A model generated the notes under the pieces. That model was given only the letters and a program-made list of their open reading frames with translations. It did no database searches and was not told the origin of the DNA. The position numbers and the translations under genes are program-made. A stretch of DNA of 64,000 nucleotides from NCBI GenBank assembly GCA_030390025.1, contig CM059429.1, forward strand, positions 137,702,001 to 137,766,000, in the 5' to 3' direction. Shown here piece after piece: positions 1 through 64,000 of the stretch (positions within the stretch are counted from its first letter, which is position 1; every line of letters begins with the position of its first letter). Origin of the DNA: Squalus acanthias. Lineage: Eukaryota.

Positions 1-3000
1 ATTGACACCAGGTATCCACCAGCCCATCGAAATAAGGTATAAAAACAGGTAACCGAGAAAGGAAAACAGGCAGTTAGGGGTCTTAACTGCCGATCCCGCC
101 TCTTGGAGGCGGGACCGAATCGCACTCCTGAAGCCTGCCTCCGGCAAAGTTGCGCGGAGGCAGGTTGGAGGCGGGTTCTGAACCCGCACTCACTTTTTGC
201 TATTTTACGAACTGTCCCGCCTCCAAACCTGCCTCCTCAGGGCTGGGAAAATCGCCCCCAAAGAGTTACAGAAAGAAAACAACAGATGGCAGGAAAGCAC
301 TTCTGAGCTTCGCAACCAGTTACCCTGGGAAAAAAGGGTCATGACAGAGCTCACCGTACACAAAGAAAACTAAACCAAATGCTAGAACAAAATATTGAAC
401 TACAGGAAGAAAATATCAGATTGTGTGAGGAGTTAGAAGATGCAAGTAGCTCTGTAAGGGAATTAAACCGGCACCAAACCACCGCATTCCCGAAGCAGAC
501 CATACCCCATGCTTAGCAAAAATCCAACAGCTTTAGGCACAAATCAGCCTTGAGCGGCAGTGGTGGCTGCTGTCTCCAAAATCAAACCGAGAGATCCCGG
601 CCCTTGTTGGGACAACCTAGTTGAGAACCCGACCCCCTCTGTTCCGCCTCCACCGTACAAGGATGGCAAAGCAAACAAGGCAATACCAGTGTGTGTGGTC
701 ACTCGGGCCAATGCTGCCCGTCAGCCTCAGCACTAGACTGACGAGGAGGTGGAAGGCGTCCAATCCTCCTCCTCGACCACTAATGATGGGGGGGAAATGG
801 TCACCATGACCACGCATAGGCCCCTTACCGCTGTTAAGATCAGGGTACTAAAGGATGACCTAGGGACGGTGGACATGAACACCAGCCCCCTTGACCTCAG
901 GCAGCGGTGGAGGATTTTTAAGATTACCCATCCAGAACTAGAAGGGAACGACCTTAAACAGGTCCTCCTGGCTGCGTGTTCCTCAGAATTAAAACAAGAG
1001 ATGGATCAGGACATTCTGGCGGAAGGCGAGATAGAGGATATTGAGGTAGAACTATGCCAAGCACTAGGGGAGGAGGGTATCGACTTCCACCAGGTCCTAA
1101 TAACACCAAACCGGGCCCTACCAAAAGCCCGAATGCCTTCGTGCATAAACTCCATGACATTTTCCAGCGCACCAGGGGTGGTAGAGGGGACTACTTTAAC
1201 ACCCCGGGCTTCAAAACCCTTTTTTGAACAGCCTCCAACCATTGGTCCGTAACGCACTGGGCGTTTACGTCTCCAAAGACACCCTGTGGGAACAAGTACG
1301 CACCCATGCCAGAACCGCTTGGGATCTGACCCGTGACAATATCCCTGGGACACCTGCTAAAGCTACAGCAGCGGCTATCGAAGGCCCGCTGCCTTACCCA
1401 AAATCAGGGCCTGCAGCGGGGAAAGAGTTAAACTGACATCGCTGGTAGTTTCACTGAATGGTGTAATAAAGACAATGGCCCAGAAATTAAACATCGATGG
1501 TTCCCGCGGGGGTAAGGATTCCCCGCGATATCGCACTCCGCGCCTACCTTTTTGTTTCGGGCCCACACGAACTTCAGTTTCAGGGCCTCTCCCTGTTGCC
1601 AGCGTGCAGTGCTTGTGTGTCCCAGAGGCGCAATTAGTTCGTGCGAGCTCTGGGATCACGTGATTCAGTTAGAGCCAATGGCAGCACACCATCTTTCATT
1701 CATAGTTTTGACAGCAAGGGCTGTCAAAGCTATGAATACTACAAGCCCCCAAAAGAACAGCTAAACCTCAATTAAATTTTAAAAAAAGCCATCACATTAA
1801 TAAAATAACTATAGTTAAATAAATTAACCACTTTAAACAAAAAATTAAATTTTTGAAAAAATTTAAAATCTTTTTAAAAGTTATAAAAATAAACTTACCT
1901 TTCTTTAAAGTCTCTAAAAAAGATAAACCTGTTGAAAAAAATTTAAAATAACACTTAATTAACTACTTACCTTGTTAAAAGGGAGTCTTACGCCTGCTTT
2001 CTTTATGTGTAAAATCTTCACCACTTACCTGCGCGTTCAAACCTGAAAAAAAACTAAGTGCACTGCGTGCGCACAACCTGTAGTGCGCACGCGATTCACT
2101 TAGGAACCGCCCCCTTTGCAATGCACGAAGTGCCAGGTTTCCCGCGCATGTGCAGTGCATGCTGGAAACCGGCAATTCAGGACCTAATACGCGAGAGTAC
2201 ACAGTGCGTACTCTCGCGTATTAGGTCTAATTTTCGGGCCAATACTTTACAATTTGGAGACGTCTGGCTAAGACAGAGTGGGCTGTCTCCCCACCGGTGT
2301 AATAAAGACGACTTGATTATCGATCCGAAAACCTTGTGTTGAGTGTTGGTTTAAAATACTCCACAACAGGGCCGTCCAAAACTCCCGCGCCAGGAAAAGG
2401 TGCCTCAGTGCGTTGCTACATCTTCCACCATCTAGGCCACTATGCCCGTCAATGCAACAACAGCCCCCCAAGACTGTCAGGCCGCGACCCGGTTGAACAG
2501 CGACTAGAGAGAATGGAGGCAGCCATAGCGGCTTTGACCATCGGACTGGGAGCCCAACCGGTTACCGCGGTGCATCAACAACCCGAGCAAACAGCAGACC
2601 TTCCACCTCTCCTATGACTCCTGCAGGCCTCTCAGGGAGAGATGACTTACCCGCTCCGAACGATGGTGGTGGGAGACCGGTAGTCCACACTGTTGATTCT
2701 GGAGGCCTTCAACAATTAATGTTAGTCGACACCGGCTCCTCCACCACCATCATCCACGATCCCCACCCCAATCCTACAAAGGGCATGCCCCAAGTTTTAT
2801 TGGGCTTTGACAATTCAATCCAGACAACTATACAAGGATCCCTTCCCTTGGAGTTAAAGCAGGGTGTTGGTCGCAAAGGCACGTTCACAACCAGCTCCCC
2901 AGTTTGGCCGGTTAGAAAACCGGATGACTATTGACTATCGCAAACTCAACTCAGTCACCCCCGCGTGTGCCCCGGTGGTTCGGGAGACACTCGCCCTACT

Positions 3001-3020
3001 CTCCCAGATTCCCAGTGGCA
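1..3020 (+). mobile_element. Degenerate endogenous retrovirus (class III / ERV-L-spuma-like): LTR U3 fragment, gag, protease and start of RT, interrupted by a MITE
   Basis: Bases 1-80 match the reverse complement of the LTR at ~33610-33690 and contain TATAAAAA at 38-45. Gag-like ORF 749-1252, decayed zinc knuckle CYIFHHLGHYARQC (ORF 2336-2617), protease motif LVDTGSSTTI (ORF 2614-2934), and RT N-terminal motifs SPVWPVRKPD / MTIDYRKLNSVTP resembling class III retroviral pol. Frameshifts and internal deletions throughout. Confidence 0.8.
1477..2240 (+). mobile_element. Non-autonomous PIF/Harbinger-like DNA transposon (MITE family 1) inserted in ERV gag
   Basis: Imperfect TIRs GGCCCAGAAATTA / TAATTTTCGGGCC and a 3-bp TSD AAT (1474-1476, 2241-2243). 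Removing it restores the reading KDN-TLQFGDVW. AT-rich core with CpG-rich subterminal regions. Confidence 0.85.
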
Positions 3021-3823
3021 GCAATCAGTATAAAATCTTACACCATGAAAGACTATTAATTAAACTCAAACTGCTCTATGCTTTCCCATATTTGGGTCAA
3101 TGAAACCTCAGTGGAAGAGGCAGAAAACCTGGGGTTGCAGGCCCTGGTACTCCACCCTCATTCATGCTTCTGTGTGGTACAATTCAGTTTTGTTTGCTCC
3201 CAGATGTAAACTGCTGCAGCTATTTAAATACCACAGCAGCACTGGATTCCACTCCCCAGAGGCGAGCTCCCAATAGACAACACTAATAGTGTTGGAAGCC
3301 TGACTCCATTCTTATAGTGAGGGTGACCCCGCAAAACTGTCAGTGTTAGTGATGCTCACGCCAGTGGTGCTCACAACGTGCTTCCAGCAGGAACATCTGC
3401 ACTTTCAGATAATCCGGACACTTATCTTTCCTGGAAAGAATGACCATCAGCTGATGAAATGTTACAAACATCACCTGATGGGTCTTTTACAGTTGGGAGA
3501 CTTGATGGAGCTGCAGTGGATGTTTTCACAGTGGGAAATACATTTCTTCTATTGGGCCGAAACATTTTTTTTACACAGCATTTATGTGGTGATCTTTAGA
3601 TTAACAATGCTTTCCCTTCAGAATATTCTTTGAACTAAACTCCAATTTGTGTCATTTTAGGGTCGGAATTCAATTAGGCTCTAATTTGTTTATTCCCTCC
3701 CTTCCTTCCTGTCAAAGTGCTGCAGAAACTTTCCAACACAGTTCTCGTGTTTTTATTTGTTTCCCCCTTCAGAACATTGTTAACTAAATCTGAGTTACGA
3801 CCAGGCAGTTAAAATCAGTCAGG

Positions 3824-3881
3824 ATGGTTTCCTATGGCATCTGTTCACGATACAGCTTCTTTCTGTTGATAGCTGTCTCTG
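3824..3881 (+). CDS. Gene A (CD2/CD58-family Ig receptor) signal-peptide exon
   Basis: ATG at 3824 reads MVSYGICSRYSFFLLIAVS(G) and ends at a phase-1 donor G|GTAAG. Upstream context AAAATCAGTCAGGATG mirrors gene B AAAATCAGTCAAAATG. The 112-nt intron joins in frame to the IgV exon. Confidence 0.85.
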
Positions 3882-3993
3882 GTAAGATAAACTCACCTGA
3901 AAAGTTGTTTATAAGTTTTTAAAAAAAATTGTTTTCAAATAGGCATCTTATTTGTATTCACATTTTTAGCATTTACTTTCTGTTCGTTTGCAG

Positions 3994-4311
3994 GACTGTT
4001 TCTTACAGAAAGTAGTGACGATGCAGAGAATGTTTACAGTGAACTTGGGAATTCAGTACTTTTACATGTTCGGGGTCAAAGCTCCAATACTTACCATGAA
4101 GTAAAGTGGTTTAAAGGAAACTCAACAGTTGCACGATACAGAAATAATTCGAAGATGTACGGTGAATTTATACGGAGAGTAGAAGTTTTTCCAAATGGCA
4201 CTCTGCGATTTAACATCACAACAATAGCCGATGAAGGAAAATACCATTTTGAAATGTATAACAAAGAGGGAAAACTTCGGTTTACTCGACATTTTAAATT
4301 GCATTTACTTG
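3994..4311 (+). CDS. Gene A IgV exon (cysteine-free CD2-type V domain)
   Basis: Acceptor tttgcag|, donor G|GTGAG, 318 nt open: LFLTESSDDAENVYSELGNSVLLHV...EVKWFKGNSTVARYR...VFPNGTLRFNITTIADEGKYHFEMYNKEGKLRFTRHFKLHLL. The C-strand W, FxNGTL, DxGxY and absence of the canonical disulfide are CD2/CD58/SLAM hallmarks. Confidence 0.93.
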
Positions 4312-5451
4312 GTGAGTTTATTTCTTTAAAACTTTCCCTAATTGAAACCAGCACAAATCTTCAAAACAACTCCACTGGGTAAAAGGATTGCTTATAAGTA
4401 CCTTCTGTTCTGTACAGTAATAGAGTGGTATCAAAAATGACTGGCTCATCATGTTTTTACAATTCAGTACTCCTGTGTTGGAGTAGGTATCATAAATTTA
4501 GGAAATGCCTCAAGAGTTGGAACCTAAATCAGGATATCTGGTTTTCCAATGGACCTGCACCTGGACCTCTGAGTATCTGGTAGGGTGCAGTTAATATTCA
4601 GCACTAATCCAGAATACTACTACTATGCTTGTCCTGCTACAGGTGGCCCTGCTACATCTGTCTGTAGCCACATTTGACATTGCAGTGGCTGACAGCACTT
4701 TCCTGCCCTCTGATATTAGATGTGCCAAGGTACATGCATCCATCGGTGCATACATGATTACTATTGGGACAGGAACATTATGGCATAAATGCACATGTTG
4801 GGCAGCTAAACCCTCAGAGACATAACATGCGAAGTATGGAGATAACCTTTTTTGCCATTTCTCCACACACTTTTCATGCACAATTTTGGTGCAACACACT
4901 AATATCAAGCATGTAACAGTTCAGAGTTGTCAAGAGCTCAGGTGGGTGCCCACAGGGCCACCTAGGTTGGAGATGTACACAAAGGTCTCAGAAGTAAATA
5001 GGCAACAATGTCACCGACCTATAAGACAAAGCTTGGAGGACTCGAGAGTAAGAAAAATCAATAGAAATATGTTAGTGTGATGGAAAAGCATGACAGAAAT
5101 AAAAGAACAGAACAAATTGTACGCAAAGTAAAAAAAAAATTAGTGTTTATCAAGGTGAGGGATAAAGTGTTGGGGACTCGAACTCTTCCCATTTTGGGCA
5201 CCCAGTATCAGCATCAAGCACCCCCAAGTCAATAATAGCACAACCAGATGCACGCTAAAGTTCCCTCTCCTGTTCCCCAAAAACATGCCTCAACCCCAAC
5301 CTTCAAAGAACACCTCCTACTGCACCAATGTGACAATTTTCCACTTTCCACACCAGCCATTCTCTGAGTGAGATTGCCAACTAGTGTTGAATTAGGGACA
5401 GTTTAAGACTGTAGACCTACAGAAACAATGTTGAAACTAGCCAGCTCATTT

Positions 5452-5985
5452 TTTTTTATTCGTTTATGGGTTGTGGGTGTCACTGGCAAGGCCAGCATTT
5501 ATTGCCCATCCCTAATTGCCCTTGAGAAGGTGGTGGTGAGCCACCTTCTTGAACCGTTGCAGTCCGTGTGGTGAAGGTACTCCCACAGTGCTGTTAGGGA
5601 GGGGGTTCCAGGATTTTGACCCAGTGACGATGAAGGATCGGCGATATACTTCTAAGTCAGGATTGTGTGTGACTTGGAGGGGAACTTGGAGGTGGTGGTG
5701 TTCCCATGCGCCTGCTGCCCTTGTCCTTCTAGGTGGAAGAGGTCACGGGTTTGGGAGGTGCTGCCGAAGAAGCCTTGGCGAGTTGCTGCAGTGCATCTTG
5801 TAGATGGTACATACTGCAGCCACGGTACGCCGGTGGTGGAGGGAGTAAATGTTTAAGGTGGTGGATGGGGTGCCAATCAAGCGGGCTGCTTTGTCCTGGA
5901 TGGTGTTGAGCTTCTTGAGTGTTGTTGGAGCTGCACTCATCCAGGCAAGTGGAGAGTATTTCATCACACTCCTGACTTGTGCCTT
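5452..5985 (-). mobile_element. 3' fragment of a CR1-superfamily-like LINE (family B)
   Basis: Encodes KAQVRSVMKYSPLAWMSAAPTTLKKLNTIQDKAARLIG, and the 3' UTR ends in an A-rich tail. Same family as 6866-8400, 45975-46318 and ~56270-56480. Confidence 0.85.
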
Positions 5986-6865
5986 TCCCACAGCAGAGGA
6001 GATTTTCATTTCATCAGTCTGGGCTAGATTCAAGTGTAGGACCTAAGTTGAAAGACCAGTGTCTACATCATTGTACCACTTGGTTATCCATACAAGATTT
6101 TTACTACTGTGTATTACTAATAAATCACCTTTAAGATTGCTCATTGTTAGTTGAAGGATATTCTGTTTTATAGCAGTAGGATTATTATGTGAAATTTATT
6201 TTTCAGCACACAGGACAGGTAAGAGCAGTACCGTAGTTTTATTTTTTAAATATTCGGAGTAGGAAAATACATTTTAAAATGAATGGGGCCATATTTCAGA
6301 GCTGGGAAGAGGAGGACGTTTTTTTAATAGCAGGTAGCGTGAAAGAATATGGGGCAGACACGGTGAGGTGCCTTTTAATTTTTAATGCCAACAGCAGGGT
6401 ATTGATGGGGCTGTAACTTTTACTTTTTTGAAGAAGGGACACCCAATGCAATGCAGGTTCAAATTGAAGTTCTAAATTTTTAAAGCTGTAGAGAGAAGGG
6501 ATTAGGTGCAGGCTCGAAGTTTAAATTTGCGGGGGGTGGGCAGCCAAGGAGTAGGACCATAGGAGCAAAGTTCAAAGTTTATAGTTAGCAGCGGCAAGCG
6601 ATGAGCAGTGCTGCAGGCCACAGATTGACAGTTTTTCCGGCGGGCAGTCTGAGCACGGTTCACGGAGCAGGGCCACAAGCCCGAAGTTTATATATATTTA
6701 GCACAACAATAACTTGCATTTAGAAAAATATCCCAAGACACTTCGCAAAGGTGTAATCAGAAAAAACAGAAGATATTAGGAGGGTTGACCAAAAGCTTGA
6801 TCAAAGAAGCGGGTTTTAAGGAGAGGGAGGTGGAGAGGCAGATGGGCTTTGGGAGGGAAGTAAAA

Positions 6866-8400
6866 GACAGCATTTGACCGAGTGTGGCATCAAGGAGCCC
6901 GAGTAAAATTGAAGTCAATGGCAATCAGGGGGAAAACTCTCCACTGGCTGGAGTTATACCCAGCACAAAGGAAGATCGTTGTAGTTGTTGGAGGCCAATC
7001 ATCTCAGCCCCAGGACGTCGCTGCAAGAGTTCCTCCGGGCAGAATCCTAGGCCCAACCATCTTCAGCTGCTTCATCAATGACATTTCCCCCATCATAAGG
7101 TCAGAAATGGGGATGTTCGCTGATGATTGCACAGTGATCAGTGCCATTCACAACTCCTCAGATAATGAAGCAGTCCATGCCCGCATGCAATAAGACCTGG
7201 ACAACATTCAGTCTTGGGCTGATAAGTGGCAAGTAACATTCATGCCACAAGAGCCAGGCAATAACCATGTCCAACAAGAGAGGGTCTAGCCACCTCCCCT
7301 TGACATTCAACAGGATTACCATCACTGAATCCCCCACCATCAACATAAATACTATGGCTATAAGAGCAAGTCAGAGGCTGGGTATTCTACGGCGTGTGAC
7401 TCACCTCCTGACTCTCCAAAGCCTTTCCACCATCAACAAGGCACAAGTCCGGAGTGTGATGGAATACTCTCCACTTGCCTGGATGAGTGCAGCTCCAACA
7501 ACACTCAAGAAGCTCAAAACCATCCAGGACAAAGCAGCCCACTTGATTGGCAACACGGTGGCATAGTGGTTAGCACTGGTGCCTCACAGCGCCAGAGACC
7601 CGGGTTTGAATCTGACCTCGGGTAACTGTCTGTGTGGAGTTTGCACATTCTCCCCGTGTCTGCGTGGGTTTCCTCCGGGTGCTCCGGTTTCCTCCCACAG
7701 TCCAAAAATGTGTGGGTTAGGTTGATTTGGCTATGATAAATTGACCCTTAGTGTTAGGGGGTATTAAATATGTGGGGTTATGGGGATAGGATGGGATATG
7801 TTAGGGGGAATTAAATACGTGGGGTTACGGGGGTAGGGTGGGATATGTGTACTGTGGGGATTAAAGCAGGGACAGGGTACTGGATTTGGATGATCAGCCA
7901 TGATCGTATTGAATGGCGGAGCAGGCTCGACGGGCCGAATGGCCTACTCCTGCTCCTAGATTCTATGTTTCTATGTTTCTATGTTTCATCCACCACCTTA
8001 AACATTCACTCCCTCCACCACCGGCGCACCATGGCTGCAGTGTGTACCATTTACAAGATGCACTGCAGCAACTCGCCAAGGCTTCTTCAACAACACCTCC
8101 CAAACCCGCGACCTCTACCACCTAGAAGGACAAGGGCAGCAGACGCATGGGAACACCACCACCTCCAAGTTCCCCTCCAAGTCACACACCATCCTGACTT
8201 GGAAATATATCGCTGTTCGTTCATCATCGCTGGGTCAAAATCCTTGAGCTCCCTACCTAACAGCACTGTGGGAGTACCTTCACCACACGGACTGCAGCGG
8301 TTCAAGAAGGCAGATCACCACCACCTTCTGAAGGGCAATTAGGGATGGGCAATAAATGCTGGCCTTGCCAGTGACGCCCACATCCCATGAATTAATTTTT
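6866..8400 (+). mobile_element. 5'-truncated LINE (family B) RT region, split by a V-SINE
   Basis: RT motifs AFDRVWH, GRILGPTIF and MFADD. The sequence LIG|(TP)STTLNIHSL is interrupted at 7552-7986. Confidence 0.88.
7552..7986 (+). mobile_element. tRNA-derived V-SINE (HE1-like) with CR1-type 3' tail
   Basis: A box TGGCATAGTGG, B-box-like GGTTTGAATC, V-domain TCTGTGTGGAGTTTGCACATTCTCCCCGTGTCTGCGTGGGTTTCCTCCGG, and tail GATCAGCCATGATC..GAATGGCGGAGCAGGCTCGA..(TTCTATGT)n shared with the CR1 LINEs in this window. Confidence 0.92.
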
Positions 8401-9082
8401 AAAAAATCAGAGGAATGGAGAGTTATGGGGAGAAGAGGAGAAATTGTAGGATTGGAAAAGGTTACAATGATAGGGAGGGGCAAGACCATGAAGAGATTTA
8501 AAAAATCAAGTCCAAGCTCAAGGTTTTGGAAGACTGACTTCAAGTAAAAACTTCAATGAAGGCATTAAAAACACAAAAGTCAATTAAACTGATAAATTTA
8601 ATTATGTTATTGTGAAATATATATATGTATATTTTAAATGTTGTTTAAACACTTATAATGGACATTAGAAATTTCAGTTACTGAGAAAAAATGGAAAATC
8701 AAATATTTTCAGTTGAAATATTTTCAGCAAATATTTTGAATGCTTTGTTGGAAAAGACCAGATTGTGCAATTACATGGTGATAAGTTTACATAGGAAAGC
8801 CTATTATAAGTGTGGACGGAGGGGTTTTTAACAGTAAAAGACACAAAGTGTGACAAAAACGTGACTACAACAAAGTGGGTTTCGTAGACAGGAAATGCAA
8901 GTAGATGTAAAATTTTAAAACATACAGGTTTGCTAGATTACTATCTCGACAGGAAATTGCCCCTTCTGATGTCACAAGCTCAGTACTAGAATATAAACAA
9001 TTATAAAAGTCTAAGAACAAGGCTTATTTTAGAATGGCACAAAACCAGTTTGCTTAATATTTACACTTTTTTTCTCTTTCAG

Positions 9083-9346
9083 AGAAAGTCTCAACACCGG
9101 TAATGAACATTACTTGTGTCTCTGAGCAAGATGTGTTCTTGTCATGTGAGGTTCGTGGAACGACTCCAGTTACCTTTTACTTGAATGATCAACAACTGAC
9201 TGAGGACAATGCTGTGTTTTCATATGACGGTAGAAAAGCTGCACTGAAGAACTCTACCTCATTTTCTGGCAATGAAACGTTCTTCTGTAAAGTTGAAAAC
9301 AAAATCAGTAAAAGCCAGACTGCTCCAAGAGAACCCGCCTGTGCAG
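9083..9346 (+). CDS. Gene A IgC2 exon
   Basis: Acceptor ttctctttcag|, 264 nt: EKVSTPVMNITC..VFLSCEV...FFCKVENKISKS...PACA with the four-cysteine CD2-family C2 pattern. Ends at CAG|GCAAGT (GC donor), the position homologous to the GT donor in gene B. Confidence 0.9.
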
Positions 9347-10181
9347 GCAAGTGCAAAGCAATGTTTCGTGACTACATTTATACTTGTGGCAAATTTAAGA
9401 AAATCAAAAATTTTAAGTCAATTTTGAAATTAAATTTGATGGGATAACAGTAACTTAAGATCACCTTTACAAATGTGAATAAATGTGATAAATGGCCTCC
9501 TAGAATATGAAGGCGATCAATGATCTCCAAGCAGCACATGAGAAAAGAAACTAAGAATATTGCCCGCTTGCAAGAAACACATCTGTAGAACAGAAGTATT
9601 GGAAGTTATGTTCAGAAGTACAGAGGGACCTGGAGGTCCTTGTGCATGAAACACAAAAAGTTAGCATGCAGGTACAGCAAGTAATCAAAAAGGTAAATGG
9701 AATGTTGGCCTTTATTGCAAGGGGGTTGGAGTATAAAAGCAAGGAAGTCCTGCTACAACTGTACAGGGTATTGGTGAGACCACACCTTGAGTACTGTGTA
9801 CAGTTTTCGGTCTCCTTATTTAAGGAAGGATATACTTGCATTGGAGGCAGTTCAGAGACGATTCACACGGTTGATTCCTGAGATGAGGGGGTTGACTTAT
9901 GAAGAAAGGTTGAGCAGGTTGGGCCTATACTCATTGGAATTTAGAAGAATGAGAGGTGATCTTATTGAAACATATAAGATACTGAGGGGGCTCGACAAGG
10001 TAGATGCAGAGAGGATGTTTCCCCTCGTGGGAAAATCTAGAACTCGGGGGCATAGTTTCAGAATAAAGGGTCGCCCTTTTAGAACTGAGAAGAGGAGGAA
10101 TTTCTTCTCTCAGAGGGTCGTAAATCTGTGGAATTCTCTGCCCCAGAGAGCAGTGGAGGCTGGGTCATTAAATATATTTAA

Positions 10182-10399
10182 TGATGCGGAGATGCCGGTG
10201 TTGGACTGGGGTGGACAAAAATGAGAAGTCGCACAACACCAGGTTATAGTCCAACAGTTTTATTTAAAATTACGAGCTTTCGGAGCGCTGCTCCTTCTTC
10301 AGGTACAAGTACTTGTACCTGAAGAAGGAGCAGCGCTCTGAAAGCTCGTAATTTTAAATAAAACTGTTGGACTATAACCTGGTGTTGTGCCACTTCTCA
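10182..10399. mobile_element. Penelope-like element remnant forming an 89-bp-arm palindrome
   Basis: Arms 10222-10310 and 10311-10399 are near-perfect inverted copies. Flanked by the duplication AAATATATTTAA (10170-10181, 10399-10410). Same terminal sequence as 15950-16041. Confidence 0.85.
10316..10350 (+). ncRNA. Minimal type I hammerhead ribozyme motif (mirror copy on the minus strand at 10271-10305)
   Basis: TAC-CTGAAGA-a-GGAGC agc GCTCT-GAA-AGCT-C-GTA: core boxes, helix II, palindromic helix III (AGCT), NUH = CUC, helix I TAC/GTA. Confidence 0.7.
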
Positions 10400-12870
10400 A
10401 ATATATTTAAGGTGGAGATAGACAGATTTTTGCAAGATAAGGGAGTGAAGGTTATGGGGAGCGGGCAGGGAAGTGGCTTTGAGCCCAAGATCAGCCATGA
10501 TCTTATTGAATGGCGGAGCAGGCTCGAGGGGCCAAGTGGCCTATTCCTGCTCCTATTTCTTATGTTCTTATGTAAGGACAATAACATTAAGAGCTATTCT
10601 CCTTTCACTTAATTCACAAAAACAACCTTGACTGTTATTTCGTAAGAACAAGAGCCTCAATTTTGTTGGGAATGTCTAGTTACCAACACAAAAATAGCCA
10701 AACGTGTACTGAGTCGACTGTGTGCAATTTTATGGAGTCAGCTCACTTGAATAACTTGCATGAGCTCCCAGCACAGTTTTGGTCATGAGCTTGCAGCTCG
10801 CCTAATTGGGGGCTTGGAAAATCTAGCTAGCAGCTCACATTTAAAAGGTTGTGCCCATGTAGTGACTGCATATAGGGGCAAATATTGCTTCAGCCTTTAT
10901 AAAGCTTCAAAATTATTTCAAGTATTTGTCAGCCTGGGGAATGAGAAGGGGTAGCACAGAGAGAAGAGCGGTCAGGGAATAAATGAAGTGAAAAGAAACT
11001 CGATGTAGAGGCATGAAATGGAGTCTATGGGTAAGTGACATGCATCACAAGACCCCTCTCTCCCCGTTTGATGGCTAACAAAATGGGGGCAGTGCTGCAT
11101 GAGGTGAATGCTAGCCGGGTTGTTCTTTCTGGCACTTAGTGGCACCTGTCCAGATCATAGCAGTGTACGATGCTTGTCAGGAGTTGGTTCCCAGTATATC
11201 AATGCCATCTTCAGTTTTCTGCACGTTTGGGATTCTTGTCATTTGGGAAAAGTTCTATTTCCTGTTGAGCTGATATATCCTTTTCACAGGGAAAATACTG
11301 TATGTGTTGACCCTTGAAAACAAAGCTCCTGTCACTTGCTTGATGCATCAATGGACAGCTGACTGATTGATTTGGTATATGTTACTGATACTGGCTTGAA
11401 TGATTGGCTGCTATAAAACCTTAATGCAGTAGTGGTACATGCTGTCTGCAGATCAGCTTGCAGGAGATTCCATAGCTATGCGGCACCTTCCTTTGTGAAG
11501 TGGCGATGCCAAAGACAGGTCTCCTCTAACATTCCCAGGAGAGACTGACTTGGTCAATAAATGAAGATCTTGGCATCCACAAGGCTGTCTACAGTTAGCT
11601 ATCCTATTCAACGTCTTCATCAGTTATGCTTTCAGTGTGGCCTTAGTGCAGCTGATAATGCAGGCCACAGTATTCTGGATAAGTTGTAGTTTATGGCACT
11701 TGGTAAGGAGAGTTTTGGAAAAATCAAACTGCAGTCTACTCCATGCATTCCTCACAAGAACAAAACCCAGAATGTTTCTTTTTGGTTAAACTGTGGGCCT
11801 CGAGAGATATGAGGTGTGATGGCTCAAAGAACGTGACACACTGAGAATTAACTAGAGTAAACTCTATATTTGACTGAGATCAAACCTATTCAAGACTGAA
11901 GACCACAATCAATCCCTTAAATTTAGCTCAACAATTTAGAAATCAAAGAAAGAAACCTGATACATGTCCGTTGCATTTTCATCCCAAATGTGACCAGCCA
12001 CATTTTATTTCATTCCTCATAAACCCTTATTTGTTCTTCACTTTTTAACAGCTTACAGGGGGCACACAAGAAAGATTTTGTATATCTTTAGTGAGTGGTA
12101 TATAAAGCACCAGCAGATCTACCCAGACACTTTAATGTCTTCCAAAGCATTCCCTAGGCACATTCTATAGCTGATCTGGAGGCCTTTTGGACCTGATTGT
12201 AGCTTTTCTCTGATTCATGACAAGAGTTCTCCTTGTACACGGTTATCCTTCTCAAAAAATGTTTGGACCCCTAACCTATGTAAAGTAAAGGAATCATGCA
12301 TTGTTCTGGGGAATTCGGTGGTAATCAATAAAATGACATTCTGTGTATCACTGACTACCTGCGTGTCAAGACATTGGAACTCCCTGTCGTTGATGTATAC
12401 CAGAGATTTTCAGAAGATCCGCATATCTCAGTTGGGGGTTTACTGTCTTCACAGTTATTTTTTGGTGAAATGAGTGAAATGTGAAAAAAAGAGCACCAAA
12501 GTCTGAATCACTTTCCAAATGCGATGGGACATTGTGCTGTGGCAATGCCCGTATAATCTCTACTGTGATCTTAGAAAGACCTTATGGCAAAAAAAAATCA
12601 AGCCAGCTTTAACTTTTTTGGCATTGATGAGTCGTGAGATTGACTGAAACATGAGCCAGTCTGGAACAGTCGATTCACATACCTCTGCGATGATCTCTGT
12701 TACATTGTTGGTTCTTTTCCTCCCATTTGGCTTCCATATTTTAGATTTCTCTCATAGGTGAGCCTTAGTTCTCTATGGCCTCACGGGTATCTGAACTGAT
12801 CCTGATATCTAGGTAGGTTTTCATAATGTACTCAAGCTAACAAACAGAAAACCTTTCTTGAATTCCTTTA

Positions 12871-13325
12871 TGTGTCAACTGTGGCTCAGTTGGTAGCACG
12901 CTCGCCTCTGAGTCAGGAGGTTGTGGGTTCATAGTCCCACTCCAGGGACTTCAGCACATAAAGCTAGGCTGACACTCTCAGTACAGTGCTGAGGGAGTGC
13001 TGCACTGTTGGAGGTGACATCTTTCGGATGAGACGTTAAACCGAGGCCCCGTCTGCTCTCTCAGGTAGACGTAAAAGATCCCTGGCACTATTTCAAAGAA
13101 GAGCAGGGCAGTTATCCCCAGTGTCCTGGCCAATACTTATCCCTCCACCAACATAACAAAAAACAGATTATCTGGTCATTATCACATTGCTGTTTGTGGG
13201 GCCTTGCTTTGTGCAAATTGGCTGCTGCATTTCCCACATTACAACAGTGACTGTATTTCATTGGCTGTAAAGCGCTTTGAGACGTCTGGTGGTCGTGAAA
13301 GGCGCTATATAAATGCAAGTCTTTC
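12871..13325 (+). mobile_element. tRNA-head Deu-domain SINE (SacSINE1/AmnSINE-related) with L2-like tail
   Basis: A box TGGCTCAGTTGG, Deu-type core CTTTCGGATGAGACGTTAAACCGAGG..GTAAAAGATCCC..GAAGAGCAGGG..GTCCTGGCCAA, tail GGCGCTATATAAATGCAAG. Further copies at ~17395-17720, ~29930-30125 and 35820-37105. Confidence 0.85.
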
Positions 13326-13785
13326 ATTAACTAGTGGATGTTCCAAGCCACTACATGTCTTTTAGCAGGGGCAGATTCTCACAACACCAGACCCCTTTAG
13401 CCTTCAACTGCCAAACGGATTTGTTGAACAATAAATGAACAAATCAGTAAAGAACAATGTTTCTTTTCAAATATAATGGCCTAGAATTTCCTTAAAATGA
13501 GTTACACCGCTGCTGCACCTTTTTAAAAAATGTTCGGCCCGATTTTAAACCTGCCCACCCGGCAGGAACAGGGCAGGTGGGGGTGAAAATGGTTGTTGGG
13601 CACTTTATGCTGCATTTCTGACAAATTTGAGCTCGCCGCCATTTTAACTGCTGGGTTTCCAACAGTATCGGGAACACCTGGCAAAGGCAGGCAGGGTTTC
13701 ATCAATGTTTAAATGTTGGACTGTGTGGGTTTGAAGTCATTTTTCACATTCTCCTGAAGTCTCTTTATTTCCTCTTTTGATATAG

Positions 13786-13895
13786 GCTCAACTGAAGCTC
13801 ACCATTATGTCCAGGTTATCGTTATTGTGATGGGAGTGATTGCACTAATTATTATTGTGGGGCTGGTTTATTGCTTTTGTCAGAAAAATCATTAA
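13786..13895 (+). CDS. Gene A transmembrane exon, coding part (exon continues to donor at 13917)
   Basis: Acceptor cctcttttgatatag|. Reads GSTEAHHYVQVIVIVMGVIALIIIVGLVYCFCQKNH then TAA (13893-13895), followed by QQLQGKE and a phase-1 donor G|GTGAGT at 13917/13918. Spliced CDS 58+318+264+110 = 750 nt (249 aa). Confidence 0.85.
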
Positions 13896-14055
13896 CAACA
13901 ACTGCAAGGTAAAGAAGGTGAGTTTATAACCGAATTTTAAAACCAACCTGGGAATGGGTCATCTGCCTTTGAGGGGGGAAAGGGCAGAAAAAGAGTAAAA
14001 ATAAAATGAAAAATGGGACAAAATTAGAAATATCAGAACCCCATTATTGACCTCC

Positions 14056-14760
14056 CGAATTGAGCTTCCAACCATATATTAGCGCCATCAAGACCGCCTA
14101 TTTCCACCTCCGTAACATCGCCTGTCTCCGCCCCTGCCTCAGCTCATTTGCTGCTGAAGCCCTCATCCATGCCCTTGTTACCTCTAGACTTGACTATTCC
14201 AACGCACTCCTGGCTGGCCTCCCATCTTCCACCCTCTGTAAACTTGAGGTCATCCAAAACTCTGCTGCCAGTATCCTAACTCGGACCAAGTCCTGTTCAT
14301 CCATCACCCCTGTACTCGCTGACCTACGTTGGCTCCCGGTCAGGCAAAGCCTTGTTTTTAAAATTCTCATCCTTGTTTTCAAATCTCTCCATGGCCTCGC
14401 CCCTCCCTATCTCTGTAATCTCCTCCAGCCCTACAACCCTCCGAGATATCTGCGCTCCTCCAATTCTGGTCTCTTGTGCATCCCCGATGTTACTCGCTCC
14501 ACCAGTGGCGGCCGTGCCTTCAGCTGCCAAAGCCCTAAGCTCTGGAATTCCCCCCTAAACCTCTTCGCCTCTCTACAACCTCTCTCCTCATTTAAGACAC
14601 TCCTTAAAGCCTACTTCTTTGACCAAGCTATTGGTCACCTATCCTAATAACTCCTTATGTGGCACGGTGTCAAATTTTGTTTGATAACGCTCCTGTGAAG
14701 TGCTTTGGGCTGTTTTACTATGTTAAAGGTGCTATATAAACAAAAGTTGTTGTTGTTGTT
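14056..14760 (+). mobile_element. L2 LINE 3' fragment
   Basis: AYFHLRNIACLRP, SRLDYSNALLAGLP and ITPVLADLRWLPV motifs, ending in GCTATATAAA(CAAAA)(GTT)n. Confidence 0.92.
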
Positions 14761-14976
14761 CTTGACTGGATCATAAAATATATAGTCGTGTAGAAGTTGA
14801 TCTGTTGCTGGCTAAGTCCTAGGACGTTGATCTGTATATAAACATAATTTATGCTGCACGCTGATGTTGTTTCACATGGAACTGACATGGTAATTGGCAA
14901 GAAATCATATTGTATAATAAAAACTTATTTTATAGTGACATCACCAGAATAACCCAGCAACATAAATATCAATGTA

Positions 14977-15238
14977 CAGTAAGCTCTTGTTTAAACGGCA
15001 CTTAATCATCCGGAATACTTTAATAACCGGCAAAATAGATAACCGGTAATCTTGCCGAATCCATCCAGCACTCGTTTTGCCGAGTCCGAGTCTCCCGTGG
15101 TGGCCGAGTTAGTCAGTGGTTTTTATTTTTGTTTGTGTTAGAAATTGCCTTGGTAGGTATACCTCTCTGTTATCCAGAATTTTTCATCAACCGGCACCAT
15201 CCTGGTCCCGTAGGTGCCGGATAAGAAAGAGTTTGCTG
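14977..15238. mobile_element. Tc1/mariner (Tigger/pogo-like) MITE
   Basis: TA on both sides (14975-14976, 15239-15240). TIRs CAGTAAGCTCTTGTTTA versus the reverse complement of the right end CAGCAAACTCTTTCTTA. Confidence 0.75.
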
Positions 15239-15518
15239 TAGTTTTAATTCATTAATATGATTCTTACATATGGAGGAGCCTTTTGCATCTAGGGCACATC
15301 CACCAAAGGATCCATTAAACGCATTGCATGTGAAAGTGTGATCTCAGAGTCATCATACCTCAAAAGCTTCACATATCAGGGTGTCATACCTTTAAAGTAT
15401 CAAACATCTGTAGGGCAGAAATAGGGATTTTCTGAAATGAGGACTTAACTGTTAAATTACTAGTCAAATATCCAATTGACTAAATGTGACCAAATCAAAA
15501 GCAGTTTGACTTATTCCT

Positions 15519-16041
15519 TAGAGACTTAGAGACACACGACAACGCAAAATCATCGAGCAGAAACTGATAGCCAAGTTCCGCACTCATGAGGACGGCCTCA
15601 ACCGGGATCTTGGGTTCATGTCATGATACATGACGTAGAGTCATCCAGACTCGAGTCGTCGTTGGCTTGTTCAGATGTGATTTCCAGTAAAAATAAGTAA
15701 AAATTTTAAAGTTTATCGTTTTCCATACCGACTGCAGCTTTTGACACATTAGACCCCCTGTAACCCCACCTCATTGTCTCAGTTGTATCTTGCTATGTCT
15801 TTGATGTGGTGCCTTCCTGGCTGACCTGATTGTTTATCTGCCGAGGTGTGACAAAAGGCAGTCAGGAGGATTGAATGTAGTTGTCTGCCATTGTACGCTA
15901 CACACGCATTGTTCTCTGTCTATATATGCTTTGTCGATTTGTATTCCTTCACTTCACCTGACGAAGGAGCAGCAGCTCCGAAAACTTGTGATTTCAAATA
16001 AAACTGTTGGACTATAACCTGGTGTTGTGCGACTTCTCACT
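15519..16041 (+). mobile_element. Penelope-like element 3' fragment with 14-bp TSD
   Basis: Encodes RDTRQRKIIEQKLIAKFRTHEDGLNRD (C-terminal GIY-YIG region pattern). TSD TTTGACTTATTCCT at 15505-15518 and 16042-16055. Confidence 0.85.
15954..15991 (+). ncRNA. Minimal hammerhead ribozyme motif (helix III palindrome mutated)
   Basis: TCAC-CTGACGA-a-GGAGC agca GCTCC-GAA-AACT-T-GTGA. Helix I is TCAC/GTGA, and AACT replaces the palindromic AGCT seen at 10343-10346. Confidence 0.6.
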
Positions 16042-16094
16042 TTTGACTTATTCCTAAGTAACAGTGAAGATTGAGTAAATCAGCAAAAAACTGG

Positions 16095-17390
16095 TGCACA
16101 CTTGTCTCGCTCCCTACTCCTTCTCCCAACCCTCCTCTTTCAAGAACCTCATCTTGTTCCACCTGTCTCGCCTCTCATTTAAAATCCTTGTTCTCTATCA
16201 GCCCCGAGCCCTACCTCGAATGTCTCACTGAAATATCCTCACTCCTTTCCTCCCTCAGCCTCTACACTGAGGGACCCCCTCATCCTTGGTGATTTCAATT
16301 TCCATCTCAAATCGTGAAAGTTATGAATACTATAGCCCCCCAAAAGAACTGCTAAACCTCAATTAAATTTAAAAAAAAAACCATCACATTAATAAAATAA
16401 GTATAGTTAAATAAATTAACCATTTTAAATAAAAAATTAAATTTTTGAAAAAATTTAAAATCTTTTAAAAAGTTATAAAAATAAACTTACCTGTCTTTAA
16501 AGTCTCTAAAAAAGATATACCTGTTAAAAAAAAAATCAAAATAATACTTAATTCACGACTTACCTTGTTAAAAGTGGGTCTTACTCCTCCTTTTTTTATG
16601 TCTAGAATCTTCCGTACTTACCTGCGTGTTGAAACCACTAAGTGCACAGCGTGCGCGCAGCCTGTAGCGCGCACGCGGTTCACCTAGGAACCGCCCCCTT
16701 TTCCATTCACCAAGTGCCGGTTTTCAGCGCATGCGCAGTGCATGCAGAAAACCGGCAATTGGAGACAGAATACGTGAGAGTACACAGTGCGTACTCTTGC
16801 GTAGCGGGACTAATTTTTGGGCCTGGGCCCTTATTTTCTACCCATATTCTCAGCCACCCCCTTGACCTTGTCATCTCATGTGGCCCCTATACGCCAATTG
16901 TCTCGATCACAGACAAGGCCATCTCCGACCACTTCCTTGTTTCCCTCACCACCAACACCCTCTACACCCTTCCAACCCCACTTCCTTCTGTGCCCAGCCC
17001 TGGAAAAAAAAACTCTCCCCAAGTGACTTACAACTGCACCTCCCAACTGTCTGGCCTTTTGCCCTCCATTTGCCATGATAACTCTGCAGCTAATAATATG
17101 CTCAACTACTACCTCATCCTTGATACATTGGCTCCCGGTTACCATCCCGATATTTAAATCCCGTCATGGCTTCACCCCTCCCTATCTCTGTAACCTTTAC
17201 CAGTTCTACAACCCCGTGCCCCCCACACCGAACTCTCTCCTCCTTCGACTCTGGCCTCTTGGGGCTCTGGAATTCCCTCTAAACCCCTTTGCCTCTCCAT
17301 TTCCCTCTCCTCCTTTAAGGCCTTCCTTAAAACTTACTTCTTTCACCAAGCGTATGGTCACCCCTCCTAATATCACCTTAAATTGTGTGT
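16095..17390 (+). mobile_element. Decayed L2 LINE with nested partial MITE family 1 copy (~16312-16823)
   Basis: Endonuclease-region motifs (LILGDFN, PLDLVIS, ISDHFLV) and an L2 3' region. 16312-16823 aligns to 1725-2240. Confidence 0.75.
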
Positions 17391-18104
17391 TCACAATGCA
17401 GTCATGAGAGAGTGCTGCATTGCCTGAGGTGCTGTTTTTCAGATGAGACAATAAACAGATTGCCCTCCTGCCTGTTCAGGTGAATGTAAAGGATCCCATG
17501 GTACTATTTAAAGAACAGTGAGTTCTGCCAATGTCCTGGATAACATTCCTCCCTCAACCAACACCACCAAAAACAGTTCAACTGGTCATTCATCCATTTG
17601 ATATTTATACACAAATTGGCTGCTGCATTTTTCTATGACTACACTTTATATCCAAGGAATTACATTTTGATGTGCTTTGGGATCTCCTGAAGACGTGATA
17701 CGATGCTACATAAATGCTAATTATTTTTAATGTCGCGAGGAAGTATATAATTGCTGTAAATTTGTTGTTTGTTCTTGGAATCATTCATTTGTTTGCTTCA
17801 ATATATCTGTCTTGTAGTTTATAGTCTAAGCCACAGTGTGATTGTTTGTTCTTAAGCCTTTCTCAAGTTGAGGAAACCACATTGTGACACATAGTGTTAG
17901 TGTGACACATGATATAGCTGTAAGACAGTATACAGTGATAAGGATTCTCTTTTTATCCCTGGGCTCACTGCATTTACCTTGATATTGGGCAGGTAAAGCA
18001 CACTCGGGGTCATAAGAATCCAGGCTTAATTATGGGAGTGGTCTGTCCTGCTGAATTCAAGTAAAATATCTAGTATAAAGGCCCCAGAACATAACAAATA
18101 TGAT

Positions 18105-18315
18105 ATAAAAACAGAAAATGCTGGAAATACTCAGCAGGTCAGGCAACATCTGTAGAGAGAAAAACAGAGTTAACGTTTCAGGTCGATGACGAAGGGTCAT
18201 CGACCTGAAACGTTAACTCTGTTTCTCTCTCCACAGATGCTGCCTGACCTGCTGAGTATTTCTAGCATTTTCTGTTTTTATTTCAGATTTCCAGCATCCG
18301 CAGTATTTTGCTTTT
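18105..18315. mobile_element. Penelope-like (second family) inverted terminal fragment, hairpin with ~86-bp arms
   Basis: 18105-18190 and 18196-18281 are inverted copies. The sequence equals the 3' end of the Penelope element at 60997-61090. Confidence 0.85.
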
Positions 18316-18414
18316 GTAATAACATATACAATGCAGTTTTAGTTTTGGAAGATGGGATTCAATGATTTAATTCTTGTAACAAAGCATTTTATTTCACTGT
18401 ATTTTTTTTTACAG

Positions 18415-18428
18415 CTGAGGATCAGTGA
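18415..18428 (+). other. Probable start of gene A terminal exon (would encode AEDQ-stop if the upstream TAA were a sense codon)
   Basis: Strong acceptor gtattttttttttacag| in non-repeat sequence. In phase 1 it reads (G)CT GAG GAT CAG TGA and is followed by unique UTR-like sequence. Confidence 0.55.
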
Positions 18429-18789
18429 AGACTACCCGTAGAAGTGGGCGTTAAAATGATGAGATCAGTTCAACAAAGAGAACAGTGAACAACAGAATTA
18501 TTTGAACAAGAACGCAGCCTGCAAGGTTTTGAAATATCTGGCTGCCTTGCAGAGTTAAACACAGCCAATAATCCATACTTCTTTCTTCACACTGGAACAA
18601 TACTATCCTCTACGTCAACTTGAGTCATGGAACTTTTGTCTGTTTTGCAAATTAACATCATCCTGTTTTATTAATTAAGTTCCTGTTTCCAGAGATATTC
18701 TGCTCAGTGGCTTGAGAGACAAGTGAAAATCTCTGCATACCATAATATATCATGAAATCATTATTGCAGAATTTCTTTTGAGTGTCTAG

Positions 18790-20880
18790 CCAGTGAACAA
18801 TTTCTCTGAGGACTTGTCTCTCCTAATCTTCCATCTCCCCTTTTTTTTTCTCTTTTCTTGACCACTCTTAGACCCATTTCTCCTATCTCTTCCCCATCCT
18901 ATCAACCAGTTATGCCACCTCTCATTTCTTCCCACTTGGGTACTTTGCCCCCTCCAATCTCTACTCCAAGCCATCACTACTTCTCTGTCTCTCCTGCTGT
19001 CGTCCCAGGCTTGGGTCCCATTTGGATAAACCCATGGCTACCCTCTGTGCCTCTCTCAGCATTCTCCAAATGTCTTATCATGGCACCCGTCGCTGCATCC
19101 TTCCAAGTAGCAAGCCCAAACGTCCCATCGTCCTCTCTAGCTGATCTTCCCACCCAGCATACCTGCTGTAAGTTAACCTCCTCAACCACTATCCCATCCC
19201 ACTCACCTAACCCACCACTGCCCCCTTGGACTCTACAACCATTGCCGCCCTTCTCCGCATTTCCCTCTGGAATGTTTGTTCACTTGCAAACAAGGACTTG
19301 CCATCCACAACCATATTGTGGATGATGAAAGGTCATCGACCTGAAACGTTAACTCTGTTTCTCTATCCACAGATGCTGCCTGACCAGCTGAGTATTTCCA
19401 GCAATTTCTGTTTTTATTATTGTGGATGATTGCTTTGGTGTTATGGCTTTTACGGAAACTTGGCTCATGAGTGGTGACACCTTGCCCCTTACTGAAGCCT
19501 TCATGCATGGCTATACTTTCCGCATCTGTCCCACCCAAACTGCTGCAGTGACGGTGTAGGCCTTGTCAACAAATCACACCTTGGTCTTTCCCCCTTCTCC
19601 TCTGGTACTTTCTCCTTCTTTGAGCATCTCCCGTTGTTCCACCTTCTCACCTCTCCCTTACAATCCTTTTTCTGTACCGCCCTCCAAGCCCCACCCTGAG
19701 TTTCTGACTGAGATATCTTCCCATCTTTCGTCTTTTGGCCTCTGCACTAAGCAACTTCACATCCTCGGTGATTTCAATCGCCATCTCAACTCACCTTTGC
19801 CCCATTCCACCCTCACCTTCAGCAACAAGTGCGAGGAGTTCATGGACTTCTTCGTCACTAATATTAATACCATCTGCTCATCAAGCAATGCTAAGGTTCC
19901 CCTCTTCCCTAGCCCTGATCCTACATATTTCTCTGATTTCTATCCTATCTCTCCTAATGCCATCTCTGAGCTTATCTAGTCCATGAGACCCACCGCCAGC
20001 TCCCTTGATCCCATTCTCACACTAATCTGCTAACCAGACATCCTAGCTGACATTGTAAATTGTTCCCTCTCCTCAGATACACCTCCTTTATCAAAACGGC
20101 CATCATCACCATCCTCGATCTCTCTGCCCTTGCAAGTTACCATCCCATCTCCTACATCCTTTTTTTCTCCAAAATCCTTGAGAGTGTTGTCACCTCTCAA
20201 ATCTGTGCCCATCTTATCAGAAACCTCTTGTTTTAATCTCTCCAATCAGCTTTCTGCCCCTGCCATAGCATTGAATCAGCCCTAATCAAAGTTACAAATG
20301 ACATTCTCTGTGATTGTGACCATGGTGCATTTTCTTCCTCGTCCTCCTCAAACTCTATGTAGTCTTTTACACGGTCAACATCCTCCAATGCATCTTCTCA
20401 TTGTCCAGCTTAATGGGATTGCCCTTGCTTGATTCCAGTCTTACCTATCCAATCATAGCTAGAGCATCTCCAGCACTGGCTTCTCTCTGACTCTTCACAC
20501 CATTACCTTTTGATTTCCCTAACAATTTATCCTTGGCCCCTTCCTCTTCCCCCTCTATATGTTGCCCCTTGGTGACATCAATGGAAGACAAGGCAGTAGG
20601 TTCCACATGTACGCTGACAACACCCAGCTCTACCTCGCCACCATCTCGTGCCACCGTTCCACTGCCTCTGTGTTTTCAGCCTTGCTTGTCTGACATCCGG
20701 TCCTGGATGAGCTGCAATTTCTTCCAGTTAAACATTGGGAAGACTGATGCCTTTGGTCTTCGGCCTCTGTCACAAACTCTATTCCCTCGCCACCAATTCA
20801 ATCCCCCTTCCCTGGCCGCTGTCTCAGACAGTTCGCAACTTCGGTCTTCTATTTGACCCCGAGCTGAGGTTCTGACCCCG
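18790..20880 (+). mobile_element. Decayed L2 LINE with nested Penelope fragment (19327-19417, TSD TATTGTGGATGAT)
   Basis: Motifs SLWNVCSL, ILGDFN and HMYADNTQLY. The 13-bp duplication lies at 19314-19326 and 19418-19430. Confidence 0.8.
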
Positions 20881-21780
20881 TGGGTTTGATTTTAACTCCC
20901 AGGCAGGAACATAGCAAAGCTCCTTCTGGCTCACAAGGAACCAAATAAAATGTTAAATCTTACCTTGCCCTGCGAGTTGTTCCCAACAGGTTTTGCCTGG
21001 CGAGGAAGCCACCACTGCTCTCCCTGCTCAGGCCTTAGGTTAAAATTGCAGATTGGACCCCAATGACATCGACATATTTAAAGAGGATCCCGTCGGCTTG
21101 GAGCGGGTGGCCCTTCCCTCCTGCAATTTAAAATTACAGTCGGCCTGATCACGGCGGGAAAGGAGTGGGTAAGGCCACTGCTCCATTTGAAAATGTATCA
21201 TCACTCTGCGTCCCATCCGGTCATTGCCTGGCCTCCACTTTCCAGCAAAGCAGAGGGGGAGGATCATTAGCTAGCAATCAGGAGCAGGAAGCATGGCTGT
21301 CATGAATCTGGGCCTTTCCTGCTCTGTGTGTGTGTGTGCCCTTTAATTACTTGTCCTCTTCTGGTAATGCAATGCTACACTGAGTCAAAAAACCAAAAAA
21401 GTCATACTTCTGAACATGTCACAAACTGAAACCTCTACTCAGCCCAAATTAGGGTGGAAAATATTGGGATTTTATTAAATTTATCTCCTTTAATTTATCT
21501 TGAATACATTTGTTCAGTTCAGCACTGAACCTTGCCCTGGTTTTAGCAGACCTTTGCTGTGTAAATAAACCTAATACACAGCAACCTACCCAATGAAATG
21601 GTGAAAGTCTGTTGACTTTACTCATCTGCAACCCCCTGCATTTATTTTCTTGATTATTAGATTCTTCATTCTCTTTCACTCTTCATTTTCCAACAATAGA
21701 TGCACATTGGTTATTAAATATTATGCAGTTTCTAACTCTAGCAAATAAACATGAGATATGCACCAGTTACTTTGTTCTAA

Positions 21781-22985
21781 GGGGAACCAGTGGACGTAGT
21801 GTATTTAGACTTCCAAAAGGCATTTGACAAGGTGCCACACAAAAGATTATTGCTTAAGGTAAAAAATCACGGGATTGGGGGTAATATTCTGGCATGGATA
21901 GAGGATTGGCTATCTAACAGAAAGCAAAGAGTTGGGATAAATGGTTCATTCTCAGACTGGCAATCAGTAACTAGTGGTGTTCCACAGGGGTCAGTGCTGG
22001 GTCCCCAACTCTTCACAATCTATATTAACGATTTGGAGGAAGGGACCAAGTGTAACATATCAAAATTTGCAGATGATACAAAGATGGGAGGGAAAGTAGT
22101 GAGTGAGGAGGACATAAAAAACCTGCAAGGGGACATAGACAGGCTAAGTAAGTGGGCAGAGATTTGGCAGATGGAATACAACACTGGAAAGTGTGAGGTG
22201 ATGCACTTTGGCAGGAAAAATCCTAGAGCAATTTATTATCTTAATGGCAAGAAACTGGAGAGTACTGAAGTGCAAAGGGATCTGGGGGTCCTGGTGCACG
22301 AAACTCAAAAGGTTAGTATGCAGGTGCAGCAAGTGATTAAGAAGGCAAATGGAATGTTGGCTTTCATTGCTAGGGGGATAGAATATAAAAATAGGGAGGT
22401 ATTGCTTCAGTTGTACAAGGTATTGGTGAGACCGCACCTGGAATACTGCATACAGTTTTGGTGTCCTTACTTAAGGAAAGACATCCTTGCTCTCGAGGCA
22501 GTGCAAAAAAGGTTCACTCGGTTAATCCCGGGGATGAGGGGGTGGTCATATGAGGAGAGGTTGGGTAGATTGGGACTCTACTCATTGGAGTTCAGAAGAA
22601 TGAGAGGCGATCTTATTGAAACATATAAGATTGTGAAGGGGTTGGATCGGGTGGATGCGGGGAGGATGTTCCCGATGACGGGTGAGACGAGAACTAGGGG
22701 ACATAGTCTTAGAATAAGGGGCTGCTCTTTCAAAACTGAGATGAGGAGGAACTACTTCACTCAGAGGGTGGTAGGTCCATGGAATATGCTGCCACAAAAA
22801 GCTGTAGAAGCTACAACATTAATTAAATTTAAAACAGAAATAGACAGTTTCCTAGAAGTAAAGGGCATTAAGGGTTACGGGGAGCGGGCAGGAATTTGGA
22901 CATGAGTCTAGGTTCGGATCGGTCATGGCCCTGTGGGTAGTGGAGCGGGCCCAGCGACTGTGTAGCCTGATTCTGCTCCTATTTC
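21781..22985 (+). mobile_element. Young 5'-truncated CR1 LINE with an uninterrupted 371-aa RT C-terminal frame
   Basis: ORF 21790-22905: [48 protein letters not shown]. Followed by a second CR1/SINE tail at ~23045-23143. Confidence 0.95.
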
Positions 22986-23354
22986 GTGTGTGCAATTCTG
23001 TTAGATGCAGGAGATGGTTCTGTGATAGATAGTAGATTGGCGGTTAGGATCAGATCAGCCATGATCTTATTGAATGGCGGAGCAGGCTCGAGGGGCCGAT
23101 TGGCCTACTCCTGCTCCTATTTCTTATGTTCTTATGTTCTTATGCCTCTACTGAAGGTGGTGACTTATGTTACAGTAAAGCACCATGGTACTGGCTGCCC
23201 TCTTGCACCTCGTGCGACTAGACAGTCTTGAAGTGTGAGTCGAGATAGTGAGTGTTGGCAGGTTATTCAACTGTGAGGACGTCACAGCAGAGCCTGATCC
23301 AGTCCTCACCCAATGTCCACACACACTCACTTTACAACACAAAAGTAGGGGCTT

Positions 23355-26300
23355 GTCCAACTGAAAGAAGAACTGCAAGAGATTTCAAGAAGACATAGAC
23401 AGATGACAGATGCAGAGAAGTGTGAGGTAATACATTACGAGAAGAAAAACTAGGAATGGGAGTACATACTCAATGGAAAGATTCTGAAGGCGATTTTGTG
23501 GCCCCAGCCTCATTTGAATTTGGCAGATGCGCTACAGACACCAAACACACGTCCTGATGCAGCTTGCCGCTCTTCGATCTCAGGAATGTTGGCCTGCTGG
23601 AAGGCCGGCAGAGGCCCGCAGGTAGGTGCTCGGAGTGGGGGCGGGGGGCGATACCAAGGTGGAGTAAGAACGGGTTCACAGTATTTTTTTGGAGCCAGGA
23701 GGAGCATTCCTGCTCCTTTCGGATCCACCAAAAAAATTTGAAAATATTTTCTGGTTGTTTCCTGATTGGAACACCAGTACACACGGGCAGAGGATTCGCG
23801 TCGCAAGCTCTGGCCATGTGTTCCTTAAAATTTCAATCAGGGTCCTAACTACATCATCAAAACTACAAAAAGATTTTACAATTATATTAGAAGAGAAAGG
23901 GTAGTCAAGGGCAATGTGGGCCCTTTAAAAACAGACGGGGGTAATATTGCAAATGAAAATAAGGAAATGGCAGAATTGTTGAATAATTATTTTGTGTCAG
24001 TCTTCACAGTACAGGAAGAGGATAATATACCTGACACTCCAGGGAAATTAATAATGAATCAAGGACTGGAACTCACTAAAGTTAATGTAAGCAAGAAAAC
24101 AGTATTGGAAAAAATAATGGTACTAAAGACTGACAAATCCCCAGGACCTGATGGTTTCCACCCCAGAGTTTTAAAGGAAGTAACCATTTAGGACTGAGAT
24201 GAGGAGAAATTTCTTCACTCAGAGGGTGGTGAATCTTTGGAATTCTCTACCCCAGAGCGCTGTGGAGGCTCAGTCGTTGAGTATATTCAAGACAGAGATC
24301 GATAGATTTTGGGATATTAAGGGAATCAAGGGATATGGGGATAGTGCAGGAAAGTGGAGTTGAGGTAGAAGATCAGCCATGATCTTATTGAATGGCAGAG
24401 CAGGCTCGAGGGGCCAAATGGCCTACTCCTGCTCCTATTTCTTATGTTCTTATGTGAGGAAATTGCAGATGCTTTAGCTATAATCTTCCAAAGCTCTCTC
24501 GATTCAGGAATTGTCCCTTTAGATTGGAAAATTGCAAATGTAACTCCATTATTTAAGAAAGGTGAGAGAGAGAGACACCAGGAAATTATAGACCTGTTAG
24601 TCGAAGCTGCTAGACCAGCACAGACTAGTTGGCTGAATGGTCTGTTTCTGTGTTGTATATTTTATGTAATTCTCTGTAACATCTGTTGTGGGGAAGTTAT
24701 TGGAATTTATATTTAAGGATAGAGTGACTGAGCATTTAGAGAAACTTGAGCTGATTAGAGAGAGCTAACATGGATTTGTAAAAGGTAGGTTATGTCTAAC
24801 GAACCTAATTGAATTTTTTGGGGAAGTAACTAAAGTGGTAGACAGGGGAATGTCTATGGATGTAGTTTATCTGGACTTCCAGAAGGCATTCGATAAGGTT
24901 CCACATAAGAGACTGTTAGCTAAAATTAAAACTCATGGAATTGAAGGCAAATTATTGACCTGGTTTGGAGATTGGTTAGGCAGTAGAAGACAGAGAGTAG
25001 GGATAATGGGTATATACTTGAATTGGAAGGAAGTGACTAGTGGTGACCCACAAGGATCTGTGCTGGGACTTCAACTATTCTTTATATTTATTCATGACTT
25101 AGATTACACAATAGAGAGCCATATATCCAAGTTTGCTGATAACACAATGATTGGTGGTATAGTAAGTAATGTAAATGGAAGGATAAAATTACAAAGAGAC
25201 ATTAATAGATTAAGTAAGTGGGCGAAACAGTGACAGATGGATTTCAATGGAGTTAAGTGTGAGGTCATCCATTTTGGACCAAAAAAGGGTATATCTGAGT
25301 ATTATTTAAATGGTGAAAGGCTAGGAACAGTGGAGGTCCAAATAGATTTAGGGGTCCGTGTAAAACGTAGCAGTCAGGAACAAAAATAATCAAAAAGGCT
25401 AATGGAATGTTAGCCTTTAGAACTAGTGGGCTAGGATATAAAGGGGAGGAAGTTTTACTACAGCCCTGGTTAGACCACATCTGGAGTACTGTGTACAGTT
25501 CTGGGCACCACATCTTAGAAAGGATATATTGGCCTTTGTAAGGGGGTCACGGTACTGGTGCGAGGTGAGGCCTTCGTTGCCTATACTATTGCTTGCTCTG
25601 GTCTCCGGCCAGACTTTTGCAATAAGCACCTGTGAGTGGTTCGACCCACTCACCCTTACGGTTCTGACACCTGGACTTAGATGCAAGGAGCAGTAATGCA
25701 GAGAAAACTCAAATAGACTCGGTTGAATAGCACGAAATGAATATCTTTATTGCATGGCGTCTAAAATCATGAAATACATGTCATAGGCGCAGATCAAAGA
25801 GAGTACAAGTATACACACGTTCATAAAACTTGGTCTATGGAAATGGGGAACACACGTCACATCGTAAAAAGGGGAACACATTATACATTAACCTTAGAAA
25901 AACCACCCTCCCTCGATATACCTAAACTACGTCTGGATTTGTAGGATCGGAAAACATGCTCACCACTCGGCTTACTTCGGAAATTTAAAGTGGGGCACTC
26001 AGCTCGTTTCGCTGCAGCGCCTGACTGTCACGTGGTTGTGAGGGTTTCTGCACCCCACTTGTTTACTCTCGCTGCCGCGAAAGGCAAGCCAGACTCCCTG
26101 ATGTCATGAAGTAATCGATGGATTCAAAGAAAACGGTACATGTAGTAGTCGGTAGAATTCAAAGATGAGTTCTGTCGTTATATCTTCGGGCGCGGTCGGG
26201 GTTTACTGACTGTGGCGGCACGTGGAATTTCTTCTCGTTTTTCTTCTCGTCTTTCTTCTCGTCACTCGGGCCTCCGGGTCCGGACACCGTTTACCGACAC

Positions 26301-27290
26301 TCGGGATGGTGTACCCTGTTACTTGCCCTATCGAGGCGGCTCGTTCCGATTGAGCTCCACCCAACACTCGAATAACCGACCAGCACGGCTAAGAGTCAAG
26401 AGTCAAAAAGAGTCCAGCAAGAGCTTCAGGAAGAGTCAAGAGAGAGGCCAGGAAGCGAGAGAGCGAATCAAGAGACCAAAAGTCAAGCCCCGATGGACAT
26501 TTGTCCTCTATAGTTATACTGTTATGTCGGCCTTATCTCCCGCTCAAATTTAAATGTTATCCTTTGTGTGATTTTGGCGCCCAAAACTCCCAGCATGGGG
26601 CGATTATCTTCTTAACGGGTTTCGGTAGCACCTGAAACTGGTCAACTATCCGTTAATGCCTTCTCCATTGTTGAGCCAGCCAGGATGTGTATGAATCGTC
26701 TCCTCGACTGGTTTTGGGGCCCCCCGAATACTGGCTTAACCACCCGCCAATGTCTCTCTCATTGTTGAGCCGGGGGGGTATTTGTGTATTGATGTGTCTA
26801 GATGGGTTCTCGATGGCCCAGTTCAATGATCCTTACTGTGCGTAGGAAACGATTCCAGCACTTATATCATTGCTATTGTCTAGGATGCAAACGGGTTGCA
26901 TCCTGCCTTATCAATGTGTACCGAGTATGATCCGATCTCATACTGAATGTATATTCGACGCCATCTTGTCTGCCCACTGTGTCTCTGGAAGCTTCTGCCA
27001 TGATGCGCGGCGGCCATTTTACAGGCTTCTGTGTCCTTTATTATCAGGACAGCATTTCGTTTAATAAAAATGATCAATTGAATCTGCTTCTCTCATGTTA
27101 TTTTGAATCGCGATAATTGCGAAACTCTACACCTTGGAAGGAGTGCAGCGCAGATTCGCCAGAATGTTACCAGGGCTCCAAGGGTTAAATTATGAGGAGA
27201 AATTCTATAAACTAGGCTTGCATTTCCTGGAATATAGAAAGTTAAGGGGTGATTTGATTGCGGTTTTTAAGATTTTGAAAGGAATTGACA
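23355..27290 (+). mobile_element. Older CR1 LINE(s) fragmented by nested insertions (MITE ~23487-23850, CR1 3' piece ~24184-24454, solo LTR 25537-27131)
   Basis: KSPGPDGFHPRVLKE, DWKIANVTPLFKKG, LDFQKAFDKVPH and KFADN motifs, colinear across the insertions. Confidence 0.85.
25537..27131 (-). mobile_element. Solo LTR, 1595 bp
   Basis: TGTA...TACA termini and a 4-bp TSD CCTT (25533-25536, 27132-27135) inside CR1 GATATATTGGCCTT|GGAAGGAGTGCAG. AATAAA on the minus strand near 25750. CpG-rich. Confidence 0.88.
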
Positions 27291-27689
27291 GTGGGCCAAA
27301 AGGTCTTTTTCTGTAAATATTTATATGATTAATTAAATAGCGATTGAGATGATCTCCCCCTCCCTGACCCAGGAATGCTGTGAGCAATATTTGTGTCCCT
27401 AATGCCTGCTCAGCTGAGATCAGCTAACTGCACAGACTAGAGAAGAAGAAGAAAGAACTTTACATAGAATTATTTAGAATCTACAGCACAAGAAACAGAC
27501 CATTTGGCCCAATTAGTTTATGCCGGTGTTTATACTCCACACAAGCCTCCTCCCACTCTAATGACCTCTTCCCGCCCTGCCCCCATGTCCCTCTGTTCAA
27601 TTCTCCCTCATGCAAAGGACCCACTGGTTCTTCATGGGCCAAACCTGCAAATACATAAAAAAGCATCAGTTAACAGAGAGAATTCTTCT

Positions 27690-29035
27690 GGACTTTAAAC
27701 ATAGCTGCTCAGGGCAGACAGCTGGCATGCTGCAGCAAACGGTTCTCAGCTTGTGTGGTACTGCCTCTGGTCAGAACGATGAGTAACGACTATCTGCTTG
27801 ATACAAGAGAGACATGTTCGAATGCTTCACCATCTCCAACCTGCTGGAGGACAGCTTGTCCTTGAAACTCCAGGGCTCTCTCTTCAAATGAGGTGAGATC
27901 ACGTATTCCTACTGGGCCACCTCCAGTTACATTTCTCTCCCTCTGATTGTGCGCTGACTTTTCCTTCAGTCATATTACCATGTGGGCAAGGAATACGGCT
28001 ATGCAGTGTGCGATGATGAACACTGGCAGGGTTGCGAGGTCAGGCATTTGGAGCATGAGGGAGGACTGACAGGAAGGATGTAAGCAGGGCATCATTTGCC
28101 CACATGTGATGAAGGAAGGAGTGTGTGGTGGGAGACATGATGGATGGTGCACACATTAGACGATGTTCTATAATGGGAAGGTGGAGAATGTCACAAGAAA
28201 ATGATGGGGGTAAAGTGCTACAACATGCCTTTGCTAACATAGGTAGATCATAAATAAAAGTGTCCTTACATCTGCCTGTCTTGCACCCCATGTAAGATCA
28301 TTGAGCTTCTTTTGACTCTACAGCCAAGTATAATGCACTGTGCTTCTCACATTAATGTACTCTGCCTCCTGTGCAGCATCAGGTGATTGCAGAGATGGTT
28401 GGTGGTGTTGTTGTTGGTGCTGCTGGTGTGCCTGGTGCTGCTGGTGGTGGGGTTCATTGTGGTCAAATTCTGAGGACCAAGGTGAGACAATATAAATGGC
28501 ACCCTTGCTGATGGAACAGATGGCAGGTCAAGTAGAGTTGACAGAAGCAATCTGTCAATGGTGAGAGAGGTTCTTCCAATGAGGTGACAGTGGATGGAGA
28601 CATTGCTGGAAACACTTGCAGCCTGCAGAAAGTTAAATCTGTGCTGGCAATGTAGTCAGCAACAGCGTCTGCCTGAGGAAAGTGATCAGCTGTGAAGTCA
28701 GAGCTTTTATAGTACATTTGATGCTGTCAAGTAATCAGCTGGAGCAAAGGTCACCCAACTCCCACCTCAGGTTGACAGACGTGATTCCCGAGCTGCGTGA
28801 ATCCCGTGGCCACACAGGGAAATTTGAAATGTAGAGGGGAAAGGCTGACAAAAAGCTTATAATGATTTCAATTAGGTCGCCCGCTTCTGCCGGTCCGGTC
28901 GCTGCCGCACCGGCAAACGCACCCAAGGGAAAGGCACTTGGGGGTGGGATGATGGTGGGATCCCGACCCGCTCTAACTTTTTTCAAATTTCCCACCCGAC
29001 CCACCTTTGGATATTTCAACTTCTACCTTAATCCC
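27690..29035 (-). mobile_element. Harbinger-type transposon remnant (Myb/SANT accessory gene fragment)
   Basis: Minus-strand frame at ~27830-27930 reads TGGGPVGIRDLTSFEERALE, typical of the region following the Harbinger Myb/SANT domain. GC-rich terminal region at 28790-29035. A similar remnant lies at ~37150-37950. Confidence 0.55.
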
Positions 29036-30204
29036 ATGTTTATGTCCCAATCTTTATTTCGCTCTCTGTAAAATTTATAAAAAGTAAATTATAATCTGTG
29101 CATTTTATTTCCTGGTTTGCTGTCTGTGAGAATTCTTCAATGTGATTGGCTGCTTGATCACATCACTGTTGCTGGACGCTGGAGATTCACTTGATTTGGC
29201 GCCAGATTCAAATTAACATTGGGAGAGCTGAAATGTACACCACAGAGATCGCTAGATCTTTGTGGGCAGCTTTCTTCAAGGTCAGTGGCGAGCGCTGTCG
29301 CTTTGCTGCTGACTGCAAATTTTGGGCCCGTAACTCAGGTAATGAATGCAGGCCTGAAGCAGGCAGTGAAGTCAACACTGCCCTTTTAAGGTGAAACAAG
29401 CCTTGCTGGCTTGCACTACAAACTGCCATTTCCTGGACATGTACCCACAGGCTGCGTGTCAAAGGCACATAGTGAACACCCAGTTCATGTAAATCATGGG
29501 GAGGTCAGCAAATTGCTGCATTCTTGCAGTGCTTCCCAATAACCGCACTTCTGACACACAACGCTACTGTTGCGCTCAATTGTGGCCTCCCCAACAAACC
29601 CGGCCATATAATTATAAATGAGAGAATAAAAATGCAAGTGTTAATGTAAAATAAGTCCATCAATTTGACTGAACTCAGTGAAACAATGTTGATTGAGGGA
29701 CAATGCTTCTTCTCAATGAAATGTGTGTTTCTCATGTCTCAGGAAGATCATTGCCTGGATTAAAACCGTCAATTATCTGATAATTTTCTTTGAACTACAG
29801 ATTGTTAACATGGTTCCACCTTCTCTGGTATTTCCTGTTGTGTAAACAAACACATTACATCCATAAAAGTTATGAGTAATGCTGTATATTAACCTTTGAA
29901 AGGCTGCAGATGAGTTGTTCTTTTGAATAAATGTTAAACATAGGTCCTATCTCCCTGTTGAAGTTCACATTGAAGATCCCAAGGCACTATCAAAAGGATA
30001 GCGTGTTCTTCTGGTGTCCTGGGCAAAATTTTTCCCTCAACCACCACCAAAATCAAATTAACTGGTCATTTATCTCATTTTGTGGGACTTTACAGTATGC
30101 AAAACAGCTGCCATGTTTATCTATGCAACTTGATAGGGTAACCTGTAGGTTTGGATAACCTTTACATGTATATTATAGTTGCATTAGAAGCCATGCTATT
30201 AAAA

Positions 30205-32400
30205 TGTTACTGTGACTGCAAGGCATGATGGGAAGCTTGACCAAAACCAGACCAAAGCGTAATGTCAGCACTTAACAGTAGCAGTAGTTGTAATAAAGTT
30301 TCTTCACGAAATCTTGAATCAGGAACAATGAACAAAGATAATGGTAGCTGGAGGCCGAATAAGATAAACAAAAACTGCAGAAAGGCAGAAGTAAGGACCT
30401 TGGGTCTGGGACAGTTGAGATAGCGGGAAGCATCTGCCAAAGCCTACGTAACCGGTAATTAACGGTTGATTATGTATAAATAAACTGCCACGACCATTGT
30501 AAATTTGAGAGACTTCGGTACACTGAAGGCTCTCCCCTGCATGCTTGTAATAAAGTTTCTCTCATATCGCAGCCTACCCATGACTCCGAGTGGTTTCTTC
30601 CACAACAACTTGGCGTAGTCGGCAGGATCCGCTGCTAGTACTGAAACAAGGGCACCGTTCTGGACCAACAGACAAAGTGGAGTGAGTACGTTAACTTATA
30701 CCACCCAGTAGTTAGGTCTGTGGGCACGGAGCGGTCCCTCAGACTATCAGGGATCTCGAACAATAGGGAGTCAGAATGGCTGTCATGTGAGAGAGAGAGA
30801 GGGCATCGTTGCAAAGTGGTTGTGGTCGCTGACGGCCAGGTGAGGGCCGGGGGAGAGAGCTTAACGGGTGTCTCACTGGGGATAGGAGACTCCCGCGATT
30901 TCTAAAGAGTTAAGTAGGTAAGATGGCTGAGGGGAAGCTGGGTCCTCAGGGATCCATAACAGAGTATTTGTTAAATAAACATGACAAGGTAATAAAGAGA
31001 ATGGGAAAGGAAGGCTGGGATCCTGAATGGGTTCCCGGCCGACAGAAAGAATGGTGGAGTAAGGAGAGCAAGAATAAGGAGGAGAAAACTGTAGTGGTTC
31101 TTTGTCAGGTCCACCTGAAAAATTTGTAAGATTGGAGCCACACGGGAGAAGGAAAAAGAGGAGTTAGTTGAGCAGTTAAAAAAGGTCGGCACCAAGTGTG
31201 CCACTGTAATGAAGGCAAGGTCATAGTGGAAGGAATGATGGTGAGGAGGTTGATTGGGATGATTTAGAAAGAGAGGCAGCAGAATGGGAGCGAGATGATG
31301 ATGTCATCCTCACGCAGGATGATAAAATGTTCGAACAACAAAATCAGATCGAGCTTCTGCAGTGTCAAATTGCCTCATCTGCTGCAATCATGTAGCAGCA
31401 GAGTGTAAACGTGGTTCAGGCAGGCTCCGCACTGCAGAATCTTGAGGAAGCCAGGTGTCAGATAGCCACCCTAACAAAAGATCTAATTTGCAGGCTAACC
31501 AATCTGAAAACTCAGCAAAGGAAGAAAAAAACTAGGGATTTGGAAAGCCAGGGAAAGCTGCTGAGATGCCAATTTAAAGAAAAAAAGGGGGAAAAAAAGA
31601 AAGAGAAAGCTAAAGTTTTACCGACATGGAAGTTATTAACGCCTGTGCTAAGACAAATAAAACACAAGATTGCTGAGTGAAAGGAACCTTAAAAAATGCT
31701 GGAATTTTAGTTTGTGTGAAAGTGTGTGTTAAAGTGTGAAAGTTTTCCTGACTATGGATGTTTAAGAAGTTACAGTATTCCTTTTGTCTGAAAGTCTGTC
31801 CTTAAAAAAAAGAAAAATGTCTGTTGTGTGTTTTAGCTCCACCCACTTCTCTGTGTTAAAAAAGTGTTTAACCCTTTTGTCTTGTTTTGGATTTTGGAAG
31901 TTTTAAGAATGTGCGAATAAGATTGTGCACCCAGAATTGAAACAAAACTTCAAACTACAATTTAAGTTAAGCTGGTGTGGATTAATTTTCAGTCTAAGAT
32001 TTAACCTTGGAATCGCGGTTGCTATGGTGAAATCTTCCAAAGCAATTTGTTTAAATGTGAAAAACTAATTTTTCTCCAGCTGTATTCAATGTTTTTACAG
32101 TCATTTGGAAAGGCATCTGAAGAAAGGACAATAAGAAATATGACATACTGTACTGTTTTCTGCAAGCATGTGCTATTCTGTTTTGTTTTATCTCTTCTGT
32201 TCGTGTTTAGTTAAAGTGTGAAAGTATTTTTCATTCGGGTAATTTTTAAAAAAATAAATTTACGTGAAGTGACGCAATTGCGTGCGCCTGACAATGTTTC
32301 GCTCCGCCTTCTTGAAAAACCTACAAAGGAGTTAACCCTTTCCACTGACAGCTGTTTAAGTTCACCAAGCAACAACTTTAGTATTGCTGAATGAAATTTA
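30205..32400 (+). mobile_element. LTR retroelement/ERV 5' portion: LTR (30205-30607), PBS, leader and decayed gag
   Basis: TGTT...AACA LTR termini, TATAAATA near 30475, AATAAA near 30549, PBS three nt after the LTR, gag-like start MAEGKLGPQGS at 30923 with stops and coiled-coil-like fragments. Left and right boundaries are approximate. Confidence 0.75.
30611..30628 (+). promoter_or_regulatory. Primer-binding site complementary to the tRNA-Ser 3' end
   Basis: TGGCGTAGTCGGCAGGAT is the exact reverse complement of ATCCTGCCGACTACG-CCA, the 3' end of vertebrate tRNA-Ser(AGA/TGA). Confidence 0.9.
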
Positions 32401-32949
32401 AAGATATTGGACATTATTAAATTTAAGTTTCTTAATTTTAAGTTAATATTTCCCCACAGTGACAGAAGGAAAATTATGATTTGATAAATTAACTCCTTGG
32501 GCTTTTAAACAGAGCCACAATAGATTCTCTGCTTTCTTTTGTTATATGAAAGTTACCTTGTAAACTAATTGTAGCACTTCTTTTAAAGCGCTAACACTGA
32601 GGAGTGAGGCGCTACCTCAGAGCGCTGGCGAAGCTCATGTGATGTCAGTCAGCAATGGAACACAGACACACTGGCGCCGGCCAGTTCTTAAAGGGGAGGG
32701 TCGATCTTGCTTTCCATCCACACCCTGATCATTGCAGCCTTGAATCTCGGCCTGGAGAGACCTGTACATCAAATCTGCTGGAAAGAACAATGGAGAGGCC
32801 CTGAGAAAGAGCTCAGAGTGCAGCCCCCATAATCTCTTCTAAAACAATGCAAGGAAGGTCAAATCAAAATGAACCTGCAAAGTGCTGCTCAGTACCCAAA
32901 ACTCCTTCACACAGCGTTGAATCTCTCCAGAAGTTTCTCTCTCAGAATG

Positions 32950-33293
32950 TGTGGTGCAAAAATATCGCCAACAAAAAAAGGCAGGAAGCGGTCGCCTTTA
33001 AATAGCGCTCCCCCAGTCTCTTCCCAACTGCAAAATGCTCCCCTCAACCTGTCATTGCTAGCGGCAGGCGGTAAGGCAGGGGGAGTCACTCAATATCCGG
33101 TCCGGGGCGCTACTGGGGCGTTGCACGCTCAACTGACGTCACGATCTGCGGGCGCAGGAGATCGTGGCGGTAATGTTTAGCGCCACTGCAAAATGTCTGG
33201 TCAATTTCGTGAGCGGCGCAAAAATCGTCACGCCCGGGCACTAGTTGCTTTGCACCCCAACGGGAGGCGCAAAGCAACCAAATTTTTCCCCCC
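32950..33293. mobile_element. Harbinger-like MITE fragment (family 2); second copy of the same end at 34213-34388
   Basis: 33139-33293 and 34213-34388 align and both end in CAACC(A/G)AATTTTTCCCCC. Confidence 0.7.
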
Positions 33294-34027
33294 TACAGTT
33301 TAAGCATAATCAGATACTACATGCGATTGAAATAGATACAGCAGACATACAACCCGTGACAGATGAGAGCGATCTATGGCCCTGGAACGGAATGAAACGA
33401 CCAGACGGATGGACAGATGGTAAGGCAGTACGGTGGTCCCGAATTGGGTGGATTCCTGCAGTCTGTGGCAGCGGTCACTTCCGTTGGATCAACCCTCGAG
33501 CTGTTGGAGGTGTTAGGCCGTCAGCCAGCATTGATCCACCTCAGAGGCTAAACGTGACCAAAGTGTTAGGCCATAGCCAGCATGTATCCACCTCAGGGAA
33601 GCCTTCGCCCCCTAACTGCCTGTTTTCCTTTCTCGGTCACCCGTTTTTATACCTTATTTCGATGGGCTGGTGAATACCTGGTGTCAATCATTTTTACCCA
33701 TCTCATTGTCCAATTACAAGGGAGAGGGTACCTCTGACATCCCCCCTCCCACCTTGCTGAGGCCAGCTATTTCCCTATCTCTGTTCTAACGGTCTTGTTG
33801 CCCTTTCAAGAGACAGCTTGTTTATCATTAAGGCTCCTTGCTAAATCCCTTATCAGCAAAGCTATGCCTTGAAGGCCTGTTTTTGTGTTCTGACCTCGTA
33901 ATTCAGCTCTCTGTACAACTCTTTTTCTGACATGACTGGAATCCTTCTGTGTCATCAACTTAGGCAAACTGCTGATCTAGGGAACCCATAACAGACTATT
34001 ATTTCTTCCAATCCACGATTCCTTACA
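33294..34027 (-). mobile_element. LTR of the same family as the ERV at the window start
   Basis: Begins TGTAAGG on the minus strand at 34027. 33610-33690 is the reverse complement of positions 1-80, including the TATAAAAA box. Adjacent CR1 fragment at 34030-34205 (minus). Confidence 0.8.
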
Positions 34028-34774
34028 ATGGGGACATTTATCAAAAGCTTTTTGGAAGTCGAGGTTACACCATGTCATAGAGTTTACCACAGTCCACTTG
34101 GATTGTCACTTCCTCAAAGAAGTCAAGGAGGTAGGTCAGGCAGGACCTTCCCCTTCTGAATCCACACTGGGTGGTGTTGAGTCGGCTATTGTTGTATAGA
34201 TGATCCTCAACTTCACGATCTGCGGGTGCAGGAGATCGTGGCGGTAGTGTTTAGCGGTGCCGCAAAATGTCTGGTCAATTTCGCGAGCGGCGCAAACATC
34301 GCTGCACCCGGGCGCTAGTTGCTTTGAGCCCCATTAGCGTCCTTTTAGGGCACTAACGGGAGGCGCAAAGCAACCGAATTTTTCCCCCATATTGCCTGAT
34401 GTGACTTTACTTTGAAAACTGTTAAATCCATTCATTAAACAAAGGATTAAGAGAAGATTGATCAGATATAAGGCAAATATTTTTGCAGAAGTCGAGCACA
34501 GCTGAATGTATTAGTCATTGTGCCACTGTGGTTTTACTCATTGGCTGGACATCAAATTGATTAACCGGTGTGATGATCATCATCCATGTTCCTGTAGCTT
34601 TTGAAGCTTTTCTGGAAATTAGATGAGTAAATCTCCAGACCAAGAGCCCTCCAGCCTGGCCTCGGGCATTGTGAATCCATTTGTGGTGAGAAGAGCTGAT
34701 CAGGGTAGCTACAAATGAACATGTATATTTTAATAAAGATAAACTTTATTCTTCTATTAATGTTCTTGTGCACT

Positions 34775-35495
34775 AGAGTAACTGTCTGAGACTGAACCAG
34801 ACTGTTCGCAACCTTGGTGTTGTATTTGACCCCACATATCTGCGCCATCACTAAGAACCCCTATTTCCACCTCCGAAACATCGCCCGACTTCGTCCCTGC
34901 CTCCGCTCATCTGTTGCTGAAACCCCCATCCATGCCTTTATTACCTCTAGACTTGACTATTCCAAAACACTCCTGGCCGGCCTCCCATCTTCCACCCTAC
35001 ATAAACTTAAGCTCATCCAAAACTCTGCTGCCCGTGTCCTATCTCGCACCAAGTCCCGTTCACCCATCACCACTGTGCTCGCTGACCTACATTGGCTCCT
35101 GGTTAAACAACGCCTCGATTTCAAAATTCTCATCCTTGTTTCAAATCCCTCTATGGCCTCGCCCCTCCCTATCTCTGTAACCTCCTCCAAAACTACAACC
35201 CTCCGAGATCTCTGCGCTCCTCCAATTCTGGCCTCTTGCACATCCCCGATTTTAATCGCTCAACTATTGGCAGCCGTGCCTTCAGCTGCTGAGGCCCTAA
35301 GCTCTGGAATTCCCTCCCTAAAACTCTCCGCCTCTCTACTTCTCTTTCTTGCTTTAAGACACTCCTTAAAATCTAGCTCTGCCTTAATTTCCTCTTATGT
35401 GGCTCGGTGTCAAACTTCGTTTGATAATCGCTCCTGTGAAGCACCTCGGGATGGTTTACTACATAACGGCGCTATATAAATGCAAGTTGTTGTTG
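34775..35495 (+). mobile_element. L2 LINE 3' fragment
   Basis: YFHLRNIARLRP, SRLDYS and LADLHWL motifs, with a (GTT)n tail. Confidence 0.92.
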
Positions 35496-35819
35496 TATAG
35501 CAAGATAAAGCTGCCAAACTGCTTTACATTTTCAAGCAGTTCCATTGAAAAACACTAGAAGGAGACATTTACATAGGTAAAAGTAGTGGTGGAAATGAAT
35601 ACCTAATAAGGGAATATTTCAGTTGAGGCAAAAAAAACATTTTTTTAAACAGAAGTGTGTGTGCACGTGTCAAATTTAAAGGAATATATTTGCCACTTTT
35701 TTATCACTTGTTGGCATATTGTATGATTTTATTCATTGTTGCAATAACATTAACTTATTATGGGGCTGATAGCAGTAACACACTCCTTGAAATAAATGTG
35801 ATTTATCAAGATGTTGTGG

Positions 35820-37105
35820 TGTCAGCCGTGACTCAGTGGTAGCTCTCTCGCCTCTGAGTCAGAAAGTTGTGGGCTCAAGACCCACTTTAGAGACTTGAGC
35901 ACAAAATCTAGACCAACACTTTAGTGCAGTAACGAGTGAGAGCTGTACTGTCGGAGGTGCCATCTTTCGGATGAGCCATTGACCTGGATTTTGCGGTCGG
36001 TGGCGTATCTACGGAGTATGCCGCCGGTATCCGAACAGAATGCACACTTACCTGATGGGGACCCTCCTTGGCGAACTTTCTGGCAGACGCTGCGTACTAG
36101 AGGGCAGCGTAATGGCCCACGGATCCCAGGGCCGCAGCGTGTGCGGAAGCGTACCGGGAACACGTGGGCCAGTTCCCCAATCAGGAAACAGAAGTAACAT
36201 GTATTTGGAGAATTGATCGTTGAAGCTTTCTCAGAGAAAGAATAAAAGGAAATAACAGGAAAATAATAAATAGATCCAAGGAAAAGAGGAGGCAGATTCC
36301 AATAGTTTAATGGCACTCAGGACAATCAGGGTGAAGTTCAGTTCAATTAACATCTGCTACATTTCCATTTCTTTTGAAGAAACACAAATTTAACCACATC
36401 CACTGTAAGTTATTAGATGATTCTGTGTGTATGCCTGTCAAATTGTGCTAATACTCCACATTTTCTCCGGCCCAAATGAGACACTCAGGTTCTACAACTT
36501 TATACGTTCCTGGATGTCATCTATTTGAAAAAAAAGCAATTTTTCTAATTCCAATACAGTAATAAAGCATCAGATGAAGAATTTTTATTAACGGGTATCC
36601 CCTTACGCTGTGGAAACAGGCCCTGCACCTGTTTCTACCAGCCATAATATTTTCATACATAATTGCTGGGCAGTTGGAGGGCAATTAGCCCAACTCTACG
36701 CCATGCAAGCGCATGCGGAAATCCCGAACTTGCTGTCCATTTCAAAGGCAGTATGACGGCGTCCTCTCAGAGTACGCCGTCATACCCACCGCAAATTCTG
36801 CCCCGTTTAAAATCGAGGTCCTGTCTGCCTTCTCAGGTAGATGTAAAAGATCTAATTACACTATTTTGAAGAAGAGCAGGGAAGTTCTCCCCGGTGTCCT
36901 GGCCAATATTTATCCCTCACCCAACATCACTAGAACAGATTATCCAGTCATTACCACATTGCTGTTGCTTGGACATTGCTGTTTGCGAATTGGCTGCTGC
37001 GTATCCTACATTGCAACAGTGACTACACTTCAAAAGTCCTTCATTGGCTGTAAAGCGCTTTGGGATATCCTAAGATCATGAAAGGTGCTATATAAATGCA
37101 AGTCT
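35820..37105 (+). mobile_element. Deu-SINE interrupted by a Harbinger-like MITE (35981-36804)
   Basis: The SINE core GGATGAG.C.TT|AAA.CGAGG is split. The insert has ends GACCTGGATTTTGCGG / CCGCAAATTCTGCCCC and flanks ATT/GTT. Confidence 0.8.
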
Positions 37106-38008
37106 TTCTTTTTTCTTTTGCGTTTTATGTTTGACATTGTGCCTGAGTGCATGAAGAAAGGGGAGGATGAAGTGTGGAAGATTAGGAGGAGGAAGAAAAA
37201 GCAACAATAATGGGTACTAGACTGGAGATGCCGCATTCCCTCCTGTATGATCCTCTCCAGTGGGTTCTACCAATTCTAGGCCAATGATTTGAAGGGTCAT
37301 TTCATCAGCGCAGAAATATCCATCGCTCCTTTCTGTTATCGGCTCCCTGCAAGTATAAACAAATTGGTGAAGTGCTACAAGCTTGAAGCCCCCTGACATA
37401 CCTATGCAAATGGCCACCCGCCCTCCCTGAGCATGAGTAAATAAGCAGCACTCAAGTGGCTGTTGGTGGAGACAGTAGCATGTATATTTTGATAAGGTTT
37501 CCTTAGAAGCTGGATGGTATGCCATGCATGAATATGGGCAGCCTTGTGGTTGCATGAGAAAGATTAAAGGGTTCCCAAATGCTCATCAAATGGCCAAAAC
37601 AAGATGCAGCTGGTTGAGGTGAACGTGTGTGTTGATGCCATGCCATAGTATTAACACTTTGCGTCCCTGAGGAACCATGAGCTCCATGCCTGGAGGATGC
37701 TGATCTTACGATCTCACAGCACACAATGGCACTTACTCCACCTGTATAAGCATTATACGGAATATGGACTCCAGGGGATTCTGATTTAGACCTTGAGCTG
37801 GGAGCACCAGGTGTAACATTATAATCCAGGTGACAGTGGAGGAGCAGTGAGGCCCACATGTGCCTTCTACAAATCCGGCACAGATCGTCCTGGCCGGAAA
37901 AAAATGGGCAGCGTGATTCCAACGAAATTTAGGCACCAACCCTCCTCCTTGGATTAAGCTGATCCTTTACTTGGCAGAGAGAAAATAATTACTTTGAAAC
38001 TGGAAGAT

Positions 38009-38752
38009 GGGCCGAAAATTGATCCCGGGACGCGAGAGTACGCACTGCATACTCTCGCGTATTCCCACTCCAATTGCCGGTTTTCTGCATGCCCTGCGCA
38101 TGCGCTGAAAACCGGCAATTGCTCTTCCGAAAAGGGGGCGGGGCCTGGCTGCATCGCGTGCGCACTACAGGCTGCGCGCACGCGATGCACTTCATGCTTT
38201 GGACGCGCAGGTAAGTAGGGAAGATTTTGGAAATGTAAAAAGGAGGAGTAAGACCCGCTTTTAAGAAGGTAAGTAGTGAATTAAGTATTTTTTTGAATTT
38301 TTTTTTACAGGTATATCTTTTTTATAGACTTTAAAGACAGGTAAGTTTATTTTTATAACTTTTTAAAAGATTTTAAATTTTTTCAAAAATTTAATTTTTT
38401 ATTTAAAATGGTTAATTTAATTAACTATACTTATTTTATTAATGTGATGGGTTTTTTTTTTAATTTAATTGAGGTTTAGCTGTTATTTTGGGGGGGTGTA
38501 AGATTCATAAGTCTCACAGCCATGCTGTGAGACTTATGAATGGAAGATGGTGTGCTGCCATTGGCTCTAACTGAGTCACGTGATCCCACAGCTCGCACGA
38601 ATTAACTACGCCGCTGGGATACGCAAGCCCAGCACAGCAGCTGTCCAGAACATCAAGTTCGTGCGAGCTGGATCAGAAAAAGCATAAGCGAGGTGAGACA
38701 TCGCGGGGAAGGCTTACCCCCGCGGGAACAGAGCGAGATCAATTTCTGGGCC
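38009..38752 (-). mobile_element. Full-length MITE family 1 copy
   Basis: Reverse-complement match to 1477-2240. TIRs GGGCCGAAAATT / AATTTCTGGGCC and 3-bp TSD GAT (38006-38008, 38753-38755). Confidence 0.88.
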
Positions 38753-39964
38753 GATCATGTTCCAACATCTGCTATTAATCCTCAGATTGCTGACCTGTTC
38801 AGGGAAACTTCTGAAGGCTTGGGCTCATGCAACCACGCTGAAACCATGCTAATATTACAGTAATAAAGCTACTCAGGCATCAGAAATAGCTTAAATACGC
38901 TAATATTAACCCGCAGTTATCAAAATAAATAGTTAAATACAATTTAATAAGTAAAAAATTAAACACTTTACCAATTCTTAACTTGTTGTGTCTTTGCTCT
39001 CCTTTCATCTCTTCCCTGTCATTTTCATATAGTCATTTGTTTTACTAATATATACATTATTTTAATTTGTTTCCTTTTTTTAGATCCTAAAACTATTCAC
39101 TCACCTTTATTTTTCTGCCTTCTTGTTCTCTGTTCCCATTATCCATTTTGCAGGTAGGAGCAACTTGCTTTTTAAATAAAAGGGTTTTCATTGACCAAGA
39201 GCTGGTTTTCCCGGCAGTAAAACCTCACAATCTGTATATTGATAAGTTGGCACGTATGGTGGGACCAAGTCACTTTTGATGTGTAAATAGATGTCCAAAC
39301 TTAGAACACTGCCGTCAACAAATACACACCCAGCAGCCCAACCACTGCCTGAAAGCATAAACTCACTGAGAATACTTCAAGAGTTAAAGTTTCTATTTCA
39401 GCGTACAGCGTATACGTAATGGGGGTCCTTGCGGTTTTACAGCTGAATTCTTTCAAAGACATGCTTGGCCGCCATGTTTGTTGCCAGATTGTGTACTGGA
39501 CACAATTGAATAAAACGATAATATTGAATTTGAGCCACAGGAAGCAGGTTGTCACTGCAGCCAGCCCATTTCAGCAACTTCAAATCTGGATACAGTTGAG
39601 CAACACAAGCTGAATTGAATAAACACTTCTGTTTCCTGGACAGAAGTATGAGTGGAAGCTGGCGTGACAAAAAAATTAACTATCCTGTGGCAAGAGGAAC
39701 AAGAGAGTGCTTTCCACCACAGTTATATTTCAGTGTTGTGTCTAGCAGAAGGCCCGTCTGTGGAAACAGTGCTGTAATATAAATGATGGAGTGTATATGC
39801 CTCTAGGATGTTCCTCCATTATCCCACCCGAAATTGGGCAGGATAGCGTTGAAAATGCTGGAAAATGGGACTCCTCCCTGCCCCAACCTCAATTTCCCTC
39901 CTCAGAATCCTGTCAGTACAACTGCTGGCTGCCCCATTCCTGTACTCAGGGGTGGGGCAGATGG

Positions 39965-40750
39965 AGAATATACAGGGCTGGAGAGGTTTCAGAGAAAGAA
40001 TGAGACAGGGCCATGGAGGGATTTAAAGACAAGGATGAGGATTTAAAATTTAAGGCATTGGGGGAAGCCAATGTAGGTCAGTGAGGATAGGGTTGGTAGG
40101 TGAGCAGGACTTAATGAGGGACAGGATATGTATAGCAGAGTATTGGATAATATGCTGATTATGAAGGTAGAGAATGGGAAGTCAGCAAGGAGAGTGCTAG
40201 AATAGTCCAGTCTGGAAATTATGTTTAAGGGTTACAGCGATGGGGAGGAGCAAGGTTGAGCTGAGCGGATAGCGACAATATTGTAGAGCTGGAAGTAAGG
40301 GTCCTTTGTGACAGAGAGGGCCTGAGGCTCACCTCAGGATCAAACAGGACACCGAGGTTGTGAACAGTCCGGCTCAGCCTGAGACAGTGGCTGGGGAAGG
40401 AATGAAATCAGTGGCAAGGACTGGAGTTTGTGGCAGGGGTTGAAGATGATGGATTTGGTGTTTTCAAAGTTGTGTCGGAGAAGTTATAAATTATCCAAGA
40501 CTAGATGTCGGACAAGCAGTCTGACAACACATAGTCAGTTGAGGGGCTTACTAAAGTATTGGATAGGTAGAGCTGAGTGCCATCAGTACATGTGAAAGCT
40601 GACCCCATGCCTGTGGATGATGGTGTTAAGTGGCAGCATGCAGATGAGGAAGAGGAGGGGCCAAGGATTGATCCTTGGGGGACTCCAGAGCTTATAGTAA
40701 AGGGGTGGTACGAAAAGTCATTGGTGAAATGATTCCCTTCCTTACCTATT
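39965..40750 (-). mobile_element. Decayed L2 LINE
   Basis: Reverse complement of the L2 RT/3' region seen at 52400-53100 and 14100-14450. Confidence 0.75.
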
Positions 40751-40759
40751 CAGACCTGC

Positions 40760-41200
40760 CTGTTGCAATCTTCCCCTTCCCTTCTGTTGAGCACTGCTTA
40801 CCAGAGCTCCCCATCACAATCTTCCCCTCTGCCGAGTCCTACCTATCAGAACGCTTCCCTCTCCATCTTCCTGCCCAGAACTGCTTGCCAAACCCTCCAC
40901 TTCTGCACAAAACTGCATGCCACAACCCTCCCCTCTTGCCCAATGATGCTCTGTCAGTCTAGTCTAATTTAGTCTTCCCTTCCTCGCCACTTCCCCTCCT
41001 TTCTGCCTACTGCTGCTTGCCATAATCCTTCCTTCCTTTTCAGAGCTACTTATCACAGCCTGTCCCTTCCGCTCAAAACTGCTTGTCACAGTCCTTCCCT
41101 GCCACTTAGAGCGGCCTATCATAACCCTGCCCTTCCAAACAGAGCAGCCTATCATATTCTTTCTGACTCCTCTTCTCCTCCCACCCAGAGCTGAGTTACT
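40760..41200. repeat. Degenerate ~31-bp pyrimidine-rich tandem repeat upstream of the gene B leader exon
   Basis: Recurring unit resembling CAGAGCTGCYTATCAYAAYCCTYCCYTYCY, about a dozen decayed copies. Confidence 0.55.
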
Positions 41201-41286
41201 TATGTCAGCTTCTTCTTGTAGAATAACTTTTTGTTTAAATACTTACAGATTCTCAATTACTGCTAAGCAGCCAAAAATCAGTCAAA

Positions 41287-41347
41287 ATGCTTTGTCAACA
41301 AAAATGTTTATCACAGTTCAACATAATTTTGCTGCTAGCAACATCAG
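41287..41347 (+). CDS. Gene B (CD2-like) signal-peptide exon
   Basis: ATG at 41287 reads MLCQQKCLSQFNIILLLATS(G) and ends at a phase-1 donor CAG|GTAAGG. Upstream context matches gene A. Confidence 0.85.
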
Positions 41348-41402
41348 GTAAGGATATTTGTATTTAAATACATTTTTAACTTTTTTATGAAATAAATTGT
41401 AT

Positions 41403-41553
41403 GGGGGTAATTTTAACTTCCACTGACAGTGCAAAACGGGCGATATCAGTTCAGCTGACCAGTATACATCCCGCCCGATTTTCCTTTCCATTTAAATCAA
41501 TGGGCAGCCGATCCAATATCGGCTGTTTTACACTATCACCGAAAATTACCCCC
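41403..41553. mobile_element. Short (151 bp) MITE
   Basis: TIRs GGGGGTAATTTT / AAAATTACCCCC with an internally palindromic structure around CCATTTAAATCAATGG. Related decayed copies at ~54664-54820 and ~58340-58500. Confidence 0.7.
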
Positions 41554-42648
41554 TGCCCTATACATTTAATTTCCAAAGGAAATCTGGAAATAGAGCTCAT
41601 TTAATGAGGTTGGTACAGTGTACAGTTGTAAAGTGGACAGGTGGATTTGCTATTGCATTAGCTGCTGCTACAAATATCTATTATATTTACTCAAACATTT
41701 CGGTTGTATCTTTTGCTGTTATTATCTGTTTTATGATATATTACACTCTCTAAGTGTGCACTCAATAAACTTCAAAAGCAAGAAGCACCCAATATACATA
41801 TACGTGTGTATGTATAAGCTGTACATATGACTATATATTCCTAATATAAATAAAAAGAAATTCTTTCATATTCAATATTTCATTCAAAAATTTGGATAAA
41901 TTACTTTCAAGAGGAGATTCTTATAATTGCAATTTGTACTTCTCAACATTAGTAAATAAAACATCATTGATTCTGTGTTGCCTACTTATACTGCTTGTAG
42001 GTGCTGACTGAGCACCTATTTCTAGATATTTATATTGAAAAATTCTCATTCAGTTGAAATGTTATAAATTAAACCTTATACATTCCTTGAGAGGGAAGTA
42101 AAATAAGACTCTTTAGGGTCATGGTTCCCCACTTGACACTGATGGTATTGAAAGTTTGGAGCCAAGTCAATCCTCTGTGGCAGACCTAATAATCTGATGC
42201 CTGATCTAGGCAGATCTGTGGTAATTCTGGGCCACTGTTGATAATTCACCCTACTGTCACTGGGGCCTGGGAATTTTCTCACTCAGCTCCAGATAACCAT
42301 TTAAGCTATTGCTCTTTGTCCTGATTAGACAATCGGTGGGAACTTACCAGTGCTCTGCGCTGTCAGACTGTGAGGTTTTAGCTGGTTAAACTCCAGCAGT
42401 ATTCCTGCGCACTTTTGGGGTTCGCTAAGCCTTGCCTCTGCCAACCTGTGCCGAAGCCCTTTACATTATCTCTGTTCTTCAAGTGAAAGAGTCTGCACTC
42501 CATATCAGGCCAACAGAAGTTCCACCCTTGTGGATTTCTCAGTAGCTTGGACTGGAGTCTCAAACTTGATGATGGGTTTCTGTGCATGTCAGAGACCCAG
42601 TTGACCAAAAAAAAATACATTTAAATGGTTTTATTCTTTAATCCACAG

Positions 42649-42966
42649 GACTGTTTCTTACAGAAAGTGTTGACGATGCAAAACCTGTTTACGGTGAACT
42701 TGGGAAGTCAGTTTTTTTAGATGTTCGCGATTCAATCTCCAATATTGACAATGACGTTATATGGTTCAAGGGACAAGCAAGAGTTGCACGGTACAAAGAA
42801 ATTTCTAAGTTCTATGGTGATTATGACCAGAGAGTACAGATTTTTCCAAATGGCACTCTGAAATTTTACATCGGAGAAAGAGCTGATGAAGGAGAATACC
42901 GTATTGAAATATATAACAAAAAGGGAAAACATCTATTTACTCAAAAAGTTAATTTGCTTTTACTTG
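42649..42966 (+). CDS. Gene B IgV exon (cysteine-free CD2-type V domain); missed by the ORF track
   Basis: Acceptor atccacag|, donor G|GTGAG, 318 nt open: LFLTESVDDAKPVYGELGKSVFLDV...DVIWFKGQARVARYK...IFPNGTLKFYIGERADEGEYRIEIYNKKGKHLFTQKVNLLLL. Colinear with the gene A V exon. Confidence 0.93.
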
Positions 42967-43399
42967 GTGAGTTTCTTTCTTTTAAACTTTTTTGTATTAG
43001 TATCTGGCCCAAAGCTTCATGACAAATTCACTGGGTAATGGTAGGGGACTACAAATCCTTTGGAGTAAAGGATTTTTTTCCAGGTAGTTAGAGTATTGTA
43101 AAGTTGGGGAATAACTCTCCGAGTCAGGATTAGCCAGGTATTCTAGAAGCTTCAACTCCTTCTGAATCCTGGAGCACCACCTGTAACATCAGCCTGTCAA
43201 CATGCATTTGCACACAGAGTGCATGTTGTTAGCATCATGCATTGTGTGAATAGCTCCATGCACATGCATGCTGGTGCAGATTTGGTGCTGCAAGACTTGT
43301 AGGAAGGAAGAGAGCAGGATAATCGCATTGACAACATCTGAATCACATCAGTGGGGTTGCTGATTAGCCTGAAAATAAGTATAACACTGTCACTATAAT

Positions 43400-43630
43400 A
43401 CTGATGCTTGTTTGGTACTGGTACAGCTCTAGTATTTATTTGGCATGATAACAGTTTGATGCTGCTCTGGTGTAAGCATTTAATGTTGGTACTGCTCTGG
43501 TAAAGGTCTGGAATCGGCACTGGTACAGATATAGGTCTGGTACTGATATCACTCTTGTATTGGTGCTAGACTGGTATTGTTACTGTTCTGGTACAGATCT
43601 GATATTGGCCTGGTACTGGTACATACAGTC
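43400..43630. repeat. Degenerate minisatellite (TGGTACTG/CTGGTACAG-rich)
   Basis: Repeated TCTGGTAC(T/A)G words in gene B intron 2. Confidence 0.55.
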
Positions 43631-45974
43631 CCTCTGGAATACTAGACTTGCACTCATATGTTTTTGTTATATTGGATGGTGATGCCCAGAAGTTGGAGCA
43701 TTCTGGTTCTGTGTTACAAGCAAAATATATATTTTGAACCACTTAAACTGCATTCTGGTAATCTTAAAAAAAGTGTCTATGCATGAGTTGCACCCACAAT
43801 ACAATGCAGAACGTTGTACTGTTGATCGTGTCATTACGCAGCAAATTATAAAACATTGAATCCTAAACCAACAAACTTTACCAGGTCTCAAGGCAAACTA
43901 GAACCAAAATTTAAGGAACACTTGTTTCCTTTGAATGGGTTTACACCAAATTGCAAGCAGTTCAGAGTAGTTACTATACACCAGGAGCCAAATTCAAATC
44001 TGCTTTGTCCCATAATGCACAATATAACTGCAGTATCAGATCTTACACCAGTACCAGTCTAGAACTCATACTAATCTCTTGTTGGTTTTAATCTACAAGG
44101 TAATCCATTCTACATTATGTTAGCCGAATATCTCAGTGGTTCTTTACAGGAATATTTTTAGGGAATTCGACCAAACCATGTCTTTCAGTTCATTGTATGG
44201 TTGAACAGTACAGTTTTTAAGTCATTGAAAAATGTTAAATTCTGATTTCTTTATACTGTCTCAATAAACTATACCTTCCCAGTTAGCCTAGATATAACAG
44301 TAATGAAAATAGATGTAAAACCCCTCAGAAATTTAAGGTGAATATTATCTTTTCTACATTGGTAACATTTCCAGGACGGTCAATAGGATTTATAGTTTGG
44401 CTCTTATTATTTTTATTCTAATTTATTTTTACGCCACTGGATTTTGTTCGGAAATATTTTTACACAGACAACATCCCCACACACTGTGCGCCGGTGCCAG
44501 CTTCTTCTTAGTCAGATAATGGCATTTAATTTCACTGTGCAAGTCTGTCAGTCAAGATGTATGAAACAAATATGACAGAAATTTTCCAAGACCTCTGTCA
44601 CCAGTGGGGACTTGTAGGCTGCAGGTGGTTTATCAGAAAATCACAGGTGCTCTGCCGACACTTTCTGTACATTGATTTCAAATGCACACAGTGAACTCCA
44701 GCGCTAGTACAACGAATGCTGGAAATGCAAAATAAAAACAGAAAATGCTAGAATTGCACAGCCTGTGACTCAAAGTCTGAAAGAAAAGGATTATTGTCTC
44801 ATGTTCTAATGAAGGGTTATACCTGAAACAAAACCCTACCTTTCCCTTTTGTTGGATGTCAAATTGACCTACTTTGTATTTCCAATTTGTTCAGTATTTG
44901 CAAAGTCTAGAGCTGCAGTTTGTATACAACATGGCCTTTCAAATTTCCCCTGTATTAGCTTCATATGTTAACACATAAATCATAGGAAACTGCATGCTCA
45001 AACTCACAGTTGTCACGTAAAAATCTGCAATACTGATGGGAAGCAGTTGTTGAAGAATATAGCTGGATCAGAGAGTTCTGATCATGCTATTCCTTAGAAT
45101 CACAAAACTAAAGTAATTAATCATGAGAAACAGCAGAAGCATGAGAGTAAATTACTTCCTTAAGCTCACCTTCCATTACTCGCTTCTGTATGTAATATAT
45201 ACTGTAATATAGGGTAAGGTTTAGCTTATTTCTAGTTTTCCTATTATTATATGAATTGATCACTGAACACTGGTTAGTTTGCTTAGCTGGTCCATATTGA
45301 AAACATTGTTTCCATGAGGTTAAGAGGTGCCATAATTCACTTGTTCTTATAAATTTTACATATTGACTTAATAGATTATTGATGGTGGAGTTGTAACATT
45401 AGCGATTTTGTCACTAAGACCAATTAAAGTATACAAATCCTTTAAGTTCACTTACAGCTGTAACGTGGGCTTTGCTTTAATTGTGGAGGTTTTCTGATGT
45501 CACTGAAATATCAAAACAGCTTCCTGTTACGAAGAACAATAAGTATAACCAAATTTATGTCCTGGAGGTGTATTGGTTTGTTACCAAATATTTTTTAATG
45601 AATTTTTATAGTAGATTTAGGCTATACAGTGTATAGCCTAAAAGCATATGCCTTTTAATTACACCACAAACTATAGATTTTCACCATGTCTTCAAACTAA
45701 CGGCAGATGTAATGGAGTTTTTATTTTAGTTGTAATTGGGTTAAATAAATGAAGGTTATTCTAAGAAATTTTAATTAGGATATAAGTAAATGAGGTTTAC
45801 TTATTACAATTAGCTTATACAGCTAAATGTGTCTAGTAGGGTTTATTGTGCATGTAATTATGGAAAGACTAAATCTTATGATAGTAAATATTAAGATTAA
45901 TTGCTGTGCAGTCTAACGCAACAACAAAATTATTATTCATCATTATTATCTACACAGACTTATCTATTTTTTTA

Positions 45975-46318
45975 TATATTAGTTCCTGGGATGTGGGCGT
46001 CATTGGCAAGGCCAGCATTTATTGCCCATTCCTAATTGCCCTTGAGAAGGTGGTGGTGAGCCGCCTTCTTGAACTGCTGCAGTCCGTGTGGTGAAGGTAC
46101 TCCCACAGTGCTGTTAGGTAGGGAGTTCCAGGATTTTGACCCAGCGACGATGAAGGAATGGAAATATATTTCCAAGTCAGGATGGTGTGTGACTTGGAGG
46201 GGAACTTGGAGGTGGTGGTGTTCCCATGCGTCTGCTGCCCTTGTCTTTCTAGGTGGTAGCGGTCGTGGATTTGGGAGGTGCTGCCGAAGAAGCCTTGGCA
46301 AGTTGCTGCATTGCATCT
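45975..46318 (-). mobile_element. LINE family B 3' fragment
   Basis: Near-identical to 5455-5800. Confidence 0.88.
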
Positions 46319-49300
46319 ATGAGACTATATTTAGAATTATATAGAAATTACAACATGGAAACATGCTGTTCAGCCCAACCAGTCCATATTGGTGTTAATT
46401 CTCCAAATGAGCAGTAGTCTTAATCCCAAGTTCCCACGCTATTCTCATATCCCTTCATCCCCTTTTCTTCATACCATCTATCTAACCTGTTCTTAAAAGA
46501 TAACATAGTCTCTGCTTCAATCACTAACTCTACAGCCTCACAACCTTCTACTTAAAACAAATTTCCTTTGATCTCCGACCTTTAATCTTATTTCCATGTC
46601 CCCCTCATTCTAGACATCTCAACTAACAATCTGGGTGATCAGCCATTGGTAGATTTATTCACCATGTATTTCATGGCACAGGCACAATGGGCTGAATGGC
46701 CTCCTACTGTGCTGTACCATTCTATCTCTGTACTTCCATTTTGAACTCCTCAAAGCTGCTGAAGCTGAGACACAATGAAGCTCAGACATTCTGTCCACAT
46801 CCTGAACAATATGCAGTTTTTGTGAAACGAAGTATTGGGCAAGGAGCTGAATGCAACACTAAATAAGCCCTTCAACCATGGTGGAAAAAATGGAATGAAC
46901 ACATTGACCCTGCAGTAACCTTGAAGGTTAGCAGCATCAATGTTGTTACAATGGGCCATAAGTTGCTGTAGGAGTGAATCTAACAACATTTGCCATTAGT
47001 TAAACTTGCCTTTGCCCGTTTAATCTCAACGATATTTTGCATGCAATTTGCTGAAAGTGCAAGCTGATAACGGCGCAGCGAGGGAAACTGAGAATCTGGG
47101 ACCTGAAACAGGGCAAGCAACTGTGTATTTCCTTAACCAATCAGATTGAAGGATTGTGAAATTAACAGTGCAAGGACTCAGAAGGAAGTGTAAATTAGAA
47201 TGGGTGAATTCAATGTCAAATCAGGTGCAGAAAAAGAAATAAAGAGAGGGAAAGAAAGATTGGATTAAGAGAGAGAGAATAAAGAGACAGAAAGGAAAAG
47301 TAAAAAAAAAATTTAATTTCACATTTTTAAAGTATCCAACAACAATTAAAACCTGAAGGAATGTAGTAGATAATTTTCAGTGCCAGAAAGGTTCATTGGC
47401 AATAATTAATAATTAGCACTTCGTTAAAAGAATCTCTGACAGCTCATCCAGGCTCAATTAAATATGTGTGAATCTTAAATGGCTCCAAAACAGACTACTT
47501 GCGTCACTTCAGACCAGCTCTAACTTTCTGTGGTGACTTTAGTTTGTATCTACCGCACGAGTACAGCAACTTCACATCATTCAATGCATTTCAATGGTGA
47601 GCCAGACAGCGAGATGCTGTTTTCACTAAGCCAACGGCGGAGCGGCGCATCGCGGATAGCAACTTCTGGATTTCCGCGTTTAACCGCGCATCTGCCCCTC
47701 CGCCTGAAATCGCTGTAGCATTTGCGCGCAAATAACGGCGAGCGCCGTTAGCCTAACCCTTATTTTGACAGCAGATTATTGCTTTCACTGGTGTGCCAGA
47801 GACCACGTAGGCTATAGTTGGGCCCGCAGTTAAAATGGCAGTGTTGTGTCCCGATGATGCTATCGGGACAGGACACTGCCATTTAAATTAGGCCCCCGTT
47901 CCTGAATTCAGGTAAGTAAGAATGGTGAGGGGCAGGAACGTGTCGGGATTGTGGCGCAAACCTCCATTGCTATCTTAACCGCGCCTGCGCTGTTCCTGCC
48001 CAGTGAGGGGTTACAATCGACCCTGTGGCTTCTTTTCCTGCCGAAAATTACTTTTAGAGATGTGCATACATGCATGCTGACATCTTCGGTGTTGAAAATG
48101 GTGGGAAATTTCCTCCATTTTTTCCTCAATATTCAAAAATGTCAATAAGTCATATCAGAAAAGTTATTCATAAGTTCTGGATATTTGCAACGCCACAAAC
48201 AATCTTTATTGATAAATCCTAACGTACTACTCAATGAGTACTTTTCAAATTTTATGATAAAATAGTGATTAAGAGCCTAAAATTCCTGGGGTTGGGAAGG
48301 GTGGAAAGGGAATCATTTACAACATTGTTTGAAACGGAGGCCAGAAAGGAAATTTGGGTGATTGAGAGTTTAGTGGGAATGGTGTTGAGGGAATAGGAGG
48401 TGCGGGACGGGGTGAGTCTTCTGTCTGCCCCCCATATCTGAGATAGTTACCGGGCTAACCTAGGAAGTCGTCCCATTACTAAAATTCACATAGCTTGTTC
48501 TTCGACCCTTCCTGGGCCTCAGGGTTCCCCTGACAGAGCAGCTGTACGCAGGATTTTCCCTCAGGAGATTAAATGAATGGAGTAGAGTTCCTGATAGAAT
48601 AGATTGTGCATGGTCTTTAGAAGGAATGGGTTTTATGAGCTCAATGGCCTTTTCTTGTTGCAGGCTTTCTTAAACTATTACATTTATCTGTAAATTTCTA
48701 AAGAACATTTGAATTCATCATATTCTTGGAATAAACTGAACATCAGTCTGTTTTAGTTTCAATATTAGTACACACATGATACTATTTAAAAGCATGTATT
48801 ATTAAGTAAAAATTGTAGAAAAAGCACAATGTACATTTCTCAATTTACATCATGACTATTTTGGGTAGAGCCTGGCCCCACATTGTCTGTCACTATAAAA
48901 TTCAATGGTATCTTTTGTCAAAGCAGACCAGCTGTTAAGCTTTGGAGCATTTGAAATCAGCCAATGAACAGTTTTCTAAAACCCCTGCAAAAACGAACAA
49001 AATTACAAACCAATTTTGAGATGATTTTTTACATTTAAGATTAAAAAGGGTCAATTGTGAAAAACCTAACCTTTGAATTCAATAGGGTAGATTTTCTAAG
49101 ACCTCTCTGTCAGTGAGCCTGCAATTTTCTATCCATTGAAAAACATTTGCTGAGCAAATGGGAAGGTTACATTTCCTGAACGCTGACTGTGTTCTTTAAC
49201 ATATAGGGGGCAATTTTCATCTCACTATCATTCCAATTTGGGCTTCAGCAGGACGATAAGATGCCCAGAAAACCGTTGTAAATCAGTTCGGCTGGATATC

Positions 49301-49424
49301 CTTTGTTAAGACCCTGCTTGTGATCCGGGTCGGGCCTGGTGCGGGTGTCTGAAGCTCTCGCCCAAAGAAGGCGGGAGCTCCATTAGTGTATGTAAAAGGG
49401 GAAGGGTGCGCCGCCAAATTTGGG

Positions 49425-52400
49425 GTAACACCTGAGGCCACTATGCACCTGTGCTAGACCCTTGGATCAACCGCTGCTGGTTCATGGTCAACTCTGCACT
49501 CACTCTCAGCCCTTTGATTCCAACCTCCAGCAGTGCGCCCACTGATATTCTACCCCTCAAATAGCTCCTGGATCCACACCCTCTCCACAACTGTCTCCAA
49601 ACTTGGGCACTGGTTTGTGGCTGCCCCAAGCTGACTCCTTCCTGTCCTCTGTTTAGGACATGTTTCTTCCAACCTCTGCCATCCCTATTTAATCTGAAAT
49701 CTCTCTATATCCATTTGCTTGTGCATTTTAGCTGCCACTCCTGATCTGAGCCCATTACATCTTTCTCCTTTTTTTTCTCTTGGCCCCATCTCTCCTCTTC
49801 CTTTTAACGAGCCATGCTACCTTCCATTTCTCCCCTCTTGGGCAGTATTCCCCCCATCCCTAATCCAACCCTTCACTACTCTTCATCCTTCCAACTCTCT
49901 TACTGACGTCACAGGGTTGAATCCCTCTTGAATAAGTCCACGTATACCCTCTGTGCCTCTCTTGGCATTCTCGAAGGGCCCACTGAGGCACCTGCCGCTA
50001 CCTCCTTACAAGCACCCCAACTGCCCCATCCTCCTTTCTCACGGACACTCTGCCAATCTTCTTCCTGTCGAGCTCACCCCACATCACTGCCTTTTGGACT
50101 CTACCATAGGAACAGGAGTCGGCCATTCAGCCCCTCGAGCCTGTTCCACCATTCAATTAGATCATGGCTGATCCAAGGGTCCAGTGCAGGTGCTTAGTGG
50201 CCTCAGGTGTTAGCCGTAAAATAACAGAGCACCAGTGGATCAACTTAACTGCCCTTCTTCGCTTTTTCCTCCAGAATATCTAATCATGTGCAAACAAGGC
50301 CCTTGACATTCACGATGTTATTGTGGACAATTACATTTAATCCTGGCTTTCCAACCAAGATATCCTCCCTCTTTTTTCCCCATAGCCTCTGCACTTATGA
50401 ATCCTCATCCTTGGTCATTTCAATCTTCATCTCAGCTCCCCTTGCCCTCTCTCCTCTGAATGCACTGAGCTCCTGTCCTCCCTAAATCTCTCCATGTAAT
50501 AGCCATTACAGAGACATGGTTGCAAGGTGACCAAGGTTGAGAACTAAATATTGCAGGGTACTTGATGTTTCGAAAAGACAGGCAGTTGGAAAAGGAGGGG
50601 GGTTAGCTCTGATAATAAAGAATGACATAAGGACAGTAGTGAGAAAGGATCTTAGCTCGGAAGATCAGGAATTAGAATCAGTATTGCTTACTGCAATTAT
50701 ATAGGGCCCTGGTGAAACCACACCTGGAGTATTGTGTACAGTTTTGGTCTCCTTACCTAAGGAAGGATATACTTGCCATCGAGGGAGTTCAATGAAGGTT
50801 CACCAGACTGATTCCTGGGAAGGGGGTTTGTCCTATGAGGAGAGATTGAGTAGACTAGGCCTATATTCTCTGGAGTTTAGAAGAATGAGAGGTGATCTCA
50901 TTGAAACATACAAAATTCTTACAGGGCTTGACAGGGGTAGATGCAGGGAGGATGTTTCCCCTGGCTGGGGAGTCTAGAACCAGGGATCACAGTCTCAGAA
51001 TAAGGGGTCGGCCATTTAGGACTGAGGTAAGGAGAAATGTCTTCACTCAGAGGGTGATGAATCTTTAGAATTCTCTACCCCAGAGGGCTGTGGAAGCTCC
51101 GTCAATAGATTTTAACGAGCCATGCTACCTTCCATTTCTCCCCTCTTGGGCAGTATTCCCCCCATCCCTAATCCAACCCTTCACTACTCTTCATCCTTCC
51201 AACTCTCTTACTGACGTAATACTGCCCAAGAGGGGAGAAATGGAAGGTAGCATGGCTCGTTAAAATCTATTTTGGATATTAAGGGAATTAAGGGATATGG
51301 GGATAGTGCAGGAAAGTGGAGTTGAGGTCGAAGATCAGCCATGATCTTATTGAATGGCGGAGCAGGCTCGAGGGGCCAAATGGCCGACTCCTGCTCCTAA
51401 TTCTTATGTTCTTCTGTAAACTGGTTGATCCATATTAACGGCCACCTCCTCGACTTTGCTATCTCTAGTGGCCGCTCTACTCCCTTGGTCTCGATCACAG
51501 ACAAGGCCATCCTTGATCACTTCTTTGTTTCCCCCATTACCCAAATTCCCCTATCCCTTTCAACCCCACTTCTATTTGCATCCATCGCTGGAAAATCTCT
51601 CCCCAAATCACTTACAACTGCACTCTGAAACTCCCAACTGCTTATACTTTGGCCCTTGATTTGCAACGATACTTCTGTAGCTGTCAATCTGATCAACCAA
51701 TCCCTGACCTCCACTTTTGATGCCCTTATCCCCAGCAAAGCCTTTACTCTCTCTCATTGTGGTCATTCCACCCCGGCCTAGACCTGAACCCTAGCCTTTC
51801 CCTAGTTTCAATCCAATCACCCCTTATACCATCCCCAAGATTATCTTGTCCATGAGACCCACCTCCTGCTCCCTTGGCCCCATTCCCATTAAACTGCAGA
51901 CCACCCAACTTCCTCTCTGGCCCCTATGTTAGTTGACATTGTAAATGGTTTCTATCCTCTCCTTGTACTGTCCCCTCCCTTTGAAACCACCATCATCACC
52001 CCGTTTGTCAAAAAACCTACCTTGATCTTTCTGTTTTTGCAAACTACCACCCCATCTCCAACCTTCCTTTCCTCTCACAAGTCCTTGAGCATGTTGTCAC
52101 CTCCCAAATCTGTGCCCATCTTTCCCACAATTCCATATTTCAATCTCTCCAATCAGGTTTCTGACACTGCCACAGCACCAAAACAGGCCTAACTAGTTAT
52201 AAATGACTTATTCTGTGACTGTGACCATGGTGCATTATTCCTCTTCATCGTCCTCAACCTCTCTGCAGCCTTTGAAATGATCGACCACACCATTCTCCTC
52301 CAATGCCTCTCCTCCACTGTCCAGCTCAGTGTGGCTGTCCTTGGTTGGTTCCAATTATAGTCCGAGCATTTCCAGCAATAGCTCTTTTCCCGCCCTGCAC

Positions 52401-53390
52401 CACGACCTCCGGAGTCCCCCAAGGATTTTATTCTTGGCTCCCTCATTTACACGATGCTGCTTGGCTACATTGTCTGCAGACATGGAGTCAGGCTCCATAT
52501 TTATGCTGATGACACCTAGTTGTTCCTCTCCGCACCATCTCTCTCTATCCTTTTTTTGTCTCTGTGCTGTCAGACTGTTTGTCTGACAACCAATCTTGAA
52601 TGAGCTGCAATGTCCCCTAGTTAAACAATTGGAAGACTGAAGCCATCATCCTCAACCCCTGTCACAAATCCTGTACCTTTGCCATCGATTCCATCCCCAT
52701 TCATCATCTCAGGCTGAACCAGACTGTTTGCAATGTTGGCATCTTATCACACCACAAGCTAAGCTTCTGACCACATATCCTCTTTGTCACAAAGAGCACT
52801 TCCTTCCACCTCCAGAGCACTGCTGACCTCCACCCTTACATCAATCTATTTGCTGCTGAAACTCTCATCCATGACTTTGTCACCTCGATGTTTCCAATGC
52901 TCTACTAACCTGTCTCCCGTCCTCCACTCTCGGTAACCATCAGCTCATCCAAAACAGTGCTGCCCATATCCTATCCCAGACCCCTGTACTTGCTGTCCTA
53001 CATTGGTCCCTCGTTACCCAATGCCTGCATTTTAAAATTCTCATCCTCATGTTTAAATCCCTTTATGGCCTTGCCTCTCCCTATTTACATAACCTACTGC
53101 AGCCCTCCAACACCCCCCCCCCACCCCCGAGTTCCCAGTTCCTCTGAATCTGGCCTATTATGCAATCCCCCCCCCACCCTATTCACCCCACATTGATGGT
53201 CATGCCTTTAGTTGCCTGTCTAACCCCCTCAGCCTCTCTACCTCCCTTTCCTCCTTTAAGACTCTCCTTAAAACTCACCTCTTTGACCAAACTTTTGGTC
53301 ACCCTCCTAATATCTGCTCCTTTGGCTTCTCATCCATTTATTTCTGATTATGCCTCAGTAAAGCTGCTATGTAAATGAAACTTATTGCTG
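49425..53390 (+). mobile_element. Rearranged L2 LINE with nested CR1 pieces (50104-50172 minus, ~50505-51413 plus)
   Basis: L2 motifs (HINGHLLDFAIS, ILDHF, SGVPQG, YADDT) colinear from ~50270 to 53390. The CR1 segment has RRMRGDLIETYK and the CR1 tail. Confidence 0.75.
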
Positions 53391-53546
53391 CTGTTTATTT
53401 CCAGAATATTTACAGAAGATAAAACAGAGATAAGGTTAACACCATTTATGATCGTTCAAAGCACTTGCTACTGTCAACACATTTTCCTTTATTATTCTCC
53501 TCCATATGGAAAACAGCCAGTCCTGGATAGCCAGGATACATACCGT

Positions 53547-54060
53547 ACACTCTCCATAAACTTGAGCTCATCCAAAACTCTGCTCCCGTATCCTAACTCG
53601 CACCAAGTCCCGTTCACCCATCACCCCTACGCTTGCTGACATACATTGGCTCCTAGTCTGACAGCATCTCGATTTTAAAATTCTCATCCTTGTTTTCAAA
53701 TCCCTCCATGTCCTCGCCCCTCCGTAACCTCCTCCAGCCCCCAACCCTCCGAGATCTCTGCGCTCCTCCAATTCTGGCCTCTTGCACATCCCCGATTTTA
53801 ATCGCTCCACCATTGGTGGCTGTGCCTTCAGCTGCCTGGACCCTAAGCTCTGGAATTCCCTCCCTAAAACTCTCCACCTCTCTCTCCTCCTTTAAGATGC
53901 CCCTTAAAACCTACCTCTTTGATCAAGCTTTTAGTCACCTGTCCTAATATCTCCTTTTGTGGCTTGGTGTCAAATGTTGTTTGATAATACTCCTGTGAAG
54001 CACCTTGGAATGTTTTACTATGTTAAAGGTGCTATATAAATACAAGTTGTTGTTGTTCTT
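53547..54060 (+). mobile_element. L2 LINE 3' fragment ending ~45 bp before the gene B C2 exon
   Basis: Matches 14230-14760 and has a (GTT)n tail. Other L2 3' pieces lie at 56550-56775 (minus), 57300-57930 (plus) and 6700-6860 (minus). Confidence 0.9.
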
Positions 54061-54105
54061 GTTGTAGATTACTTGTTTAATATGTAAAATTTCTTTTTCT
54101 TTCAG

Positions 54106-54348
54106 TGAAAGTCTCAAAGCCAGTCTTGGAAAGTAGATGTAACTCTCAAAAAGTCAACATAACCTGTAAGGTGGAGAATGGAACAGAAGTCACCCTGAAA
54201 TTACTTGGTGACTCACTGAATGAATCAGTCAAAGGCCGATATTTAAACAAGGCATATTCCTTCACAAAGACCAGAGTTAAGAAGTATAAATGTAGTGCTA
54301 GCAACCACATTAGTGAAAGCGAGACTTCAAGTGAGGTTAACTGTGCAG
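54106..54348 (+). CDS. Gene B IgC2 exon
   Basis: Acceptor ttctttttctttcag|, donor CAG|GTAAAT, 243 nt: VKVSKPVLESRCNSQKVNITCKVENGTEV...KYKCSASNHISESETSSEVNCA. Strongly resembles CD2 domain 2 (VSKP..C...LTCEVxNGT...FKCTAxNxVS...VSC). Confidence 0.93.
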
Positions 54349-55883
54349 GTAAATGCAGATTGATATTTTATAGTGACAGCAAGTTTGTTCTTATATTGTC
54401 TTTGTGATTATTGTCTGATAATGGAAAATTGAAAGAACTGACTTCTATGCATTAAACTTCACTTGATTATTACAGAAGTGAGCTAATCTGGAATGGTTCC
54501 TTATCAGTAAATCCAGATTAAATTGATTTCATAATCTTCCAAATAAGTAACTCCAGACTGAATTGGAAATACATCCCAATGAGTAACTCCAGATTGAGTT
54601 GATCTGAAATTTATCTTATTAAATCTAGATTAAATTGATCTGAAAGTCCTGATCAATTATTTCGGGGTAGATTTTCAATTTACTGCCCCGGTGTAAAATT
54701 GACGTTGATGATCGGCCGCTCGGTATAGGATCCGCCTAACTTCTGTTTCCATTGATTTAATTGGAAATGGAAATCGAGCAGTTTCCATCATGGGTGGCCG
54801 GTTTTCAGCCTGAAAATCAATCAAAATTCCATTTCAAATCCCTGGTCAAATAACCTGTTGTCAATAAAGAAATACAGTTCACAATTCTCACATTGGGGTT
54901 TGGATCGAATTAATTAGTAAGTGTCCTTTGCAGCTTTCAATCTACATTGGTTTGATATCAAAATTCATATAGAATTTTGACTTTGTAAATTGTTTTTTTG
55001 CTTTCCCAGCCTGTTTCTCCTTAGTTTATCTTACACCATTCACCGTACCTTCCTGATGGAGAGGGCAGGGCCCTTTCCTGTGGTGAACGATGGGCATACT
55101 ATCATCACTCACCGGGGTTGATTTTGACTTTGGCCGTTCCAGCGGCAAAGAATCTGCTGTGATTTTTGTGCCCCGGGCCTCATTTGAATTTGGCAGGCGA
55201 GCTGCAGATGCCAAACATGCGTCTTGATGCAGCTCGCCGCTCTCCCACCTCAGGAATGTCGGCTTGCTAACGATGCCGGCAGAGTAAGTGCGCGGAGTGG
55301 GGTGGGGCACGATACCATGGCGGGGCGAGGACAGGCCTGCAGTATTTTTGTGGAGCCAGGAGGAGAACTCCTGCTTCTTCCAGTGGAGCATTCACATCAC
55401 AAGCTCTGGGCACGTGCCCCTTAAAATTGTAATAAGGTTCCGAACAACATCATTAGGACCCTGATTTGCATAGGAAAGAGGCCTACCGCTTGTTTCAGGC
55501 AGGCGCTTCAGCTGCCCAGCAGTAGGCCTTGGTGAAAGTTGCATCGGGCTGCTCGTTGGGGGTTAACAGGACAGTACAGCTACCGACCCCAGTTTTAGGC
55601 CCTTACTACTCTGTTAACACTGATTGTCCCAAGTAAAAATGGGAACCATTGGTACTGTACGTTAGAAGAAGAACAAGCCATTTCATACATTTTTAATGTT
55701 GATTATAACACAGTGAATAATTCCTATATTAACAATATATTGTCTAAATGAAAACATTCATTACAATTTCACATCTTAATCTTATTGCAATTCTGATATT
55801 TCTGTCCTGGGATACTTATTGTTAAATTTGCACTGTGTGGCTTTGCGGGCATTATTCATATTTTCATTCTTTTATTTTTACAG

Positions 55884-56018
55884 ATGATAAATCTCTATTC
55901 GTTCGTTATAGTAACATTATGATAATAGCAGGAGCAGTGGCGCTGGTAATCATCTTATCAATCCCAGTGATTTATTGCATTCGAAGACGCACTCATCGGC
56001 AAATGCAGAGGGAAGATG
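55884..56018 (+). CDS. Gene B transmembrane exon
   Basis: Acceptor ttttatttttacag|, donor G|GTAAGT, 135 nt: DDKSLFVRYSNIMIIAGAVALVIILSIPVIYCIRRRTHRQMQRED. Uncharged TM with a basic stop-transfer segment, open to the donor, so at least one more cytoplasmic exon must follow. Confidence 0.92.
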
Positions 56019-58499
56019 GTAAGTAATATTATGGCTTCCGTTAGGACCAAATATGTACAAATTACCTAGAAAACTGGCAAATGTTGACTAACTTCTTCAA
56101 AAAAACTGCTACAGCTCCAAAAAAGCCCTGAATATAACACCTCATCACACAGAGAATGGGACATGGGCCTGTAACTTAAGCTGTAAGTAGGCAAGTGGTG
56201 TTTATTCCGTGTTCTGCCACACTCTGGACTTGAGATTTGTAGATGGTGGGGTCGCTTTGAGGTCAGGTGATGAGCCACCCATCTCAGAATACCCAGCCTC
56301 TGCCCTGAGGAATTTGTGCAGTAATGTCCTGGGGTTGTGATGATTGTCATTCGACACCCACGACAGACTTCCTGTTTGTCAGGTATGATTAGAGCTACTG
56401 GAGGGTTTTCCTTTTGACCCCATTTTGTGCCATATTTGGTCGAATGCTGCCTTGGCGTTTAGGGCAGTTAGCTACTCACACCTGTTGCCACTGAATTGAA
56501 TAGCTTGGCTCCTCCTCCCAATAACTGCCTAGTTCATCGTTGCAACAATATAACAACAACAACTTGTATTTATATAGCGCTTTTAACGTAGTAAAACGTC
56601 CCAAGGTGCTTCACAGGAGTATTATAAGACAAAAAAATGTGACACCGAGCCACATAAGGAGAAATTAGGGCAGGTGACCAAAAGCTTGGTCAAAGAGGTA
56701 GGTTTTAAGGAGCATCTTAAAGGAGGAAAGAGAGGTAGCGAGGCGGCGAGGTTTAGGCAGGGAATTCCAGAGCTATTGAATTAAGCTGGGATTTCTATCA
56801 GTAAAGTTGGTTTTTAACGCCCTATATGAAATGACAGAATTAAAGAAGCCAATACTAAGCTAAATTACAGACAGACATGCTTCATTTTGTCACATGCAGC
56901 ATTTCCTATGCAGCTCCTGCCATATCTCAAATCCATGGTTCCTGTATCATGAACAATTTGGGGTCCTGGGGGACATCACTGCTTACCTGAATGTGGAGCC
57001 AGGAGGGACAGCAGTACTCCTCCTGGCTCCATATTAAAACTACAGTCCGCTGCTGGCCCATGCTTGTCCCCCTCCCGATTGCCTCCCTGCTCTTCCCGGA
57101 CTTACCTTCTCCCCTCAGCCAGTAACCGAACTCCCTTCCCCTCACAACCGGCGAGCTGCCTCTAGGGCTGCAACTGGCTCCCGCAGCTCATCGGTAATAA
57201 ACAAATGAGGCTGGAGGACCAATTTTGTGTGGTTCTGCTGCCGGTCTTTTTAGACACGTGCACCCGGATCGTACCCGAATTTGGGAACGATCACATTTCT
57301 AGGCCATCCTCTCCATCACAAAGGTCGCCTATTTCCACCTCCATAACATCGCCTGTCTCAGGTCCTGGCTCAGCCTTTGTCACTTTCAGACTCAATTATT
57401 TCAATGCTCTCCTGGCTCACCTCCCATCCTCCACGCTCCATAAACTTCAACTGATCCAAAACTGTTGTCCGCATCCTAACCCACATCAATTACTACTCAC
57501 CCAGCACCATTGTGCTCACTGACCTACGTTGGCTCCTGGTCCCCCAACACCTCCAATTTAAAATTCTCATTCCCTCCACGTCCTCGCCCCTACCTATCTC
57601 GGTTTCCTCCTCCAACCCTTCAACCCTCCGAGAACTCTGCATTCCTCCAACTCTGGCCTCTTGTGCAAACCCCCCCACCCCCCGCCATTGGCCGCCATGC
57701 CTTCAGCCATCTAGGGTCTAAGCACTGAAATTCCCTCCCTAACCCTCTCTACCTCTCCACCACTCTTCCCTCTTTTAAAACCCTCCTTAAAACCTACCAC
57801 TTTAGTCACCATTCCCAATATCTCCTTCTTTGACTCGGTGGCAATTTTTGTCTGATGATACTTCTGTGAAGCTTCTTGGGACTTTTTTTCTATGTTAAAG
57901 GTACTATATAAATACAAGTTGTTGTTGTTATTGTATGTGCAGTGGTAGTTATAGAAAGAATTAGAGCAGTGGTTTCAGAGCTGGAGACTGATCTGCCTAC
58001 ATCAGGAAAACATGCAAATTCTGACTAAATGTGAAAGTAAATGTTAAGTACTAACAAGAAGCACATTTCCATAACTTCACCACAAAGAACAGCAAAAGTT
58101 TCCAATTTGTATGAAACATGTAATAAACATTTATTTTTTTAAATCCATCTGGTGTGAAGAGCAATTAAATTGAGATTTACTAAACCATTTTTCCTTTTGC
58201 TTTTTTAAAAATCTGCTTTTACCATTTACTTATTTTCCTCTAGTTAGCCGTTCCATAATTATTTTCCTTGATAGAGCCATTTTTGTTGTCAAAGAAGGTA
58301 ATGTAGATTTTCCAACTAGATTCAAACTCAGCTGGAAGTGGAGCGGTGCAGAAAGAGCACCTTTAGTGCTTTTAGTGAGCTGAAGCAGATGTTGTTTTTG
58401 TACATTGACTTCAATGGAAAGGAAAATTGGGCGGGGTTTAAAACAGGGGGCTGACCCACTGCTGCCCATTTAGTTAAAATTGACCCGACAATTTTCAGG

Positions 58500-59095
58500 T
58501 CAGAGAGATTATTGTCATAGGCGGTTCTTTCCTCAGGATAGTCATAAGTATCACAAGGACAATACCTAAAGAATGGTGAGCAGTCCACATTGAGGAATGG
58601 TTAGAAAGGATACTGAAGGGGACAGCTAGGAACCTAGAGGTATTTGTCCACGTAGGGATAAGTGGCATAAGGAGAAATAATATACAAAAGCCACAACTCA
58701 AAACTCAAAGATAGAGGATATAAAGTAAAGTTATCTGTTGTATACTTCCAGTATTTGGCATAGGAGAGGAGTTCACTAAAAGAATTGAGGAGGTAAATGA
58801 ATGTCCAACAGCACGGTGTGAGGACAGCAATCCTACCTTCATGAATAACTGTGAATTCTCCTAGAATAAGAAGGACTGGTACAGGAGAGACAGGCTACAC
58901 TTCAACCAAGTAGTGAGAAAAAACTTGTGAAGCATCAATAGAAAATCATTTAAACTAGACCGATTGTGGGGGTGGGGGGGAAAGTAATAACAAAATACAT
59001 CATAGGGTAGAAGACAGTAAGTGATGGGTAGAAACTCAGAGAGACACACATGAACCAGAGACCAGGAATAGAAAAACTCAAGTGGTTTAGACTCA
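58500..59095 (+). mobile_element. Decayed CR1 ORF1 (SGNH esterase region)
   Basis: Fragments VIGGSFLR, EVFVHVG and YRRDRLHFN match the GDS / VHVG.ND / DGLHLN blocks of the CR1 ORF1 esterase. Confidence 0.55.
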
Positions 59096-59096
59096 G

Positions 59097-59620
59097 AGGC
59101 TGCGATTTTGCTCACCTCGGTGGGTCCGTGGCGGGCGACGTCGGTGACGGGTCCAGACCCCGCTGCTGGCTCCAGCCCATTGCCCAAAATGAATTTCCCT
59201 TGTTTGGGCTTGTTAAGCCCACCCAGCGCATTTCCCGGCCAATTAGAGGAAGTGGGTCTGGTGACCTCATTTGATGACGCGTCATCAGCCGGTTTCCTTA
59301 AAGGGACCATGTCCAAATTTATTTTGACATTTGCGCTGTCAGTGTTCTACAGCATTGAGGTGCTGCAAACACTGACAATGACTGCAAAATGGCACAGGGC
59401 TGCACCCAGGCTCTCCCATGACTTCCTCCATATGCTTATAGAGGGAGTCACAGCAAGCAGAGAGGTCTTCTTCCCTTCCCATGGGCGGAAGAGGCCTCCC
59501 CAGGAGATCAACACAGCCTGGATGCACATTGCACAGGAGGGCACAAGCAGGGTTGTGGTCAGGAGGACCTGGGTGCAGTGGCCAAATGTTTCAATGATCT
59601 CAGTAGATTGAAAATTATGA
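59097..59620 (+). mobile_element. Harbinger-type transposon 5' end with Myb/SANT-like DNA-binding domain fragment
   Basis: Terminus GGCTGCGATTTTG. The frame reads RAAPRLSHDFLHMLIEGVTASREVFFP..RKRP..TAWMHIAQE..RRTWVQ, the trihelix Myb/SANT pattern of Harbinger ORF2. Confidence 0.7.
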
Positions 59621-60045
59621 ATGGCAATGTTCTAAAAGAAAGCTTTTCGAGAAATAAGGCAGGATACATGGTGCAATGAGACATCAGTGATCCAGCAAAG
59701 TAGTCTCCTTGTTACAATATAGCTTTGTTTCTATCATACTCAATCTGCTAATAACATCTACCAATGTCCAAAAATATAATGAAAATGAAAAAAAACATTA
59801 AATGAACATATTAAACATTGAGAAAAAAAAGTGGTTTTCATGAAGGAGGAATTATATAGCTTTGAAAAAGCAGATGGTAGAAGCAGTTTTCACTGAAAGT
59901 GATATATGCTCTTACAAAGGCTATAAAACTCCTGTTTATATCATATTTCATCAGTAGAATGTGCGTTTCATACAACACTCATTTTATTATAACGTAATGG
60001 TTTATTAATCTATAGGTAATCCTGAGTTATATTCCGGTGTTGTAA

Positions 60046-60474
60046 GGGAAACACGGTGGCATAGTGGTTAGCACTGGTGCCTCACAGCGCCAGAGACCCG
60101 GGTTCGAATCTGACCTCGGGTGACTGTCTGTGTGGAGTTTGCACATTCTCCCCGTGTCTGTGTGGGTTTCCTCCGGGTGCTCTGGTTTCCTCCCACAGTC
60201 CAAAAATGTGTGGGTTAGGTTGATTTGGCTATGATAAATTGACCCTTAGTGTTAGGGGGGGGGATTAAATATGTGGGGTTATGGGGATAGGATGGGATAT
60301 GTCAGGGGGAATTAAATACGTGGGGTTACGGGGCTAGGGTGGGATATGTGTACTGTGGGGATTAAAGCAGGGACAGGGTACTGGATTTGAATGATCAGCC
60401 ATGATCGTATTGAATGGTAGAGCAGGCTCGACGGGCCGAATGGCCTACTCCTGCTCCTAGATTCTATGTTTCTA
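60046..60474 (+). mobile_element. V-SINE (HE1-like), near-identical to 7552-7986
   Basis: A box TGGCATAGTGG, B box GGTTCGAATC, V-domain and CR1-type tail. Confidence 0.92.
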
Positions 60475-60996
60475 ATACATACATTCAGAGCTGATATCGA
60501 ATGCCTTTATGAGCCTGCACTGAGGTCTGGGGATATAAGAGTCAGACTGACTACTGATTCACTTTTAAACATAAAAAAATGGTTTACCAAAGAATACAGT
60601 GGATACTAATTGCAACAGCAGTCTACTAGTCTCATTTACCTTCTCAATTCAGGCAAGCTTTTGCTGTACCCTTTGTCTGCACTTACCATATCCATTTCTG
60701 CTTTTTTTGTTATCAAGATCAAATAAAGCACAAGCAATTGGATAGAAACAGCAATTTATTGAGAAAGAGGAAACTCAGGTTATTTATAAACTGTTACAGA
60801 TGCGGCCACATGCCATAGTGCTAACTGCTCAACCTGAATGCTCAATACTGAAAGAAAGCTATTATTAATGGTCCTAACCAGGCTCCACTTTGTATACAGT
60901 CATACACAGTACATCCAAAATAGGCAGCTGCACATTGCTGAACCTGCTATTAATTATAAATAATGTGAAAAGAGAGAATCCGCCAGAGGAAATAAC

Positions 60997-62700
60997 ACAG
61001 AAAATGCTGGAAATACTCAGCAGCTCAGGCAGCATCTGTGGAGAGAGAAACAGAATTAACGTTTCAGGTCGATGACCCTTCGTCAGAACTGGAAAAAGTT
61101 ATAATGTAAGAGGTTTTAAACAAGTACAGAGGTAGGGAAAGGTGGGAGGGGAGGAAAGAACAAAAGGGAAGGTCCGTGATAGGGTGGAAGGCAGGAGAGA
61201 TTAAAAGACAAAGGGGATGATGGAGCAAGGTGGAAGGAGATGGTAATGGGACAAGTAAAGAAACAAAAAGATGGGTCTAGAGAGGTGAAAGTGGCAATAT
61301 CAGAATCATCAGCAACAGCTGCCATCTGAAAAAATGTGGGCAGAGGTTATGATCTGTAATTGTTGAACTCAATGTTGAGTCCGGAAGGCTGTAAAGTGTC
61401 TAATAGAAAGATGAGATGCTATTCCTCGAGCTTACGTTGAGCTTCGTTGGAACAATGTAGGAGGTCAAGGACTGAGAGGTCAGAGTGGGAGTGGAACAGA
61501 GAATTATAGTGACAGGCGACTGGAAGCTCGGGTCACACTTGAAGGGAGGTATTCCAGAAAGTGGTTGCCCAATCTGCATTTGGTCTCCCCAATGTAGAGG
61601 AGACGGCATCGTGAGCACCGAATACACTATACTAAATTGAAAGAAGTACAAGTAAATCACTGTTTCACCTGGAAGGAGTGTTTGGGGCCCTGGATGGTGG
61701 GAAGGGAGGAGGTAAAAGGGCAGGTGATGCACATCCTGCACTTGCACAGGAAGGTGCCATGGGAAGGGGAGGGGGTGTCGGGGGTGATAGAGGAGTGGAC
61801 CAGGGTGTCGCGGAGGGAACGGTCCCTTCGGAATGCTGAAAGGGGAGGGGTAGATGTGTTTGGTGGTGGGATCACGCTGGAGGTGCGGGAAATGGCGGAG
61901 GATGATCCGTTGACTGTGAAGGCTGCTGGGGTGGAAGGTGAGGACAAGGGGAACCCTATCATGGTTCTGGGAGGGAGGGAAAGGGGTGAGAGCAGAGGTG
62001 CAGGAAATGGAACGGACACGGTTGAGGGACTGTCAATTATGGTGGAGGGGAATCCTCGGTTGAGGAAAAGGAAAACCTGTCGTAAGCACTGGTATGGAAG
62101 TTGGCATCGTCGGAACCGATACAATAGAGACGGAGAAACTATGAAAATGGAATAGAGTCCTTACAGGGAGTGGGGTGGGAGGAAGTGTAGTCAAGGTAGC
62201 TGTGATAGTCAGTGGGTTTATAGTGGATATTGGTCGATAGCCTATCCCCAGAGATGGAGACAGAGAAGTCAAGGAAGGGAAGGGAAGAGTCGGTGATGGA
62301 CCATGTGAAGGTAGGGAAGGGTAGAAATTGGAAGCAAAGCTGATGAAATTTTCCAGTTCGGGGCGAGAGCAGGAAACGGCACCAATACAGTCATCAATGT
62401 ACCCTAAAAAGAGGTGAGGGAGGGGGCCTGAGTAGGACTGGAACAAAGAATGTTCCACATATCCCACAAAATGGCAGGCATAGCTAGGACCCATATGGTT
62501 TCCCATAGCAATACCTTTTATTTGGAGGAAGTGCGTGGAGTCAAAGGAGAAGTTGTTCAATGTGAGAACAAGTTCAGCCAGGTGGAGGAGGGTGGTGATG
62601 GATGGGGACTGGTTGGGCCTCCATTCAAGGTAGAAGCAGAGGGCTCTCAGGCCGTCCTGGTGGGGGATGGAGGTGTAGTGGGATTGGATGTCCATGGTGA
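60997..62700 (-). mobile_element. Penelope-like retroelement (RT + GIY-YIG endonuclease + 3' terminal repeat), degenerate
   Basis: TMDIQSHYTSIPH, NNFSFDSTHFLQIKGIAMG..MGPSYAC, YIDD, PLSAFRRDRSLRDTLV, Cys-rich linker CKCRMCITC, and a decayed GIY-YIG region near 61560-61640. Confidence 0.92.
61054..61090 (-). ncRNA. Minimal type I hammerhead ribozyme motif in the Penelope 3' end
   Basis: Minus strand reads AGTT-CTGACGA-AGGGTC atc GACCT-GAA-ACGT-T-AATT: intact cores, helix II, palindromic ACGT helix III, NUH = GUU, helix I AGTT/AATT (AACT in sister copies at 18215 and 19351). Confidence 0.72.
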
Positions 62701-63630
62701 TTGCTGTCATAACGTTTCTGACTCTACTGTTTCTGTTCAACTCTTGAGGCCAAATTTGATTGAACAAGACTCAATCATGCTCTCAGGCTCTTCTTCATCA
62801 AGTGTTCTGCTGGGGTATATCCAGTTGGCGTATGTGGAGTAGTTCTGTACTTCAGCAAGAAATTTGCCAAACGTTGTTTTATGCTGAGTCCCAAACAACC
62901 CTGCAACACTTGCTTTTTGAGAGCTTCTTTCACTATTCTGACTGAACTTTCAGCTGCTCCGTTTGAAGCGAGAGTGGACCGAGAGTGTATTTGATACCAT
63001 TCCATTTCATGAACTCTTGGAATAGAGCAGAACGGACCTGTGGGCCATTGTCAGAAACAAGCTCTTCAGTTAAGCTATGACATGCAAAGATAGACCTCAA
63101 CTCATCTATGGTACGTTCAGTTGTAGTATTTGAACCCATGTGTTTCACTTCCTTTTTGTTGTCGGTGCTTTGCATTCCCACTAGAATGGTCCTTACTTCC
63201 TGCTTTCGATCTAGCTCTGCAAGCTGTTGAAATATGGCCTTGCTTCTGGCAGTGACAACACTTCGCATTTCTGTATCAGCAGGACTGTGGTGAGTGATTT
63301 CCATTGCAGCGATAACAATTCACTGAACTGCTCTCACCGACATGCTTTTGACTTGGTCTCACAACTTTAGGTTTGGCGGTGGCTTTGTGACTGTAGACCT
63401 CAGCTGCACTAGTCACTTGAGTTGGATGAAGCTCCCTAGCATTCTTAGATGCCATCTCCATAGATCGGGCAATTTTGCATGCTATGTCAAACGTTAGGTT
63501 CAGCGTGTTCAGTAATTTGGAATGTTTGCGCTCATTCACCAGTCCACACACAAACTTATCTCGCAACGCACAATCCAAAAATGTGCCGAAGTTACAATGC
63601 AAAGACAGGTTCTTAAGAGCTACAATGTAG
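62701..63630 (-). mobile_element. Ty3/Gypsy LTR retrotransposon remnant: gag joined directly to integrase
   Basis: Gag YIVALKNLSLHCNFG..LRDKFVCGL..CYRCNGNH, then integrase ELVSDNGPQ, ASNGAAE and FLLKYRTTPHTPTGYTPAE. Protease/RT/RNase H are deleted. Confidence 0.88.
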
Positions 63631-64000
63631 TGTGATCGTGGTCTGCTGCGCCCGGCACAACATAGCGCAACTGCAATGATTAGTGGTGCATGAGGAGCAA
63701 GGCTCTGAGCACACAGCCTCTTCAGAGGAAGAGGAGGAGGAGGAGGAGGAACCTGCGGTCCATATCCCACCAGCACCCGAGCACATTGCTGCCCGGGAGG
63801 CCAGGGATGGCCTCATCATGGCCAGATTTACTTAACTTCAGGCATTACACACATATGGCTGCCATATCCTATGCCAGGCTCCCAACAGCCCACAGCAACA
63901 CCATAAAGCATCCCTACAATGACCAGGCCATTCCTTTCACACTGACCACCACTGCTGGAGGTAACGTTATGTTTCACCATTCACTCCAACTCACTAAGCC

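What the first reader, a model, noticed from the sequence alone, without database searches (positions are those of the whole stretch)
42649..42966. Excess of amino-acid replacements over silent changes between the two V domains
Seen (manual codon comparison of 3994-4311 vs 42649-42966): 45 codons change amino acid, many by multi-base or charge-altering substitutions (TYHEVK/IDNDVI, NST/QAR, RNN/KEI, TTI/GER, LR/HL, RHFK/QKVN). Only 9 of the ~60 conserved-residue codons carry a silent change. Many replacements fall in the predicted B-C loop and the C, C', F and G strands that form the CD2 adhesion face. Inference: dN/dS near or above 1, i.e. diversifying selection on the binding surface.
Basis: partly seen in the sequence, partly recalled or inferred. 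Interest (0 to 1): 0.7.

Follow-up and report, generated by a model that had tools for sequence, protein, structure and literature searches.

The report
Shark CD2 twin with copied domain
The two look-alike domains belong to a shark's T-cell adhesion gene CD2 and a neighbouring short-tailed copy whose binding domain was likely overwritten by gene conversion long ago; they differ as fast at protein-changing as at silent sites, but the changes are not concentrated on the predicted binding face, and both are predicted to bind the same nearby CD58-like partner.

Summary
The counts are exact: 45 replaced, 60 conserved, 9 silent of 105 codons. dN/dS is 0.95-1.42 by five ML models, never significantly above 1. 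Replacements fall on surface residues generally (17 of 28 on the GFCC'C'' face, 21 of 37 elsewhere), and residues matching the CD2 hot spot (Y88, G92, K93, R/K49) are kept. So 'near 1' holds; 'diversifying selection on the binding surface' is not shown. About three quarters of the changes lie on the CD2 branch, where selection remains possible. What is really there: a shark locus with long-tailed CD2 (gene B) and a short-tailed CD2 paralogue (gene A), both present in sharks and rays. Their V exons are far more alike (dS 0.2-0.3) than their C2 exons (dS 0.8-1.25; p 0.0002). V identity exceeds C2 identity in 60 of 60 cross-gene pairs but in 6 of 60 orthologue pairs. The V exon was therefore likely homogenised by gene conversion near the shark-ray split. 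A third gene 60 kb upstream looks like CD58/CD48, and a model docks A on it as in human CD2-CD58 (0.75, controls 0.00). A is likely a non-signalling competitor or adhesion-only CD2.

The parts
3824..3881 (+). Gene A (short-tailed CD2 paralogue): signal-peptide exon, coding part
   Evidence: tblastn of P0001 residues 1-22; GT donor follows
3994..4311 (+). Gene A V-set exon (no cysteines; 4 N-glycan sequons, N42 and N50 at the rim of the binding face)
4312..4382 (+). Intron start that still aligns with gene B (46 of 62 bases beyond the donor); likely end of the conversion tract
9083..9346 (+). Gene A C2-set exon (4 cysteines), GC-type donor
13786..13917 (+). Gene A transmembrane exon; stop codon 13893-13895 after a 6-residue tail, upstream of a donor homologous to that of gene B; no charged residue in the membrane segment
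41287..41347 (+). Gene B (CD2) signal-peptide exon, coding part
   Evidence: spliced to the V exon in 4 of 4 runs laid
42649..42966 (+). Gene B (CD2) V-set exon: the finding
42967..43038 (+). Intron start homologous to 4312-4382
54106..54348 (+). Gene B C2-set exon (4 cysteines)
55884..56018 (+). Gene B transmembrane exon, open into the tail exon, which lies 9.3 kb beyond the window (L005 about 1321-1800; proline-rich, ends GPVPLPPK)

Best explanation
The two exons are the V domains of shark CD2 (gene B, long proline-rich tail, spliced in RNA-like contigs) and of a tandem short-tailed paralogue (gene A); the V exon was likely homogenised between the two genes by gene conversion near the shark-ray split and has since changed at surface residues about as fast as at silent sites, and both proteins are predicted to bind a neighbouring CD58/CD48-like protein (gene C), so A likely works as a non-signalling, adhesion-only or competing CD2. 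Shown: gene structures, counts, distances, kept hot-spot residues, splicing of B. Inferred: conversion (about 0.8) and its date; binding of A to C (about 0.7, model only); binding of B to C (by homology, not modelled); the competitor or adhesion role of A (about 0.55). Most of the change happened on the CD2 branch; whether it was driven by positive selection is open.
For: Silent distance V 0.20-0.30 vs C2 0.84-1.25; LRT of equal silent rate p 0.0002, and 0.0017 without the indel-rich middle of C2; silent changes in conserved codons 9 of 59 (V) vs 24 of 46 (signal, C2, TM), p 0.0001. V identity above C2 identity in 2 of 45 A-A, 4 of 15 B-B, 60 of 60 A-B pairs. C2 tree splits A from B (support 100, internal branch 1.1-1.8; 168 of 168 quartets); V tree does not (quartets 50 by gene, 86 by taxon, 17 crossed, 57 tied of 210). 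Both genes occur in sharks and rays. Locus: calsequestrin, Vangl, a P-type ATPase, gene C, A, B, an IGSF3-like exon in that order, like the human CD58-IGSF3-CD2 region (PMC8707797, PMC5990624, passages). Gene C: best solved relative CD48, E 3e-6; by eye against the CD58 chain printed it keeps E25, K29, K34, E37, E39, F46. A and B carry R47 and R/K49, Y88, G92, K93, the CD2-side residues. Model of A-V with C-V: ipSAE 0.75, best of 3 controls 0.00; runs agree in 93% of contacts, partner pLDDT 83; mark reached by 39 of 65 solved eukaryote pairs without a like complex and 2 of 126 unrelated pairs; C K35 touches A Y88/G92/K93 and C F48 touches A G92, as CD58 K34-CD2 Y86 and CD58 F46-CD2 G90 do (PMC4095001, passages).
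Against: The V tree does not reject separate A and B clades (p-AU 0.29-0.38), so conversion rests on distances, not topology. Intron or UTR flanks of other exons also still align (TM 5' 31 of 37, signal 5' 65 of 89, C2 3' 84 of 124 with gaps), so the duplication may be less old than C2 dS suggests, and C2, TM and signal alignments are gappy. Same-lineage A/B pairs are no more alike than cross-lineage pairs (S. torazame 47% vs 39-51%): no recent conversion. DNA was available for one species only. The human CD2-CD58 complex is solved, so the model may pass from memory and cannot tell which family member binds. A has a glycan sequon at N42 inside the modelled interface. Expression and cell type of A and C in this species are untested.
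Confidence: 0.55

Rival explanations
1. Positive (likely pathogen-driven) selection on the CD2 ectodomain of this lineage, spread over the whole surface rather than the ligand hot spot. Compatible with the conversion history; it replaces 'near-neutral surface drift' as the cause of the 45 changes.
For: Whole-domain omega about 1 although 32 buried or structural codons run at about 0.5; 33 vs 11 replacements on B, 27 vs 10 when only B orthologues judge; branch omega 1.1-2.25; 8 of 9 listed variants in B among 4 runs are replacements, 3 of 4 in V, 3 of 3 in C2, 2 of 2 in TM; bovine CD2 shows the same pattern outside the CD58-binding region (PMC2576349, passages).
Against: No test reaches significance under all models; polarity was assigned after the fact from proteins and silent changes were split equally by assumption; 8 of 9 is compatible with neutrality (p 0.28) and three more TM differences were not listed.
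Confidence: 0.45
2. One reading: diversifying selection aimed at the GFCC'C'' adhesion face, giving the two domains different ligands.
For: 17 of 29 vs 28 of 76 before removing buried residues (p 0.04); A orthologues more variable on the face (p 0.03); charge and sequon changes at 37, 42, 44, 50, 94.
Against: No enrichment among exposed residues in 5 of 5 face definitions (p 0.19-0.82); face omega lower than other surface; Y55, Y88, G92, K93, R47 identical in A and B.
Confidence: 0.15
3. No conversion: a duplication shortly before the shark-ray split, followed by a burst of change in C2, signal and TM exons of gene A.
For: A stem of 0.9 in the C2 tree with tetrapod outgroups, chimaera CD2 outside A+B (support 82, unresolved by AU tests); flanks of other exons still align.
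Against: Silent sites of those exons are three to four times more diverged too; V is the faster domain among orthologues; a burst in signal peptide and membrane segment is hard to explain by selection.
Confidence: 0.2
4. Gene A is the shark CD58, the counter-receptor of gene B.
For: Short tail and tandem position on the ATPase side of CD2; CD58 has a 12-residue tail (PMC8218816, passages).
Against: A has T44, R47, R49 where CD58 has K34, E37, E39; the 13 interface positions are net +3 in A and +2 in B; a better CD58/CD48 candidate, gene C, lies between the ATPase and A.
Confidence: 0.12

Closest known systems
CD2 (human, rat; PDB 1HNF, 1HNG, 1QA9 chain A)
   Same: V domain without disulfide, C2 domain with four cysteines, membrane segment; gene B has a proline-rich tail; Y86, G90, K91, R48 equivalents kept; top hits by sequence (E 1e-34) and fold (TM 0.78-0.80); same gene neighbourhood.
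   Different: Two tandem CD2-type genes; gene A stops six residues after the membrane; the tail of B has a repeat of QRGERA-like units and no PPPPGHR motif.
CD58 / CD48
   Same: Gene C (outside the window): V + C2 + TM + short tail, K34/E37/E39/F46 equivalents, beside the P-type ATPase. Gene A shares only the short tail.
   Different: Gene C has Cys at the C-strand Trp position and Gln at E78; CD48 scores above CD58, so CD58 vs CD48 is not settled. Gene A lacks the acidic face.
Paired or decoy receptors kept alike by gene conversion (CEACAM1/CEACAM3 and Xenopus ceacam pairs, PMC5112662 abstract; Siglec-11/16, PMC5701461 search listing; escape from conversion in CEACAM32, PMC7042247 abstract)
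   Same: Ligand-binding exon more alike than the rest of the genes; different tails; fast change among orthologues.
   Different: The conversion here is ancient, not ongoing; A has no ITAM, ITIM or charged membrane residue, so the pair is signalling vs silent, not activating vs inhibitory.
Positive selection on mammalian CD2 (bovine, omega 3.86; PMC2576349, passages)
   Same: High replacement rate in the ectodomain, not centred on the ligand site.
   Different: There shown by formal tests; here not significant with two sequences.

Membership tests
CD2 family (A and B) | N-terminal V-set domain without disulfide | tested here: met
   Pfam V-set (34.8 bits for A, over cut-off; 24 for B, just under 26); no Cys; fold matches CD2 (model of A only)
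CD2 family (A and B) | C2 domain with four cysteines, then a membrane segment | tested here: met
CD2 proper (gene B) | Long proline-rich tail with SH3-type PxxP motifs | tested here: met
   Tail exon in L005 with PHPRPQPR and GPVPLPP; feature as in PMC7295915 (passages); the assembly has a frameshift in the tail repeat
CD2 proper (gene A) | Long proline-rich tail | tested here: not met
   Stop at 13893-13895; A orthologues end within about 30 residues of the membrane
CD2 proper | Locus near ATP1A1 and IGSF3 | tested here: met
   the names ATP1A1 and IGSF3 rest on a weak Pfam hit and on motifs that I recall
CD2 proper | Expression on T and NK cells | not tested
   B is spliced in 4 of 4 runs laid, tissue unknown
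CD2 proper | Binds CD58 or CD48 | tested here: inconclusive
   Model supports A with C (0.75 vs 0.00), may be from memory of 1QA9; B with C not modelled
CD58 (gene A) | K34, E37, E39 acidic C' strand face | tested here: not met
   T44, R47, R49 in A
CD58 or CD48 (gene C) | K34, E37, E39, F46; V + C2 + short anchor; beside ATP1A1 | tested here: inconclusive
   Residues kept by eye; TM exon candidate; best solved relative is CD48, CD58 at E 0.16; no tree
Diversifying selection on a binding face | omega significantly above 1 | tested here: not met
   branch estimate inconclusive
Diversifying selection on a binding face | Replacements enriched on the face over other surface | tested here: not met
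   exposure classes assigned by hand from the CD2 alignment and predicted strands
Paired receptors | Ligand-binding exon homogenised between paralogues | tested here: met
   By distances; topology tests inconclusive
Paired receptors | Opposing signalling motifs or charged membrane residue | tested here: not met
   A has neither

The most novel reading that the evidence does not exclude
Sharks and rays have kept, since before their split, a three-gene CD2 system: signalling CD2, a silent CD2 twin that was given a copy of CD2's binding exon and competes for the same CD58-like ligand or for pathogen proteins aimed at CD2, and the ligand itself next door; CD2 then raced away from its twin under positive selection while both kept the ligand hot spot.
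Probability: 0.3. Interest if true: 0.6.

Novelty: new variant of a known kind. Interest (0 to 1): 0.36.

Why it matters
The literal finding (many replacements, few silent changes in an immune receptor's V domain) is common and not significant here. The larger reading would place the CD2-CD58 pair, with its hot-spot residues, in cartilaginous fish and add a conserved tail-less CD2 that mammals lack, shaped by exon-wide gene conversion. It gives three named genes for a direct binding test of T-cell adhesion in the oldest lineage with T cells. It also warns that pairwise dN/dS between these paralogues mixes exons of different age. Eight searches on CD2/CD58 in sharks, gene conversion, selection and synteny listed no paper on this locus; the library lacks most subscription journals, and databases already name both genes 'CD2-like'.

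Tried and rejected
One search's two GY estimates of exactly 1.00 were optimiser artefacts; redone (1.06 and 0.95). NG86 at kappa 3-4 gave borderline significance but ML kappa is 1.5-1.6. One search's AU rejection of B plus chimaera CD2 (p 0.0001) is driven by the second chimaera V domain and is not used. AU tests with tetrapod outgroups did not date the duplication (p 0.18-0.49; left out: lungfish, second chimaera protein, both S. torazame rows, Leucoraja, Stegostoma). My first reading, A = CD58, was dropped after gene C was found. No remnant of B's tail exon was found behind gene A. Intron flanks as a neutral clock did not separate V from other exons. Expression and variation of gene A in this species remain open; a 943-base Logan contig encoding a whole A-type protein, clustered with the little skate protein, suggests a spliced transcript there. 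No DNA of other species was available, so M7/M8, MEME and branch-site tests were not run. B with C, A with B and homodimers were not modelled. Papers PMC48034 and PMC3862340 (CD2 family in cyprinids) were not seen; part of the 13-residue interface list is recalled. No supplements were opened. Earlier findings: none.

Full report
Observation. The two stretches are intact V-set exons, 3994-4311 and 42649-42966. Of 105 codons, 45 are replaced and 60 conserved, 9 of these with a silent change; with pathway counting there are 13.5 silent and 56.5 replacement differences. Two of the 45 are not fixed: codon 85 reads as in gene A in 4 of 4 runs laid and codon 35 in 2 of 4.

Is dN/dS above 1? NG86 gives 1.29 (95% 0.72-2.55), or 1.54 at kappa 2. 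ML codon models give 1.42, 1.06, 0.95, 1.27 and 1.33; none differs from 1 (p 0.30-0.88). M2a does not beat M1a (p 0.64, 0.35). C2 is also high, 0.58-0.71. So the domain is far from ordinary purifying selection, but two sequences cannot show positive selection.

Is the change on the binding face? I mapped positions to human and rat CD2 and to the predicted strands (pLDDT 88) and classed buried and exposed residues by hand; part of the interface list is recalled. Buried or structural: 6 of 32 replaced; exposed: 38 of 65 (p 0.0002). Face against all the rest: 17 of 29 vs 28 of 76 (p 0.04), but against other exposed residues 17 of 28 vs 21 of 37 (p 0.47), and none of 5 definitions is enriched. Face omega is 0.68-1.25, other surface 1.17-2.02. 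R47, Y55, Y88, G92 and K93 are identical and 49 is R or K; these match CD2 Q46, F54, Y86, G90, K91, R48, among them the hot spot Y86 (PMC8218816, PMC4095001, passages).

The change is lopsided. At 33 of the 45 sites the A residue is the commoner one among 15 other shark and ray V domains, at 11 the B residue, 1 tie (p 0.001); with only the 6 B orthologues as judges, 27 vs 10 with 8 ties. If silent changes are split equally, omega on the CD2 branch is 1.1-2.25, p 0.006-0.49 over 8 settings. Of 9 variants listed in gene B among 4 runs, 8 are replacements, in V, C2 and TM alike; that fits omega near 1 (p 0.28), and 3 more TM differences were not listed. Selection on the CD2 ectodomain stays a live possibility, as reported for cattle (PMC2576349, passages).

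What the genes are. Relatives are all from sharks and rays, named CD2-like; the closest, from Heptranchias, is 73% (V) and 85% (C2) identical to gene A. Gene A: signal 3824-3881, V, C2 9083-9346, TM 13786-13917 with a stop six residues after the membrane. Gene B: signal 41287-41347, V, C2 54106-54348, TM 55884-56018 and a proline-rich tail exon 9.3 kb beyond the window. The signal-V joint appears in 4 of 4 runs laid, and one 935-base contig carries V, C2 and TM in a row. Sequence and fold searches rank CD2 first. Calsequestrin, Vangl and a P-type ATPase lie upstream and an IGSF3-like exon downstream (paralogue names recalled), like the human CD58-IGSF3-CD2 region (PMC8707797, PMC5990624, passages). 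A and B types both exist in sharks and in rays, so the duplication predates their split; its age relative to chimaeras is unresolved.

The real anomaly: the V exons are too alike. Nucleotide identity is 78% in V, against 51% in C2, 56% in the signal exon and 46% in TM. dS is 0.20-0.30 vs 0.84-1.25 (LRT p 0.0002, 0.0017 for the gap-free core). Silent changes in conserved codons: 9 of 59 vs 24 of 46 (p 0.0001). V is the faster domain among orthologues (identity above C2 in 2 of 45 A-A and 4 of 15 B-B pairs), yet the slower one between paralogues in 60 of 60 pairs (pairs are not independent). The C2 tree separates A from B with support 100 and a branch of 1.1-1.8; the V tree is a star in which A and B mix, and quartets favour taxon over gene 86 to 50 of 210. 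The simplest cause is gene conversion of the V exon and about 70 bases of intron, last active near the shark-ray split. Limits: separate A and B clades are not rejected for V (p-AU 0.29-0.38); same-lineage pairs are not closer than others; flanks of other exons still align; only one species gave DNA.

The ligand. A third family gene, C, lies 60 kb upstream on the minus strand. Its best solved relative is CD48 (E 3e-6), CD58 is weaker (E 0.16). Laid by eye against the CD58 chain printed, it keeps E25, K29, K34, E37, E39 and F46, has Cys for W28 and Gln for E78. Gene A has T, R, R at the K34, E37, E39 positions, so A is CD2-like, not CD58-like. A model of A-V with C-V scores 0.75 against 0.00 for the best of 3 controls (93% contact agreement, partner pLDDT 83; mark reached by 39 of 65 solved eukaryote pairs without a like complex, 2 of 126 unrelated pairs) and reproduces the K34-Y86 and F46-G90 contacts; 7 of its 14 A-side residues differ in B, against 38 of the other 91. 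The human complex is solved, so this shows likeness, not that this copy binds.

Mechanism. Gene B most likely acts as CD2: it binds C on an opposing cell and signals through PxxP motifs (PMC7295915, passages). Gene A would bind the same ligand with no signalling tail and no charged membrane residue, adding adhesion or competing with CD2. Conversion would have kept the two binding domains matched; since it stopped, both have kept the hot spot while the surrounding surface changed freely, mostly in CD2. Rivals are given with odds: selection on the whole CD2 surface (compatible), selection on the face, a late duplication with a burst elsewhere, and A as CD58.

Known and new. Conversion of ligand-binding exons between receptors with different tails is known for CEACAMs and Siglecs (PMC5112662 and PMC7042247 abstracts; PMC5701461 search listing). 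A conserved tail-less CD2 twin with a homogenised V exon, and a CD58-like gene in sharks, were not found in eight searches; PMC13262535 (passages) treats CD58 as mammalian, PMC5990624 (passages) finds it in zebrafish. Verdict: observation confirmed, interpretation partly supported, new variant of a known kind, interest 0.36.

Noticed in passing
L015:65-367 (-), L023:about 6970-7250 (-) and about 470 (-); G000:C5:137.632-137.642 Mb: Gene C: single-copy CD58/CD48-like gene about 60 kb upstream of the window, V, C2 and candidate TM exons intact.
   Followed up: partly
L005:1321-1800 (G000:C5:137775321 onward): CD2 tail exon has an AG-rich 18-base tandem repeat with a frameshift in this assembly; the end of the tail lies in another frame. 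Assembly slip or allele, not checked.
   Followed up: no
window 9347-9348: The C2 exon of gene A ends at a GC donor (GCAAGT) where gene B has GT.
   Followed up: no
window 13893-13917: Gene A tail differs among species by frame: the frame after the stop matches B's tail start, another frame reads NNNCKVKK like the longer cysteine-rich tails of ray and catshark A proteins.
   Followed up: partly
P0037 and P0115 (Callorhinchus milii): The chimaera has two V domains 64% identical that group together (100/99); the second has a tail with tyrosine motifs and an ICEEC stretch like ray A tails. Independent homogenisation or independent duplication.
   Followed up: partly
L003:1500-1785 (G000:C30:5947008): Another CD2/SLAM-type V exon, 31% identical to A, on a different contig.
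   Followed up: no
window 42649-56018: Run X6, labelled organism A, shares most gene B variants with X7, labelled organism B.
   Followed up: no
window 21781-22902, 24769-25230, 62036-62770, 62778-63812 and others: Many LINE reverse-transcriptase and LTR-retroelement fragments and interspersed repeats fill the introns and the gap between the genes; class names from recalled motifs.
   Followed up: no
L016:5902-6111 (-), L035:2255-2476 (-), L020:2280-2699 (+): Na/K-ATPase alpha-like exons about 190-205 kb upstream and an IGSF3/EWI-like exon about 90 kb downstream; the IGSF3-like gene lies beyond CD2, not between the CD58-like gene and CD2 as in human.
   Followed up: partly
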